The notes under the pieces were generated by a model. It was given only the letters and a program-made list of their open reading frames with translations. It did no database searches and was not told the DNA's origin. Of a stretch of DNA of 64,000 nucleotides, positions 1-64,000 are shown piece after piece. A program made the position numbers and the translations under genes. Position 1 is the first letter of the stretch. Each line of letters begins with the position of its first letter. Location of the stretch: contig OZ260667.1 in the NCBI GenBank assembly GCA_965285935.1, positions 23,188,001-23,252,000 on the forward strand. The letters are read 5' to 3'. This stretch comes from Ophelia neglecta (lineage: Eukaryota).

Positions 1-1356
1 AGCGAATGCCATTTCTGACTAAAACGCAAATCAAAACCCGCACGAACAATTTACCGTTACAGTATAAATTAATGTACTCACATACACCCGTAAATTTAAA
101 AGAATATCATTGAATAACGGGGATTTTCTTTCCGTTCAGTTACGTGCCTGCACGTAATAGCAAGGAATCCGGGTCCGCAGGTAAGCCTGTAAGTTATGAC
201 TTCTTTTTCCAAACATCCTGGTTCAACAGGGTCCTTTAGACCGATATTGTATTCTTCGCTTGTACGTAATTAGCTGTAATAAATACCCAGTCGTCTGAGC
301 GTGTGTCACTTTAAAACCAGTCTGACATTAAATTTACTATGCTGTTCAATTTTCAGTGATAGTTCGTATATTCACTTAATTAAAACGTTGAGATTCACGG
401 CAAAATTGGGTGAATAGTCCGCTTCTTACAGCAAACTGATTAAGAACTTAAAAGGTAAGCAACATTCTGATATAATGTTAGGCCATATATCATAATACTG
501 TACTAATATTGATAATGATATACTATTTATTTTTGTATGGACAAGAATAGTACAAAGTCAAGGAAACATAATACGTTGCCTATACATTAATGGAGAAATA
601 CACGCGTGTTTATATTGACACTACGGAAAAAAATGTTAACGTTGACTATCTTCACAAGGAGGTAATTAACGGAAGCCATACCTCTTTCCGGGGCCTCTGG
701 GGGGCATTTTGCTGAGCTGACCCCGGGCATGGTCGGAATGACTAGGCCCTATAGGCTATAGTCAAGTTACATGCGGAGATGGATCTCTGTGACTCTTATG
801 GTGTTTACATGGTGAATGTGGGCCTCGAGATCACCGGGATATAAACATCAGCTGTCTAGACGGCTTGTAAAGCTTGTATGCTCTAACTTGACTAGGGTGG
901 CAATGGCTAAATCCACGAATATATATAATATAACGATAATATTAGTCAAATAATGCATGTTATCGATCCCCTTAGGAATTCATATTCATGTACTTACACA
1001 TGGTTTGGATCTGAATACTAAAAATGGAAAACATCTCTTTAATTCGAGTGATTAATAAACACTGTCAAGATTAGAGGTGTGCCTATCATATAGTAATGAA
1101 TATTAAATCGCTGTCAACTAGGCCCCATTGAACTTGAAAAGTCGTGATTCTAATCACACCCTAGGGCTTATGTGTTTCAAACATTCAGGGTACCTTCTTG
1201 CAATTTTAGCTAAATTTTGTGAATTAAATTTAGAAACAGAGTCGGCCGATATTTTATGCTGTTTAAATGTCAAAAGGTTTTCGGAAATGTGTCGCATCAA
1301 TATAAAATGTTCATATCAAATTCACATTATATTCTGTTCAATTTCAGCCACTGAAA

Positions 1357-2151
1357 ATGGACGAACAACCGCCTCCATATTCAGGTTCAGTATATATTTT
1401 TTATATTATGCCTTGTAACGAATACAATCTTTTTAATTAAACGGCATTGAATTGTGTTTCATTTGGTAATAGAAGAAAAACATTACTATATATCTACATT
1501 TTGGCCAGTGAAATGATGAGTACTTCACTGAAAAATATTGTACTGGTATCATAGGTAATTTTTTTTGTTATGTCAAGCTTAATAGAGCTATATATTATTC
1601 CCTGTTTCTTTCCAGAAGCTCCATCGACACAGCAGCCACAAGAGCTGTGTCCTGACCACCTGGCAGCAGCCACCAGACAACAGCCTTTGCCACCATATCC
1701 GGGGCAGCAACCTTTGCACCCTTACCCGGGACAGGTACAACAACCTTATCCGGGACAACAACCTCGGCAGCCGTATCCGGGACAGGCACAACAGCCGTAT
1801 CCAGGAAAACCAACCATTGGCAAGTCATACCCGGGACAATTTCATCAATCGAATATCGAAGTGTCCACGGCCCCAAGCGGCTCTTTAGCGAATAGCTACC
1901 TTGGATTCGCCATCTGCACCTGTATATTCTGCTGTTGGCCCATAGGTATTGCTGGTATCATATTCGCCGTGCGCACCAACGACGAGAACGGACGAGGAAA
2001 CTATGCCGCTGCTCGGAGAAACTCCGAACATGCCCTCTGGTGTTCAATGGCTGCACTGATCTTCGGAACCACGTGGTTAATAATTGTCATTGTTATGGCA
2101 GTCACTGGAAACTTGCACATCTATAATTCATATACATCGACTTATAATTAA
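1357..2151 (+). CDS. CD225/dispanin (PRRT1/IFITM-like) gene, copy 1; join(1357..1384,1616..2151)
   Basis: Exon after tttcag gives MDEQPPPYS+G (ATG 1357, weak donor gttcag at 1385). A phase-1 join to ttccag|1616 continues in the 1570 ORF frame. QQPYPGQ repeats are followed by a CD225 domain: SYLGFAICTCIFCCWPIGIAGIIFA...RGNYAAARRNS..ALWCS plus a C-terminal TM. Likely 5'UTR exons end at 180 and 454 (gtaagc donors). Confidence 0.9.
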
Positions 2152-3668
2152 TGTTACCCCTTTAACAGTGACACGAAAACCAACTTTCTAAGACTGATGA
2201 CGCATGACTTTATAAAAGTAGATCTGTTTTACATGTGTTAGCACACTTTTCCATTATGAAAAATACTTTATATTTGTCAATCAAATAACATGTTATTTGT
2301 TCAAGGTAGATCGTTTCAAGTTACCTTAAGGAAATATTACCTCCTTTCCCTTTTTCGTCATGGTCCGTGCACAGAATTACCCCCATCCCCTGGATAAAAA
2401 ACCAAAGCATGCAACTGAACAACTGCGCATTTGTCAAAGCTCTTCTTTAAACATCCGTTTGTTTACATACGGGCTATTCACACATATCGGTTTTCGAGAA
2501 ATAAGGCAATGTGTCTTGTTTAAGCCAGATCTTCAAATTATACGACAAGGCAGCATGCAACTCATCGAATGCTTACCTCAGCACAACGTTATTATATAAA
2601 ACACGCACAAGAATTAATTATGTATTCCTAACGTTATTGACTGTGGCAGTTACTCTATCGGTGAGAAAACAAGCAGTTCGTGAAGGTTTTCCTTTTCACC
2701 CACATAAAGACTTTCTTTAAAAACCGTGTATCATAGTACTGTTACCTCAGATCCTCTCGTCCTAATTTTACACTGCTCTAAACAGAGCAAATAGGGACAA
2801 GTATTTAGAATTATAGTCCTCACCGATTTCCATTATATCATAGGCCTATATATAATAAATAATTTTGACGCACAACTTCTTTTTGTGTTACACAGGCTTT
2901 CATGGATGTAAATAGAAAGGAGGGTTCTTGTCTTCTTCAGGTTTTTTGCCAATTTATTAGTAAGCTTCCGCATAAAACGGTTGTACAACATTTGGCCAAT
3001 TTAATCGGATAGGTTTTAATTGAAAATTGTACGATGAATATGACGTAATTTCAGCTCATCGGTGTGCTTGCATATAAATTGTACGCAAAGGAAACGCAGA
3101 GTAAAATTGGTGTGAATTTTCTTTAGAGTATGTTAGATAGTATCTATTACAAACATCTTATGCTTCAATTGCTCCACGTTTACACTCAATAAGTTGAGAC
3201 CATGATATTTTATGCAACTGAATTTGATGCACAATTTATTGTGTTTTACAGATACTCTACAAAACGTAATCCTAAATCGAGCAAATCGAATCTACATTCT
3301 TATATTTTACACAGGATTTCAATATTTCCTATCGTGTAGGCATTTTATTGGTTGACAAGATATTGATCAATATAATATACTCTTTATTGGACACCAAAAG
3401 ATCCGGTTTTTTATCCTACTTTGCCAGTTTCAACAAAAAGTTGGTCTTTATATTACAAGTTTGAAAAGCATTATCATTATTATACCTCCTGTTCTAAGCC
3501 TAAACCGGCCTAACGGGTTCAACGTCTTTTGTAAGTCAAGGTATTTTATGATTCTATGTCCATGTTTAACCAATTTTAACGTGTGTCTTTGCAATAACTG
3601 AGTTAAATTCTTAAAACTACATTCAATTTGGCCTTTTTGCTTCAGTTGCTGTATAATTGTTCATTATT

Positions 3669-4997
3669 CTAACCATTATAAACTCCATAATAATAAGTGC
3701 GGGTGAACCTTCCCGTGGCTGCAAGCGCGATAACGGTTATGATCCAAATGCTACCGAAGACGAGACCAGCAACTGAACACCAGAGGGCTACTTTGGAGTT
3801 GCTTTTTGCACCTTCCAAGTTTCCTCGAGAATTTTCTTCGTTGGTGCGCACGGCGAAGATGATCGCAGCGATACCTATCGGCCAGCAGCAGCAAAGGCAG
3901 GTGAAAATGGCGAATCCCAGGTAGCTGGACACGTACTGACTTGTATTCGTTTGATTAACAACCACCACTGACGACTGTCCCGGTTGTCCTGGGTATGGTT
4001 GCTGGAATTGGCCCGGATATTGTGGTTGTGGTTGTGCCGGATACGGTTGAGCCGGATACGGTTGTGCCGGATACTGTTGCCCCGGAAACTGCTGCTGCTG
4101 CATTGCATATCCGGGCGGCGATTGTCCTGTGGTTAATTATAGTTCGAATAATCAGCACAAATTCAAATCTATTTAATTCGATTTAATTAATGACATATTA
4201 TTATATTAATATTGCTGTATAAGCTCATTATAATAAAGCAAGTAATTCCATATTAGAGGAATGTAAATTCATGGGAAATCTTATTGTCAAATCATTACAA
4301 TTGAAAAAAAAAACCTGTTAATTTCTGAAATACAGAATGCCTCGGTCTAAAGATCATTTTTAACAAAAAAAAGAAGAAATACAGCCTTATTAATAAGAAA
4401 AATAAATAAATGCATATATCCTCCTGGTATGGTTAGAGGTCATTTAAATAATGATTTGAAATCTGTCATTTCGACAGTAATAACAATTAACATAGCATAT
4501 TCTGAGGTTTCAATGTTTGTTAGAATATAACATTAATGTCGGGGTTAACATAATTATAAATAGTTAGGTATTTGAAGGCAGTTTAAACGGTTTTGAATGA
4601 AGTATAGTTATATAACCGTCTGTTTTCAAAATCTGTTATATTAGAATATTAAACTCTATTTGCGCAGGAGTGTAACAGCATTAAAAAGACAATCGTCCTC
4701 GCATTGAAGGTGGTTGATTAAGGCTGCGCAGTACAAAGAGATATAGGCCCCCTAGTGCAACGCATCAACTCTAAAGTCAGCAAATCTTTATCAATAAAAA
4801 CAGAATGGCTTGTTTATTTAAGCCACAAGGTTGTCCTACACCACTGATTATGGATATAATTATGTTACGTGTATACTATGGTCTTCAAATTAGTGGTCTG
4901 AATTGGTAAGTGGTCTGAATATAAATGTGGTCTTTAAGTCAGGTTTCACTGTAATAATGTTACCTGCATCGTAGGCTTGTTGTTGTTTCTCATCCAT
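3669..4997 (-). CDS. CD225/dispanin gene, copy 2; complement(join(3669..4126,4964..4997))
   Basis: First coding exon MDEKQQQAYDA+G|gtaaca, then acceptor ccacag|GACAATCG giving GQSPPGYAMQQ... Q/P/Y repeats precede the CD225 core FTCLCCCWPIGIAAIIFAVRTNEENSRGNLEGAKSNS. A 5'UTR exon ends at 6290 (aag|gtgagc). Confidence 0.92.
4866..4951. mobile_element. Right half of a pogo/Tigger-like MITE in the intron of dispanin copy 2
   Basis: Ends caggtttcactg+ta, the reverse complement of cagtgaaacctg. Aligns with the right part of the complete copy at 19457-19634. Confidence 0.65.
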
Positions 4998-6375
4998 TTC
5001 TGATCTGAAACAATAAGTAGATGCATGCTTAGTTAATTCTATGAATTCAAACGTTGTTCACAGATTTACTCCGGGCAGCCAATACTAGGCATATATAAGA
5101 TGTATGCATAACAAGTTATTTAACAATCAAACAAAGGAAAAAGTATGCTCCCCAAAATTGGGGGTATCTTCCAGTGTGAGTTGTCGGTTTACTTACGGAC
5201 TAATTCCTTGCGCAATTTTTACACGAATCACTGAATTTTAATACGTTAACATGTAAATATTTGTCGCTTCGTATGGCATATCAAAAGGAGTTGCAAATAT
5301 TTGCAATATAAAGGGTATTGGTGGATCATCATTTCTATTTTCTACCCTAGCGTTTGAAAGCTGAAGCAAACCAATTCTGACTTCAAAGTCAGTTGATTCA
5401 TACGCTCCATTTAATAGATCTACGTGAGCCATTCTGAAAGTTTAAATATATAGTTTGTCATTAATTTTTTCTTGTATTATCAATAAGCCAAACCATTTTT
5501 TTCCGGTTAAAATTATCACCAGGACGGTTTGATCAATGGCGAAGAATTGCATCTACGTATAATAGTTTAATGTTTATTGCAAATTTGTCATACTTATGCG
5601 TAGCCGGGCTTCTATACCATTCCGTGAATGATAACACGGCCTTATCAGATACCATTTGCCAATGTTAAGTCCCCCTTTAAGTCCCCTTTTTGAGTCCCCT
5701 GAGTAGAAGGTCCCCCAGACTACATTTACTAACCCGAACCCGGTAGATTCCGGCCTGCGGTATAGAAAATCTAGTACATTTGGGATCCGGTCTTGAAATC
5801 CTGGTTTATCACGTCCGCCGGTCCCAGAATCCTGGTATATTTCGTCCCGGAGGTCTTATTACCCTATGATTTTACTCGCGGGTACTAATCAGCGAGGAGG
5901 GGGGGGGGGGGGGACCAAATAATCTTACAACATATATACACCTGTTTTAAACAAGCCTGGCTTAGAAGCTTATGTCTATGAAACAGGCCCCTAGAATAAT
6001 AGTGAATTAAAAAAACAATTGAAAAACAATAATTTTGTATGTTTTTTTTATTGATCCCTAATATGGGAGTTCCGAATAACCAATATTCCAATGCATTATA
6101 GTAATTTACCAATAGCGTTTTCGAGGCAACCTTAAAGTTTCGGAATGTGACCTGTAAAACGCATTCGGATAAATAAATAACTATCTGGACTAATGAACAG
6201 TCATAGAAAAATGAACCTTAAAAATATAATGATTTCGTCCACGAAGATACTTTTGGGGAAAAAAACACTATTTAAAAACAGCTGCTCACCTTGGAGTTTC
6301 CGATCACTTGCTCTTTTGTTCTCTAAAAATTTCTGCCTTCGAATGTAAGACTAGCTTCAGCTATAGGTGTGGCAA

Positions 6376-6383
6376 TTTATATA
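6376..6383 (-). promoter_or_regulatory. TATA box of dispanin copy 2
   Basis: TATATAAA on the minus strand, about 90 nt upstream of the 5'UTR-exon donor at 6289/6290. Confidence 0.55.
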
Positions 6384-7490
6384 CCCGCGGTGAATAAGTA
6401 GAGAAGGCGCTGATACGTCATGTCCCTGTCACAATGCCTTAATTTAATGCGAATGCGGGAACACTTGTGAAATAGCTACTTATAAAAACGAGACGGCCTG
6501 TGACATACAGTTTAGTTTAGTACCTGGTTTATTTACCTAGCTTGTTTGTGAAGCTACTTCTACACCTAATAACGGTAACAATTTTTTTGGTCCGAATATG
6601 CGCATGGCTTACAAACAACTTTCGTGGGTGTATGTAATTGGCAAAGTTAATTATAAACACGGAATGGGCAATAAAAAATAACAGAATATGTTATATTGTA
6701 TAGAAGTTTTAAATTTTTTATTGGAAACTGTTGAAAAAGTGCTAACTTTATTAAAAGCATAAAATTTGTATGCTAAACCAGACATCCTGACATTCGAAAT
6801 GGAATTTACCTTAATTATTTCAGTTTCTCAGAAGAAGGAAAAATTGAGTACTCGCCTCAATTTTCCCCTTAACGGGGCTGAGCCTAATTATTTCCGCCAT
6901 AAACTTAAGTTGTATCCGAAAAACTAATTTAACAACTTCAGTGAAAACAAAGACAATTTATAGAAGATCAGTTTTTTCCCCCGTTCCAAATCGAAAAACC
7001 AAATGCTCCCCATGGGGATGGGGGGGGGGGCTGGTTCTCTTCGGCCGGAAGCTACCGGGACCACAATCTACGAGCAGGAATTCCTGTTATCTAACGCGGA
7101 GAGACATCACTAGGAACTACGCAATCAGGCTGGTTATTAAAGGTATGTTTTCTCAAAATAGAAATAATGAAATTTTTACCCGATAATATCTAAGTTGTAA
7201 AGAGACGCGATTGCATATTATAGTCAGCTTAGAACTTGGAAAGAACGTCAGGCTTTTGTTATTGCACACAGGAATGATATATCACTTATGTTAGATCACT
7301 TTACTCCATTACTCATCACCTGCTCCTCATTCCTATCAGATATGTAATTGAATTGAAAAAAGGTCATTTACTTTTATTATTATAGAAGCAATGACAAAAT
7401 AGTACACCCAACTGGCCCCAGGATAAACTATGCTATCAAACTATGATCTATTTCATATTAGTTAAACTGAATAGTAGTATTTAGGTATTA

Positions 7491-8776
7491 GGACGTTCCG
7501 TCCCCAAACCAGTCCGGCCCCTAGTCGATCCGGCCCCATAACCTTAGTCGATCCGGCCCCACTCCCTTAGTCGACCCGGCGTTTTACATATTAATTGCAT
7601 TTAGCAGCATTAACGCCTAAGAAAGATGTGCTCGCTGCCATGTTTGACACTTGTCATGTCCTACCTGCTCATCAACCTAGGCAAGTGCAATCTATTGATG
7701 GTCCCAAAACGACCCAAAGTGATAATTAATCTTTAGAATAGTATTGGTATTATCAAGAAAGTGAAGTACAAACTTGATCTCAAAACTATGCTACATTTTG
7801 TTATACATTTATTTATCCATAAGTCACATACTGTAATATTGTCGTATGAATTTTTGTATCTCAACACCATATGCTCAGTGCATGTAGCTCTATTTTTCTA
7901 TTATTTGGGATTATTATATCAATTAGGCTTTCACTGTCGGCCTGAGTATTATATTGTCAGTATAATATTACTTTTTTCCCTGATGGGGCATTGTTCTTCT
8001 TATTCTCATCTATTCTTGTTTGTGTATATCTTATGGAGTTCTTGTGATATTGTGATACAATCAATTTAATTTGATTCAAAAATTATGATATAGTTACAGA
8101 AACAAGGAACAAAACTTTCATATTTTCTATCTTGTAAGTGTCACCTTTAGGGGTTATATATGCCGAGGCTGCGTTTTGGCGTCTCTGACGCAATGATTTC
8201 TCAAGTGACGCATTAACCCATTCATACTTGCGCCAGTTTGGCCCTTTGTTTATTTTCTGACGCATCCGATTTAAGGCATTGCGTCTTGTTGAAAGATCTG
8301 CACAAATTTTACGGCACAATACACTGTAAACATCGTGTTACGTTAGTTCGAGTGTAGCAACGCATGCATGAGCTCTCGAACGCAGCCGTATATATGTTTC
8401 ACTCTTTGCAATATCGGAAGCCGTGTAAACGCCTACTTCGGGATTCGCCGGTCAGGATCGGATGCGCCCGTAACCTCGTGGTCGTGAATCTACCCTTTTA
8501 TCGCCCAAAACGTTGTAGTAACGCAATGACTAATCTTGCTTCATTATTTTTTAATTTGATGAAAGTACATGATCCAAATGTCCCATTGTTCTCCAAAATG
8601 TCCCATTGTTCTTACCCCAATGGGGACAATTGTCCCATTGGTTTTTCACCCAGGAAAATCCCTGAATAAACATTTGAATAACATATATAGATTCGACTAA
8701 GGGAGCGGGGACGAATCAACCAAGGTAGTGGGGACGAACCGACTAGGGGCCGAAAAGGTTTGGGGATGGAACATAT
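7491..8776. mobile_element. Non-autonomous DNA transposon with about 85-bp imperfect, internally repetitive terminal inverted repeats
   Basis: Left end ggacgttccgtccccaaacc..ggcccctagtcgatccggcccc..cccttagtcga matches the reverse complement of 8693-8776 (tcgactaaggg..ggggacgaaccgactaggggccgaaaaggtttggggatggaac). No transposase ORF inside and no clear TSD. Confidence 0.7.
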
Positions 8777-9355
8777 AGAAAGCAGTATTTATATGCCAGA
8801 TTATAAGCGGCATGAATTGGAGCGGAGAGATCTGCGTGCTTGATCGGAGCAGTGCTAGGTCAGAAAGAACGCTCGTAGTTTGCCAGCTTATACTCACAAA
8901 TTAAATCCTAGTGCTGCCCACTTTCACTTATAATTAAATAGGTTATAATACACTACTATTATAATAATCCATTCAGTTACCTCTCATAAAAGCGCTTATA
9001 AGTATTCAACATATAACCTGTCATATGTAGTCCTTTTGTTGGATGTTTTATTAGTCCTTACCAAAAATGTGCTTATTTGGTCTGTTTGGTGTGCCTCATA
9101 GACACTAACACCGGAGTTGTTACATGCACCTTTCAGTCTGTACACACATTACTAGAATCCCCCATTAGAAATTTATACCCCATTTTCACCAAGCTGGCTG
9201 ATAAGAGATTGCCTGGAATCACTAACTGTGTAAACACACTGGTGGTGCTAATCCTTTAAGTAAACAAGCTGCCATATTGGGACTGCAGGGACTACTTTTC
9301 TGAGGTTAAGAAATACTTTGACAAGCCATGGTAATTGACAACTGGCTAGTTTTAC

Positions 9356-9541
9356 TTTGACAAGCCATGGTAGTGGAGCACGTAGTTCATGCTGTGACAC
9401 TACGATGGCACATCCAGGATATCCCTGAAAACCAACCAAAAAACCCTCTTCCTCTGTCACATCTTTTATTCTTGCGTTTGACCACCTCCCCAACTCATCC
9501 ACGGCCTGCACCCGACTTCCAACGATGAATACTCCTGCCAT
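9356..9541 (-). CDS. Orphan exon encoding a Tudor/chromo-barrel (royal family)-like domain
   Basis: aaaATGG start; FIVGSRVQAVDELGRWSNARIKDVTEEEGFLVGFQGY...ELR fits the F-x-VG-x-x-V-x-A-x-D...W..A.I...V.F.G pattern of Tudor/MBT-like barrels. Phase-0 donor AAA|gtaaaa at 9355. No downstream exons were identified. Confidence 0.5.
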
Positions 9542-10101
9542 TTTTAGGTCTACTCGCCACGTCCAGCCATTGAATAATTGTGAATGATTGCGTCCGAATG
9601 TTTTTGTATCTACCGGAAGAAGGTTAACCGCATGTGTGGTGCGTCGCCGTTAGAAAATAGTTCCAGCCTCAAAGTTATCCCATTCTACCCGTGAATGATT
9701 CAAAGCGCCATTTATCGCAACCAATAAATAGTTAGGATGATTCTTTATCCTTGGGTAGACAAAAAGTGCATTATTTTGCCTACAGTTAAATATTATCATT
9801 TACCCAGTAAAAATATTGACATGTATTCATGCGCCCGAGTGTAGGCAGTGCTGGCAGTGTTGTTGTCAGTCCTATTTCAGGCAATTCTTGGTCGATTTTC
9901 GTGATTTAAAGTTGCACAGTTTTTATTTTTAAAAATAATAATAAAATAAAGCAGAAATTGAGGCCAAGATAATCGTTCGCAACGATCTGATCAATGCAGG
10001 TGATAAGCAGGGTGTTACTGATTGTAATAACAATGAAAATGGGGTATACTCTCCGAGTGAAGGCTAGGCCAACTCGGATAGTTTCTAATGGGGGATTGCT
10101 G

Positions 10102-10275
10102 TCATGATTCTAGGAGCTCGCCATCATTCCTTTGAAGGGCAAACTCCTTCAGCTGCTGCATCCAGTAGAGTGCAGTCTTGAAATCAGGGATCTCTGACTT
10201 GACTGGGGATGGTGTGAGAAGGGTGTCTGATGTAGATTCCTCAGACTCACATTCAATGGGGGTGCTGTCTTCCAT
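10102..10275 (-). mobile_element. Possible C-terminal fragment of a pogo/Tigger transposase
   Basis: 57-aa ORF MEDSTPIECESEES...EIPDFKTALYWMQQLKEFALQRNDGELLES. The acidic stretch plus amphipathic helix resembles TIGD/Tigger C-termini; the match is by eye only. Confidence 0.3.
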
Positions 10276-13099
10276 GGGAAGGTGCTACAGCTTTTAAACC
10301 TTCTTGTATCTGATGGTGTCACAACTCTTTGTCCAACAGAGGATTTGTGCCCATCCCCTCCTCCCCTCCGAAAGTACAAAATGTCCACCCCCTAGTTGTA
10401 GGTTGGTAGAATACAGTACCACAGTGAGGTGGGTGTGAGCCCTAAGCAGGCTTCTTACATACAAACTGTAGTGGTAACTGCCTTGTGTACAAACACACTC
10501 TGCTGCAAAATTAAAACTCACATATACAATGCTCCATTGTATATAAGGGCTTATACATATCTTTCGGCATTAAATTAAAAACACGCAAAGTCATTTTTAT
10601 GCAAAAACACTAATTGAAGCAAGGTGAACATTTTTACCATTTCAGTATATTATAGCATTCATACATGTTGAAATTTTTTAGGGTAGGAACACTGCTGGTG
10701 TTCTTACATACATACATACATACATAACCATGCGTATGCATCTAAATGTTTATTTGGCTAAATGAGCAAATACATTTTGCCAACCTCTTTTGTCCCCCAA
10801 ACCAGATTATTTTTTTATCACCGTCTCTATATATATTAATATATGTTCCTATTATCCATTAAAATTCGAGGGGGACTTGCAGTTCTTAATGCCTGGTTTT
10901 ACACCCAACTAGCCATAAAAGCTTTTTTAAAAGGTATTTTTAATTAAAAGAAAATCTTTGCATTTGAAGATGTAAAATATCTCATTAAGTGACTGCTATC
11001 AATGATGACATGACATCATCTAAACTAGTTGTTCCACTGCGGATGTTGGTGTATGCCTCTTTGAATGTCTACACTTTCCAAGGGATGTTGGTTCTACCTG
11101 CTTCATAAGACCCAGTTACAATTAAGATGAAAAATGAAAGATGTGCAACTGCACATGTAAAAACATCCTTCATCTCTTGCCCTTATTTATAAGTTTAACT
11201 GTTTTGAGCGATAGCACCTTTTTTGTGGGGTGGGGGGGGGGGGAGGGAGATGTGAAAAGTTATTATGCTTTGACAGGAGAAGACTATCCGACATACATTT
11301 ACTATCCCTTTCAATGTGTTGGGGGATTGCGTTTCTACAACATGAAAACATTCATTTATTTGGTCATTTGTAGGTGTAGAAGTGTAAATCTAGACAGATG
11401 CATTGTTCAGCCATGTCATCTGACTAATCCACCACCATTTGTAGTAAAAACTTTACTTCACCTCTAATATATTGTACCCAGTTCAATCAGGTCTAGCCAG
11501 AAGTGTAGGTGTGTCCCCATAGATCCTTAATTTCTTGAACTCCATGGATATCTACTAGAAAATCTAGTAGATCTAAAACATGGAAGCCATTTCAAAAATG
11601 TGAAGGTTTATAGAACCTTCTTTTATCTATTTATTGAATCAATAACTCTTTATCTTTTACTTAAACGTTTTAGTCAGAAAAACATCTTACCCCTCCACCT
11701 AGAAGATTTTTATCAACTAGAGTTCAATAACTGCCTACTTCTTACTATTATTCCCATGTAAATAAAGTCAGACAGTACAATAAATAATATATGAACTATA
11801 CCCAACTTAAGCCCCATAAATCCTAATCCAGATCTAGCTAATTAGATAAAAAAAGACAGTAGATGCTGTTGCAGCCATCATTAATTTTGGTTCAATGTGA
11901 ATAGAGGATTACACTCAGTCAGTAGATGTTGTCAGTAACTTGAAACTTTTCACAAGAGTCATCAGATGGGGAACGGAATAATGTGGATTATTAAATATTT
12001 TAAAACTTAGTGCATGCTTTTGTGTGCGTCAGATATTGATCCAGTAAATAAGTTTCTTTTTTGGGGGTCTGTCCCATGCTTTTTTCTTTAATTTAATCAA
12101 AGAAATAAACCTGTGAACTGTTCACAAACGACCGCAACCATCATTTGTCTCTTTGCCTAGATTTAATTGCTCGAAAGATTGAGAAATAGACAAAATCAAG
12201 CCAAACATCCACCTTCATTAAGAATTTTTTTTATTGTTAAGAAAGCTATGACCTTTTAATCATCCTCTGTTCACTAAATAGAATGGTGTTCATTGGGAGG
12301 AGTCTAATATTTTGTACCATTCCACAACCTGTTGACTCTGTGTTCTGTAAGGAAAAAGCAAATTTGTCATATCTTTTAATGCATCATTTGTTTATTGTGC
12401 CTTTGGGAGGAAATACACCAGACAGTGATAAATGTATCTGCAAATTTATTCCTTTCTACTGTATAGCAATATTCTTTAATATTTGTTGATGAAAGTAGAA
12501 TAGAGCACTTACATTGGCTTATATCTGAATTCATATCAATTGAAACTGATTATTTGCCAATTAAGCTATACCATTTTTATTAATTTAAAGTTTTACCCTT
12601 TAAGTTTAATAATGTTTATTGGGCACAGTAAAAATAACCTACTCCTGTAATTGCTAGCACTCCACTGTAACACACCTATCTTTTACGAATTTACCACATA
12701 TTATCATCTGGGATGGGTGGGAGGCATCCTCCGGAGAATGTTAAAGCATGTTTTCTCTAAAACCTGTCATAGAAGGACACTGACCCCCCATATTTATGTC
12801 CTCCACTAGTTCCAATTGATGCTCTCTCTTATCTTTTACATCTCGCTTCCTTACTGGCTTCTATTCTCATCTTTAACTATGAATTTAGTTAAAAAAATTG
12901 TCCAAATTTTGTATGCTTTTCTTGTCATAACAGGCAATTTTAAGAGATTTGAGCAAACCAAATCTTTTTCGTGGAGGGGGGGTTGGCAAAATATCTGAAA
13001 CCATTTTAGGCAATTTTAAATGTTAAATTTGTAGGTACTTTAATATAGTCTTTGACAGGGTGTGTGTGTGTGGGAGGGCGTGTTGGGAATATATATATA

Positions 13100-13180
13100 C
13101 AGTGAAACCTGTGAATTACCACCAGCTTAGGGACTAAAAACACAGGTCTGATTTTGGAGGTGTTCTGTTTAGACAGGTTA
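13100..13180. mobile_element. Left end of a pogo/Tigger-like MITE
   Basis: ta+cagtgaaacctgtga...ggtctgatt..gaggtg, the same terminus and internal motifs as the element at 19457. Confidence 0.55.
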
Positions 13181-15762
13181 GGCCTATAACCTCCCACGAT
13201 TTCCAGTGTATTGAGCATATAAAATAGTATGGGTTTGTTTTTTTGTTTTTTTTTTGGGGGGGGGGGGGTCCTACCATTGCTTTGGCTTTGCCAAAAGTGA
13301 TTTATTGACAGACATGTTTACTATCCCTTTTAATTGTTGAGGGGTAATGACAGGTATTACAAACAACATTTATATACAGCTGGCCTTTTATATTCGAAAC
13401 GATTACCAAAAAAGGTCCTCAATAATTCGACATTACAATATAATCATACATTATCAATAATACATCCTCACCCGGCTATACTACCGGATGCACGGAGCAC
13501 TTAGGGGCGTGTGGGAAGAAGACCGTAATTCGAGTAAGCGCCCCAGAGGGACCATTTATAGCTTGATCTTAGTTAAGCAGTATACTTTTAATGTAACCAT
13601 CAGCCCTCACTCATCGACCATCAAGCATAATGAATGTTAAAAGATGCAACTGGAAGTTTGTAACATGAAATTGGAAACATACAAAATGATTTTATTCTTG
13701 TATTTTTTATTGAAGACTTATTCAACTCAAGGGCCAAATTAGATATTTAAAAAATTCGACTAGAATACTTATTTGGTCAATTGCCATAAAAGTAAGAAAG
13801 TTATTGAATTGTTTGTGATAAAAAAAGGTAGAACACAGGGTTTCAATTCTCGTATGTTGTTCATTGAATGCTGAGTTTAGAGATTAGTGCATGGCTCCAT
13901 TTCCAGCAGTTACAAATATTTCGAACTTTTTCAGGTTCTACTTAACTTGGAATGTCAAGAAAATTATATTCAATGTCGTCAAATTCATTTTTTTAATTAA
14001 GATTAAACTATTTCGGTTTCCACGTGAATATTTTCCTAGTTTTACACAAAAGTGGTTTGAAACCGTCACAAATTACCGACAACTGTACTGTCGGATAGTT
14101 CCTTTACCAATTTTGGTTATAAACTAACCATTATATACAAACATTGGTTTTGTTTCTTATCTTATATTTACTCTTTTACATGGTTATATATAGTAGAATA
14201 GCTTCTTTAATCCCAGTAATATTTCTTTATTCTCAGGTCAGTAGTTTCAAAGAAACAACAATAACTTCTGCTACAATACTTTCACTGCTTATTTATTTAT
14301 TTCAGTGGGGAAGTATAATGCTTTAAGTGGTTGTTTCTTTTGGATCGTTAATCTGAATGTAAAGTTTAATGATTACTCAAGGTGTTGAATGGGAAGACAA
14401 AGAAAAATCACATGAGTGTGTGAAATTTAAAAAAAAAAAAACTAAGGGTTAATAATTGCAAACACAGCAACAAGTTGTTGAATACCAATATAGCTTAAGG
14501 TTGCAGGGATCTAAATATATCTTCTGTCTATTGTATTTTTAACGAAGGCTATTGGACTTCATTTTTCATACATTCACCATAATATTTTGCATTAAATGAC
14601 TATTCTGCCTGAAGGTTTATGTCATAGGGAAAAATGTATAAAAAACTGCATAGCAAATATACCAAAATGTTTTGCTAGATGGTCGTGAAGGAAAAGTGGT
14701 CATTTAATTTGTTATGTCGCATGTGGGAGCCATACCGCTCCAAAGAACCCATAATTTTCCATATGACTGGTTTCTTTCAAAATACCACAATTCCAAACAA
14801 TACCATCCCGTGTCTCTAGTTGATTACCGTTCTTAAGCATACTTTCTTAATTTCAATGTTCACACAAATTTCAGGCAATCCACATATGTTTCCTGCCTTT
14901 TTAGGCCTTTCGCGGACCAGATCGGCCAACTTAATGTCTGTGATAACAGCTTTGGAAAGGTAGCACTGTGTTCAACAATTGCTATTTAGTTCACTCAACA
15001 TTTTACCGTAATTGAAAGGTAACCAGTGCTTCACATAACGTCAGAGAATCTACATAACTTATGAAATGATAAAAGTCATTAACGTGTACTTGGGTGAACT
15101 GAAATGATTTATTTGAATCATTGAGCAATATACTAAGCTGTTATTCAAAGTGCATGCTGAAAGATTGCTATTCAAATGTAAATTCTGACACGAAAGCCTC
15201 CGTATATTTATTGAGTGAATAAAGGCGTGTTTGCGTTAAATGCAAAAAGTTTCCAGTCACGGTTCTCTGTTGTTGGTGGTTTGGTAGGGGGGGGGGGGGG
15301 GGGTTCTTGAAATCTGGTATCAGAATGACTGTCCTCAAATCAGTAAATTTCTGATCATTCTTTATATTGATAGTGTTTACATAGTTACTGTATTAGCTCG
15401 TTTGATTTCTTTGTTTCAAATACAACGTATTCACGTCAACCATTAGTGAGCATGATGCTCCCCCTAATCAGAATAATACCTGTACTGGCAGGACAATAAA
15501 TATAACATTTTCACACACTTGTTACTAGTAGACCAACGGAAAAGAAGTTATTGCTGTATATGTTTATAGTTAGGAAATTAGGATTATGCTAATAGCGGAT
15601 GATATTTCTAGAAGATCACAAAGTACACGTTTATATAAGTACAAGCTGCCAGCTAGGGTTTCTTAACATTTTGCTTTCAGCCGTGATACATATTGACTTG
15701 TTGTCTTATAGCCGCCAAAAACCTTTATGACAATATGGACACAAGCATTCGGAGTAAGGATT

Positions 15763-16003
15763 CACCATTATGAAGAGGGTTCGTTCCCTTTGAAATGGGG
15801 AACACGAGTTTGGTGCAAACATGGTGGTCGGCCATTTTTAGGAAAGTTACTTCCTTATTCAATTTTGGAAAGTGCAAACTTACGCCATTATGGATATGGT
15901 TCCTTCCCTTTGAAATGGGGGAACACGAGTTTGCTGCAAACATGGTGTTCGGCCATTTTCTGGAAAGTTACTTCCTTATTCAATTTTGGAAAGTACAAAC
16001 ATA
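15763..16003. repeat. Two-copy tandem repeat with a unit of about 120 bp
   Basis: ccattatg..ttccctttgaaatgggg..aacacgagttt..tgcaaacatggtg.tcggccatttt..ggaaagttacttccttattcaattttggaaagt occurs at about 15763 and about 15883. Confidence 0.9.
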
Positions 16004-16155
16004 CTTAGGACTTTTACCCAATGACTAAATCTGCGAAATGCGAATTAAGCATCGTAAAAGTTCTGACATATCGACCAGTCCTGGCTAGTTTCCGAGGACA
16101 TTAGATGAATTGGTCAAATCACTCGCTCAGATAAATGTGGTTTTATAATAATGTT

Positions 16156-16632
16156 GGGGCCTGTTGCATAAAGCTAGCTTAAAAAGTTAGCTAGCTAACT
16201 TTGAGGATTAAGGCCATAAGCCAGGCTTAATGGGTTGCAAAAAGCTAGTTTAGAATAAGCCAGGCTTTAATTTAAACTGTAACTATGGTAACTAAGCCTG
16301 AAATTTTAACCTGCTCCTTAGTAGGCTAACTTACTGGTTTAAGTTAAGTTAGCACAAACAGAGATGGCTGCCCCAGTACCTGTAGACGTGCAGGCTGCAT
16401 TAGTTCGTCGGGCTTTGCGGCGTGAGTGAGTTTTGAGGGATCGTCATGACCCCCTGGCATTTTCGGACGATATTCTGTACGAGCGGTACCGATTTTCTCG
16501 GGTCGGCCTTATTTTTCTGTTGGGTATTCTGGAGGCATCTCTCTGTCACCCGACTGAGAGAAATGCGGCCCTTCCTCCCGTCATGCAGATGTGCATAGGG
16601 CTGCGATTCTTCGCATGTGGCACTTTTCAGTG
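16156..16632 (+). mobile_element. Harbinger/PIF transposon 5' remnant with a pseudogenised HARBI1-like transposase N-terminus
   Basis: Terminus ggggcctgttgcataaag with taagccaggct/agctaact subterminal repeats. From ATG 16364: MAAPVPVDVQAALVRRALRRE*VLRDRHDPLAFSDDILYERYRFS...ALPPVMQMCIGLRFFACGTF, carrying the Harbinger RYRF and LRFFA.G motifs. In-frame TGA at 16427; truncated before the DDE core. Confidence 0.85.
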
Positions 16633-17457
16633 GGCAGTGTCCGTGCTATGATACCTGCATCTTTCCAGGGATTTCAGTGGAAACCACACTCGCTTACAAA
16701 ATCGCGCAGTATGATTATTGTCAATCAGATATCTTCCGATTCTTGTTTGCCTAAACGGACAATATTGGGGTATTCCAAACCGTACCGGACATTGCTTGAG
16801 CCAGGTTCCAGAGAGAAATCGATTCCTCGGTGAAATCAATATATTTGAGGACGGGAGTCATCTGTCCATGGCTACCGATTTTCCCATTTTAACCCATTAA
16901 CTATGTATGTAAAAAAAGGGACAATTTATAAGCCGTTGAAATTATTGTAATGCATCAGTTTAGTTTGTTTAATTAGACTTGTGCACAGGAAATAGGCAGC
17001 ATGCAAACCATCAAAAGCTAACTTTAATAAACTAGAGAATTGGTGGTGTAATGGGTAATGCGCTGTTTTTTGACGATGCTTAGTGGGATTGGCAGCGAGC
17101 CCATTGTAAAGTGTTTTCTTTATACCGCCGTGGAGACTTAGTTAAAAACGTGAATTCATTATAGTACTAAACTCACTGAGATCATTTCGTCCTACCTGCA
17201 CACTGCTCTATGCCACGCTGAGAGGTGCTAAGATTTTAAAATCGCGGTTCTAAACGATTTCCATTATGCCCAGTATCGCTCTTCTTACATGGGTAAAGGG
17301 TTCAATTGAATAGGTTTATCTCCAAATTCAGTTATCGCAACTTGATACAAGCCCAATTATCTGACCTGGCACATTTATGCGCAGCTACCAACACTTCTAA
17401 ATTTCTTAGGTGTACACGTATGTTGTTATTGTTTACATTTGATGCACAACGTCTTTA

Positions 17458-17741
17458 GTGTAATATAGGCTTTCACAAGTGTAAATATAAATGTGTTATA
17501 TAGGCTATCACAAGTGTAAATTGTAATGTGTTATATAAGCTTTCACAAGTGTAAATATAAATGTGTTATATAGGCTTTCACAAGTGTAAATATAAATGTG
17601 TTATATAGGCTTTCACAAGTGTAAATAGAATATAAATGTGTTATAAAGGCTTTCACAAGTGTAAATATAAATGTGTTATATAGGCTTTCACAAGTGTAAA
17701 TAGAAATGTGTTATACAGGCTCTCGCACGTGTAAATATAAA
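17458..17741. repeat. Minisatellite, 35-bp unit, about 8 copies
   Basis: Unit tgtgttatataggctttcacaagtgtaaatataaa repeated head-to-tail with no spacers. Confidence 0.95.
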
Positions 17742-18572
17742 TGTATGGTGTTGTCTTCAGCTGGTGTCTTGCCTAACATTTAGGAAGCGGCCGCACGAAT
17801 TGGGTCCACAATATACCGCCTGCTTGGAAAGCTCGTAAAAACCAGTTCTTGATGGACAGGCTTCAAAGGAAAATTGCACGTTTATTATGGCGTACATCCA
17901 GCACATGGGCGTGTTTACAAATAAATTGTACACAAATCATACGCCGACTAAAATTTGCGTCACTCTGTCGTTAGAGTGTAATAACATATTTTATATCTAT
18001 TATTTTAATCTATTATTTATTTATTTATTTATTATTTATATCTATTATTAGAAGTCGATTCGTCCACATTTAAATTCAAGAAGGTCAGACTATGATACTT
18101 TCATGCAACTGAATTCGATGCAAAATTTATTGTGTAATTAATAAATGAAGCATATTTTTAAATCGCGCAAATCGAATCTGCATTCTACATTCACTCGTAT
18201 CAATATTGATTCCGTGTTAGCATATCATTGGGAAAGTTAAATCTTATTTTGTAACAACAGTGTGTTATTTTTACAGACAAAAAGATAATGATCTATACTC
18301 ATTTTACGCTACGAAAGGATCCAAGTTTTTTCCTTCTTTGCCTTTTTTCAACAAAAGTTGGTCTTTATATTGCAAGTTTGAACAGAATTATTATTATTAT
18401 ACCTCCTGCTCTTAGCCTTAAGTTGCTTAGCGGGTTCAACATCTTTTGTGTGGTAAGTTAAAGTACTTTATGTCCAGCTTTAAACAAAATTTAACATATG
18501 TATTTGCGTGAGTTTAATTCTTAAAACTACATTGGCCCTTTTGCTTCAGTTGCTGTATAATGGATCACTATT

Positions 18573-19680
18573 CTAACCATAATAATAAGTATGCCTATAA
18601 GAGTAGGGGAAACTCCCCGTGGCTGCGAGCGCGATTACGACTATGATCCAAACGCTACCGAAGACGAGACCAGCAACTGAACACCAGAGGGCTACTTTGG
18701 AGTTGCTTTTTGCACCTTCCAAGTTTCCTCGAGCATTTTCTTCGTTAGTGCGCACGGCAAAGATGATCGCAGCGATACCTATCGGCCAGCAGCAGCAAAG
18801 GCATGTGAAAATGGCGAATCCCAGGTAGCTGGACACGTACTGACTTGTATTCGTTTGATTAACAACCACAACTGACGACTGTCCCGGTTGTCCTGGGTAT
18901 GGTTGCTGGAATTGGCCCGGATATTGTGGTTGTGGTTGTCCCGGATACGGTTGAGCTGGATACTGTTGCCCCGGATACGGTTGCCCAGAATACGGTTGCC
19001 CAGGATACTGCTGCTGCATTGCATATCCGGGCGGCGATTGTCCTGCAGTGAATTAGTTTTCAATCAATCAGTTCGAATTCCTTATCTTATCAATTCAATT
19101 TAATTATTAACATCTACTTTTTTTCTGTAGTACTGTAGTATTTTTATTTAAATGTTAGAACCGTAAATTCATGGGAAATCTGTTAACGTAAGTTTTAAAG
19201 ATAAGTCACTTAAGAACAGTTAAAACTGCCATTGATATTGACAAGAGGCAAAGAGTCATCTTTATTAGGATAGGAGTTTCACAGTAACCAAAATTCACTC
19301 GTCTTCCCACTGAGCTTGATACATTCAGGCCGCGTTGAATATATAGTGCAACACATCAAATATGCGAATCTTTACAAATAACAGAGAGAAGGCCTTATTT
19401 ATTTAACCCATAAGGGTTGCCCCAGTTGCAATACCTGCGGCATGATTCGGGATATACAGTGAAACCTGTGAGTTTAGACCACCCAATGGGCGGGCAAATA
19501 CTGGTCTGATTATAGAGGTGATCTATTTACACGGGTTATTTTACGTTAAACGTGTATACTATGGTCTTCGAATTAGTGGTTTGAATTGGTAGGTGGTATG
19601 AATATAAAGGTGGTCTTTAAGGCAGAATTCCCTGTAATAATGTTACCTGCATTATAGGCTGGTTGCTGTTTCTCATCCAT
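18573..19680 (-). CDS. CD225/dispanin gene, copy 3; complement(join(18573..19042,19647..19680))
   Basis: First coding exon MDEKQQPAYNA+G|gtaaca; acceptor ctgcag|GACAATCG; CD225 core nearly identical to copy 2. A 5'UTR exon ends at 21782. Confidence 0.92.
19457..19634. mobile_element. pogo/Tigger-like MITE with TA target-site duplication in the intron of dispanin copy 3
   Basis: ta|cagtgaaacctg ... cagaattccctg|ta; CAGT termini and TA flanks are typical of the Tc1/mariner-pogo group. Confidence 0.75.
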
Positions 19681-22600
19681 TTGTGATCTGAAACAATAAT
19701 TATATGTATGCTAACCATGTTGTAAAACGTTCTAAACAGATTTCTCCCATAGCAAATAATAGTCTTATAATAAACCTACATGAATTATTCACTTGCGAAT
19801 TATCTGTAAATATTTGATGTTTGTATTTTACATACAAAATGACCAAAGGAAGTATTTTCCAAACACACTTTCAAAAGCCACCAGTTTATCGCAACTTGCG
19901 TTTTCAATAGTTTGTCTCTGGAGAAAAATTCGATCAATCAACCCTCCCTTTTTGAACCCACCTCAAAGGCATTAATACGAGGATCTTATCAAAACTGACG
20001 TGGGTTGAGTGTTGGCAGTCAAGATTGTGCGTAAATAATATATCAGATTCCAAAATTCTGTAGATCTTATTTTCTTTAACAAGTTCTACTTTTAGTCAAG
20101 AATCAGAAATCAAAGTTTAATTGAAGATTACAGGAATGTGACCTGAATTACTATTATATGCATGGCTGAACTTTCGGTGATTTTTGCCCTACATCCCATG
20201 TGACATCCTGTGTTAACTAGGACGTTACACATAAATTTACATGTTTTGCTACCAGATAGGCCATTTAGGCAACACGCCTGTGTCGACAATTGTGTCCAGA
20301 GTCTGAATGTTTAGTAAGGGCACCAGACTTACACCGTTTATATGCCAAGCTCGGTAATTCTAAGGCTTCCGCAAAAACTTATAGATCATAGAATATTTCT
20401 TGGCAAATATGGCAATTTTAAAACGAATCTAATTACGAAGCCTTATCCTCAGCTTATATGTAGAAAAACGAGTCTTTGTTCTGTCATAAGCCGTGTCGAC
20501 CAATCGAGCAAACAGAAATTAAATGACAGTTTCATCAGAAATATGATTATTGAATATGCACTAAATTTAAGAAGAAAAAATCTGTTTTACAAACTACACT
20601 CAATATTAAATTCGTCTTGTTTCAATATCATATTACACATTTTTATAATGAAATGTGTAATGTTACCTAGCTCACAGTGGCAGTAAGTAGGATCCATATA
20701 GCGAATAATCTTACTACATTCGGAGTGCACCCAAGTTTGTCGCCCTGCATAACTTCCTTATAGGTTACCTGTTTGTCCTGGTATTTGCGTGGTTAGTGGT
20801 TTGTGAGGTATTGCGCCAAACTATTGATATTCCAATGGGGGCGAATTGCGCTTCGTTGGTTTTCATATTTGTATCTGTTTGCTTTAAAAACTAAGCAGGG
20901 TTATACCAGTCTGTTCTCTATAGTGTGTGACGCTGCCCATATGGCAATGGGGATATTAATATCCTCAGACCAACTGTTTGGAAAGTTACCATTGACCAGA
21001 ATATTGGTTAACGTGCTTCTGATAGTGTTGAAGTTTTATGATTAAACATTATATGTTAAATTTGTGTGTACACTTGTCCGAATGCTTGCCGTAATTTGTT
21101 CTATCCTACGTTGCAGGGGTACTTTGTTGCCTGTACCTGTTCAGCTTAACATGGAACTCACTATTTAGTTCTTAACATATATCGCACATCCAGGCAGATT
21201 AATCAATCAGGCTTTCACAAACATGCTCTAAATTTGTAATTGAATTTTGGTGTCATTCGATGTTCCAATCAATTATCATTTAATATTCAATCCAGAATAA
21301 GGGGTTGCTATGAACAATGCACCCCTGAATGTATAGGCACGCTAAGCCTTTTAAATAATTCTTCATGGCAATGGTCCTGGTGCCATTTTTCATCATAATA
21401 AAACCTTTTATAGAGCTACCGAAGGGTTTTTGGTGCAACGTTACAGTTACGAATTGTGACCACCTGTCACCGACCAGGACTGTATTTAAGTCTCTGAAGC
21501 ACATGATTAATGATAGGATGAAAACATAATTTTTCGGCTCCACCCATGTTATGGTGTGTAATGCAGTCCCTCACTGTCGCCATAGCACGCACTTTATAAG
21601 TCTCTTCTTAGAACCGAGTTTATCAGTAAACAAGGAAAAAAGTGAAACACAGACCCATGTTCATGAATTAAGAGTGCTAAACGCATTCGGACAAATGAAG
21701 TAAGAATAAAGAACCTTCGGAAAACAGCGAACCTTCGGAATGAATATCACAAAAAAAAGACATTTAATAAAATCTGCTCACCTTGGATATTCCGGTTATT
21801 TAACTTGCTTCTTATTTTCCTTTCAAAAGTCCGAATTCGAGCGCAAGACTAGAACCGACTATAGTGTGGCAGATTGGTCCGTGGTGAATGCGTAAAGAAG
21901 GCACAGAGGCTTCGGGTCCGTGTCACATTGAAAATATTTAGTGCGAGTGCGGTTGCATCCGCATGCCATTGCCTACTTGTTAGATGCTTACAACACCGTG
22001 ACCAACTGCGTCATACAGCTTTATGTAGCCTTTGCGATTTACCTTTACTTAATATTTGTTTGCGAAGTTTACATCAATGATAATGGGAAAAAAAAATTTA
22101 CTCGCCAATTATGGCTTATAAGCGTTTTTTTACTTCGAAAAAGAATGTGGAAGAAAATCAGCTGCCCCGCCTGAAACGACTTTAATTTCGTTCCCTTCCC
22201 CTTTTTGCCTTCCCCTAGAGGAATGAGGCCATTAATCATATAAGGGGATTTTTTTGTCGGACTTGTGTCATACATTGAAAACTTCTACCAATCTTTAACA
22301 GAATTGGAACATATATAGCAAAACTTGTCTTGGCTTTATTCCAACAGGACGCGCACTATTACAATGAACAATAGACAGCTTGTATGGGCAAACATATGCA
22401 GCAAACAGAAAAATGCGATGTGAGGCATCTTTTTCAAGTAACGACAATTATGTCACAGATATATGAGAATTAAACCGATACAGACTGAAAGGTAAACAAG
22501 CTCCAACAAAAATAAATGGGATATGTAAGTTTATAAAATATAAGTAGGCCCATCATTATTGTAGAATATAGGTTGTACCTCCTTGTACACTTTCTGTTAG

Positions 22601-25600
22601 CCTAGCAAATCACGTAAGCAATATTTCAAATGCCTGGAGACTTGTCTGGTTCTTATGCCGTATTAAAATGATGGTCTTCTACACCCTACGTAACTTTCTC
22701 TGGAACGATTATTGAAAAGACGATATTTTTAACAAAAGACTGATTTACTATCAACCTTGCATAAGATTCCACAATTGAATACACTTTCATTTGCTTATTT
22801 TTTGCTATCTGTTAAATTTGATATTTTAACATAGTTGAGAGTCTATTTATCGTTGTTTGGGTCTTAATACTTGCACAGTCATTGAGAAAAACTTTGTGCT
22901 TCCTTTATTTTGACCTGAGCAAATTAAATTTGAAATTAAGAATAACCATCCTCTTTTAATCTGATATGTTAACATAGCCAAAAAAAGAAATAACAAGACA
23001 TCCCTACATGCCCAGAAGCAAACAGTGACTAGTCACTTTTCTATCACATACAACTTTTGTATTTCACTTAGCAAAGATGTCTGGCTTCAATGAATATATC
23101 TTCGGATGGCATTCTTCCAGATTTATAATGTAGGTAAATTATGCAAAACAAGTGTTGTGCACCGGGAACCCAAATTGGGCAACCTTGTGATCTGTTGAAA
23201 CAGACGAAATTATTTTTGCCAAATGAAATGTCATATTCATTCAGAAGACTACAATCGTCTGCTACGTGTCCAAAAACTTACATCAAGCATGACCGTGGTA
23301 TAGCTATAGCCAAACAGTGTATGGAAACTCTATCATTCATTTTACAGGAAACGTGCAAACACACACACACACTTTGTAGTGTTAGTAGTAAGAAAATATT
23401 ATGAACAGTACAGGTGGTTGAAAATAAATATCAGCAACATTCTCTACTTCTTGTTTGTTGAAGGGGTTTGCGGGAGTTGGTAACAATATGGACTGGTCGA
23501 TATACCAGTAATTCCAATCTGCATACTTCACATGTCTTTGGAGCCGGGACACAAGAAACTTGTGTCCCAGTTTGGAATTTGTCTTTGGGAAATACTAAAG
23601 TTTGCACTTTCTATAACTTAATATTGTTACATGAAAACGTGAAATTTTATGTATATTTATTTAAAAAAGACAACATTTAAAAACTTTTTCATATTAACCC
23701 GAAGTTTCAAACCTTATGTTTTTTTGTGTTTTTAAAAGAAACTGAATTAGCAAGACCCTCTCCCAGGCTGGCCATGGATTAATCTAGTGTTACCTTCTCG
23801 AAAACGCATTACATTAACACAGACAATACAAAATGAGGCATCTGTTACAAGTGAGTTAGTTTAATACATAATACTTTATTTACATTTAAGTTTTGTCTCG
23901 TAACATATGTTGCAACTATTCGACTTGTATTCATTATTGTACTGTTTACTTCTGGTGTGACATGTATATTCTTTATCGATTGTAATGTGAATAAACATAC
24001 ATACAAGATGAAAGGCATGGAGATTAATCAAATGTTTTTTTCCGCGAAGAACTTATATATATATATGATTATTAAACATGCATTTTCTGAAGAGAATACA
24101 TAATGAAATATTAATGAAACAACCTGTTTATATTTAAGAAAAACAGTGAAATACAAACAGTTGGGGTCTTGGCATTTAAGTGCAACGCCAAGAATATAAT
24201 AAACAGCTTGTAAAGTGAAGACTATGTCAACAATGTATATTATGAATCTCTCTATGCCTTTACGTTAGAATATGTGCTATTTTTATACATTCTATATTTA
24301 TCTTCCGCCGATCACATAGTATTTATATAATAATGTACCATAATGTGATATGAGATAAACCAACAAATATAAACTGTCTCTGTTATCATACCTATTTGTG
24401 ACAAAGGGTGTTACTGAGTTTAGGGACCATCAGAGTTTTATGCACGAATTACATGTAACTTAAAGTTATACCGAAATTGAACTATTTGCATGACTATGGG
24501 GTGCTGTGGCTAGACTATGATACTTTTCTTAGATTTATATATATATATAGGTGTTAAGACTGTGAACTGGCAATCTGAAATTTCGATTTATGTTTAAATG
24601 TTTGCTTAGCCACTTCTTGTGCATGTTTATTCCACTGTGATTTCGATGGACTATACCATAATGAAGCCAGGATATCAGTGTGCCTCCAAGTCTGTTTCTC
24701 AAGAAAGTCCCCAGCAGGACACAGGGGACTGTCTGGTGGCAGTTGACCGACATTAATACTGCTTATTTGTTACCAATCGGTATATACAGTTTATAAGCAG
24801 ATTAAAGAGATCCCTGAAGATTTTAAGTCTTTGGAGATCGAGATAAGACTGCACTGTTCTCCATCCAAATGTTGCTATGTTGCGAACACTGACAGGTTCT
24901 GAATAAGCCGAGCATATTTAATAAAAGTTGAATTATTAATAGTATTTACGTTTGCAACTCGTTTTGCCAAATTAACTATGGTGCTTCACACCTTGTGAAA
25001 TCCGAAGTTGTCATCAAGATAATATGGTATCAGCTAAATATTCTTGGTAAGATTAACCAATATGTATTCCTCCCATTCTATTTATATGAGAAGCACGAGG
25101 AATGCCGATATTAACATTACTTTAATAAGGTAAAAAGGTTTCAGCAGGGGAATTGCGCAGCATGAAATTGGATTAAGGTTCACAAACATTCACATTAACA
25201 TTCAGCTTCGCCTAGAGGGGGACAGCATGCGTCTACCTGAGCCCCGTCGGGAATCCTAGTGGTCCGAGAGAGAAGGAAACTCACAGGAAAACATACCTAA
25301 AATGAACGATGTATAGAAACAATACCAATGTGCTAAAACGCCGTCAAGGGGATTTCGTTGTGCTTATAATTTGTTAGAGTTTGAATGGTTTTATCGGACA
25401 TAGTTGCTTCAAATCGGCGAAAGCTTTGGATGCATCGTTTAAAACCACCCGGGCCGGGTTAGTTCAAATAACAAAAGAGACATAAGAAGGAAAACCAGTT
25501 GTATAATTACATGGTGTGTATTGACTTTGACTTCCTCGTGCAATACCGGCTGACAGAATCTAGTAGTTTTGCGTGTTTGAATGAGTCCATTTAAAAAACT

Positions 25601-27007
25601 GATGAAATATTATTACAGCATTTTAAAAGGGGAATTTTGTGTCGGGGCAACGCGGTACGAATGTTCAAAAGAATTTCGCCAAGACAAAAATAAGATAGTC
25701 GTGGCTTTATTCCAAAAGGAATAACGCAATATATTGCAACGGCAACATACATATTTATTGTATGGGCAAAATAATGAGGTAATTGGTGAACTTCCATGCC
25801 TTGTAACATATTATTTTATCGATGTCATTATTAGGTATTGTACATAAGGATACTTTTATCTTTTAAGTTTCAAATAATGGCGTCAACCAATCCATCGTGC
25901 TAGGTTTATATTATTCACTGTCCTCAACAACAATTCAAATTTCCCATAATCTGATAAGTTCATTAATAAACGAGATATAAATTTAAGATGTAATAAAACA
26001 ACATGAATAACTTAACACGTAAAGCTCTTCAAATTTAAATACTAATATTATCTTAATATCGTCTATAGTTAGCTAGCATTGGGCTAGCACTTTGAGATAA
26101 CAAATCAACTACCATATACATGTTTGAAAGTTACTTCCCTTATAAGGTTTTCCATTTGACAACAATGGCGAATGCTCGACCCTTCATTTCAAATGAATAG
26201 CGTCTCATTTTGTTGATATCAATTTATTGATTTATTGCGCATGTCTTTCTTTTATCTATTCTTACCCCAGAAAGAACAACCGATGACATAATGATATGTA
26301 TTGTAAGCTTTATTAAGTTTGGAAATGTCTTAGCAGAAAGCAGCTTGCTTGGCAAAGTATAAATGTATATAAGGAAGTGCGTTGCAGCGCATAACAAACA
26401 TAATATATTATGTGCAATAAGATACGTGTACCCATTATATGTTTGAGTTTTAAACCCCCACGAAGTTTGCCAGTTGAAGCAGGCTGTCAAGCTTTGTTGA
26501 TTTGACATAGAACAGTTCTAAATAAAAACGAACCCTCAAAGTCATGATCTAAATGTTTATGTGTGTCTAGTAATAGTTAGTAATTTTTTTATAATGCACT
26601 GTTTCAAATAAGTGAAGAAAACAAATGAACTTTTCATAAATGAGCAATAAAAATGATATTTAGTATCCAAGCAGCACTGATATGCCAGTTTAAGGGTTTC
26701 AAAGCTGATATGTATTTAAAACTTTCTGCGACAAAACTGACTGTTAACTCTATAATCACCGGAAAGCTACTGAAACATAACTTTCAACTTATTATATTGG
26801 AAAGACATTTCTATAACGGTTTTCCTGGGTGTCCATACAAAGTTTACATTTACATCATATCAGACCCTTCCCCTTAAATTTGCAATGGAATTCGTAATTA
26901 GTAAACCTGAAGATATAATGAGCAAGTATAGCAGGAATGGTTAATTTTAAACGGCTTGTATTATTATCTTAATGCATCTGTTTAGAATAAGCCAAACCCC
27001 TGTTCAA

Positions 27008-27132
27008 AACTATATACTAGCGTACTAGAAATGGAACGATGGCCGCAAATTTGTTTAGATGAGCGTAAATGGTCTTTTGAGCTGTACGGCCATCGTGTCA
27101 ATTTTCTAAGACGCTATACCTAGTATAGCAGT
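27008..27132. repeat. Imperfect inverted repeat (short foldback/MITE)
   Basis: tatactag..cgt..tagaaa..acgatggccg ... cggccatcgt..tttctaagacg..ctagtata. Confidence 0.6.
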
Positions 27133-27460
27133 GTAATTGTTCAGTCTTAACTGCGGTTTAGGTGGCAAGTTGCAATTATCTTCTGTTCCGCAATATTAAA
27201 CATTTGAGTTAAGTGCTGCTGATGACCTAATACAGGTGTGTAAATTACCTGTAAAAGTCACCAGCCGCCATGACGTCTTCGTACCTCTCTGTACGGTCTT
27301 CACTACCTACTACACTTTGACAATTAGTATACCTATAATTATATATCATAGTCACTTGTATCGAAGAAAAGTAACCTTGTGACGTAGACATGCAAGGGCT
27401 ATATACCTACTGCTTTCATAAACTACCTGGGCCATTTTGCATGAGTTGTTGTTATTCTTT

Positions 27461-28256
27461 TTAATAATAATGATACCGGTAAAAGAACAAGTTTCCTGTG
27501 GATGCAAGCGCGATAACGACTATGGTCCCAACGGTACCGAAGATGAGAGAAGCTACTGAACACCAGAGGGCCACTTTGGAGTTGCTTTTTGCACCTTCCA
27601 AATTTCCTCGAGCATTTTCCTCGTTGGTGCGCACGGCGAAGATGATCGCAGCGATACCTATCGGCCAGCAGCAGCAAAGGCAGGTGAAAATGGCGAATCC
27701 CAGGTAGCTGGACACGTACTGACTTGTATTCGTTTGATTAACAACCACAACTGACGTCTGTCCCGGTTGTCCAGGGTAAGGCTGCCCCGGATATTGTGCT
27801 TGTCCCGGATATGGCTGTTGCGGATACGGCTGCATTCCATATGCCGGCGGGGGTTGTTCTAAAATTAATTCATTTTTCAAATGATCCATCTAATCGACAA
27901 CAATAAACTTATGACACTCTGGCTTTGTCCTGTCGACAACCAGCGATTATTGTTATATACAAATAACGATATATAGGTGAGTTTGAATAACACATAAAAA
28001 CCATCATTATTTAAAGTGGTCATGTCTGAATTTACCCTGATAATTGACTTTGATCTAACGTTACTTCATCGGCTGAATAAATTACACCAAAGTGAGCAGG
28101 GTGTTCTGATTTAGATTAATCACTCGATATAATTATAAAGTCAATGGCTTATTATTTTGTAAGTCGTCTGCCTCATTTCATTTAGGCTCGTCCATTTGAT
28201 GGATCGAATAAAAGATAAATACCTGGATTATAAGGTGCTGGTTGTTTATTGTCCAT
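27461..28256 (-). CDS. CD225/dispanin gene, copy 4; complement(join(27461..27858,28223..28256))
   Basis: First coding exon MDNKQPAPYNP+G|gtattt; acceptor ttttag|AACAACCC giving EQPPPAYGMQPYPQ...; CD225 core almost identical to copies 2 and 3. Confidence 0.92.
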
Positions 28257-28792
28257 TTCTGATCTGTAAGCAATTTATGAATGAAAGACATGTTATTCCA
28301 TAAACTCTATGGTAAAAATACGGATATGGAGTTAATTAGCATTATTTTGGCAATTATTCATTATGTGATTCCATCAGAAGGTTTAATTTACAATGCCACA
28401 GTTATTCAGATTGAGTGACTGTTTTGAACCAGTTGCTCCAAAATTCTTATTAAATTAGCTATTATTTAGTCAGAAGCCACTTTTTCCACAAAATTCTATT
28501 ACTACACTAAAATATTCATTATGATATGATCAGAACTTTCACGCAGGTTGATCCGAATTAGGGAAATGATAGCATCTTCCCAAATGAGGAAGAAATCCAC
28601 TTTATGGCCCAACACCATTTTTCGCACTAAACTTGTGTCCTATTTCACAATGGGCAGTAAACGCGCTCTATGATGGCGACCCCTTTCTCTGCATGCCAAT
28701 GGCCTTCTTGTTATTAATGATTTTTTCTTCATTTAGCAGACTTCAAATATTTAAATTCGTGAAAAAGGTAATGTTTTAAACAAATATTGATG

Positions 28793-28798
<6 letters not shown>

Positions 28799-28825
<27 letters not shown>
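28799..28825. repeat. (TA)n microsatellite
   Basis: Direct observation. Confidence 0.9.
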
Positions 28826-28828
<3 letters not shown>

Positions 28829-29869
28829 TTTTTCAGGAAATCCTACACTATTTTTACCTGATGATTTGTTTGTATTTCCTTCTATCGTTTAGCGAATCAT
28901 TTTCATTTTGCGCCTGGTAAGATACCTTCCCTCATGGAAGGTATATTTAAGAGTGTATTTGCTCGTTGTGTGTAAAATGTAACATGAAAACTTTCAACTT
29001 TCTTTCAACATAAATTACTTTAAAAATATACCATGTACATTTACCTCGAGGTTGCCAATTCCTATGAATATGTGTTTTAAACAGGTTGAATTCAAGAGTA
29101 ACGTCCACCTGGTTGGCAATGTGTTTCCTAGTGTTATCTCGTGAAAGACTCGGTACTGAAAACGGGACTGGAATACATAAGATGTTAAGCGTTTCATCTG
29201 TTGCAAGTCATGTTTCGTGTACCCGTAGAGCGCAAGGAGTAATTTTATGTGCTATTTATAATACCATGGCCACTTTCTATGCTTCACATTTTCTAGTTTT
29301 TGGAAAGATGCTTTTTCCAACAGAGCAGACTATTAATACACAGTGTGTTTGGAATTTTTGTTAACAGGTTTGTTATTTTATTTACAACTGGTTCTATAGG
29401 ACTGGGTCTGAGGGTAAGCTGGCATCGACTGACCACAAGGAAGGAAATCCAACAAATTTGCTCTTAATAAATTTTATCGAAGTGTGTATATTCCGAATTA
29501 AGAGAGGGTACCATTGGCGTTGGAAGTATAGGATAAAGATAATTGAACACTGGTTGAAGTTAATTGTACCTTTGGGTTAGCCCATCAGTGTACAATGCAA
29601 TAGTTATCAATCGTGTATGCTTATTCATTTTTTATTTTATATATGGCAAATGATCCCGTCTTCCCAGTGTATCGTCAAATTGTGGCCTTTTATAATTACT
29701 TAATTGTAGGCTGAATAATTTTTATTCCATATTATATACACTTTTCACGTGTGACGTTCTGTCTTTACGTGGCTTATTTTGCGAACCTGTGATGTTTCTT
29801 AGGCGATCATTTTTTGATTTCTTACCAAACAAACATTTTCAAAATGATAAATGTATGCCCGGTCGGTCA

Positions 29870-30100
29870 TAACTGAACTGAACTGAACTGAACTGAACTT
29901 TTATTCAATCAAATCAATAATAACATGCAAAAAAAAAATATATATATACATATATATTCCAACCATAATGCTACATAAAGACAATTATTAACAAAATAAG
30001 TATTTACAATCGAGAGATTAGTTTGGTTGGGAGACCCCCACGAAGTCCCAAATGGACGCTACCATGAGGGCGACCCAAAAAAAATAAATAAATAAATAAA
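29870..30100 (-). mobile_element. Probable 3' tail of a CR1/L2-type retroposon with a (GTTCA)n tail
   Basis: The minus strand reads ...gattgaataaaag followed by (ttcag)x5-6. A polyA-like signal followed by a short tandem-repeat tail is typical of L2/CR1 3' ends. Confidence 0.4.
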
Positions 30101-31149
30101 TGATAGTAAAGATTGGTCGGCAAAAAATATGATTCTTAGTGATAAAGGATAATAGGCTTTCTTCGTATTTATTGGACATTGGCAGCAAATTGTATTAGTC
30201 CTGTGTCGCAAAATGTCTACCCTGGCGGCTAAGTATTTAAATCGAGGGTAAAATAATAGTTTATAGTTGTTATCAGGAACAACTGCAATACCATTTCATA
30301 TAATTATAAAATTAATTTGAAACAGATTTATCAAATTTCTTTCATGTGTTACCAATTTTTTATCATTTGTGTTCATCTGTTTACCACTTTGTAAAACGAC
30401 CCGCTTGGAAAAAAGTTGAAAGCATGGTCTTTGCCAAAACATGCGCAAAAATGTGTAACGTACATATTCACGTAAGCATTTAACAAACCTATTAGGGAAT
30501 TCCGTTTACATATTCCGTGACAGGTAACACGAGTCAGCTTCCTTGTTTCTTGCTTGCTGTTTTCGTGTGCCTAACAAGTATGCCTAAGTATTATATTCCA
30601 TCGTCAGCCTGGAAGACTTTTGCCAATCAAATTACTTCATTATCGTGAACCAATGTAGTGTTTTTCCTGTTGGAGAAAAGGCCAATACCTAACACTTTTA
30701 TCTAATTGGTTTCAAAGTGGAGCTGTGGGGAAAAAGACATATGTACAAAACAGAGTGTAATAGTTGGCTTTCTGTCAAATGTAGTTGACTCTATCATAAC
30801 ACCTAGTAGAATATCTTACAAAATTCTACTTTCAGCCGACTAATTTCCCCTATTTTTTCTATTAGTTTTTGTTCAAATGCTATATACTCGCTCAGAACAG
30901 GACCTGGAACTTGCTTATTATTATTATGTGTTGGGTGTGCCCATTCTGTAATATTATTATTAAAAATTAAGGATCTTTATTCTGGATTGCATTATCGGTA
31001 TGTATTATTTTCCTGCCTAGGATCCATTGACATATTAACAGTATACACACGATTATACGGGTAATACATAGGACGAGTTAACATGCATTCACACGCATGA
31101 AAATAAAACCATTTATAAATAAAAGAAGATGATAATTCATGATATAGTC

Positions 31150-31957
31150 ACATGAGAACTTAAGTAGATCTGATTGACTTTTTTAAATACAGCATCAAAT
31201 TTTGAACAACACCCGTAGGTTGATTCCCCAAATATAAAGCACAACTGTCTCTCACAACTTCATAAATTTGCGATAGAATAGGAACAAGAATATTAGAAGA
31301 ACTATTACGTGTTTTCCGAGTGTGATATTCGCTTACTAGTGTCTAACGATCCTTCAGACTCATCGGTGCTTGACTATTAAGACATTTAAACGTATACATC
31401 TTGGTAAAATATACCATGTGTTGTGCGACGGTGTGAAGGCCCAAATCAGAAGCCAAGTCCAAGCCTCTCTCATTGTACTCGAAGTTTCCAATTATGAACC
31501 TTGCTGCTTGTTTTTACACTTTTAAACCTTCTTTGGATTTGTGTTAGAGCAAAAACCCCATACTGATACTAGGCAGTAATCAAAGTGAGGTTGTATGATC
31601 GTTAAAGAATACATCAGCATTTAGCTCATTTCGCAAGCGACCCTACATAAATAGTTTGAACGAAATCTTCACCGCTGGTCGTGCAACATGTTGTAGAGTC
31701 GGCCAATACTTATCCCAAATATCTATAATCTTTGACACTTGATCATAATATATCCGAAAGAATCATTTATTTCGGCAGATCTCTTTATTTTTTTATGGGT
31801 CACTTTTCATAGTGCGAACATCATTTTTATTTAACCTTAAGGTGTTTTTCATCGAACCAGATAACTAGTAGTCGATGTCATACTGTAAAGATTTCTCAAT
31901 CACTTCATAACTGTATTCAATAGAATAAATGGCGGTGTCATCATCAAACAAATCCAC
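31150..31957 (-). mobile_element. Decayed L2/Crack-type LINE (reverse transcriptase C-terminal half; frameshifts and stops)
   Basis: Minus-strand translation across frames gives VDLFDDDTAIY (YADD motif), LQYDI, WFDEKHLKV, VKDYRYLG, IIQPHFDYC..VWGFCS, AARFIIGNFEY, FKCLNSQAP and HTRKTR, in canonical RT order. Confidence 0.8.
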
Positions 31958-33385
31958 CTGCTAAAATGCTTGCGCGAACTCCCACAGGACAACGGTCGGG
32001 TGTAACAGGATTAAGGGACCACTAGATCTCTTAATCACTGGCTGTAGGACACGACTCAAATTAAAGTATTCTTTTTACCCTTTTTTTCTGATTTCATGTC
32101 TATTTCTGGACAAATTTAGAGTTTAGGACACAAATCGGTCTGGGGATGAGCGCCAGGAGGTAGTGTGTTTGACAACTGTAGCGAACTACTTTATATGTTG
32201 TACAACAGGCTAATAAAGAGCTAAATTACATCAGACGCCCGTCCGCTACTAATTTAAATGGCTATTTGTAGATTGCATTTAAATAGTGATTTGAGCAACT
32301 GAATGCTACAAATTGCTATAGTTCAATGCGTTTATAAGTTTACCCATAGTCCCGGGCGCCTACGTGTATCAGCATCGTACAGGTAATAATCGCCCCAAAG
32401 CTCTTTACCTACTCGCAGAGATTGCTTTTGCACGTTGGACGAGCTTGACATCGAGCACTCACATAGCGGAGAGTTCTTAATCCACCAATGCATTGACAAA
32501 CGAATGTGAGTGACGGTGAGGCTAAAGGCATGGACTTGCAGACGATCGATAAAACATCACATACAGGAAACATACAAACTGGCGATACCTGATCTCCGAC
32601 CACCATGAAGATAGCGACAGTCGTGTCGCAGAACCCAATAACTGGCGTTTTATAACCAACACAGGTAAGCTTGAGATATCTTTCCAACTCCAGAAGGGTA
32701 TAATTAACCTGCTAACAAACTTGAGCACGGCTACAGAATGTTTATGTACCGTGGAAACCATGTCGCTCTCATGTCCAACAATCTCAGCATTTTCATGGAC
32801 AGTGATGGCCGTGGTAAAATCAGGAATATTAATTTATATCTGATGCAACGTAGCACACAATATGCTTTGTGGCTTTAACAGTAACAACGGCAATATATTG
32901 TGGAAATCAGTTAGTTAAAAGTGCCATGTATAGTTTATGGTCAACCATTTCAGAATGTGATAAAGATCGATTGTTCTACTGCAATATGCTGAATATGGTT
33001 TATTTCTTTCATACGGGCAAGTATCAGACCAAATGACATTGTTTTTGATTCTGCAAGTCTGAACAGGCTGCTTAGAATACCAGGAAACAAGCCAGTTACT
33101 TATAATGCATACCCATACCCATGCTGCGGGTAGCAGACTCATGCGTTAATATAAACAGGCTACCTGAAATGAACACTGGAATGGAAAACCAAAATGATAA
33201 TAGACTAATTTAACTTTGTTTGACACTGCATGGTTATAGTTAATTAAAATATAGAATATTTAGCATTTGTCACTTACTGGAGAATTGGGCCAAATCATCG
33301 ATTGGTTATGTTTGGGACTTACTAAAATATTTCAAGAAAATGTATTATACAGTTGACATAATTTACAAGTCTACCTATTATATGG

Positions 33386-33508
33386 TAATGCAGGGGATTT
33401 CGTGCATCGTTTAATGTCGCGCAGTAAGTAGCCTTATTCCCCCGCCATGTGCGCGGAATAAGCCTAATTACTATGTGGAATTAACGACGCGGAAAATTGA
33501 CTACATTA
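33386..33508. repeat. About 120-bp palindromic foldback element
   Basis: taatg.ag...cgtttaat..cagtaagtagccttattcc [loop] ggaataagcctaattacta..attaacg...ct.catta. Confidence 0.7.
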
Positions 33509-33704
33509 ACCCAGGGCGCAGAATTACCCAACTTCCTGTGTAAAATTAGCCCACTGCTGCGGGAAATTAGCCGAACTTCTGCTCAGCATCAAACAATGTC
33601 CGATATTACCCGCATTTACCTTACTGTGAAGAAACATTTGGAATGCCCACTTGCATAGCAGGGCACTTATAGTACGTTCTCTGTTTACAGGTTTGAATGT
33701 CAAC

Positions 33705-34813
33705 ATGGCGTACCTGCACACGTCAACCGCCTACCCAGACGACATAGTGTGCCATGATAAAGGTAAAGCTAGGAAACTATTTCCTATAAAAACCTTAGCA
33801 GATATTTTTAGGCTACATAAAATCTGGCTTCTGTCTTGCAAACCGCATGTGAAACAAATATTTAAGGTGTCTGATTTGTTCATTTATTAGTGGATGTAAT
33901 GGCAGTTTTTCTAGTGATTGCTTTTTTTATTAGACCTACATTTCTGGAATTGGATAATAGCATGAAACATGTTCATAGTTTGGAATATGTCAAAGTTTTG
34001 TTTTAGAAATAATGTTCTGCAGTGCTGATGCATAAAAAGTATTAGAGCAGCCAACTTCCACTATGGTAAGACCGAATTCAGCAGGCTATTAAAACGCAGT
34101 TTCCACCAAGCTTAGACTAATGGAATGAAACGAATTGATATACCAACCCTATTACATAAGGCTCATGTTACAGTATTTGAAATATACTGTTAACGGTATA
34201 CATTACATGAAATGTCTATGTCTATCCAGGAGAACAATACGCCACAGCATATCGAGAAGACCCACAGCTGTCACAGTCGCGCAGGGCGCTAGGCTACCCG
34301 TACCAGTCACAAATCTCGGCAGACGAGACCTCAGGACTAAAGGAAGCGGAACCAAACCTGAATCAAATATCGGGTGAATTGTATCCGCTGAAAATGCCTA
34401 GTCAGCAATTCTTCCCTCTAGGATCAGGGCAAACATCCGCTGAATCAGAATTTACAGAACCAAGCCAGGAATATTTACCAACCGAAAAAAAATCCGTTCA
34501 ATCACTCTCGTTGCGCTTAAGCCAAAAAAGGGTTGTTGTGGCATCCTCACCGAAGGATCCCTCCACCAATTTTCCGTTGGCCATCTTGGCTACGATTCTT
34601 TTCTGTCCAGTCACCGGCGCATTTGCCATTTTGTACGCGGTTTTCGCCCGTAAGAGGATACGTATCGGCCATATGGGGGCAGCAGCGGGTTACGGTTGTA
34701 TATCTTTGTGCTTTTCGATAGTGTCCATTGTTATCGGAATGTCGGTGTACATCGTAATCATAGTGATTGCAGCTACTCGTTACCGTTTGATACAGTATGG
34801 TTATGGAAACTGA
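33705..34813 (+). CDS. CD225/dispanin gene, copy 5 (divergent); join(33705..33762,34230..34813)
   Basis: tttacag acceptor at 33690; MAYLHTSTAYPDDIVCHDK+G|gtaaag; phase-1 join to atccag|34230 stays open into the 34379 ORF. CD225-like PKDPSTNFPLAILATILFCPVTGAFAILYA...GHMGAA plus a C-terminal TM. Confidence 0.85.
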
Positions 34814-36920
34814 ACCAAAATACTTCTTTCTTCTGTTATGGAATATTTCTGTTTAATGTCATTATAATCAACAATTTTGTGTAATTAAATGTAAATGTGA
34901 TTCGCTCGAGCTCACAAGGCAGCAGATAAAGACAAAATTTTTCTACAGATTAAATTGAATTCTCTGCTGTTTGCGGCACAGAACAAACACTTATACCTGC
35001 GCAATTTGTCCGCAACAAGCAGCAAATATTTATAATTTGCAAAAACAAATATGGCTTAAACTCGCCACGTCCAACCCTTTGTTTAGGTTTCAATGCAAAT
35101 TTAATGAAAATTTATATTGTCTAATAAATAAGTATTTAATATTTTGTGTTGCTAGTTTATGGTTTTATTATTGTAATTACTTTTCGAGTGCTTGGCCAGA
35201 TTTTCCAGAGGACAAAATGAATAGAATCGTAAAAATAACATTGAGTATTACGATGCTGTTTTATGGCGAAGCTACTGATCTACAACAAACCGTGAAGTAC
35301 ACATATTATTGACTCATTTTTTGTGTTGTATGAGGTTTTAATTTTAAAAGGAGTTCTGTATTATATCTTTTATTTCCACTCTAATTCAATTCTTCTTAAA
35401 AAGCTTCGATGTTGCTTTGTGGGGTTTGGTTTAATTAAACATTTGCATCGTCTGTCACATCCCCAACATACCATATCCACTGAAATAAAATGGGACGCCA
35501 TTCATTTAAATCATTTAAAAAAAGATCAGTATAGCGTGTATTGATGTATATATGTGTTGTTTGTTCACTATTTATATTGATTTATATTGGTTATGAAGTG
35601 CAATGTTTTAGGTTCATACATTTAAGTGTATACATGTTATACTGAAATTAAAGTAATTAATAGACTAGTTATGATAAATTCACATTGGCGAGTTATAAAC
35701 CGAGAGAGTTACTATTTATAATAGCAAAGCTAGAAAACTTTAGTATTTATTGTAATGATGCTGTAATTCACTCTTTGCCTAGACTTGTTATACCGTGTTT
35801 TAAACACTACCATTATGTATTCCATTGCATTCGTGAAACATTACTACTTTTAGTTGGCGGAGGAACAGCTGGTGTGCTTGATATTGTTAAACCATTTTTA
35901 TGCTACAGTTGGGCAGGAAAATAATTAGGTAAAACCCATGAAAGCACACAGCGGACAGCATTAGATAAAATTATTCCATGATCTCAATATAGGCCTAATA
36001 TGAAAATTGATTACACTGAGAAATAATTATGTCCCGATAGCAATGTGCTGCTTAACCCATGTAAATGACTATTACAGGATAGCAGCCTAGTATTCTCTGC
36101 CCCCTGTTTAAGGTATCGGCGTTATGCTTGGGTGCCTGCTGAAAAATCTAGGTCGTCCATGTATAATGTGATTGTGAGGTTAAAGAAGGTACAATCCAGT
36201 AGTTTCCAATGAAATATAAATAATGACCAACTTGTATATACACCAAATAGATAACAAAATTAAAGAAGAAAACGTGATTTTGCGGCCAGTATTGGCTCAT
36301 TGCCATCTTAAGCATAATTAGGAATCGAGAGAAGGGGTTGGTGAGGAACAAATCACATTCGTTAATTCCTACCTTACACAGCCTCCCAAGCGACCACGTG
36401 ACTGAACCGTTTTGTATACATAAACAGTGTACTCCGTGCTTTTCATAGTAAACTGCTAGTGTCGATATTGGGCCTCACTAGGTCAGCACAACAGGTGAGT
36501 TTGGGAAATCGTTAAAACATTCTTTATCAACAATTAATCTGCTATATGATCGATTTCGATATTATTCATTTAATTTTAAGCGTATTTTCTTGATTGCGAG
36601 ACGCACGTACGAGATGCAAGGGGGTGTTGCACAAACCTGAATGTTGTAAAGCTACGAAGTGGCGTCACTTTAATCACTTCTAATATAAGAATGCATCCAA
36701 AATAACCACAGTCTTGAGAGATGTATCAGATACTTTCATCATAAAAATAGGGTCGCATATTCTTAAGAGAGTCTCCCGATGGACAACTTTCATATAAACA
36801 GTACAATACAAGCAGTATTTCATATAAACTATTAGCCTCACAGTTAAAATGTCAATTACAATCGTCTGCTAAGAAAGTTATGTTTTTGTTCCAGTACACT
36901 AAAGAACAACGGAATTAAAC

Positions 36921-37799
36921 ATGAGTCGTGCTAACTCCTCTACCGAATCGGAAGGCAACCGCGTGTCTTTTATGCCAGGTAATTAGGGTTTATACTGACG
37001 TGTACAGCATGCACCATTAAAAATAATGAAATGTTTGTGATGCATATATACGCCGATGAATAGAAAGCGGGTAAATATAAGCACGTGATTGCCACCATAT
37101 AAAGTATACAATAATAATTATGTTCTACCAGTCGAATTGGTTAACAAGTACTTTATTAATGTTTATAAAAAAAAAAAGGCCAAGGGACATAGAATAATTT
37201 TACATTCAGTCTAATATAGGGATTTCCACAAATACTGTTCCTTGAGAAAATACCTGATTAATGCAGATAAATACAAAGAAGAAAAGAAACAACCGATGAT
37301 GCAATCTCTGGAGCCGGAATACCTTGAACCCGTAGACACGCCTACAAAAAAAAGCTCCCACCACCAGTACCCTGTCGATTCCACTTCTCAGCAGCCGTAC
37401 AAGTATGGACCCCCTCCTAATCCTTATAACCAATCTATGGAACCCCCTCTTCAAGCGTCGTCTCAGCAGGGTTCTCTAGAACACGAGTCAAGCATGGCTA
37501 GTACCTTCAAGACACAGGTCAATCACTTCGTATCACCAGCCGAGCCAATTTTATGGTATCATTGGTGCCTTGCCATAATGGCAATATGTTGCTGTTGTGT
37601 TTGGGGAATTATATCAATAATTTTACTATGCATGGGTAAATCGGCCGACAGTGATGGTAGAAAAGGACAGGCGGCAGGATACAGTTATATGGCACTGATC
37701 TTTAGCATGGTTGCCATCGCCATTGGCACTATTGCTCTGATTGTAATCATAGCTCTGGGGGTGTCGCATTACGAATACTTGGACTTTTGGATTTATTAA
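36921..37799 (+). CDS. CD225/dispanin gene, copy 6 (divergent); join(36921..36978,37267..37799)
   Basis: MSRANSSTESEGNRVSFMP+G|gtaatt; the in-phase acceptor ctgattaatgcag|37267 gives an open frame. CD225-like WCLAIMAICCCCVWGIISIILL...DGRKGQAAGYS..ALIFS plus a TM. A 5'UTR exon ends at 36494 (cag|gtgagt). Confidence 0.85.
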
Positions 37800-39821
37800 A
37801 GTGTCTGCGAAATAATGCTACACATATGGCTTACCATATTTTTTGTTGGCACGGCGGTATAAGTGTACAAAGCTAGATCCATTTGAATTGAATTGTGAGA
37901 AATACAATGTAGATAATAATATTCACTTAATTGTTTGCAATCAAATGTTCCTGTATCATAAATCGCGAATATTTTATTGAGGTTGACGTATATTTTTAAT
38001 GTCGCGGCAAATTTAAGAAGAGTTTGCTATTTAGGCAGCATTCAAAATGCTTATAATAATTTAGAATGTATAATTCTTAGTGAAACTATTTGGCGTAGTA
38101 CCTCATCTTAAATGTGTAGATGAAGCTGGTAATTTGCTTATACTAATTATTTCGCAGATAGATTACTATTTGCCTGTTACATATTCCATTTGTATATTAT
38201 GCGTTTTTTCTCTATGGCAACTGTGTTGTTCTTCGTTCTTTATTCATACCTTTATTAATTAGTGTAAATAAAATGGTTTATTTTATATTTTTACATTAAC
38301 ATATGTAACGCATATAAAGACATGCGGAAACTTGTATGTTTGTCAGTGATGAATAAAACCAATAAACATATATTTTTTTATTCCAACTACATAAAAATTA
38401 TAGTCAAGGTATATAAATGATTGAATAAAAGGACAATAATGACACATTCAATTTGATGTTGACCAAGCACCTTTACGTGAAAAGCAAGCACATATGGTTT
38501 ATTTTTACACTTTGAATTCGTTCTAGTGAGAATAGGCATCCTAAGATTCCACTCCTGGTGGTGGCTGTTTGGAAGTTATGGCTGTAATTGTTCGAATCCA
38601 GTCCCCAAATAACGCTGTTTTATTTTCCACGGTGCATGTGTGAGGCAAGAATATGTGCAGACGAAGTTATTTACCCATTTAGTAAAAAAAAAAACATGTC
38701 TTTCATAAATCCACCCATACCTTGGAACTGTTTATATAGCCCTCCTAAATATCTATCCTCCTGATTCAAACTGTTCTAAGTCTACCGTCTATGTGCATTG
38801 TATTACCAAATATTTAACAATATTATTCCTCCTTTCTTCTTTTTATTATACAAAAATGTACAAATATCTCACATGTGAATCAAACAGAGAAAAGCAGAGG
38901 TAACTAGCTAGCGTATATTGTGGCTGAAGGTTTGTTTACAAAATAAATAACTTATGTAGGTCATGAAAATGTACGAACTGCACGATGCACAATAAGAAAC
39001 AGTTTGATAAAAAAAAACATAACATTTGTAACTAGTATTTTATTAATATAGAAAAAAAACCGCAAACACAGAGATTTAACATTGGGTGTTATTTCAATAA
39101 TACCGACATGGACATTTTAAATGTGAACACACTGCTTATAGAGCAGTGCTTACCACATCGTGATGAATATGCTGTGTGTTGTCCACATTGGTGTGGTTTC
39201 TTGATTCTTCACGCGATGTTTTTCTACCGGGCACCGGATGCGCATTATATATCTTGCCGGGAGTCACGTGTTCCGAAAGCACGTGACTGTATAAATCTGA
39301 CCCTGAATTGTGTCTTCGGTGTGGCACTGGTGGCGTCTCCTCCAAGTAATTGCCAATATCAGCGTCTGGATAATATAAAAGCCATAAAATTTATATTTTG
39401 CGGTTGATAAAATAAGTGAAAGCAAAGAGGAGTCCTTTAAATGGGAATTGTGTATTGTGGATCGTGTAACTGAACGGTGCCTATTTATTGCCTTTTTCAA
39501 ACTTTATAGTAATATCCAGTAGTAGTACTTGTTTAAAAAAACAAAAAAAAATCTACATTGAACAAAATGGTACGATTATTGTACTTAATCACCGTAAAAT
39601 TGTTATCAACATTATATCTACGCTATTGAAATCTCTTGATTATATATATATGTATATATTTGCACCGGAAGATCAAAGCTCACCTGCTCTTCAACTATAC
39701 TAGGTCCATGACTCCCCGTGTAACCACAACATAGAGAAAACTTCCTAATAGTATGCGTTTTGAGAGGTTTCAGTTATAGAACAGTGTCCTAAAAACCATT
39801 TTAAACGCTTACCTGATGACT

Positions 39822-42800
39822 TCATTGGAAACCGTCGTTAATGTACCCAGTTGGGAGCACACTTTTATCGGGAAAGAAACCCTTGGCTTTGAGTTCTATG
39901 TCTCTTGGATCAATGAGATTGTCTATTGACGGAATACGGACTCCTAGACCAACTCCTATTGGCTTACTTTCCTCTAGAACACGTGAAAACGTACCATACA
40001 TCAATGCCCGGTGAAAATGACACTCACCTCGAGCTCTGACCATGCCTTTCTTATAACGAACATGCATCTATCAGCCTTGACCAAATCTACAATTTACCTT
40101 CTAGGAACCCTTTTGGAATGTGAAAGTTTCGCATTTTTTGCTGGTTACGTTCTCCGCTTGTTCCCTTGCTACCCCTACCTTGTAATTGCGGTCAGGCCTT
40201 AAACCCTTCACCCGACTGGCCTCTCTTGCAGATCATTCGGAGATGTTCATGCATATCCTTGAAAATGGAAGAAAACATGCACAAAAACACGAAGACATTG
40301 AAAGCACACAAATTCTCTAGTGTACCAAGCCATGCACATTCAGCACAATCCAAATTCAGACAGAAAGAGTGGATCATATCTTCACATGCCGGCACATGGT
40401 TAAGGGCTAAAAAGGATGCAACAGCTTTGCAGATTCTACCCTGCCCACAGACGAACATCGAATATTTGCTAGCTAAGCAACCTACATCTAACACAATATT
40501 ACCAGTTTCACATTGGATGGTTACATAGCATTTCGCCCCTCATATTCACTGTCAAAGGAGGGATTGACCTCATACCGACCACTGACGACGGAGAGCGCAT
40601 GCTCAGAGGACACACGACGCTTACCTTGATGGAGAGAGAACCGGACATGCGTTTAAGGTTAGTTGACGGAAGCAGGTGTTACCAAATGGGAAACAGGAGA
40701 GCCTTTTGAAGTTAAGCTTCAAATAACAGTCTATATGTTGTGTAAACAAATTATAAAACAGGGCACAGCCTAGACATATATCAAAACAAAACACCGAACC
40801 ATAGGAATTTCGGTAAAACGATGATTTGTATTGGATTCTACTAGCATCGAGAGTTACTTCTTACAGTCATATGCCAAAATCGGGGTGTTCCAACTAACAA
40901 AGTAAGGAGATGGATCATATTTCGACCACACCGATTTCTGCTGGGTAGATAATGGACTATATCTGATCTGTTTAGTCGCTGTACATGTATTATGTATTCA
41001 ATTAAAGCACATGCGAAAAAGAGTATTTTATAACCAACCCAAAAATATGCACATGGAAGGGTAAAGATTTGAAAGATTGAAAAAAAGCATTTATGTTAGC
41101 ATAAAACAAATGATAATATTCACCAGATATATGCAATTAATGTCTGAAGTATACTGACTTACAGGAAATTAAATGTAATAAAGGCACTGCATAAATTTAT
41201 AGACATAAAACACTATATACATGACGAAATACAGAGCCACACAAAACAATCATGGGCCGTGACATAATTTACCTTGTTGAGGCCTTTCTGGGCCCCTTCT
41301 GTTGGGTACTGAATAAGCCACCTCTCCGTCTACACTATTAGTTGATGGCCCTCTGGAGGGATTTGCTTTGGGTGTCGTCATTAGTGCCATTTTGGGAACG
41401 AACACGAAAACAAGCACAACCGAAGCATTGATAGTTATGCCTACGCAAATGGCGGGATTTTGATAAATTGGACCGGCCAACATATACGCGCAAATCCAAC
41501 AGACTAAGATGATTATTGTTAGGAATGAAGTCATAGCTATGTACACCGCCTCTCTGTGAGTTTCTAGTGAATTGACAGATTTCAACGAGATTATGAGCGT
41601 CAGCAGCACCAAGAGGAACACATAAACTAATGACGTCACCAATGCGTTTTGTGTGTATGCGCAACGCCAGTTTATTGCGTATATTGGGTATTCGCCCTCT
41701 TCTTTGATATTGGTAAGGTACCAACGAACATCTGCTGGTTCTAGAATTAACCACTCGATCGAGATTATAAGTTGTATAAATATTAAAAGGAAGGCGAGGC
41801 AACACTGACTCGGACCCCCTATAAACGGAACTCTTCCACCCAAGCTCGCCCTGTTTGTCATTCGGTTTATACGAACTACTTTTATCAGGAGGCATGCGAA
41901 GACGACAGCGTAGAACGTTGCTAGGCCCAGCCTCCGGATACCACAGGTAGCATATGTGGACGAAATCATGAATGGGAAAATGAGCAAGTAGAGCAGGATG
42001 ATTCCAATGAGGAGCATGACGCTTAGGCTGCATGTGGCGGCCTCCACTACTGGATGTTTAAAGTTGAAAAGGAAGAACATCATGATGACGATAGCGAATA
42101 TGATTCCGAGAAGAGCTATTGTTAACACGATCACTCCCCAGACCTCACGATGGGCGGCCATTTCAACAGGAACGTTCTCTTTGTCCAGCAATGGCTAAAA
42201 CAAACATGAAACCTAAGTCACCAACTATTCTATTTGTAAGTGTAAAAGCAATTGCCTGTTGAACATTCTAATGCAAAATTCTGTTAATATCCAGTTTAGG
42301 AATGTCAATAGCTGTTAAATGTACAGGAAACTTATAATAGCTTAATACTCTTTCAGTTTCTCATGGGTATTCGTATATTACCTAACTTCCCACTATATCC
42401 GAAGTTCAAAATTTGACAAAACGTTTTGGATTCAACCGTTTGAGAAAGCATGAATTAGAGTATAGTTTAAATAGCATACCTGGCGTTGTGAACAGTTACA
42501 AGTACCCGGACACACTGATACGGGAAAGGCTAGCTTTCCGTCGCTGTTGTACATGCGCACTGATGACCTGTTTAGCTGTAGCCGCCCTGCATCCCAACGC
42601 CCAATCTGTAGTCAGATAAAAAGTTGCTACAGTCACAAGAGGGAGTACAATTTATGTTACCCCTCTGATTTATCGATGTTTGAATGATATATGTACAATA
42701 GGTTTTCAGAAAAACGGTGGCTGATTATAATTTAAGCATGCCTTTAAGCAAGTTGCTTGTAAACATATCATTGTAAGACGGATAGCCATTTACCAAAAAC

Positions 42801-45800
42801 GTATGTCACGTTGTATTCGATAACTAGATAATCGGACTAAACCATGTTCACGTGATTTGTATTAGTCTCTTCGTTATCAATGTGTTTACCTGCACAAAGC
42901 TTGTTGCGCCTTCCTTGATCTGAACATTAAAGATTCGAAATCTTCCAGGTCCACTTCCCTCCGGGCTGTATGAAAAATACATGCCGTCTGCTCCAGTCTG
43001 CACCCGTGCGTCCTTGATAAATTCCAATGTCATGTCTGCTTCATCTAAGCCTAAGGCATACATAAGACAGTTTAACTTAATAATAGGGGCATTTTTCTTT
43101 ACCTGCGCCCAATTTATATTCGGTAAAAAGTCATTCAGGACATTGCTTTGAACTGTTCAACATTTACTCAAAGGGCGATTGTTTCGCCCAAGCCTTTATC
43201 AACAGTGAAGGAAATCAGACGCATTCAAATCATTTTGTATTGCTAGTGATATACGAAACAAAACCTTTGGACAGAAAATGATTGTAGAAAAGATCCACTG
43301 TAGTTTCTTTTCTTACCAATGACTGCTATCAGATCATCAATGTTACACATATTTTTTTCTTGTTGAAAACTATAAACCACTACATACCCATCATACTGGG
43401 ACATGGTGGCAAGGTGAAAGCCCCGCAAAGTTGATCGAACATGTTCGTAAGTCCTTGGGCGTAGGAATACACAGCGTTGATTGTACTGATCACTGATTGG
43501 CGGTCACTAAACACGGCGTCTTTAAGACTTTCCTTGCCAGTGCAAGGGCGAGTGTAGCCACCATTGTAATCCACATTGCATTGGAAGTGGGTCTGCCAAA
43601 ATTCACGAAACCATGGGTTGTTTGGATCGCTCAACAAATTTTGTTTCTGCATGAAGGCATCGAATTTCGGGTTCGATGTTACGTCTGGAGCTACTAATAA
43701 AGCTCCTTTCAGCACATCCAAATATGGATTAATTTTTTCCCGCTCATGTGCCCACGTGTCAAACCCAAGCCAAACAAGGCGACCGACCACATCCTTGTGA
43801 GTTGCCACCTGCAGACGCCGAAGAACAACACTTGTTCAGAATTATTTAAATCAATGGAAGAATATATCTAAATTCAATTAGATGCCAACACCACATGAGA
43901 TGGCTTTATGTTGTGGCTTTTTCTTCGACCTTCGAAATAAATCGAAGTAACTAACCTGCAATAAATGACCAATGCCCTGTGGGTCAGCGAGTAATACCAC
44001 TCCTATCGCGCCTTTGGTCTGCAGAAGTGTATCAATCACGTCTTTATATTGGTCAGGCCCGCTCGGCGTCTCATTGATGGATAATGATACGGCAATACAA
44101 ACACCACTGTCCTCCAGTGCTGATCTTATAATACACAATGTTAGGTGTTTACTTATATGACATATGCTTATAACAAACGACATGCATGGGTGATATATAA
44201 TTTTATAACATAGTATCCCCCTTAATTGACACTACATATATACCGAAGGAGAGGTTCCATCATTCGAGCACGTTTGCTGTCAGATACCACTAGCGACAAA
44301 TAGGTCCATCCCAAGGCTTTTACTGCCGCCACCAGACAGCGTGCCTCTGTGTCTTCTGCTGCAGCCGTGCGCAGAAGAAATGGGTACTTTTTAACATCCA
44401 TGGTGCGGGATCCTGGAGTTACCTGATAATAAAAAACATCAAATTGATGCAATGCAAACTCGATACTGGGACTACATTTTTTTGCTATTGAATCAATGAA
44501 GGATAATCGAGTAGTTTGCTGGTATTATCCCCCTGGCAGGATAATATTTGAATTACCTGCACCCATCGTCGTCCACGATAGTTCATTTTGTTAAGGTCAC
44601 TGGTAGTGTCACTCTCATATCCACCAATGAACGCCTGGACATAGGTCAAACGAGGAACTTGAGGACGCTGAGAAAATAAGCGTAGTTGGTCTCGTGATGC
44701 TGCAAAAACTGTTTGCGCCTGCTTTGTGTCTGAACAAGTGTCAAAAGCCATATAACCAAGTCGTAGCTCCGGCAGTAGAGCGGTGCTGTTGTTGACTTGG
44801 TCGATGGCATACTTGAAAGCCATAAAGTCAAGAAAACCCATATCGCTGCGATATTGTGCACATAGGGAGCCCGATTCACTTTGCTGATGAATGGGGAAGA
44901 AACCCATGAGGGTAAGCTGTTCGTATTGTAGTTGGAATTTGAGATCGGCGATGGTCATGTTAGTACATAAACAGTCAACACACTGGGAAGAGACCTGCGT
45001 ACTCGGAATGGGGTCACCTGACGAGTCCAGGAATGCATACAGGTCCTTCACCCGCAAAAGTAGGATTTCCTTCACCCATGTCCCTACCTATAGAAAAAAT
45101 GCTCACTTCATTGTTTATTCCCGGAAAGTTTGTTCCCAAGATACTGCATACTATTTTTTACTGAAAACGATGGCTGTCCTCAGTCACGATCGATATTATT
45201 ATAGCATAAAGGCAAATCAAAGCATATTGCATATTTGTGCAATGGAAGCAGGGATCGAATATACTTGTTAAATCAGATGTGTGATTTTTGTCCAGACCAA
45301 CTCACCAGAGTGTATTTGAGCTTGAAAGTTTTGTCTCTGCGGAAATTGTACACATTATAACGAGGAATGCCATTTCCCAGAACATCGAATGTAACATTGA
45401 GACCCGTAATACTGTTATGGAAGTCAGATATCTCCATATAGTCGTATAAAGATACCATATTATGCTGTGCCTCGCTGCAGATTGGAAAGGTGATCTCCTG
45501 GCAGTAATCTACACAAGGGTGAAATATACCACGGTAATATATCACGGTTTCTAAACATCCCAGAAAATGAGATAAAAACCAATAAGGTGATGTTGCGACG
45601 TGCTTAATTATTTACTATTAGTACTAGTGACCCCTAGGCCATGGGGGGCGTCAAACCAGTCAGACCAAAGTTACCTATTATCATGTTATGGAGGGCTACC
45701 ACAGCAGCATAGACAGCGTCGATGACGTAAGGGACCTGATCGGCCATTTTGATGTCTTGGGTTTGTAGTGAAAGTCTTTGTCCCGGAGCTTGTTGGCATC

Positions 45801-48800
45801 TGGTGATAGATAAGATGACAGTATTAAATAGAAAAGCGCATACATTTTGTATTTTTGTTATCGATATACGCACAAACATCTAAAACAGTTTCAGTCGAGG
45901 AGCTTGGTTCCGGAAACCTACGGGTTTGGATATTCCTGACGTAGCGCGTTGTCAATATGACATTCGAAATGACGCTGCCAGTATTCAGCAAACCAGGGAT
46001 TGCGTCGTGTGTCCTGAGGATGAATATTCCGAAAGTAGGTCATAAAGGGTTTCACTTCCTCCGCATAGAAGCCTAGCGTAATGGCACCCTCGGCAACATT
46101 TTCAATGTCTTTGACTACCTAAAAAAAAGCCATATTTTTTCAGAACGTATATTTGTGGTGCAGGGCCATAACTCTCATTTACTTTCCCTGATTCTTACCT
46201 GTGCCCTTGAACCCCAATAATCCGAGGCTACCCACACAATGCTGTTTGTTCTTCCTGCTAGGGTACGTTTCATGGCTGCCAGAAGTTCCCTAGCGTCTGT
46301 GTCTGTCGTAAGTAGAACGACAACACTGGCATTTTGAAGTCCTCTGATTAGGTAATACTTAGCTACATTGTTCATTGCCTCTCGATCCCGGGCAAAATAG
46401 TCCTCTAGGGGAACCTAAGGCGGAATAATAGGTAAATCCAACTAACAAAAGCATTAAGAAGGTTTTATTATTGATAACTTTACATTTATAAAACAAATGA
46501 GACCACGCGTTATTTTTTTTATTGCGAAATGTATATAACTATAATATCTAATTATATATAAAATTGTTACCTGAGTAGAGACACAAATTTTTTCTTCTTC
46601 AGCGACGGTCATGAATTCTCTGAAGGCCGCCTTGCCATATACATTATTTGAGTAAACCGCGGCAACGGTTCGCCAATTATACTGAATCAAAATATCAACG
46701 ATAGCACGTGCCTGCGCACTGTCACTTCCAACCGTTCGAAGGAAATAGGGGTATTTCTTTCTGTCCGACAGTTCAGCATTAGTTGCTCCATAACTCACTT
46801 GTGGAATCTAGAAATACAACAAAACTCACTTCTATCACAGCAGGTATTGACGCAAAGTCTATACAAGGAAGATATTATTCAGGACTGTTAATTGCTTTGC
46901 ACATTAAATCTTTGGGGTTTGTCAATGTATATATTAACCTTGTGGCTTGTGAGGAGCTCAGCTAGGGCCATGGTGACGTCACTACTAGCTCCACCAATGA
47001 CAACGTTCGGAGACATGGGTTTCCTATTCTGGTCAGCAATGATCATTTCCTTGTTAAGAATTTCCTTTACTTGTCTAGCAGCTCTTGCAGGATTCCTGCA
47101 ACTGTCCAGAGCAACGCCAGTCAACTTGATTCCGGGAAGGATAGCCGAGTCTAGATTGATTTGATCTATAGCAAAGTAGAATGCTTCCAATGCCTGAATA
47201 GCATTAGAGTCGATATCGGTAAAGTCGCACTCTTTACCGAAAGCACCCGAACTGTGAATATCAAATATTCCAGGTATCATGATATCTCCAGGCAAGTCCA
47301 TTCCGTAACTGAAATATGTAGATCAATTGCTGTGAAATGTGATGACATAAGAAGTTGTCTGGAGACGTTAGAAAACGTACATTTCTTGTAATTCCTTTAC
47401 CTATTGTCAAACTTGCTGTTGGCGCAGGAACAAACCACATTACATTGTGAGGGAGGAACGATGTTCAGTGGAATGCCCTCCCTATCATAAAACGTGATGG
47501 GACTCTGGCCAGTCAGATCCAAGCCATTGGTGCTTGTCCATTTACCAACCTATGAAACAACATAACATGTATTAATATGTTGCCTTGCTTATGGTAAACT
47601 GTTCATAACTTTTCACCTATCAGATCGTAGTACATATATATTTATTGGGACAGCTTGATAATAATTCACCTGTTTCATAAGGTACGATGTCCCATCCATC
47701 TGTACATTCATGATAGCATACTTTGCTGTCTCAAGATCCCCATTCGCACCAAAAGAAATAAATTCCTGTTTAATAAAGAAAAACCGGCTTTTGATAGTCA
47801 GCTGCGCAATGTTAATAAAGGGAAAATTAACTAATATAAACAATAACGAATAAGTACATAAAGTATAATTGTAGTTTGATTGCCTGATCTTTGGTGACGA
47901 ACTCTGTCTGTTTCATATAGCTAACGAGTTCCTGCGCAGTGACAGCTCCCAGTGCATTGCAGGTGCCGGAAGTTCCTGCCTTACATAAATTGTAATGAGC
48001 ACTTTTCATGGCATATCCATAAGCCTCTACCGCCGCTATCACTTGAGATACTTCGATTCCCTGTTTATAATGCTGAGCATGATCAGTCTTTGATCCAGTA
48101 GTACATGTTTGGTACAAAGTACAGTTATTGACTTGTTCCCAATAATCAGGAAACCATGGATTCCTCTGATAACTGAAGGGGTCTAGGCTAAGAAAGTAGT
48201 TCCGGAACTCAGCCATATCCCCACTGTATTCCTCCACGGCGATAAGGCCACGAATGAACTGAGAAACGTTTGGTGATTCATATTTCCAGCTGTCCCGAAA
48301 TGGATGTGCAAGTAACCATTGTAAGTCGGCTATTTTTTCATAACGGGAAGAATAGAAGTCTAGCGTCCGAAAAAGGTTTTCTGTGATGCCTGGTAAAGTC
48401 AACAGGATCACCCCACGGACACCTGCGAGAGAGAGTTAAAACCAGCCTTCACAAAGAAGGAATTTTGTTTTCAGATGGTACTGTATTATTAAACAATATA
48501 AAATGGTATTTTTAAACACTCCAACAACTAAGGCACACTGATATATTTGTGGTTTACCTGTGTTATGTACTTCCACGAGTTCTGCTACCGTCTTGTCGTA
48601 AAAAGACCCGGCCATGTCTATTTTGATGACCGGGGTAAGGCAGATATCTTCTCCGCCCGCCAATCGGTGTAATTCTGATAAAAGATCTGCAGCGTCCGGG
48701 TCATCGCCGGCAACCACTGCTACATCGTACCAGCCAAGCTCCCGTAGAATGTCTATCAATACCTACAATATAATAACACATATAATGATAATTGAAGATT

Positions 48801-50139
48801 GGATGCGTGCCGGCTATAGAACTTTTCATCACTTTACGGCAGCCGATGATGTAAATTCCTTCTGGTACGAAAGGCTAGAAAAAGAATTTGTTGTTGTTTA
48901 TTTATTCCTCTTGTTTATCGATGTATAGCTTATAGATAAAATTTAGTGCTAACCCTGGCAATGATCTTCCCTTCTGGTATTGTCCTTAAGAGGTACGGAT
49001 ATGTCTCCTTGTCACTGAGGTCAGATACACGCGCGCTGTAGATAATTTGCGTCACATGAGCAGAACTAAACAAAGAAGCAACCTTTAAAGCTTCTTCGCT
49101 GTAGTATGGTCCAACAGAACCTACAATAACAATGCGGTGTTATGATTATATGTACATTTGAAGCTAAACTAGCCGTCAAACTAAACCAAGCCTCATAAAC
49201 CGTGTTTGGTGTGTTAGACCAATAAAATAATTGTCATTGTCATTGTTAAAAAACAGAATAAATTAATCGCTGGAGTAACCTACCGACAAAGGCCGGCCAG
49301 TAGTTACATTGGTTGTTCTGCCCGGCTTGTGATGCTTCTCGTCTTGCGAGGTAGTTCAGAGCCCTTTTCCCAGCTACTTCGCTACGTCCACAAGTGTCGT
49401 ATACCAGGGCCCCTGGTAAATAACATTAAATCACTTAAACTGTAAAAAGGACCTTAGGGAGGGGCAGGGGATTTACAACCTTTTTCCAGGAATATTTCAA
49501 CGTTATTACTATGAACGTCATCTCTCTTATGAGCTATATATGAGCATACTGTGGTTCTTTTGATATATAAATGTAAAATGATCGAAAAAACTGGTTAAAT
49601 TTGGTTGAGTTTTGGTTAAATTTGACAAACATCAATGAATTTGACAAAATTAATATCAACAACATATGCAGTCTCGCGTTAAGACCGTCAAACTTTCTAA
49701 ATATCAGTGTTTAAAGAAAATATATAATTGAACACTAATTCTGGTGTAGAATATATATTCGTTAATGTATGTAGGGGGTTAGGGGACACTATGGAGCATG
49801 GTGTAAATAAGTTGTTTTAAATTCTTTTTACGATAATAATATATCTTCAATTATATATAAAGTGTAGACGAGGTTATTACCAAAAGTGACTCCCGGGACA
49901 AAGTCCAATGCATTGAGATTGTCAATGGTAAAAAGAAAGGCCTCCATCCTCTGTATGGCGTCCGGGTTGATAGTTGACCCACACTCCTGGCCAAGCGGCC
50001 CCGGTTCATGTATGTTAAAAAATCCTCCTAGCACCAGATTACCGGGTACATTTACAAATGGGGCTTGAGGGCATGACTGGGAATAAGTTAGGCTGGGTAA
50101 ATATAGGAACAGGACCAGAAAAGGCATAGCAGCTGACAT
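39822..50139 (-). CDS. Class C (metabotropic glutamate receptor-like) GPCR with three tandem VFT/ANF_receptor domains and one 7TM, about 1850 aa
   Basis: Phase-consistent exons (minus strand): 50139-49881, 49412-49284, 49120-48954, 48762-48558, 48422-47884, 47765-47670, 47549-47401, 47308-46939, 46807-46571, 46414-46199, 46118-45922, 45799-45675, 45508-45306, 45087-44557, 44422-44244, 44124-43956, 43808-43388, 43050-42890, 42605-42480, 42194-41273, 39973-39822 (5553 nt). One signal peptide (MSAAMPFLVLFLYLPSLTYS). The class C motifs G.F.IH, AF..ID..N, D[TS]C, YP..LRT, GW/NW, NPWF..W and G.W each occur three times. The terminal exon choice is uncertain. Confidence 0.9.
41273..42194 (-). other. 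Class C 7TM domain (7tm_3) exon
   Basis: Seven hydrophobic segments with class C motifs: PVVEA, CGIRR, LLIKVVRINR, REAVYIAMT, FVPKM. Confidence 0.92.
42480..44964 (-). other. GPCR VFT domain 3 and 3-Cys linker (SVCPGTCNC)
   Basis: LMGFFPIH, AFKYAIDQVN, FDTC, FIGGYES, KYPFLLRT, LGWTY, NPWFREFW, INAVYSYA, IGRW. Confidence 0.85.
44965..47308 (-). other. GPCR VFT domain 2 and 3-Cys linker (SQCVDCLC)
   Basis: PGDIMIPGIFDIH, EAFYFAIDQIN, LDSC, IGGASS, IPQVSYGAT, LSDRKKYPYFLRT, YG, ASDYWG, RNPWFAEYW, VIDAVYA, VGTW. Confidence 0.9.
47401..50139 (-). other. GPCR signal peptide, VFT domain 1 and 3-Cys linker (SQCNVVCSC)
   Basis: PGNLVLGGFFNIH, IQRMEAF, YDTC, GPYYS, LSDKETYPYLLRT, RNPWFPDYW, FGANGD, VGKW. 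Confidence 0.85.
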
Positions 50140-53100
50140 CTGTAAAATAATCAAACATCGTGACGGAACATTGGCCATGGGAGAATCATTTACAAAATAT
50201 CAGCTGTAATTGAACAACTAGTATCACATCAGTTTATTATACAGCGCATGTGTGCATTAGGAGTTTCGATAACATTACTAATTTCGCTTTACATGTGTTC
50301 ATATATACACTATACTGAATTTTCTAAATTGAAACATGTTTGACTGCGAAAACGCTGAAGTATTACAAATAAGAGATATGCAACCTAAGGCATAAATAAT
50401 GTAATATATTTATGATAATAATGTGCATGAAAAACACCAGTCCATTATCATATTTTGCCTAAGTTTGCCATGGACATTAAGTCAGACCATGGACTATTAA
50501 TATGTCATGGTTACTTTCTCAAAATCCCAGGGAAGAAACATCTGGATGTAGATATTGTAAAATACTACACTGGTCACATTGTTTTTGCCATTTATTCCCT
50601 CGAGAATAAGGGTCTGTGAGTAGGGTAGTGAATTACTAGCATGAGCCATGTGGTATCAACTGATAGCAGACAAAGTATACCTGCATGCAGGTTGTGACCG
50701 AGTATGAATCACCTGGCGCTCGGCACCTGGAACTGATCAGAAAAACCTAATGATATTCGCTCCATTGATTTTGGTCTCGAGAGGGAAGTGAATCATGAAG
50801 AAATGCCTGGCTGCACTGTTCGGTTCTGGTCAATGATGCGCGGTTTTATGCATAATTCATTAGATTAACAATGAAATGTAAAAGTTAAGGCTTACTCCTG
50901 GTTTAAGGCGAAAATTGAAGCTGGAGGTTAAACTGAAAACGCAGGCCGATCACAGCAGTATTGAAGAAATCGAATAGAAGATCACAGTCTTCACCTCCAG
51001 TGAATAAAACAAGCTAATATCTATTTCACAGTCCACCGTATTTTAATAAGTTCATTGTCCGAGTATCGTCCAAATGGACATCCTGGTCCCCGCAAGGCAT
51101 TTGCAGTAAACTAGCAAACAGGTATAGGTGTGAAACATGACGGGTGCCAGTACATATAGTACATAGCATCATACTTATTAGAGCATATAAACCTGTCTCT
51201 CCCGTAACCCATCCGCATCTTATATGTAAATGTTTATTTTCAATTATAATATATTGTTCCCCAGGCGCCTTAAATAGACTTCCTTTTTTTACTTTAGTCA
51301 TTAACAAAAATCCTAGCGGGGTGAGCCCACTTAGCTAGACGTTACATTACTTAATAATTGCATTTTCATGTTTTTAAATCACCGCGATTCCGACTCTTCA
51401 TCTCAAGATATTACCGACATATAATATTTTCGCAAAGACTTGAAAATATTTAAGTCTAGTCCAAAAAAATAGTATAAAATTTTTATGCAGTATTATATAC
51501 ACTTTTGACATCGCAAAATTTTCACCTGCACTGATTTGTCATTATTTTATGCCCTGGGCTATATGGAGTCCCAATTATATATAATGTCTGCATTTGACAT
51601 TGAACACATAAACTCGAACAGACGCGTATACATAGTAAATATACACAAATATCGTGTATTACTGTGGCAGATAAAGACTATTCGCAAAATGGATCTGTTC
51701 CCAGACTTTGGAGCCCACGCCACAGGGAGGTGACACACTCGTACCAATTGCTATTGAAAAATGATAAATCATTTGTAAAATGATTGTCTAAGTTGTGATC
51801 TCACAATTGAACGTCTTTGCTGTCAGATGGTTGGAATTATGGTAAATCTTGTGGAGTGTCCCTTGTGACATTTTCATGCTAATAATGGTTTACATTGTCA
51901 GATTTAAATGGATAAACGTTCACACTGCCAAGACTCTTTGTATAAAATGACTGATGGCCAATTTGAACTTCGTATATGGTCAACATAGCGCCCTGTTGTA
52001 AGCTGTTTGTATACTTTTAATACGAGATCTTTTCTCCTTTGAAGTCAAATATAAGGAAAACATTTCGGGTTCAATATGCTGTATAAATTGAATTATTTTT
52101 CGGTAAATCCAAAGGGTTTTATTTGGTCAACAACGATAAAAAACAAGGAACCTTTGTCAATATGTTAAGTCATAAGGGTATGTTAAAATAAGCATTTCTC
52201 CTCTCATGGGTGGAATGATATCTTTGAGAGTATAGACTTGGGTTTCATTCAAATAACTGCATATCCCAAGTAAAGTGACTTTAACTATATTGTTTGGTTG
52301 AATAACTTAATTTCTGTCTGAAAATGAATATTGTTATACATACATGTATACAGAAAAAAACGGAATAGGAGCATATCAAAAATAAATCAACCTAGTCAAG
52401 AAATATCGTCATATTACACTTGGACCTCGAAGTAGCACAGTTTCTTGCAAATCTATCCGTTTCTGGTTACTTTGTCGGCATATATTTTCTTGGAATATTC
52501 ATCAGTTAAATTTGAAAAGTTGAATCCTTGAAACAGAAGACTCTGATAAACAGTTCTTACCTTTAAATATGTATGAACAATATGAAGTCCTTCGATCGTG
52601 GTGAATTTTCCTTAACTAAGAGTGAAATTCTTCTCCCCTTTCCATATGTGAACGCCATGCAGCACAGCAGCTCCGTGAAGCAATAATGAGGTTTTTAAAG
52701 GCTAAGGTGCGTCTCTACTGCGCCAGTAATGTATAGAGCGAAGGTATCCAGCAGCAACAGGTGTAGAAGGAGATCCCATTCAAGAAGGTCACGATTTCAA
52801 AGCTCAAATAACCCCAGTTAAACCAATCCCATAATGGCACATTCTCTGGCTTTCAAGTTGAAATCAAACACTCAGCTAAGCTTTGATACTCTGTGCAGCA
52901 AGTATTGTTCTTGGGTTCAATTATGAATTTAAGCGTCTGCTGGGATTTCAATTTTCTTCAAATTGACAATATGCTAAATGGGTCACACTTTCGTTACATT
53001 TTAATGTAAATAGTAGGTGCGTAATTGAAATGCAAGTTATACTACAGCTTATGTAAGTAATACTACACGCACTCTTAAACGTAAACGTTTCATGAAATTG

Positions 53101-55429
53101 GCATGGTTAATTTCATTCAAGTGTTTTTTGAGGTGGATTAATTATCATAGTCTCGCATCAGTGTAGAACCGCCATATTCCTCTGCAACAATTAAAATGGC
53201 CGACTCTTTATCATTGTTGTAACCTTTGCCATCTATGGACATTACTGGGTATCTGAAAAGAAAGGAAGTATTTTAAATCTTGTACATATCCCGAATGAAT
53301 GAACTATGACTTTTTATGCATATTTGTTTAAACTTAAATTGTTCCACAAATACCCTTGTTTGCCTTTTCAATATCAGTACAAAATCCATGACGACTAAAA
53401 TTCCCTACAAGGCAAATTTGTAGACTAGCTTTCCATGTTTCCAGATAGTTGATTTATGGGGGATACATCAAGTAAAGAATTATAACATAATTGACAATTA
53501 ATAGTGGTCTAAATATTACCTCTATGCAGGTAGCATAAGTGAGCATGAACTGTTCGTTTGTAAGATGCTAATGCATCTGAGGAAATGCAGCCCTAAATGG
53601 TAGACCTAGAACCCCTTGAACAGTTCAAAGGCTAACGTCATTGAGACACAAGATTAAGCCATTATAGGCCTATTGTGTCTTATTTAAATCGCTGGTATTC
53701 AATACACTGGTCGCCATCGCCCCATTCAAACCTTTTATTTATATGAGCATCTCCGTACATACCTAACGATAGACTATAATGAACAACATTTTTCGGAACC
53801 CCAAAGTTTCTCTATAAGCCTTATGCTAAATCCAATGTCATCTTGCCTGTAACAGCTTGTGGATGAATTGGGACATCTCATTACTTGACTATTCTCATGG
53901 GCACGATTAGTTTAGTTTTCTATTTGCATACCCGGCCTGCTGTGGTTTGCCCCTGGCAACAAATAACGTTAGATGACCAACATTGTCCCGGGCTTAACTT
54001 TATTTATTTTAGCAATCAGCATGTCGGATATCATTGGTAATATCAAACGGAACTATGTGTAAGTTTGTGTTGCATATATTGTTTTGTTATAGGGTGTACG
54101 AAAAGTATAGGGTTAGTTTAATCATGTGAATAGTGCGTATTTAAAATCCATTGATACCACATAATTAACCCATTAAACGAAAGATGTGTTAAGAAATAAT
54201 CAGAATCTTGTCATTTAGCTTGTGTACGACTTGATTAATATAACTTTTCGTCGGGCTTTTTAAGTTAGAATATAAGGTGTTCTGCGTGAATCATCGAACT
54301 GCGATGTGTGGGAATTATTCATGGGAACGACGAAACAAGTTAATTATAGTGCCATCAATTTAGGCACAACTTCACAATAAGTGTTGTGACATTGAATACT
54401 TGCATATCATGTGCTATTGCACTTGTTGAATTATGCATTGTTTGTTTTTAAAAACTGGGATCAAACTGAAAAAAACAGTTTGACCGGTTCCTTGCTTGCT
54501 ATAACGGTTTTATCCAAGTTTTTAAATTTGTAATATGATTATATGTTTCATGTTTCGATGGTGGGTGGACCATTTATAATACATGGGTCATTCGTGGAAA
54601 GAGGAAGTTCTAATTAATAAATAAATAAGTGAATCAATGAATAACCCAAAGGTTCATTTACGAACATACTTACATATACACATATATATTATATATTTAT
54701 AATGGCCTTTAATCCCTCTAGATATATTACTATGTTATTGCTTATTTTCAAATGGTACTCACGATCAATTTCGGTATTTTTGACACATGCAGAAAATATG
54801 ACATAACCAGAGAGTGGACAACATGATTGATCGTAGCAAAATAGCACATTCCTTGGAATAAATACAGGAATGCCATTTAAACCGGCAATTAATCAGAATT
54901 GTACTCAATATTTATACCATTATTAACAAAATCATATTGATGGCAGTGTTTAAGTGTGTCGGAATGAAGCTGACGTTTGTCAATAACTATCCATTAACAT
55001 TGCTCATTAATCAAGTCAAACTTTGAGTGATACTGTACAAATTATATTCATGGTTAGTTATACATAATCACCTTCCCTGATTTAGGGTCAGTGGCCATTA
55101 CATTTGTTTTTGCATGAATGTTTAACTTAAAAATAAAAACTACACACCATTCACGGCTCTTATGATATATCTGAATGATGTGTGCCTGTCGTTATAATAA
55201 TATTTTAGCAGTATTTTGGCGTAAAAAGTCGATTTTCATGACTAACAGAATACTATATTGATAAAAGTATTTCCGACAAGGTTATTGAATACTCATGCGT
55301 TCATTTTTGTTTTTTTAACTTCAATTTGGATTGGAATAAAAGAGTGACAAAACAAATCAGCAGATCACAGGTACCGTCCTCTCTGGCTAAAACGCCGCCC
55401 AACCTAGGTTTTAACTTGAGGCTGTGCCT

Positions 55430-55600
55430 ACACCCCTCCCTGTTCTCTTTCCCCCGCAGAAAGATGTACTAACTGTGGTAATACCCCTCCCATTACCCCA
55501 CAGAAAGTTGAAATGGTCACATCCCTAGCTCTGCACCGCATCCACAGAAAGCTGTACTTGCCGTGCCCACACCCCTCTCCGTTACCCCGTAAAAAAACCT
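55430..55600. repeat. Degenerate minisatellite (about 45-bp unit, about 4 copies)
   Basis: Recurrent acccctcc ... ccc.cagaaag.tgtact blocks. Confidence 0.45.
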
Positions 55601-58600
55601 TCTAAATTGTGTACCCTTGTCGTCGTGAGGACAAACACTATTTATGCATCTGCTTTCAGTCGAACTCCCGTCACCTGTGTTTCTCGACCGTTATTCAATT
55701 GTGCACCAATGTATTGTAATATTTTAATATTATCCATTAACGAATTGCCAGTCAAGCCTCAGTGACCAGGCTTGCCAACCTGAAACTCCCAGACTCTTTA
55801 GCTCATAGCTATTTCAGGTGACAGGTGATGAGTTTCTCTACATTTTGAAACCTATCCGATATGAACATAAAAATGTAACATGCGACATATGGTAATGAAT
55901 TATTCAACCATAGTTCAGCACCAGATGGGCGCGATGTAGCTTGGGCTTGTCAGGGAGAGATGGGAGATTTGATCCACTGCAGTCATAACTGGAAGGCATC
56001 GTGTTTCCATTAGGGAATCCATTAATATAACAAACAACCCAATACCCGTTAACGCGCTTTTGTTCCAGTTCCAATATTCTAGCTGATAATAATTCAGATC
56101 TATGCGAGTGAAATGCGATATACTGATTCCTATATACTCTAAGATTAGATTTATTTTGTAAACAAAATCCAAAATGAATGATACATTTATAGCCCTTTCA
56201 TAAAATGATAGTTCAAGTATTTTGAACTATCATTACTATATACAAGAATTACTTGCAAATAGAGAAAGTATTATCAAACAAAACGTAAGCATAATACATA
56301 ACCATTTAAAGGTGAATGGCAAGATTCCCAATCAAACCCAATATTTAGCTCAGATGAAAGAAAATTGGGTTAGAGTTTCATCTCAACTTAAAGCAAATAA
56401 GAGTAGAATTATATAATCTAATTTGAACACGTGTCCAAATGTAAACCTGGACGTGTCCAAATGACCCCTTTTGACTTCAGATTTGAATCGTAATCTCTGT
56501 TTGATTGTGACAATGATATTTTGCGAATGAGATCCATAACATATAAATAGTTATTTGTATACTCACATTCATGTGAACTCTCAGTCAGCTGCAGGTATAA
56601 GTGTAATGTATAGCCTTTATACTCCTAGCCTGTCAATAGTCAATACTCATTAATTACACCTCTGTATTGCAATAGGTCGTCTGTGTTCCTGTGAATATAT
56701 TGGTCTACTTTTCTATCCTAAAACTATACATACGTTAAGAATATGCACTAGATATACTTTTCTTAATTCAGGTGAAAAGTATCAGTTGCCTATAAAACGT
56801 ATCGACAGTAACGTCTGTATTTTGCGATGAATGGTCGGGACGTCCGACTTTTTGAGACGATTCAGATATCTGCCGTAAAATTCACTGCTGACTCCGGACC
56901 TCGAGGAATGAACAGGTAGAATCAGGTATCGGCAAACACGGTTTACCAGGCCTCGCTCAGGTGTATATTGATTCATATGTGGGAATATCAACCCTCAATA
57001 TAACTTATGATAGAATCGTGCATTATATTGACTTTTGGGCTTTTCTTTTACCATCCAAAAATATTCACATAATTAATCATCTGGGAGATATTTAAGTATA
57101 TTATTTATCTGTGATCCTAAGATATTCACAGTACCGAATGCCTTATAAATGCCACCCATATACATTCATTATTTCGTAATGCATTTTAACAATCTTAACC
57201 TATCAAACAATGAAGACACTAGTTGTCCGATGCTCAAAAGCTTCTTTTTAAATTCAAATTGATATTTATATAATATCTTGGTTCTCTTTATTTTTATTGC
57301 ATTATTAAGCTCAAATTGTTAATCTTATCATAAGCAATGTTTGTCTTTATACTTATTGTATCAGTCAAACATTAGCAGTGCAGTATTTTAAAGAATACAG
57401 GCATATTTAAAACAGGATGTCTCTAGTAAATCTTGTGTTATTCTCACTTTTGGGTATGTTCTGAAATTACACAGAAGAGAATTTATAATAATCCACTCTA
57501 TCTGTAAGTCTGTAAATCACTTACTTTAAACAAACTGCCCAAGTTCTGCTTAGCCAAGATTCATCAGCATGATGTTCATAGCACCTCAACGGTTGATCAA
57601 AATCATTAATCAAGAAGTCGATTAAATCGGTCCGAAATAATTAGCAATCGTAAGCCATAGATCCACATACATCAATTACAAGCCCCCAAATAGAAATGCA
57701 AAAAACAAAAGAAAAAAAGAATTGATAACGCACTAGAGGTGACCACGATAGTCTAAACTCCCTCAAAATCGGAACACTAAAATGAAATTGTCTCATTAAG
57801 CTCAAAACAAGAGAATGATGTGAAAGATGCTTCCTTAAAAAGGAAAATGGTTTCAAATCTCCTCTTGCAATAATATGTAAACTTTGTAAACGTGACTACT
57901 TATACCAAACCATACCACGTTTCTATTGCGACTGAACACATGCACCTATTATATCAGTATGTAGTAGATGCGCAAGGCCTCGCGCCCTATGATGAGCGGA
58001 ACTGATCACTCAGCGCCATTTTAGTCTTTACTGCGTACGCATTAAAAAAAAACGGCAACTTGAATTACATATGAACAGTTCAAATGAGAGTCATCGTTCG
58101 TATATTGACTCTACTTAAGCCGGATGGAATCCTCTATCAGGCATGTGTTATACTTAGATACATTGGTGAAATGTATATCTGTGATTTGGAAAAGTCCGTT
58201 TTTTTGCACCGTTCATAACCATGTAACACATGTATCATTAAATTCAGGCAGAAAAGCACACGCATTTACATAGGCAACAAGTCTCGAGGTATATGATCAG
58301 TTTACTGCTGCTACATCAGACAGAACAAATAAAAGTAAGGTGTATGTATGTATACATATATGTGTATATATAGCTGAATCTTCTTAAATAACGCCTCATG
58401 CACAGTTTGTTTTCATCCGAACTAAAGCATAACGGAAGTGCGAAATCCCCTCTTACTACTGGCCCAAGTTCCGTAAAACTTACCTCGCACTGATGAAAAT
58501 AACAATGTATATAGCACAACAAAAGTAATATTTTACAGATTGTGCGCATCATGCAGTTTCAGTTAAATGACAAGAAAGCAGTCTTTCACAATCTTATTTC

Positions 58601-61375
58601 CATGATCAACCTTTATATAATAAAATAAAGGTAACAGTCTTTATAAAGGAACGCAATATAATTGACCTGTCATTTTTTGATACGAAAACAGAATAAGTGG
58701 TACCGTGGGCGTCATAGGCTCTCAAGCGAAGATATTTCATACTGCTTCCAATGACGAATTCCATATGCATGTATAAGGTATCAAATATAAAAGTAATGCC
58801 ATGTAAGATTTGTATATGTTATGTTGGAAACTAAAGACTATATGAATTGTACATAAGTACGTGCCGCACAACGACGACAATGAGCATTGCGACGATTGTG
58901 CAATCATACATATATCATACGACATATATTTGCTCCCCACTTCTTACAATGATACACTGTTACTTTCCCACATTTAGTAATTAAAACGAAACAAAATTGC
59001 CCTTTTTATGGTCAACGCAGACAACAGAGGAAATAGGTATTAAATCTCCTGGATAGTTCAATAAATGTTAATTATTTAATGTGAGCCTTCAACGCTTTAT
59101 TGTGACTTAACACGCACATCTACAACATACAATATTATATCATTATGAAACAGAAGCACTACTTTCTGTTTCCATTTTTAATATAGGCGTTTTGACATTG
59201 TACAGCCGAAGCCTTATTTGGTTTTTCTTCTTGATTGTTTTAGATATTGTTGGACTATCGGATTTGTGTATTGCACCCTGTCATATAATTATAAATCTAT
59301 TTATCTTGGGGGCTCATAAGCTCCGGCTTCTAGCCTCCAATTGTCACCAACTATATATCTTTATTTGGCTAGATCATAGTGCTCTTATTGATTCTCTGTT
59401 ATTAGTATGCTTTCTTTTCTTATGTTCCACCATCTTGATATTACAATTGTCTTATTATTTTTATACAATCGTGTCAAATAGTTTCTTTTATTTTGGGTAA
59501 TTCGTACCTGTTTACTTGTTTACCTTTGTTGGGGAAAATAAACCTTTTTGTATGGCTGAATTGAATTGAATTGAAATTGAATGGCCCCTGGACCTAAGGT
59601 GAGATAACTCAAAGCCATCGTAGATTATGCTGTACTGCGTGGGTCTTAAAACAATGGCCACTAGTACTGACAAATGAATAATCCATAGGAAAGTCATTGT
59701 ACATTAACTTTCCTTAAGCACGATACAATCATTACGATTGCTACTGTATTGTGCCCCAGTTGAAGTCTTACATGCGTTCCGCGAAACATTTTGCTAGTTA
59801 TTGTCATGTTATGTTTCTATTCTCTGCAAAGCGACTTTGAAGAACTATCCTTGCATCAATGCAATAGCCCATAATATTAAACTTGAAGACTAGTCGTCAT
59901 TAAAAGATGTATAGCTTTCTTTGTGTTTCCATGATATAATGAAACGTGAACGGAAAAACTTTATACAGTGTATTGATTTTGTCCGTATTTGAAAATATAA
60001 ACATATTGAAACAGTTCATTTTCTTATACTGCAATCTTTTGCCAATACCTTTCATGCAAGGTCAAAGGCAAGTAGCATAGTACAGTATAAATGACAACAT
60101 AAAAAAAATCTTGATTTTCCTCATTTTAATGCCAAATATGGCACGAAAGACCGAATGATGCGACAAAAGACATAATCTATTAATGCAGACAAAGCACGTA
60201 TTATTATAAACTTGCGTAATTGCCTTTTTACTCCAGAAAGCACCAAAACAATGCTTATCAATACACGTGTGTGTTTGTCCTTCAAATAAGATTTACCAAG
60301 GGATCTGTTTGTCTTATAGATCTACGAATGAGAGTTAACGTGTATGTAATCTTAACAGGTGTAGTTGGTATACGTGGGAACAACAGGTCAAATAAAAACC
60401 TTATTCTATCGCTGTGCACAGCCATATATCGCTGGGGCGTATTGTTCTCAAATATACGATGTCCACATTTGGAATTATTATCACGGCTAGGCCTACTGGT
60501 ATACACTGGTACTCAATTCTTTGGTATGTTATTGTGTATTGCGTTATTCCCAGTTGGTGACCCCTTGCGCTTTGTTTTCAAAAGTAAATACATCAATATA
60601 CTTTGAGAGATGTCCACCTGATCGAGTGAGTATGCCGAGATAATATTTTTAGGATTGGCAGTGTTTAATACTTACAAGGTGGGTTTTAACATTGACACGT
60701 TTAATTTCCGATAAATATTCCTTTTAATCTTAACATTAACTGCCTTGTTGTCAAGTGCACGGAGTAACTGTACTCCTATAACATCCAAAGATGACCGTCA
60801 ATCCGAAATCACCAGAATAAACCAAGCACATATGTGGTTGGTGGTTCCTTGTGTTTTCGGATTGATGTTGTGCCGGTATGTAGCTTTTGGTGGTTTTCGC
60901 ATTTATGTTGTGTGGGCATGAGGTTGGTGGTTCCTGCTAATTGCGGACAGATTTAATGAGATATAATTCATTGACGATTTTCTTTGGTCTGTCGGTTATC
61001 CAGATCCCGTTTTTTGGTCCGAATTAACTAGTTTTCTCGGATACTGACTTCGCTTCGTCCGTGGGGGTTTCTATTCACTTTTGATCCCTTAAACCTAAGA
61101 CCCTTAAACCAATGACTTCTGGCAAAATTGCTATTTGAAGAAACATGAGGCTACTCGTGTGCCCTACTCGTATGTCCCTTCTGGTGTTTTTCAAATTTAT
61201 GTGGTACAAATATGATATTGGTATATGATGTCTTATTTACTTCAGGTAATGGAAGGAGAGCTTCCCTGATTCATGCTCAATCTACATACCCCTGTTTACT
61301 GGACACAGAAACCAAATGAGAAAATAACGACATCCAATTTTGCACGAGTTGATACTTGAATCCAACTCCATAGTG

Positions 61376-62730
61376 TAAAACACAATACCTACCAATAAGC
61401 TGGAAAAGAAACCCCAGCTACCCTGAAATTGTTCTAAACGGCACTCAATTAGAGAGAACAAATAGCGCGAAACATCTTGGCCTCACTATGAATTCCAAAT
61501 TTAGATGGAATAATCACATCGGCGCCATTTCCTTGGCAGCCGCTCGCAGACTAGGCTTATTGAAACTGCTCAAATATCGAGTTTCCCGTATTGGTCTTAC
61601 TTCCGCTTATCGTACCTTCGTCAGACCACTTCTGGAATACAGCTCCGTTATATTTGACAGCTGCCCAGAATCTGAGGCCAAGGTCTTAGAGGAAATCCAA
61701 CTGGATGCCCTCAGACTTATCACTGGCATACGACGCGGTACCTCTCACCAACTTATCTACTCAGAGAGTGGATTTCGCCCCCTCCGTGAGAGACGAAAAT
61801 GTGCCAGACTGCTCAAATTGCGTTCAATTATTCACCATGATACACCAGAATACCTCTGGAGTAATCTCCCACCTTGTCAGCAACTGACCCGTTATAATAC
61901 TCGTAGCAAACGTCTGAACAAAATTTCTCTCCCTCGAGGCCGAACTGAGCACCTAGATCGAACCTTCTTGTATCGAACTGTCAACGATTGGAACCACCTA
62001 CCTCTGAATGTTAAACTGGAAAGTAACAAACTATCATTCAAAAGACGTATCAATCCAACATATAAACCCCTATTGAAATACTATTTCCTTGGGAAGAAGT
62101 CAACCCAAATCATCCTGGCCCAGCTGAGAACAGGCTGTAGCAAACTCAACCACCATCTGTTTTTGAATAAATGTATCGAGTCCCCAGCTTGCGAATGTAG
62201 CTTTCCCGAGGAATCTCCTCAACATCACTTCTTCCATTGTCCCTTATATACGGTGTTTAGAAATTCCTTCCCACCAATATTGACCTCTCTTGATATTATT
62301 TTACATGGCACATCCAATATCAATTTTAATAATATTATCATCACAGCGTTGGAATCATATTTTACCTCATGTTCCCGCTTGAACTGACCACATCGTACCA
62401 CTCCATTTGAATAACCATACAATCTCCAGGTAGCATGCACATCCTCATACCACTTTCTCACCCATCACTCACTCATCCCATTTCCCTCAACCAAATACTG
62501 CATTCTTTTTTTTTCCTATTTTAGCATGTAGTAATCCATAATAATTCATGCTTGAACTGAGGATATCCTATATCCAATTGTGTAGCACGATACCATATTT
62601 TCAATTATCAAATATTATTAGCATGACGCACATTTAATTTTTGTTTAAATTTCAATGCACCACTGGGGAGATCTCCCGATTAGTATATTTACTATTAGAT
62701 CAATCCAGAATAAATAAATATGTTTAAACT
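61376..62730 (+). mobile_element. 5'-truncated CR1/L2-group non-LTR retrotransposon with a 12-bp TSD (AACTCCATAGTG at 61364-61375 and 62731-62742)
   Basis: Exact flanking direct repeat, internal ORF2 fragment, and a 3' end reading aataaataaatatgtttaaact. Confidence 0.92.
61488..62387 (+). CDS. C-terminal part of LINE ORF2 (RT thumb and Cys/His region)
   Basis: KHLGL just upstream in frame, W..HI, YRTFVRPLLEYSSVIFD, WNHLP, QLRTGCS.LN.HLF, CEC...ESPQHHFFHCPLY. The M start is internal and the N-terminus is missing. Confidence 0.9.
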   Translation: MNSKFRWNNHIGAISLAAARRLGLLKLLKYRVSRIGLTSAYRTFVRPLLEYSSVIFDSCPESEAKVLEEIQLDALRLITGIRRGTSHQLIYSESGFRPLRERRKCARLLKLRSIIHHDTPEYLWSNLPPCQQLTRYNTRSKRLNKISLPRGRTEHLDRTFLYRTVNDWNHLPLNVKLESNKLSFKRRINPTYKPLLKYYFLGKKSTQIILAQLRTGCSKLNHHLFLNKCIESPACECSFPEESPQHHFFHCPLYTVFRNSFPPILTSLDIILHGTSNINFNNIIITALESYFTSCSRLN

Positions 62731-63310
62731 AACTCCATAGTGCGTCAATAGGGCAATCTAGTATATGTTATATGCCTTTTTACATGTTTTCTTATGAAAA
62801 TATCAAACCACCCACAGTGAACCACGGAAATTGGAAATAGGAGAGCATGGTGAACACTTGAATGACCCACATTATATGGTCTCTTGTCTGCCACCAATCT
62901 AATTGGCTAAGTTCACGTTAAGTTGGTTCCTTACAGCTTATCAAGAAACAAGCGTTGTTAACATGTGTTTTGTGATGTTTGTTATAATACATGCGGATTT
63001 TGGCAGCAATTGGACTAAATTATATAGTGCTTGCATGAAATCTTACACATGTTTTGCTGTGACAATATATTAGGCCGACTATTTCCGACAAAAAAAAATT
63101 GTTGAGATATCATATTGTGATCTCAGGGAATATCAGATTGAATAAAAATCTACTAGCGTGTTGCACACAATAACACCGTATATAAGCCGATATAGATGGG
63201 CATTATGCCGTAGTTTGTTTTAACACTGTGCATATCCAGAGTTAAATTTATCTGCGAGTCTTAATTCATTTTGCGTTGTGTAAATCATCAAGGTGTTTTT
63301 TGCAGCAAGC

Positions 63311-64000
63311 ATGATTCAGTTAACATCTGAATGTGACTCTGGATCTACGGTCTCTAACAATGGCGGACGTGAGACATGGACTTCAGCGACGCCACATTCA
63401 TCGGAAGGAAATTCAAAGCAGCGGTCATATATCCTTGAAAAGGAGGAAATAGATGGTATGCGTATCACAGCAATTATTCCCCACCTACTTCTCTTCTTTG
63501 GTTTTACAACTTTTCTTCTGATTTCTTTTTGCCACTATCGGATGAAAAGACGCCAGCGAGCACTCGATCAACAGCTAACTATGGTTTACCGAGCAATATC
63601 TATTACCAGGGAGAGAGAGGGAAGACCTCCTATGCGGTGGTCAGCCAAACGCAACCATTATGTGAATCCTATGTCCAGGGCAGCCCTAGGGTTCGTTTCA
63701 AACACCCAAAGACAATTGCCAGTAGGCCTAGACTCGTTTGAAGGAGACAAGACTAATCCTCCGGATATAACCCATGTCGTACCAATCGAAGCGCTTCCGG
63801 TGACCAACCCTACTTCTTTCGAGCTCTCACGCATTGAATGCACGGATCGGAAAGACTTAATTCAAGGCCATCCATTTGCCGCAGACAGTGAACTGATTTC
63901 TCCCAAACCGACCACAGATGTGACGAGACATTGTGGACTATCACATGCATCAGAATTAGACTCGGGCCCACTGGACATTCCTGATAAAGAAGCATCATAT
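63311..64000 (+). CDS. Partial gene for a single-pass membrane protein of unknown family (ORF runs off the window)
   Basis: Acceptor ttttgcag at 63305, ATG 63311, and a frame open for 230 codons to the window end (absent from the ORF track because it has no stop). A Ser/Thr-rich N-part is followed by the TM ITAIIPHLLLFFGFTTFLLISFC and a basic stop-transfer HYRMKRRQR. Confidence 0.7.
   Translation, partial: MIQLTSECDSGSTVSNNGGRETWTSATPHSSEGNSKQRSYILEKEEIDGMRITAIIPHLLLFFGFTTFLLISFCHYRMKRRQRALDQQLTMVYRAISITREREGRPPMRWSAKRNHYVNPMSRAALGFVSNTQRQLPVGLDSFEGDKTNPPDITHVVPIEALPVTNPTSFELSRIECTDRKDLIQGHPFAADSELISPKPTTDVTRHCGLSHASELDSGPLDIPDKEASY

What the first reader, a model, noticed from the sequence alone, without database searches (positions are those of the whole stretch)
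39822..50139. Class C GPCR with three tandem Venus-flytrap domains on one 7TM
Seen: three complete sets of VFT motifs lie in one phase-consistent exon chain, with one signal peptide, no TM or stop between the units, and one 7TM at the end. The VFT2-to-VFT3 junction lies inside one exon (45087-44557), so that join does not depend on splice prediction. Established: mGluR, CaSR, GPRC6A, T1R, V2R and GABA-B subunits carry a single VFT. Inference: a dimer would present six flytraps, which could allow multi-ligand integration, an extended adhesion-like stalk, or intramolecular allostery. Similar architectures may exist as uncharacterised invertebrate gene predictions, but I know of no functional description.
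Basis: partly seen in the sequence, partly recalled or inferred. Interest (0 to 1): 0.92.

Follow-up and report, generated by a model that had tools for sequence, protein, structure and literature searches.

The report
Three-flytrap class C receptor gene
[quoted passage not shown] It belongs to an old, widespread invertebrate receptor family with two to five such domains, for which I found no published description.

Summary
On the minus strand, 20 exons (50178-41250) join into one 5,463-nt frame of 1,820 codons. It has 18 GT-AG introns and one GC-AG intron, all 80-468 bp. The protein reads signal peptide, VFT1, VFT2, VFT3, 7TM. There is no stop, no transmembrane segment and no NCD3G domain between the parts.

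The VFT2-to-VFT3 join lies inside one exon (45087-44557). A related animal's contig (L006) keeps all 20 exons collinear and open. Matching units are 53-60% identical; non-matching units are 23%.

The gene is not unique. Predicted proteins with 2-5 tandem VFTs on one 7TM exist in hemichordates, echinoderms, amphioxus, molluscs and arthropods. Three public contigs carry uninterrupted 2,376-2,730-codon ORFs of this kind. First units form one clade, so the layout predates the protostome-deuterostome split.

Six literature searches found no description, and a 2025 survey lists only three metazoan class C ectodomain types.

Inferred division of labour: VFT1 keeps the dimer-disulfide loop cysteine, VFT2 alone keeps the amino-acid-binding signature, and VFT3 relays to the 7TM.

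No RNA data exist for this species. The scan also noted this stretch in two other first-reader notes.

The parts
49881..50178 (-). Exon 1: ATG at 50178, signal peptide (aa 9-27), start of VFT1 lobe 1
   Evidence: donor TTG|GTAATA, phase 1
49284..49412 (-). Exon 2 (VFT1); holds the lobe-1 loop cysteine
48954..49120 (-). Exon 3 (VFT1)
   Evidence: matches mGluR1/T1R3 flytrap at chain positions 120-180, E 2e-6
48558..48762 (-). Exon 4 (VFT1)
   Evidence: ANF_receptor profile positions 110-175, sub-threshold (17.1 bits)
47884..48422 (-). Exon 5 (VFT1 lobe 2 and return to lobe 1); the only GC donor
   Evidence: mGluR2 flytrap E 1.5e-13; the GC donor at 47884 gives the same length as VFT2
47670..47765 (-). 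Exon 6 (VFT1 end)
47401..47549 (-). Exon 7: linker 1 (VGKW ... C-x3-C-x-C), followed by a 92-bp intron
   Evidence: no NCD3G, no polyA signal in the intron
46939..47308 (-). Exon 8: start of VFT2
   Evidence: ANF_receptor 2.2e-11; mGluR2 6e-13
46571..46807 (-). Exon 9 (VFT2); holds the T188 and D208 equivalents
   Evidence: 4.4e-22; mGluR1 8.7e-18, residue-level alignment
46199..46414 (-). Exon 10 (VFT2)
45922..46118 (-). Exon 11 (VFT2)
45675..45799 (-). Exon 12 (VFT2)
45306..45508 (-). Exon 13 (VFT2 end)
44557..45087 (-). Exon 14: linker 2 (VGTW ... C-x2-C-x-C) and the first half of VFT3 lobe 1, in one open frame
   Evidence: ANF_receptor 1e-8 at aa 89-162; P0176, 60% identical homologue of the whole exon
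44244..44422 (-). Exon 15 (VFT3)
   Evidence: fused to exon 14 in L006
43956..44124 (-). Exon 16 (VFT3)
43388..43808 (-). Exon 17 (VFT3 lobe 2)
   Evidence: ANF_receptor profile positions 206-294, 2.3e-5; 62% to L006
42890..43050 (-). Exon 18 (VFT3 end)
42480..42605 (-). Exon 19: linker 3 (IGRW ... C-x3-C-x-C) in place of the nine-cysteine domain
   Evidence: Logan fragments P0003, P0004 and P0011 read linker and 7TM in one ORF
41250..42194 (-). Exon 20: whole 7TM domain, short C-tail, TGA stop at 41252-41250
   Evidence: 7tm_3, 144.8 bits; mGluR2 2e-30

Best explanation
One gene encodes one 1,820-residue class C (glutamate-type) GPCR. Its order is signal peptide, three complete Venus-flytrap (ANF_receptor) domains joined by short three-cysteine linkers, then an mGluR-like 7TM domain. 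There is no nine-cysteine domain.

It belongs to an ancient bilaterian subfamily of class C receptors with 2-5 tandem flytraps. All of this is shown here, short of a transcript from this species.

The likely mechanism is inferred; I put it at about 0.4. The receptor dimerises like other class C receptors. The distal VFT1 is the only unit that keeps the lobe-1 loop cysteine at the place of the class C inter-protomer disulfide, so it clasps the dimer. VFT2 is the only unit with the full alpha-amino-acid-binding signature (the Ser165/Thr188/Asp208/Tyr236/Asp318 equivalents of mGluR1), so it senses an amino-acid-like ligand. VFT3 has a degenerate pocket and sits next to the membrane. It passes the closure or re-orientation on to the 7TM through the three-cysteine linker, in the place where other class C receptors use the cysteine-rich domain.
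For: Gene structure:
- The frame is intact over 20 exons with canonical splice sites and short introns.
- The VFT2-VFT3 join lies inside one exon.
- The 92-bp intron between VFT1 and VFT2 has no polyA signal.
- VFT2 and VFT3 have no signal peptide or TM segment of their own.

Conservation:
- All 20 exons are collinear and open in the related locus L006. Unit identities are 53/60/59% on the diagonal against 23% off it.
- Within the read data, the three indels all lie in introns, and SNP density is 2.9/kb in exons against 8.0/kb in introns (Fisher p=0.009).
- All seven conserved flytrap cysteine columns are kept in each unit.

Family:
- A single end-to-end local alignment joins the model to three-VFT proteins of Saccoglossus, Ptychodera and Branchiostoma.
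- Pfam counts 3-5 ANF_receptor stretches plus one 7tm_3 in homologues.
- Uninterrupted multi-VFT ORFs lie on contigs L001, L004 and L005.
- First units form one clade (SH-aLRT 98).
- The 7TM domains fall outside the 100%-supported clade of canonical single-VFT receptors.

Mechanism:
- The amino-acid signature scores 5/5 in VFT2 and 2/5 in VFT1 and VFT3.
- The loop cysteine is present in 8/8 first units, 14/14 single-VFT receptors and 4/43 later units.
Against: - No RNA run exists for this organism, so the 47401/47308 join and 17 other joins rest on sequence and homology.
- One donor is GC, not GT (47884).
- Pfam on the VFT1 exons alone stays under the curated cut-off.
- Positional orthology is clear only for VFT1. 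VFT2 groups with the third unit of four-VFT proteins (support 91), and VFT3 sits on a long, weakly placed branch.
- The mechanism rests on residue patterns only. Amphioxus members lack the loop cysteine in every unit, and arthropod members lack the amino-acid signature in every unit, so the division of labour is not universal.
- The dimer test on a relative's VFT1 gave no verdict.
Confidence: 0.82

Rival explanations
1. The locus makes several products. The three-VFT receptor is one isoform, alongside a secreted VFT1 from retention of the 92-bp intron, or a shorter receptor from an internal start.
For: Read-through of intron 7 meets a stop after one codon, and the same holds in L006 (open frame ends at 7693). 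Retention would therefore give a soluble VFT1. A Saccoglossus cDNA record (P0005, 708 aa) holds only part of VFT3 plus the 7TM.
Against: P0005 is identical from its first residue to residues 1070-1777 of the 1,777-aa model. It starts inside VFT3 without a signal peptide, so it looks like a 5'-truncated clone. Intron 7 has no polyA signal. VFT2 and VFT3 have no signal peptide. Unit borders are not phase-symmetric: exon 7 ends in phase 2 and exon 14 starts in phase 0.
Confidence: 0.1
2. VFT1, or VFT1 plus VFT2, is a separate gene for a secreted binding protein that merely lies upstream of a normal single-VFT receptor gene.
For: Soluble flytrap proteins related to mGluRs exist, for example SmGBP of Schistosoma (PMC3206071, abstract).
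Against: Only 92 bp separate VFT1 from VFT2, with good splice sites and matching phase. VFT2 and VFT3 share an exon. There is no second signal peptide and no polyA signal. The same order is kept in L006, and it lies in uninterrupted ORFs in other species.
Confidence: 0.04
3. The chain is a decaying relic or a prediction or assembly artefact: exon-like remains of duplicated flytraps that are no longer expressed.
For: No expression data. VFT1 and VFT3 have degenerate ligand pockets.
Against: - A 5.4-kb frame without a stop.
- All structural cysteines kept.
- An orthologue at about 55-60% identity with every exon open.
- Indels only in introns, and fewer SNPs in exons.
- Independent read contigs span the region.
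Confidence: 0.03

Closest known systems
Metabotropic glutamate receptors (mGluR2/3 closest among solved structures)
   Same: The 7TM domain matches mGluR2 at E 2e-30, with the TM3 Lys and TM6 Glu of the ionic lock aligned. All three units have the flytrap fold with the conserved cysteines. VFT2 has the mGluR-type amino-acid signature.
   Different: There are three flytraps instead of one. There is no NCD3G domain, only a three-cysteine linker. The 7TM falls outside the 100%-supported clade of canonical single-VFT receptors.
Predicted multi-VFT class C proteins in public databases, e.g. Saccoglossus XP_077864807.1 (1,777 aa), Ptychodera and Glandiceps orthologues, Branchiostoma XP_035691717.1, Lytechinus XP_063971536.1, Saccoglossus XP_002735016.2 (4 units), Physella XP_059178375.1 (5 units)
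   Same: Same architecture, same linkers and same absence of NCD3G. They align end to end with the window's model.
   Different: Only 27-28% identical overall to the three-VFT models compared (Saccoglossus, Ptychodera, Branchiostoma). Unit number varies from 2 to 5. All are named 'uncharacterized' or 'mGluR-like', and none has a functional study that I could find.
GABA-B receptor
   Same: The flytrap is joined to the 7TM without a cysteine-rich domain. Labour is divided between a ligand-binding flytrap and a non-binding one (established knowledge).
   Different: In GABA-B the two flytraps sit on two subunits. The 7TM similarity is weak (E about 1e-6).
BvgS/EvgS bacterial sensor kinases
   Same: They have tandem flytraps on one chain, and homologues have one to five VFT domains. 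In BvgS a mobile membrane-distal VFT1 and a closed membrane-proximal VFT2 together set the output (PMC4352136).
   Different: These flytraps are bacterial periplasmic domains of another subfamily, and the output is a histidine kinase. There is no homology beyond the fold.
Ionotropic glutamate (NMDA/AMPA) receptors and the GlnPQ importer
   Same: Both stack two clamshell layers on one chain, with a distal modulatory or second-specificity layer. For GlnPQ see the abstract of bioRxiv 10.1101/2020.12.19.423572. For iGluR this is established knowledge.
   Different: The output modules differ (ion channel, ABC transporter), and the two layers come from different clamshell classes.

Membership tests
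Class C GPCR (Pfam 7tm_3) | 7tm_3 seven-helix domain | tested here: met
   144.8 bits against a cut-off of 33.5, profile positions 4-251 of 251; seven hydrophobic segments.
Class C GPCR (Pfam 7tm_3) | Extracellular Venus-flytrap (ANF_receptor) domain | tested here: met
   three sets; the conserved cysteines are present in each.
Class C GPCR (Pfam 7tm_3) | Constitutive dimer through the flytraps | tested here: inconclusive
   no verdict, on a relative's VFT1. The loop cysteine is present in VFT1.
mGluR/CaSR/T1R type | One flytrap followed by the nine-cysteine domain (NCD3G) | tested here: not met
   no NCD3G at E<=1. The linkers have three cysteines, and there are three flytraps.
mGluR/CaSR/T1R type | 7TM groups with canonical single-VFT receptors | tested here: not met
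   a 100%-supported split separates 51 canonical receptors from all 27 multi-VFT receptors, the window's among them.
mGluR proper | Glutamate-specific pocket residues besides the general amino-acid signature | not tested
   Only the five general residues were scored. S186 is Gly in VFT2.
GABA-B type | 7TM of the GABA-B clade; flytrap without a cysteine-rich domain | tested here: not met
   GABA-B 7TM E about 1e-6 against mGluR2 2e-30. Only the lack of NCD3G is shared.
Multi-VFT class C subfamily (database predictions only) | Two or more complete flytraps in one reading frame before a single 7TM | tested here: met
   The in-exon join is shown.
Multi-VFT class C subfamily (database predictions only) | First unit belongs to the clade of first units and keeps the lobe-1 loop cysteine | tested here: met
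   SH-aLRT 98; 8 of 8.
Multi-VFT class C subfamily (database predictions only) | Short Cys-x(2-4)-Cys-x-Cys linker after each unit | tested here: met
   seen after all three window units and after most units of the relatives.
Multi-VFT class C subfamily (database predictions only) | Made as one transcript | not testable with these tools
   no RNA run for this organism. Relatives have uninterrupted ORFs on L001, L004 and L005.

The most novel reading that the evidence does not exclude
Bilaterian animals have an undescribed fourth ectodomain type of class C GPCR: 2-5 stacked flytraps on one chain, dating from before the protostome-deuterostome split. The units have separate jobs. A distal unit clasps the dimer by a disulfide. 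Usually only one or two units sense an amino acid. Degenerate units, not a cysteine-rich domain, carry the signal to the 7TM. That would be a new way of activating a class C receptor.
Probability: 0.45. Interest if true: 0.8.

Novelty: new variant of a known kind. Interest (0 to 1): 0.68.

Why it matters
Class C receptors are the textbook case of activation by one flytrap per subunit. A December 2025 survey still lists only three metazoan ectodomain layouts: ANF+NCD3G, ANF alone, and Cache+EGF (PMC12716839).

A conserved family with two to five flytraps per chain raises three questions:
- How is closure of a flytrap two domains away from the membrane transmitted?
- What do the degenerate units bind?
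- Why was the layout kept in many invertebrate phyla, when I know of no vertebrate example?

The window's gene is a compact test case. It is 8.9 kb long, has three units, and only one unit has a canonical pocket.

Tried and rejected
- RNA evidence: the look-up of sequencing runs found no RNA run. The three runs that hold the stretch are unspliced genomic contigs of one sample, with no joints, so they confirm the DNA but not the transcript.
- Dimer test: complex prediction on two copies of VFT1 of the Saccoglossus relative (P0158 residues 28-502) gave no verdict (score 0.00, controls not run). This is no evidence either way.
- Literature: six searches and look-ups in four papers found no description of multi-VFT class C receptors. 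The library holds open-access papers only and matches exact phrases.
Rejected.
- Mutually exclusive flytrap cassettes: rejected, because VFT2 and VFT3 share an exon, the unit borders differ in phase, and there is only one signal peptide.
- Close paralogues of the VFT1 or junction exons in this genome: none.
- Left out: the joined (spliced) protein was never typed or sent to a database, fold or complex tool. It existed only in local scripts built from window.fa. There it was used for the frame check, for alignment to fetched proteins, and for the unit HMM and trees. A whole-protein Pfam scan and structure prediction of the monomer or dimer were therefore not done.
Full report
**What is there**

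The window is AT-rich animal DNA. It is G000:C12:23188001-23252000 of a 762-Mb assembly. On the minus strand between 50178 and 41250, the open frames carry pieces of Pfam ANF_receptor in three successive sets. One exon holds a complete 7tm_3 domain (144.8 bits).

I listed donor and acceptor sites that keep the frame. The best sites give a 20-exon model of 5,463 nt and 1,820 codons with no internal stop. There are 18 GT-AG introns and one GC-AG intron, all 80-468 bp.

Two details need correcting:
- The start codon is at 50178.
- The coding region ends at the TGA at 41250. The ORF at 40067-39825 has no family hit, and homologues end where the 7TM exon ends.

**Method limit**

All database searches used single exons by reference. 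The joined protein was built only inside local scripts from window.fa. It was never sent to a search, fold or complex tool. A whole-protein Pfam scan and a structure prediction of the joined protein were therefore left out.

**Is it one protein?**

- The model has one N-terminal signal sequence (residues 9-27) and seven TM segments (1527-1772). It has nothing membrane-like between the units.
- The three units (residues 35-527, 528-1020, 1021-1506) align over their whole length at 24-28% identity. The triplication is therefore old, and this is not an assembly duplication.
- Each unit keeps all seven cysteine columns that are conserved in 72-74 of the 76 flytrap units compared.
- Each unit ends in the same short linker, [VI]G-x-W followed about 30-40 residues later by Cys-x(2-3)-Cys-x-Cys. 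No NCD3G is detectable even at E<=1.
- VFT1 is weak in Pfam exon by exon. Its exons nevertheless match solved mGluR and T1R flytraps at the right positions (1.5e-13 and 2e-6).
- The VFT2 linker and the first half of VFT3 lobe 1 lie in one exon.
- VFT1 and VFT2 are separated by a 92-bp intron with good splice sites and no polyA signal.

**Conservation**

The junction exon has a 60%-identical homologue, P0176. It lies on an 18.8-kb ENA contig of a related animal, fetched as L006.

- All 20 exons are found there in the same order, open and without stops.
- Matching units are 53%, 60% and 59% identical. Non-matching units are 23% identical.
- Two introns (between exons 9/10 and 14/15) are absent there. 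In that species the linker-to-VFT3 join runs even further inside a single exon.

Read-derived contigs of one sample cover 42100-48000 in single pieces of 12.4 and 8.3 kb. Their three indels all lie in introns. SNPs are 10 in 3,392 exon bases against 20 in 2,509 intron bases (Fisher p=0.009). Five of the ten exon SNPs are synonymous. All three units are therefore under constraint.

**Relatives**

An exhaustive HMMER search with the 7TM exon returned many long proteins with the 7TM at the C-terminus.

- Pfam finds 3-5 ANF_receptor stretches and one 7tm_3 in them, and no NCD3G.
- A local unit HMM counts 2, 3, 4 or 5 near-complete units.
- They come from hemichordates (Saccoglossus, Ptychodera, Glandiceps), echinoderms (Acanthaster, Antedon, Lytechinus, Amphiura), amphioxus, molluscs (Physella, Bulinus, Babylonia, Argopecten, Mizuhopecten, Octopus) and arthropods (a tick, scorpions, a crayfish).
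- All are named 'uncharacterized' or 'mGluR-like'.
- The window's model aligns in one HSP, residues 20-1804, with the 1,777-aa Saccoglossus protein. It aligns likewise with Ptychodera and Branchiostoma three-VFT proteins.

These are not merely fused gene predictions. Three Logan contigs (L001, L004, L005, from three different runs) carry uninterrupted ORFs of 2,376-2,730 codons with several ANF_receptor domains and one 7tm_3. L001 also has an upstream in-frame signal peptide and a 3' tail with AATAAA, like an mRNA.

The only cDNA-based record is Saccoglossus NP_001161555 (708 aa). It equals residues 1070-1777 of the long model from its first residue, and so looks like a 5'-truncated clone.

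**Phylogeny**

In a tree of 73 flytrap units, the first units form one clade (SH-aLRT 98). This clade includes the window's VFT1 and the first units of molluscs, of a tick and a related unnamed (Logan) sequence, of hemichordates and of a brittle star. The layout with a distinct distal unit therefore predates the protostome-deuterostome split.

- VFT2 groups with the third unit of the four-VFT proteins (support 91).
- VFT3 is on a long branch and is weakly placed.

In a 7TM tree, 51 canonical single-VFT receptors form a 100%-supported group. All 27 multi-VFT receptors lie on the other side. With them lie 12 'single' entries; at least two of these have a 7TM identical to a longer multi-VFT model, and several others are short and look like partial models.

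Among solved structures, the 7TM is closest to mGluR2/3 (2e-30). It is far from CaSR and GABA-B (about 1e-6).

**How it probably works (inferred)**

I mapped mGluR1 numbering through the alignment of exon 9 to 1EWK. I then scored five general amino-acid-binding residues in every unit.

- VFT2 has 5/5. VFT1 and VFT3 have 2/5.
- The 14 single-VFT controls have 4-5/5.
- L006 shows the same pattern, with a conservative Thr-to-Ser change in VFT2.
- Most relatives also keep the signature in only one or two units.

In mGluRs and CaSR, the inter-protomer disulfide sits on a lobe-1 loop cysteine (established knowledge). That cysteine is present in 8/8 true first units and 14/14 single-VFT receptors. 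It is present in only 4/43 later units, and in neither VFT2 nor VFT3 of the window.

My reading is a three-storey dimer. VFT1 is the covalent clasp. VFT2 is the sensor for an amino-acid-like ligand. VFT3 is a relay that stands where the cysteine-rich domain stands in mGluRs.

There are exceptions. Amphioxus members lack the loop cysteine, and arthropod members lack the signature. A dimer prediction on a relative's VFT1 gave no verdict.

The nearest working analogues are:
- BvgS-type bacterial kinases, with one to five tandem flytraps and a distal mobile unit acting on a proximal closed unit (PMC4352136).
- The two-layer ectodomains of ionotropic glutamate receptors.
- The ligand-binding/non-binding pair of GABA-B.

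**Novelty**

Six full-text searches found no description of class C receptors with several flytraps. A 2025 survey of GPCR evolution lists only ANF+NCD3G, ANF alone and Cache+EGF for metazoan class C receptors.

The gene is thus a member of a family that exists in databases but, as far as I can see, not in the literature. I file it as a new variant of a known kind.

What is missing is a transcript from this species and any functional test.

Noticed in passing
L002:5156-9902 and L003:433-8372 (G000:C12:23278000-23291400, + strand, about 26-39 kb beyond the window's end): A second, very divergent multi-flytrap class C gene lies next door on the other strand. Several VFT-like exon groups are followed by one 7TM. 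One unit, together with its preceding linker, sits in a single long exon (L003:5276-6757).
   Followed up: partly
window 1570-2151(+), 3669-4103(-), 18573-19019(-), 27461-27889(-), 34379-34813(+), 37242-37799(+): A cluster of six single-ORF genes for small proteins, most with a Pro/Gln/Tyr-rich N-terminus, followed by what looks like a CD225 (IFITM/dispanin-type) membrane domain. Pfam CD225 was checked on three of them: E 1e-19 to 1e-20 for two, and weaker (7e-5, below the cut-off) for 37242-37799.
   Followed up: partly
window 47884/47765: The one non-GT donor of the gene: a GC-AG intron of 118 bp in VFT1. It was chosen because it alone gives the same segment length as VFT2. A GT donor 15 nt upstream (47899) is the alternative.
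   Followed up: partly
window 39500-41250 (minus strand, downstream of the stop): There is no AATAAA or ATTAAA within 1.75 kb after the stop codon, although the DNA is AT-rich. The 3' end of the transcript is undefined.
   Followed up: no
L006:8413-8880 and L006:9956-10663: In the related species, two of the window's introns (between exons 9/10 and 14/15) are absent. This shows intron gain or loss inside an otherwise conserved gene.
   Followed up: partly
proteins P0016, P0164 (amphioxus); P0063 (unnamed, Logan), P0126 (tick), P0046 (crayfish): Amphioxus flytrap units do not join the first-unit clade or other positional clades, and none has the loop cysteine. In the arthropod-type proteins no unit keeps the amino-acid signature. 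The family may have changed ligands or dimer mode in some lineages.
   Followed up: partly
window 61488-62387 (+): A 299-codon ORF without a Pfam hit. It resembles the tail of a retrotransposon polyprotein from memory only.
   Followed up: no
window 42100-48000: The three runs of one sample show different sets of SNPs: 6, 9 and 18 differences for the contigs that span all or most of the stretch. This is consistent with a polymorphic or pooled sample.
   Followed up: partly

What the first reader, a model, noticed from the sequence alone, without database searches (positions are those of the whole stretch)
44965..47308. Only the middle flytrap keeps the amino-acid-binding pocket, and it lacks the glutamate-specific residues
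Motifs were aligned by eye to mGluR1 residues. VFT2 keeps the alpha-amino-acid set: S165 (GGASS), T188 (YGAT), D208 (VGSD), Y236 (NVYG) and D318 (ASDYW). It has Ala at R78 (IQALE) and Gln at K409 (DQVPY), the distal-carboxylate contacts. VFT1 keeps R78 (IQRME) and S165 but has Arg at T188 (YSAR) and loses the D208, Y236 and D318 equivalents. VFT3 keeps S165 and D318 (GFDTW) but has Arg near T188 and no Y236. Inference: VFT2 binds a non-glutamate amino acid, while VFT1 and VFT3 bind other, possibly anionic, ligands or are structural. The probable sensor would then not be the domain next to the 7TM.
Basis: partly seen in the sequence, partly recalled or inferred. Interest (0 to 1): 0.75.

Follow-up and report, generated by a model that had tools for sequence, protein, structure and literature searches.

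The report
Only middle flytrap keeps amino-acid pocket
An invertebrate receptor gene places three ligand-catching "flytrap" domains in front of one membrane domain, and only the middle one still has the residues that hold an amino acid, so the likely sensor would have to signal through a neighbour that lacks them.

Summary
The stretch 47308-44965 (minus strand) encodes the second of three complete Venus-flytrap (VFT) domains, plus a 3-Cys mini-linker. It belongs to a roughly 20-exon, roughly 1,800-residue class C GPCR gene (50178-41250).

- VFT2: S165, T188, D208, Y236, D318, with A78 and Q409.
- VFT1: only R78 and S165.
- VFT3: S165, E208, D318, with G188 and R236.

One position is ambiguous, the D318 equivalent in VFT1.

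All three VFTs keep the structural cysteines. Exons carry fewer variants than introns.

I compared 18 predicted multi-VFT class C receptors from hemichordates, echinoderms, amphioxus, molluscs and arthropods. Nine have no canonical pocket, eight have exactly one and one has two. The canonical pocket is often not next to the membrane. None of the seven strict pockets has R78 plus K409.

The reading "VFT2 is a non-glutamate amino-acid sensor" is therefore plausible and has the insect receptor DmXR as a precedent, but it is untested. "Anionic ligand" does not fit VFT3, whose pocket positions are strongly acidic. No RNA run was available. The spliced protein was not joined, so nothing was folded or docked.

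The parts
41250..50178 (-). Whole gene: signal peptide, VFT1, linker 1, VFT2, linker 2, VFT3, linker 3, 7TM. About 20 exons and about 1,813 codons under my exon model.
   Evidence: Profile hits are collinear and cover model positions 6-452, 10-450 and 13-468. 19 of 19 junctions have phase-compatible GT-AG pairs. 7tm_3 scores E 4.9e-42. tblastn with multi-VFT proteins hits only 41277-50193.
47652..50178 (-). VFT1, in exons at about 50178-49881, 49412-49308, 49120-48954, 48762-48558, 48422-47899 and 47765/47787-47670. Pocket codons: R78 49948-49950, S165 49098-49100, R188 49029-49031, G208 48969-48971, D236 48694-48696, H318 48304-48306, E409 48052-48054.
   Evidence: Summed profile score 268.6 bits, added by me.
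47401..47549 (-). Linker 1: VGKW, about 30 residues, then SQCNVVCSC (3 Cys).
   Evidence: No Pfam family at E<=1, so no NCD3G match.
45306..47308 (-). VFT2, the finding. Exons 47308-46939, 46807-46571, 46414-46199, 46118-45922, 45799-45675 and 45508-45306.
   Evidence: Splice sites read and recovered by the script. Summed profile score 369.9 bits, the highest of the three VFTs.
47191..47193 (-). VFT2 Ala at the mGluR1 R78 column (IQALE).
46981..46983 (-). VFT2 Ser at the S165 column (GGASS).
46781..46783 (-). VFT2 Thr at the T188 column (YGAT).
46721..46723 (-). VFT2 Asp at the D208 column (VGSD).
46637..46639 (-). VFT2 Tyr at the Y236 column (NVYG).
46220..46222 (-). VFT2 Asp at the D318 column (ASDYW).
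45736..45738 (-). VFT2 Gln at the K409 column (DQVPY).
44965..45087 (-). Linker 2 (VGTW ... SQCVDCLC). It lies in the same open exon that continues into lobe 1 of VFT3.
   Evidence: One search shows one 200-residue open piece, 45087-44488. No Pfam family.
42869..44964 (-). VFT3, in exons at about 45087-44601/44557, 44484/44458-44244, 44124-43956, 43808-43388 and 43050-42890. Pocket codons: D78 44827-44829, S165 44611-44613, G188 44411-44413, E208 44354-44356, R236 44270-44272, D318 43758-43760, S409 43494-43496.
   Evidence: Summed profile score 295.4 bits. The boundary between exons 14 and 15 is uncertain (see noticed in passing).
42480..42605 (-). Linker 3: IGRW ... SVCPGTCNC (3 Cys).
41250..42194 (-). 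7TM domain and a short C-terminal tail in one exon.
   Evidence: PF00003 7tm_3, 144.8 bits, profile positions 4-251 of 251.

Best explanation
The stretch encodes the middle ligand-binding module of a single-chain class C GPCR made of three serial units. Each unit is one Venus flytrap followed by a 3-Cys mini-linker, and the three units sit on one 7TM domain.

Shown: VFT2 is the only flytrap with the complete alpha-amino-acid signature (S165, T188, D208, Y236, D318). It lacks the two residues that hold glutamate's distal carboxylate (R78 to Ala, K409 to Gln).

Inferred:
- VFT2 closes on an L-alpha-amino acid or a close derivative other than glutamate.
- The movement is passed down helix F, which runs from Y236 at its top to the conserved Cys at the 254 column at its base. 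It then goes into the cysteine linker, through VFT3, which cannot hold an amino acid in the canonical way, and on to the 7TM. The receptor probably works as a dimer.
- VFT1 and VFT3 are folded modules under constraint. They act as relay or allosteric partners, in the way the non-binding subunit of a class C heterodimer does, but in cis. They may bind something other than an amino acid; for VFT3 a cation is more likely than an anion.
For: - Pocket table from the profile alignment, with high posteriors, and independent alignments to solved chains.
- VFT2 is the most canonical flytrap: 369.9 bits against 268.6 and 295.4, and 30.9% identity to mGluR1 against 26.4% and 25.9%.
- All three VFTs keep the Cys at columns 67, 109, 254, 378, 432 and 439. 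Each is followed by a 3-Cys linker.
- In mGluR2, Cys234 at the base of helix F is disulfide-bonded to CRD Cys518, and Tyr216 at the top of that helix packs on the ligand (PMC12394075, passages read).
- Rule and precedent: the five-residue rule and the role of K409 (PMC2680970, passages). DmXR keeps the proximal residues and loses the distal ones, is not activated by glutamate, and its Thr-176 mutant is not activated by L-canavanine (PMC2695807, passages).
- Family survey of 18 multi-VFT receptors with 64 VFTs: 7 are strict 5/5 and 10 are loose 5/5. Nine receptors have none, eight have one and one has two. 0 of the 7 strict pockets has R78 plus K409.
- One polypeptide: linker 2 and the start of VFT3 share one open exon, and 19 of 19 junctions are in phase.
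- Constraint: 14 variants in 3,873 exonic bases against 18 in 2,127 non-exonic bases. Of the exonic ones, 8 are synonymous and 6 are not, and none falls in a pocket codon.
Against: - No binding, expression or splicing data. No RNA run holds the gene.
- The signature is necessary for known amino-acid-binding class C pockets, but its presence does not prove binding.
- VFT2 still has two Arg in the pocket columns (the W110 column and R323), so an acidic ligand is not excluded.
- Nine of 18 relatives have no canonical pocket at all, so this family can evidently work without one.
- No close orthologue was found. The best 7TM relative is a 230-residue fragment at 79% identity, and the best named one is at 41%. 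A search with VFT2 exon 2 found nothing. Conservation of these exact residues over short evolutionary distances is therefore untested.
- The variant counts are far too small to compare the three VFTs, and all three runs come from one sample.
- The linker disulfide is inferred from conserved cysteines only.
Confidence: 0.55

Rival explanations
1. Multi-input integrator. Each flytrap binds its own ligand: VFT2 an amino acid, and VFT1 and VFT3 non-amino-acid ligands such as ions or other small molecules. The receptor sums the inputs.
For: - VFT1 and VFT3 keep the fold cysteines and full-length domains.
- VFT3's pocket columns are strikingly acidic, six acidic residues to one basic, as a cation site might be.
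- VFT3 keeps S165, E208 and D318.
Against: - No ligand-specific signature is recognisable in VFT1 or VFT3.
- A T-to-K variant sits directly beside VFT3's D318, which hints at loose constraint there. This is a single observation.
- Non-binding partner flytraps are the known solution in class C heterodimers. The abstracts listed state that GABA binds GB1 while G proteins are activated through GB2.
Confidence: 0.22
2. VFT2 still senses glutamate or another acidic amino acid. The Arg at the W110 column and the conserved R323 would replace R78 and K409.
For: R at the 110 column and R323 are present with high posterior. Net charge of VFT2's pocket columns is 3 acidic to 2 basic, against 3 to 3 in the mGluR1 reference.
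Against: - Both canonical distal contacts are gone, and Y74 is Asn.
- DmXR, with the same kind of loss, is not activated by glutamate (PMC2695807).
- 0 of 7 strict canonical pockets in multi-VFT relatives has R78 plus K409, against 8 of 26 in single-VFT receptors.
Confidence: 0.1
3. The signature in VFT2 is a slowly decaying relic, or the gene model is misleading because of alternative splicing, separate products or a pseudogene. The receptor would then not use VFT2 as an amino-acid sensor.
For: - Nine of 18 relatives have no canonical pocket.
- No RNA evidence.
- One exon boundary in VFT3 is unsettled.
Against: - All profile-aligned pieces lie in open stop-to-stop frames, and all junctions are in phase.
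- One exon carries linker 2 and the start of VFT3.
- Exon diversity is lower than intron diversity, and synonymous changes outnumber non-synonymous ones per site.
- The three VFTs are only 21-25% identical to each other, so the triplication is old. Five of five pocket residues would be unlikely to survive that long without selection.
Confidence: 0.1

Closest known systems
Metabotropic glutamate receptors (mGluR1-8), solved structures such as 1ewk, 4xaq and 3mq4
   Same: Best matches of every VFT exon among solved structures. A 7tm_3 domain. VFT2 has the same five proximal pocket residues and the helix-F Cys.
   Different: Three flytraps in one chain instead of one. No nine-Cys NCD3G domain; a 3-Cys linker follows each VFT. 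No VFT has both R78 and K409.
DmXR / mangetout (insect mGluR-like receptor)
   Same: The proximal amino-acid-binding residues are kept and the distal carboxylate contacts are lost. It is not activated by glutamate, and the ligand is a non-glutamate amino acid (PMC2695807).
   Different: I know of no tandem flytraps in Drosophila DmXR; this is recalled and its sequence was not examined here. The ant protein named 'metabotropic glutamate receptor B' (P0057), which I take from memory to be of the same kind, has a single VFT hit in my profile search. No specific relationship to the window gene was seen.
Predicted multi-VFT class C receptors in public proteomes
   Same: Examples: Saccoglossus XP_077864807.1 (3 VFTs) and XP_002735016.2 (4), Acanthaster XP_022103847.1, Lytechinus XP_063971536.1, Branchiostoma XP_035691717.1, Physella XP_059178375.1 (5) and Octopus XP_052832771.1. 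They have two to five VFTs before one 7tm_3 and usually at most one canonical pocket. Saccoglossus XP_002735016.2 and Acanthaster XP_022103847.1 also carry it in the next-to-last VFT.
   Different: Only 29-41% identity in the 7TM. One-to-one orthology of the window's VFTs was not resolved. In Saccoglossus XP_077864807.1 and in Octopus the canonical pocket is the membrane-proximal one; in Lytechinus and Physella it is the first.
Class C heterodimers with a non-binding flytrap (GABA-B GB2; T1R3 is recalled)
   Same: A flytrap that does not bind the agonist is still needed to pass on the signal. The abstracts listed say that GABA binds GB1 and G proteins are activated through GB2.
   Different: There the two flytraps are on two subunits side by side. 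Here they are in series on one chain.
BvgS-type bacterial sensor kinases with tandem periplasmic flytraps
   Same: Serial VFTs with different roles. In BvgS the membrane-distal VFT1 is mobile and the membrane-proximal VFT2 is closed, and the conformation of the whole stack sets the output (PMC4352136, abstract read).
   Different: An unrelated output domain (a histidine kinase), a bacterial periplasmic-binding-protein type of flytrap and two domains, not three. This is an analogy only.

Membership tests
Class C (glutamate-family) GPCR | 7tm_3 heptahelical domain | tested here: met
   PF00003, E 4.9e-42, 144.8 bits (cut-off 33.5), profile positions 4-251 of 251.
Class C (glutamate-family) GPCR | Extracellular Venus flytrap (ANF_receptor fold) | tested here: met
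   PF01094 hits on exons of all three VFTs. My VFT profile is covered at positions 6-452, 10-450 and 13-468.
mGluR / CaSR / T1R type of class C receptor | Nine-cysteine domain (NCD3G) between the flytrap and the 7TM | tested here: not met
   No Pfam family at E<=1 for any of the three linker pieces. Each linker has three Cys.
Alpha-amino-acid-binding flytrap (five proximal residues of the Acher-Bertrand motif, as restated in PMC2680970) | S165, T188, D208, Y236 and D318 equivalents in VFT2 | tested here: met
   5 of 5, all with posterior 0.9 or higher. Confirmed against 1ewk_A and mGluR2.
Alpha-amino-acid-binding flytrap | The same five residues in VFT1 | tested here: not met
   1 of 5 (S165 only): R188, G208, D236, H318. 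The D318 column is ambiguous.
Alpha-amino-acid-binding flytrap | The same five residues in VFT3 | tested here: not met
   2 of 5 strict and 3 of 5 with conservative changes allowed: S165, G188, E208, R236, D318. Posteriors are 0.5-0.6 at columns 188 and 236.
Glutamate receptor in the strict sense | R78 and K409 equivalents that hold the distal carboxylate | tested here: not met
   VFT1 has R and E, VFT2 has A and Q, VFT3 has D and S.
Multi-VFT class C receptors (predicted, unnamed group) | Two or more complete flytraps in series before one 7tm_3 | tested here: met
   Three complete VFTs. The architecture is shared with 18 database proteins.
Multi-VFT class C receptors | One-to-one orthology of each VFT with those of a named member | tested here: inconclusive
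   Exon-wise best hits are scattered. Clade-profile sums: VFT1 is best with 'first VFTs' (213), VFT2 with single-VFT mGluRs (292) and VFT3 with the amphioxus group (228).
Any ligand-gated GPCR | Ligand binding and G-protein coupling | not testable with these tools
   No RNA run. No fold or docking, because the exons were not joined.

The most novel reading that the evidence does not exclude
Bilaterian invertebrates carry an old, unstudied branch of class C GPCRs built as a chain of flytrap-plus-mini-linker units. At most one unit, rarely two, keeps a working amino-acid pocket, and its place in the chain differs between lineages.

Such receptors would be 'heteromers in cis'. A non-glutamate amino-acid signal caught by one flytrap (here the middle one) is relayed mechanically through flytraps that cannot bind it, via a disulfide-stapled linker, to the 7TM. 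That would be a mode of class C activation not covered by current single-flytrap models.
Probability: 0.4. Interest if true: 0.75.

Novelty: new variant of a known kind. Interest (0 to 1): 0.55.

Why it matters
Current models of class C GPCR activation assume one flytrap per subunit. Its closure is thought to reorient a dimer and to be passed through a rigid cysteine-rich domain directly into the 7TM.

A receptor whose only canonical pocket sits one whole flytrap away from the membrane asks how closure can be transmitted in series. It offers a natural test system for that question. It also gives a concrete handle, the VFT2 pocket, for finding the ligand of a receptor group that is widespread in marine invertebrates and annotated only as 'uncharacterized' or 'mGluR-like'.

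Practically, it warns that 'metabotropic glutamate receptor-like' labels on these proteins are probably wrong about the ligand.

Tried and rejected
- Looking for this gene's own full-length protein or a close orthologue. The representative search with the 7TM exon gave only a 230-residue fragment at 79% identity, and the best named hit was at 41%. A word-indexed search with VFT2 exon 2 gave nothing. Short-range conservation of the pocket could therefore not be tested.
- RNA evidence for the transcript. None was found: three DNA-like runs from one sample only. Laying their contigs gave variants but no splice information.
- Placing the three VFTs on the domain tree. This was not done because it needs a joined sequence. 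The exon-wise substitutes were inconclusive. The FastTree of database domains was drawn without support values, so positional orthology is a tentative reading.
- Naming the organism. The genome's own mGluR1 orthologue is 58-60% identical to the Saccoglossus one and 55-58% to the Acanthaster one. That places it near neither, and I leave it open.
- The idea that the gene belongs to a recent chemoreceptor expansion. Rejected: the 7TM has no close paralogue in the genome (8 matches at E<=1e-10, the next best at 31% identity).
- The idea that the three VFTs are recent copies. Rejected: 21-25% pairwise identity.
- Papers on multi-flytrap class C GPCRs. Five searches found none. The library holds open-access papers and preprints only, and supplements were not consulted, so a description elsewhere cannot be excluded.
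- Sources that are recalled or only partly seen. Acher and Bertrand 2005 was seen only as an entry in the reference list of PMC2680970. The wider mGluR1 contact list (Y74, W110, S164, S186, E292, G293, R323) and the role of Cys140 are recalled from Kunishima et al. 2000 and were not read here.
- Structure prediction, structural alignment to CaSR and GPRC6A, and docking of VFT2. Folding a distant homologue was judged not to bear on this gene's pocket.

Full report
**What is there.** Between 50178 and 41250 on the minus strand lies one multi-exon eukaryotic gene.
- The last exon is a complete class C heptahelical domain (PF00003, E 4.9e-42).
- Upstream exons give ANF_receptor hits.
- I built a flytrap profile by two rounds of HMMER from a Latimeria mGluR1 seed over about 165 fetched class C proteins. 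I ran it against every stop-to-stop piece of the minus strand.
- The hits are collinear and cover the model three times: positions 6-452 (50064-47652), 10-450 (47298-45297) and 13-468 (44922-42540).
- Summed exon scores are 268.6, 369.9 and 295.4 bits (my addition values).
- A script found a phase-compatible GT-AG pair close to the aligned ends at 19 of 19 junctions. For VFT2 these are the sites I had read by eye.
- The first exon starts with a signal-peptide-like sequence.

**One chain.**
- The piece 45087-44488 is a single 200-residue open frame. It begins with the flytrap-closing 'VGTW' motif, runs through the linker 'SQCVDCLC' and continues into lobe 1 of VFT3. VFT2's tail and VFT3 are therefore on one exon.
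- tblastn with an amphioxus three-flytrap protein chains its inter-flytrap linker to 47585-47400 and its next flytrap to 47289-46571.
- No RNA run holds the gene, so the transcript remains a model.
- This is why there is no fold, no docking and no tree placement of the window's own flytraps.

**The pocket.**
- Numbering rests on P0252 (Latimeria mGluR1), which carries Y74, R78, S165, T188, D208, Y236, D318 and K409 at exactly those numbers. It also rests on 1ewk_A, where chain index + 32 lands on T188, D208 and Y236.
- hmmalign of the separate exon pieces gives:
  - VFT2: N74, A78, R110, S164, S165, G186, T188, D208, Y236, T292, D293, D318, R323, Q409.
  - VFT1: D74, R78, G110, Y164, S165, S186, R188, G208, D236, L292, P293, H318, S323, E409.
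  - VFT3: M74, D78, S110, E164, S165, T186, G188, E208, R236, D292, P293, D318, E323, S409.
- Posteriors are 0.9 or higher except VFT1 G208 (0.7), VFT1 S323 (0.8), VFT3 T186 and G188 (0.6) and VFT3 R236 (0.5).
- Pairwise phmmer alignments to solved chains agree for every position they cover.
- The pairwise alignment of VFT1 does not reach the D318 region. The profile puts His there, with 'RDSW' four residues later. This is the only assignment I regard as open.
- The rule behind the reading: five main residues hold the alpha-amino-acid part, S165 is the most conserved, and K409 marks glutamate. It is stated in PMC2680970 (passages read).

**Are VFT1 and VFT3 decaying?** No.
- The three flytraps are 21-25% identical to each other and 26-31% identical to mGluR1, so the triplication is old.
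- All three still have Cys at reference columns 67, 109, 254, 378, 432 and 439. Cys394 is not aligned in VFT2.
- Only VFT1 has a Cys at column 140.
- Each flytrap is followed by the same kind of linker: [VI]GxW, about 30 residues, then three Cys. None of the linkers matches NCD3G or any other Pfam family at E<=1.
- Contigs of three runs from one sample, laid on 43300-49299, differ from the window at 32 single letters and two indels.
- Under my exon model, 14 of the 32 lie in 3,873 exonic bases and 18 in 2,127 other bases. Of the 14, 8 are synonymous and 6 are not.
- None hits a pocket codon. One, a T-to-K change, is the residue right after VFT3's D318.
- The numbers support purifying selection on the gene as a whole. 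They are too small to rank the flytraps.

**Relatives.** The 7TM exon found 1,224 proteins at E<=0.001 among 1.84 billion representatives. No full-length protein of this gene was present. The best hit was a 230-residue fragment at 79% identity, and the best named hit was a Saccoglossus 'metabotropic glutamate receptor' at 41% whose cluster holds a 1,777-residue isoform.
- Many hits are very long. Pfam and my profile show two to five flytraps before one 7tm_3.
- The named ones come from Saccoglossus, Acanthaster, Antedon, Lytechinus, Branchiostoma, Physella, Babylonia, Bulinus, Argopecten, Mizuhopecten, Octopus, Procambarus and Centruroides. Most are labelled 'uncharacterized protein'.
- Across 18 such receptors with 64 flytraps that cover the pocket columns, 7 flytraps have the strict S-T-D-Y-D signature. 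Ten have it when S/T, D/E and Y/F/W are allowed.
- Nine receptors have none, eight have exactly one and one (Argopecten) has two.
- Rows dropped before this count: cluster members and isoforms P0154-P0160; the Aedes protein P0163, whose two flytraps have identical motifs and may be an annotation artefact; and profile hits with three or more of the five columns gapped.
- Single-VFT receptors of the same search have the strict signature in 26 of 49 cases, 8 of them with R78 plus K409. None of the 7 strict pockets in multi-VFT receptors has that pair.
- The canonical flytrap is next-to-last in Acanthaster XP_022103847.1 and Saccoglossus XP_002735016.2, as in the window. It is first in Lytechinus, Physella and Babylonia, third from the membrane in one unnamed protein, and last in Saccoglossus XP_077864807.1 and Octopus.
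- A FastTree of these domains groups them largely by position in the chain (no support values). This would mean an old array with lineage-specific loss of pockets. I hold that loosely.
- The window's own flytraps could not be assigned to positional groups with confidence.

**Genome context.** The assembly has 762 Mb. The 7TM has no close paralogue: 8 matches at E<=1e-10, the next best at 31% identity. This is a single divergent gene, not one of a recent expansion.

**How it most likely works.**
- Shown: one canonical alpha-amino-acid pocket, in VFT2, without the glutamate-specific pair.
- Established elsewhere: DmXR, with the same pattern, is not activated by glutamate, responds to L-canavanine, and its Thr-176 mutant (the threonine conserved in all mGluRs) is not activated (PMC2695807). 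In mGluR2, helix F links the pocket tyrosine (Tyr216) to Cys234, which is disulfide-bonded to the cysteine-rich domain (PMC12394075).
- Inferred: VFT2 closes on a non-glutamate amino acid or derivative. Helix F and the conserved Cys at column 254 couple that to linker 2. VFT3, and by the same design linker 3, carries the movement to the 7TM. The equivalence of mGluR2 Cys234 and column 254 rests on the constant offset of 20 at T168/T188 and Y216/Y236, which I recall and did not read here.
- VFT1 and VFT3 would then be the in-cis counterparts of the non-binding flytrap of class C heterodimers (abstracts listed). BvgS is a bacterial analogue of stacked flytraps with unequal roles (PMC4352136, abstract).

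**Known or new.** The architecture is present in public proteomes but unnamed. Five full-text searches found no paper that describes class C receptors with several flytraps or analyses their pockets. The library is open-access only and supplements were closed, so a description elsewhere cannot be excluded. The pocket logic itself is textbook. I class the finding as a new variant of a known kind. The same scan has two other first-stage notes on this stretch, on the triple architecture and on the mini-linker. My results agree with both.

**Verdict.** Interest is moderate to good, 0.55. This is a clear, testable hypothesis on an unstudied receptor type that rests on sequence only.

Noticed in passing
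window 49413-49306 (VFT1 loop exon), compared with the same column in VFT2 and VFT3: Only VFT1 has a Cys at the column of mGluR1 Cys140. I recall that this cysteine makes the inter-subunit disulfide in mGluR1. If so, the dimer would be tied at the membrane-distal flytrap.
   Followed up: partly
window 48640-48642, 46583-46585 and 44097-44099, plus linkers 47549-47401, 45087-44965 and 42605-42480: All three flytraps keep the Cys at the mGluR1 254 column, which I take to be the equivalent of mGluR2 Cys234, the residue bonded to the cysteine-rich domain. Each is followed by a 3-Cys linker that looks like the first cysteines of that domain. The repeated unit is thus flytrap plus linker.
   Followed up: partly
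window 44472, within 44484-44244: One run's contig has a 2-base insertion behind 44472. That lies inside my first-choice exon 15, so the real acceptor is probably further on, with 44458 the next candidate. The boundary between exons 14 and 15 of VFT3 needs RNA data.
   Followed up: partly
window 43755-43757: A G-to-T variant in one run changes the residue right after VFT3's D318 equivalent from Thr to Lys. This is a pocket-edge polymorphism in a flytrap that lacks the canonical signature.
   Followed up: no
G000:C12:23260316-23261545 (-) and 23288731-23291323 (+), 8 to 39 kb beyond the window's end: Further class C-like flytrap and 7TM matches lie next to this gene on the same contig. They may form a small local cluster of divergent class C genes.
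   Followed up: no
G000:C5:54166572-54168632, C8:61139395-61141368, C12:19791810-19793777 and others: Several long open frames of 700-960 residues match an mGluR1 query from the flytrap into the 7TM at 30-35% identity. These are intron-poor class C-like genes elsewhere in the genome.
   Followed up: no
protein P0163 (Aedes albopictus 'metabotropic glutamate receptor 1', 1,427 aa): It shows two flytrap hits with identical pocket motifs, including R78 and K409. This looks like an annotation or assembly duplication, not a true tandem receptor. I left it out of the survey.
   Followed up: no
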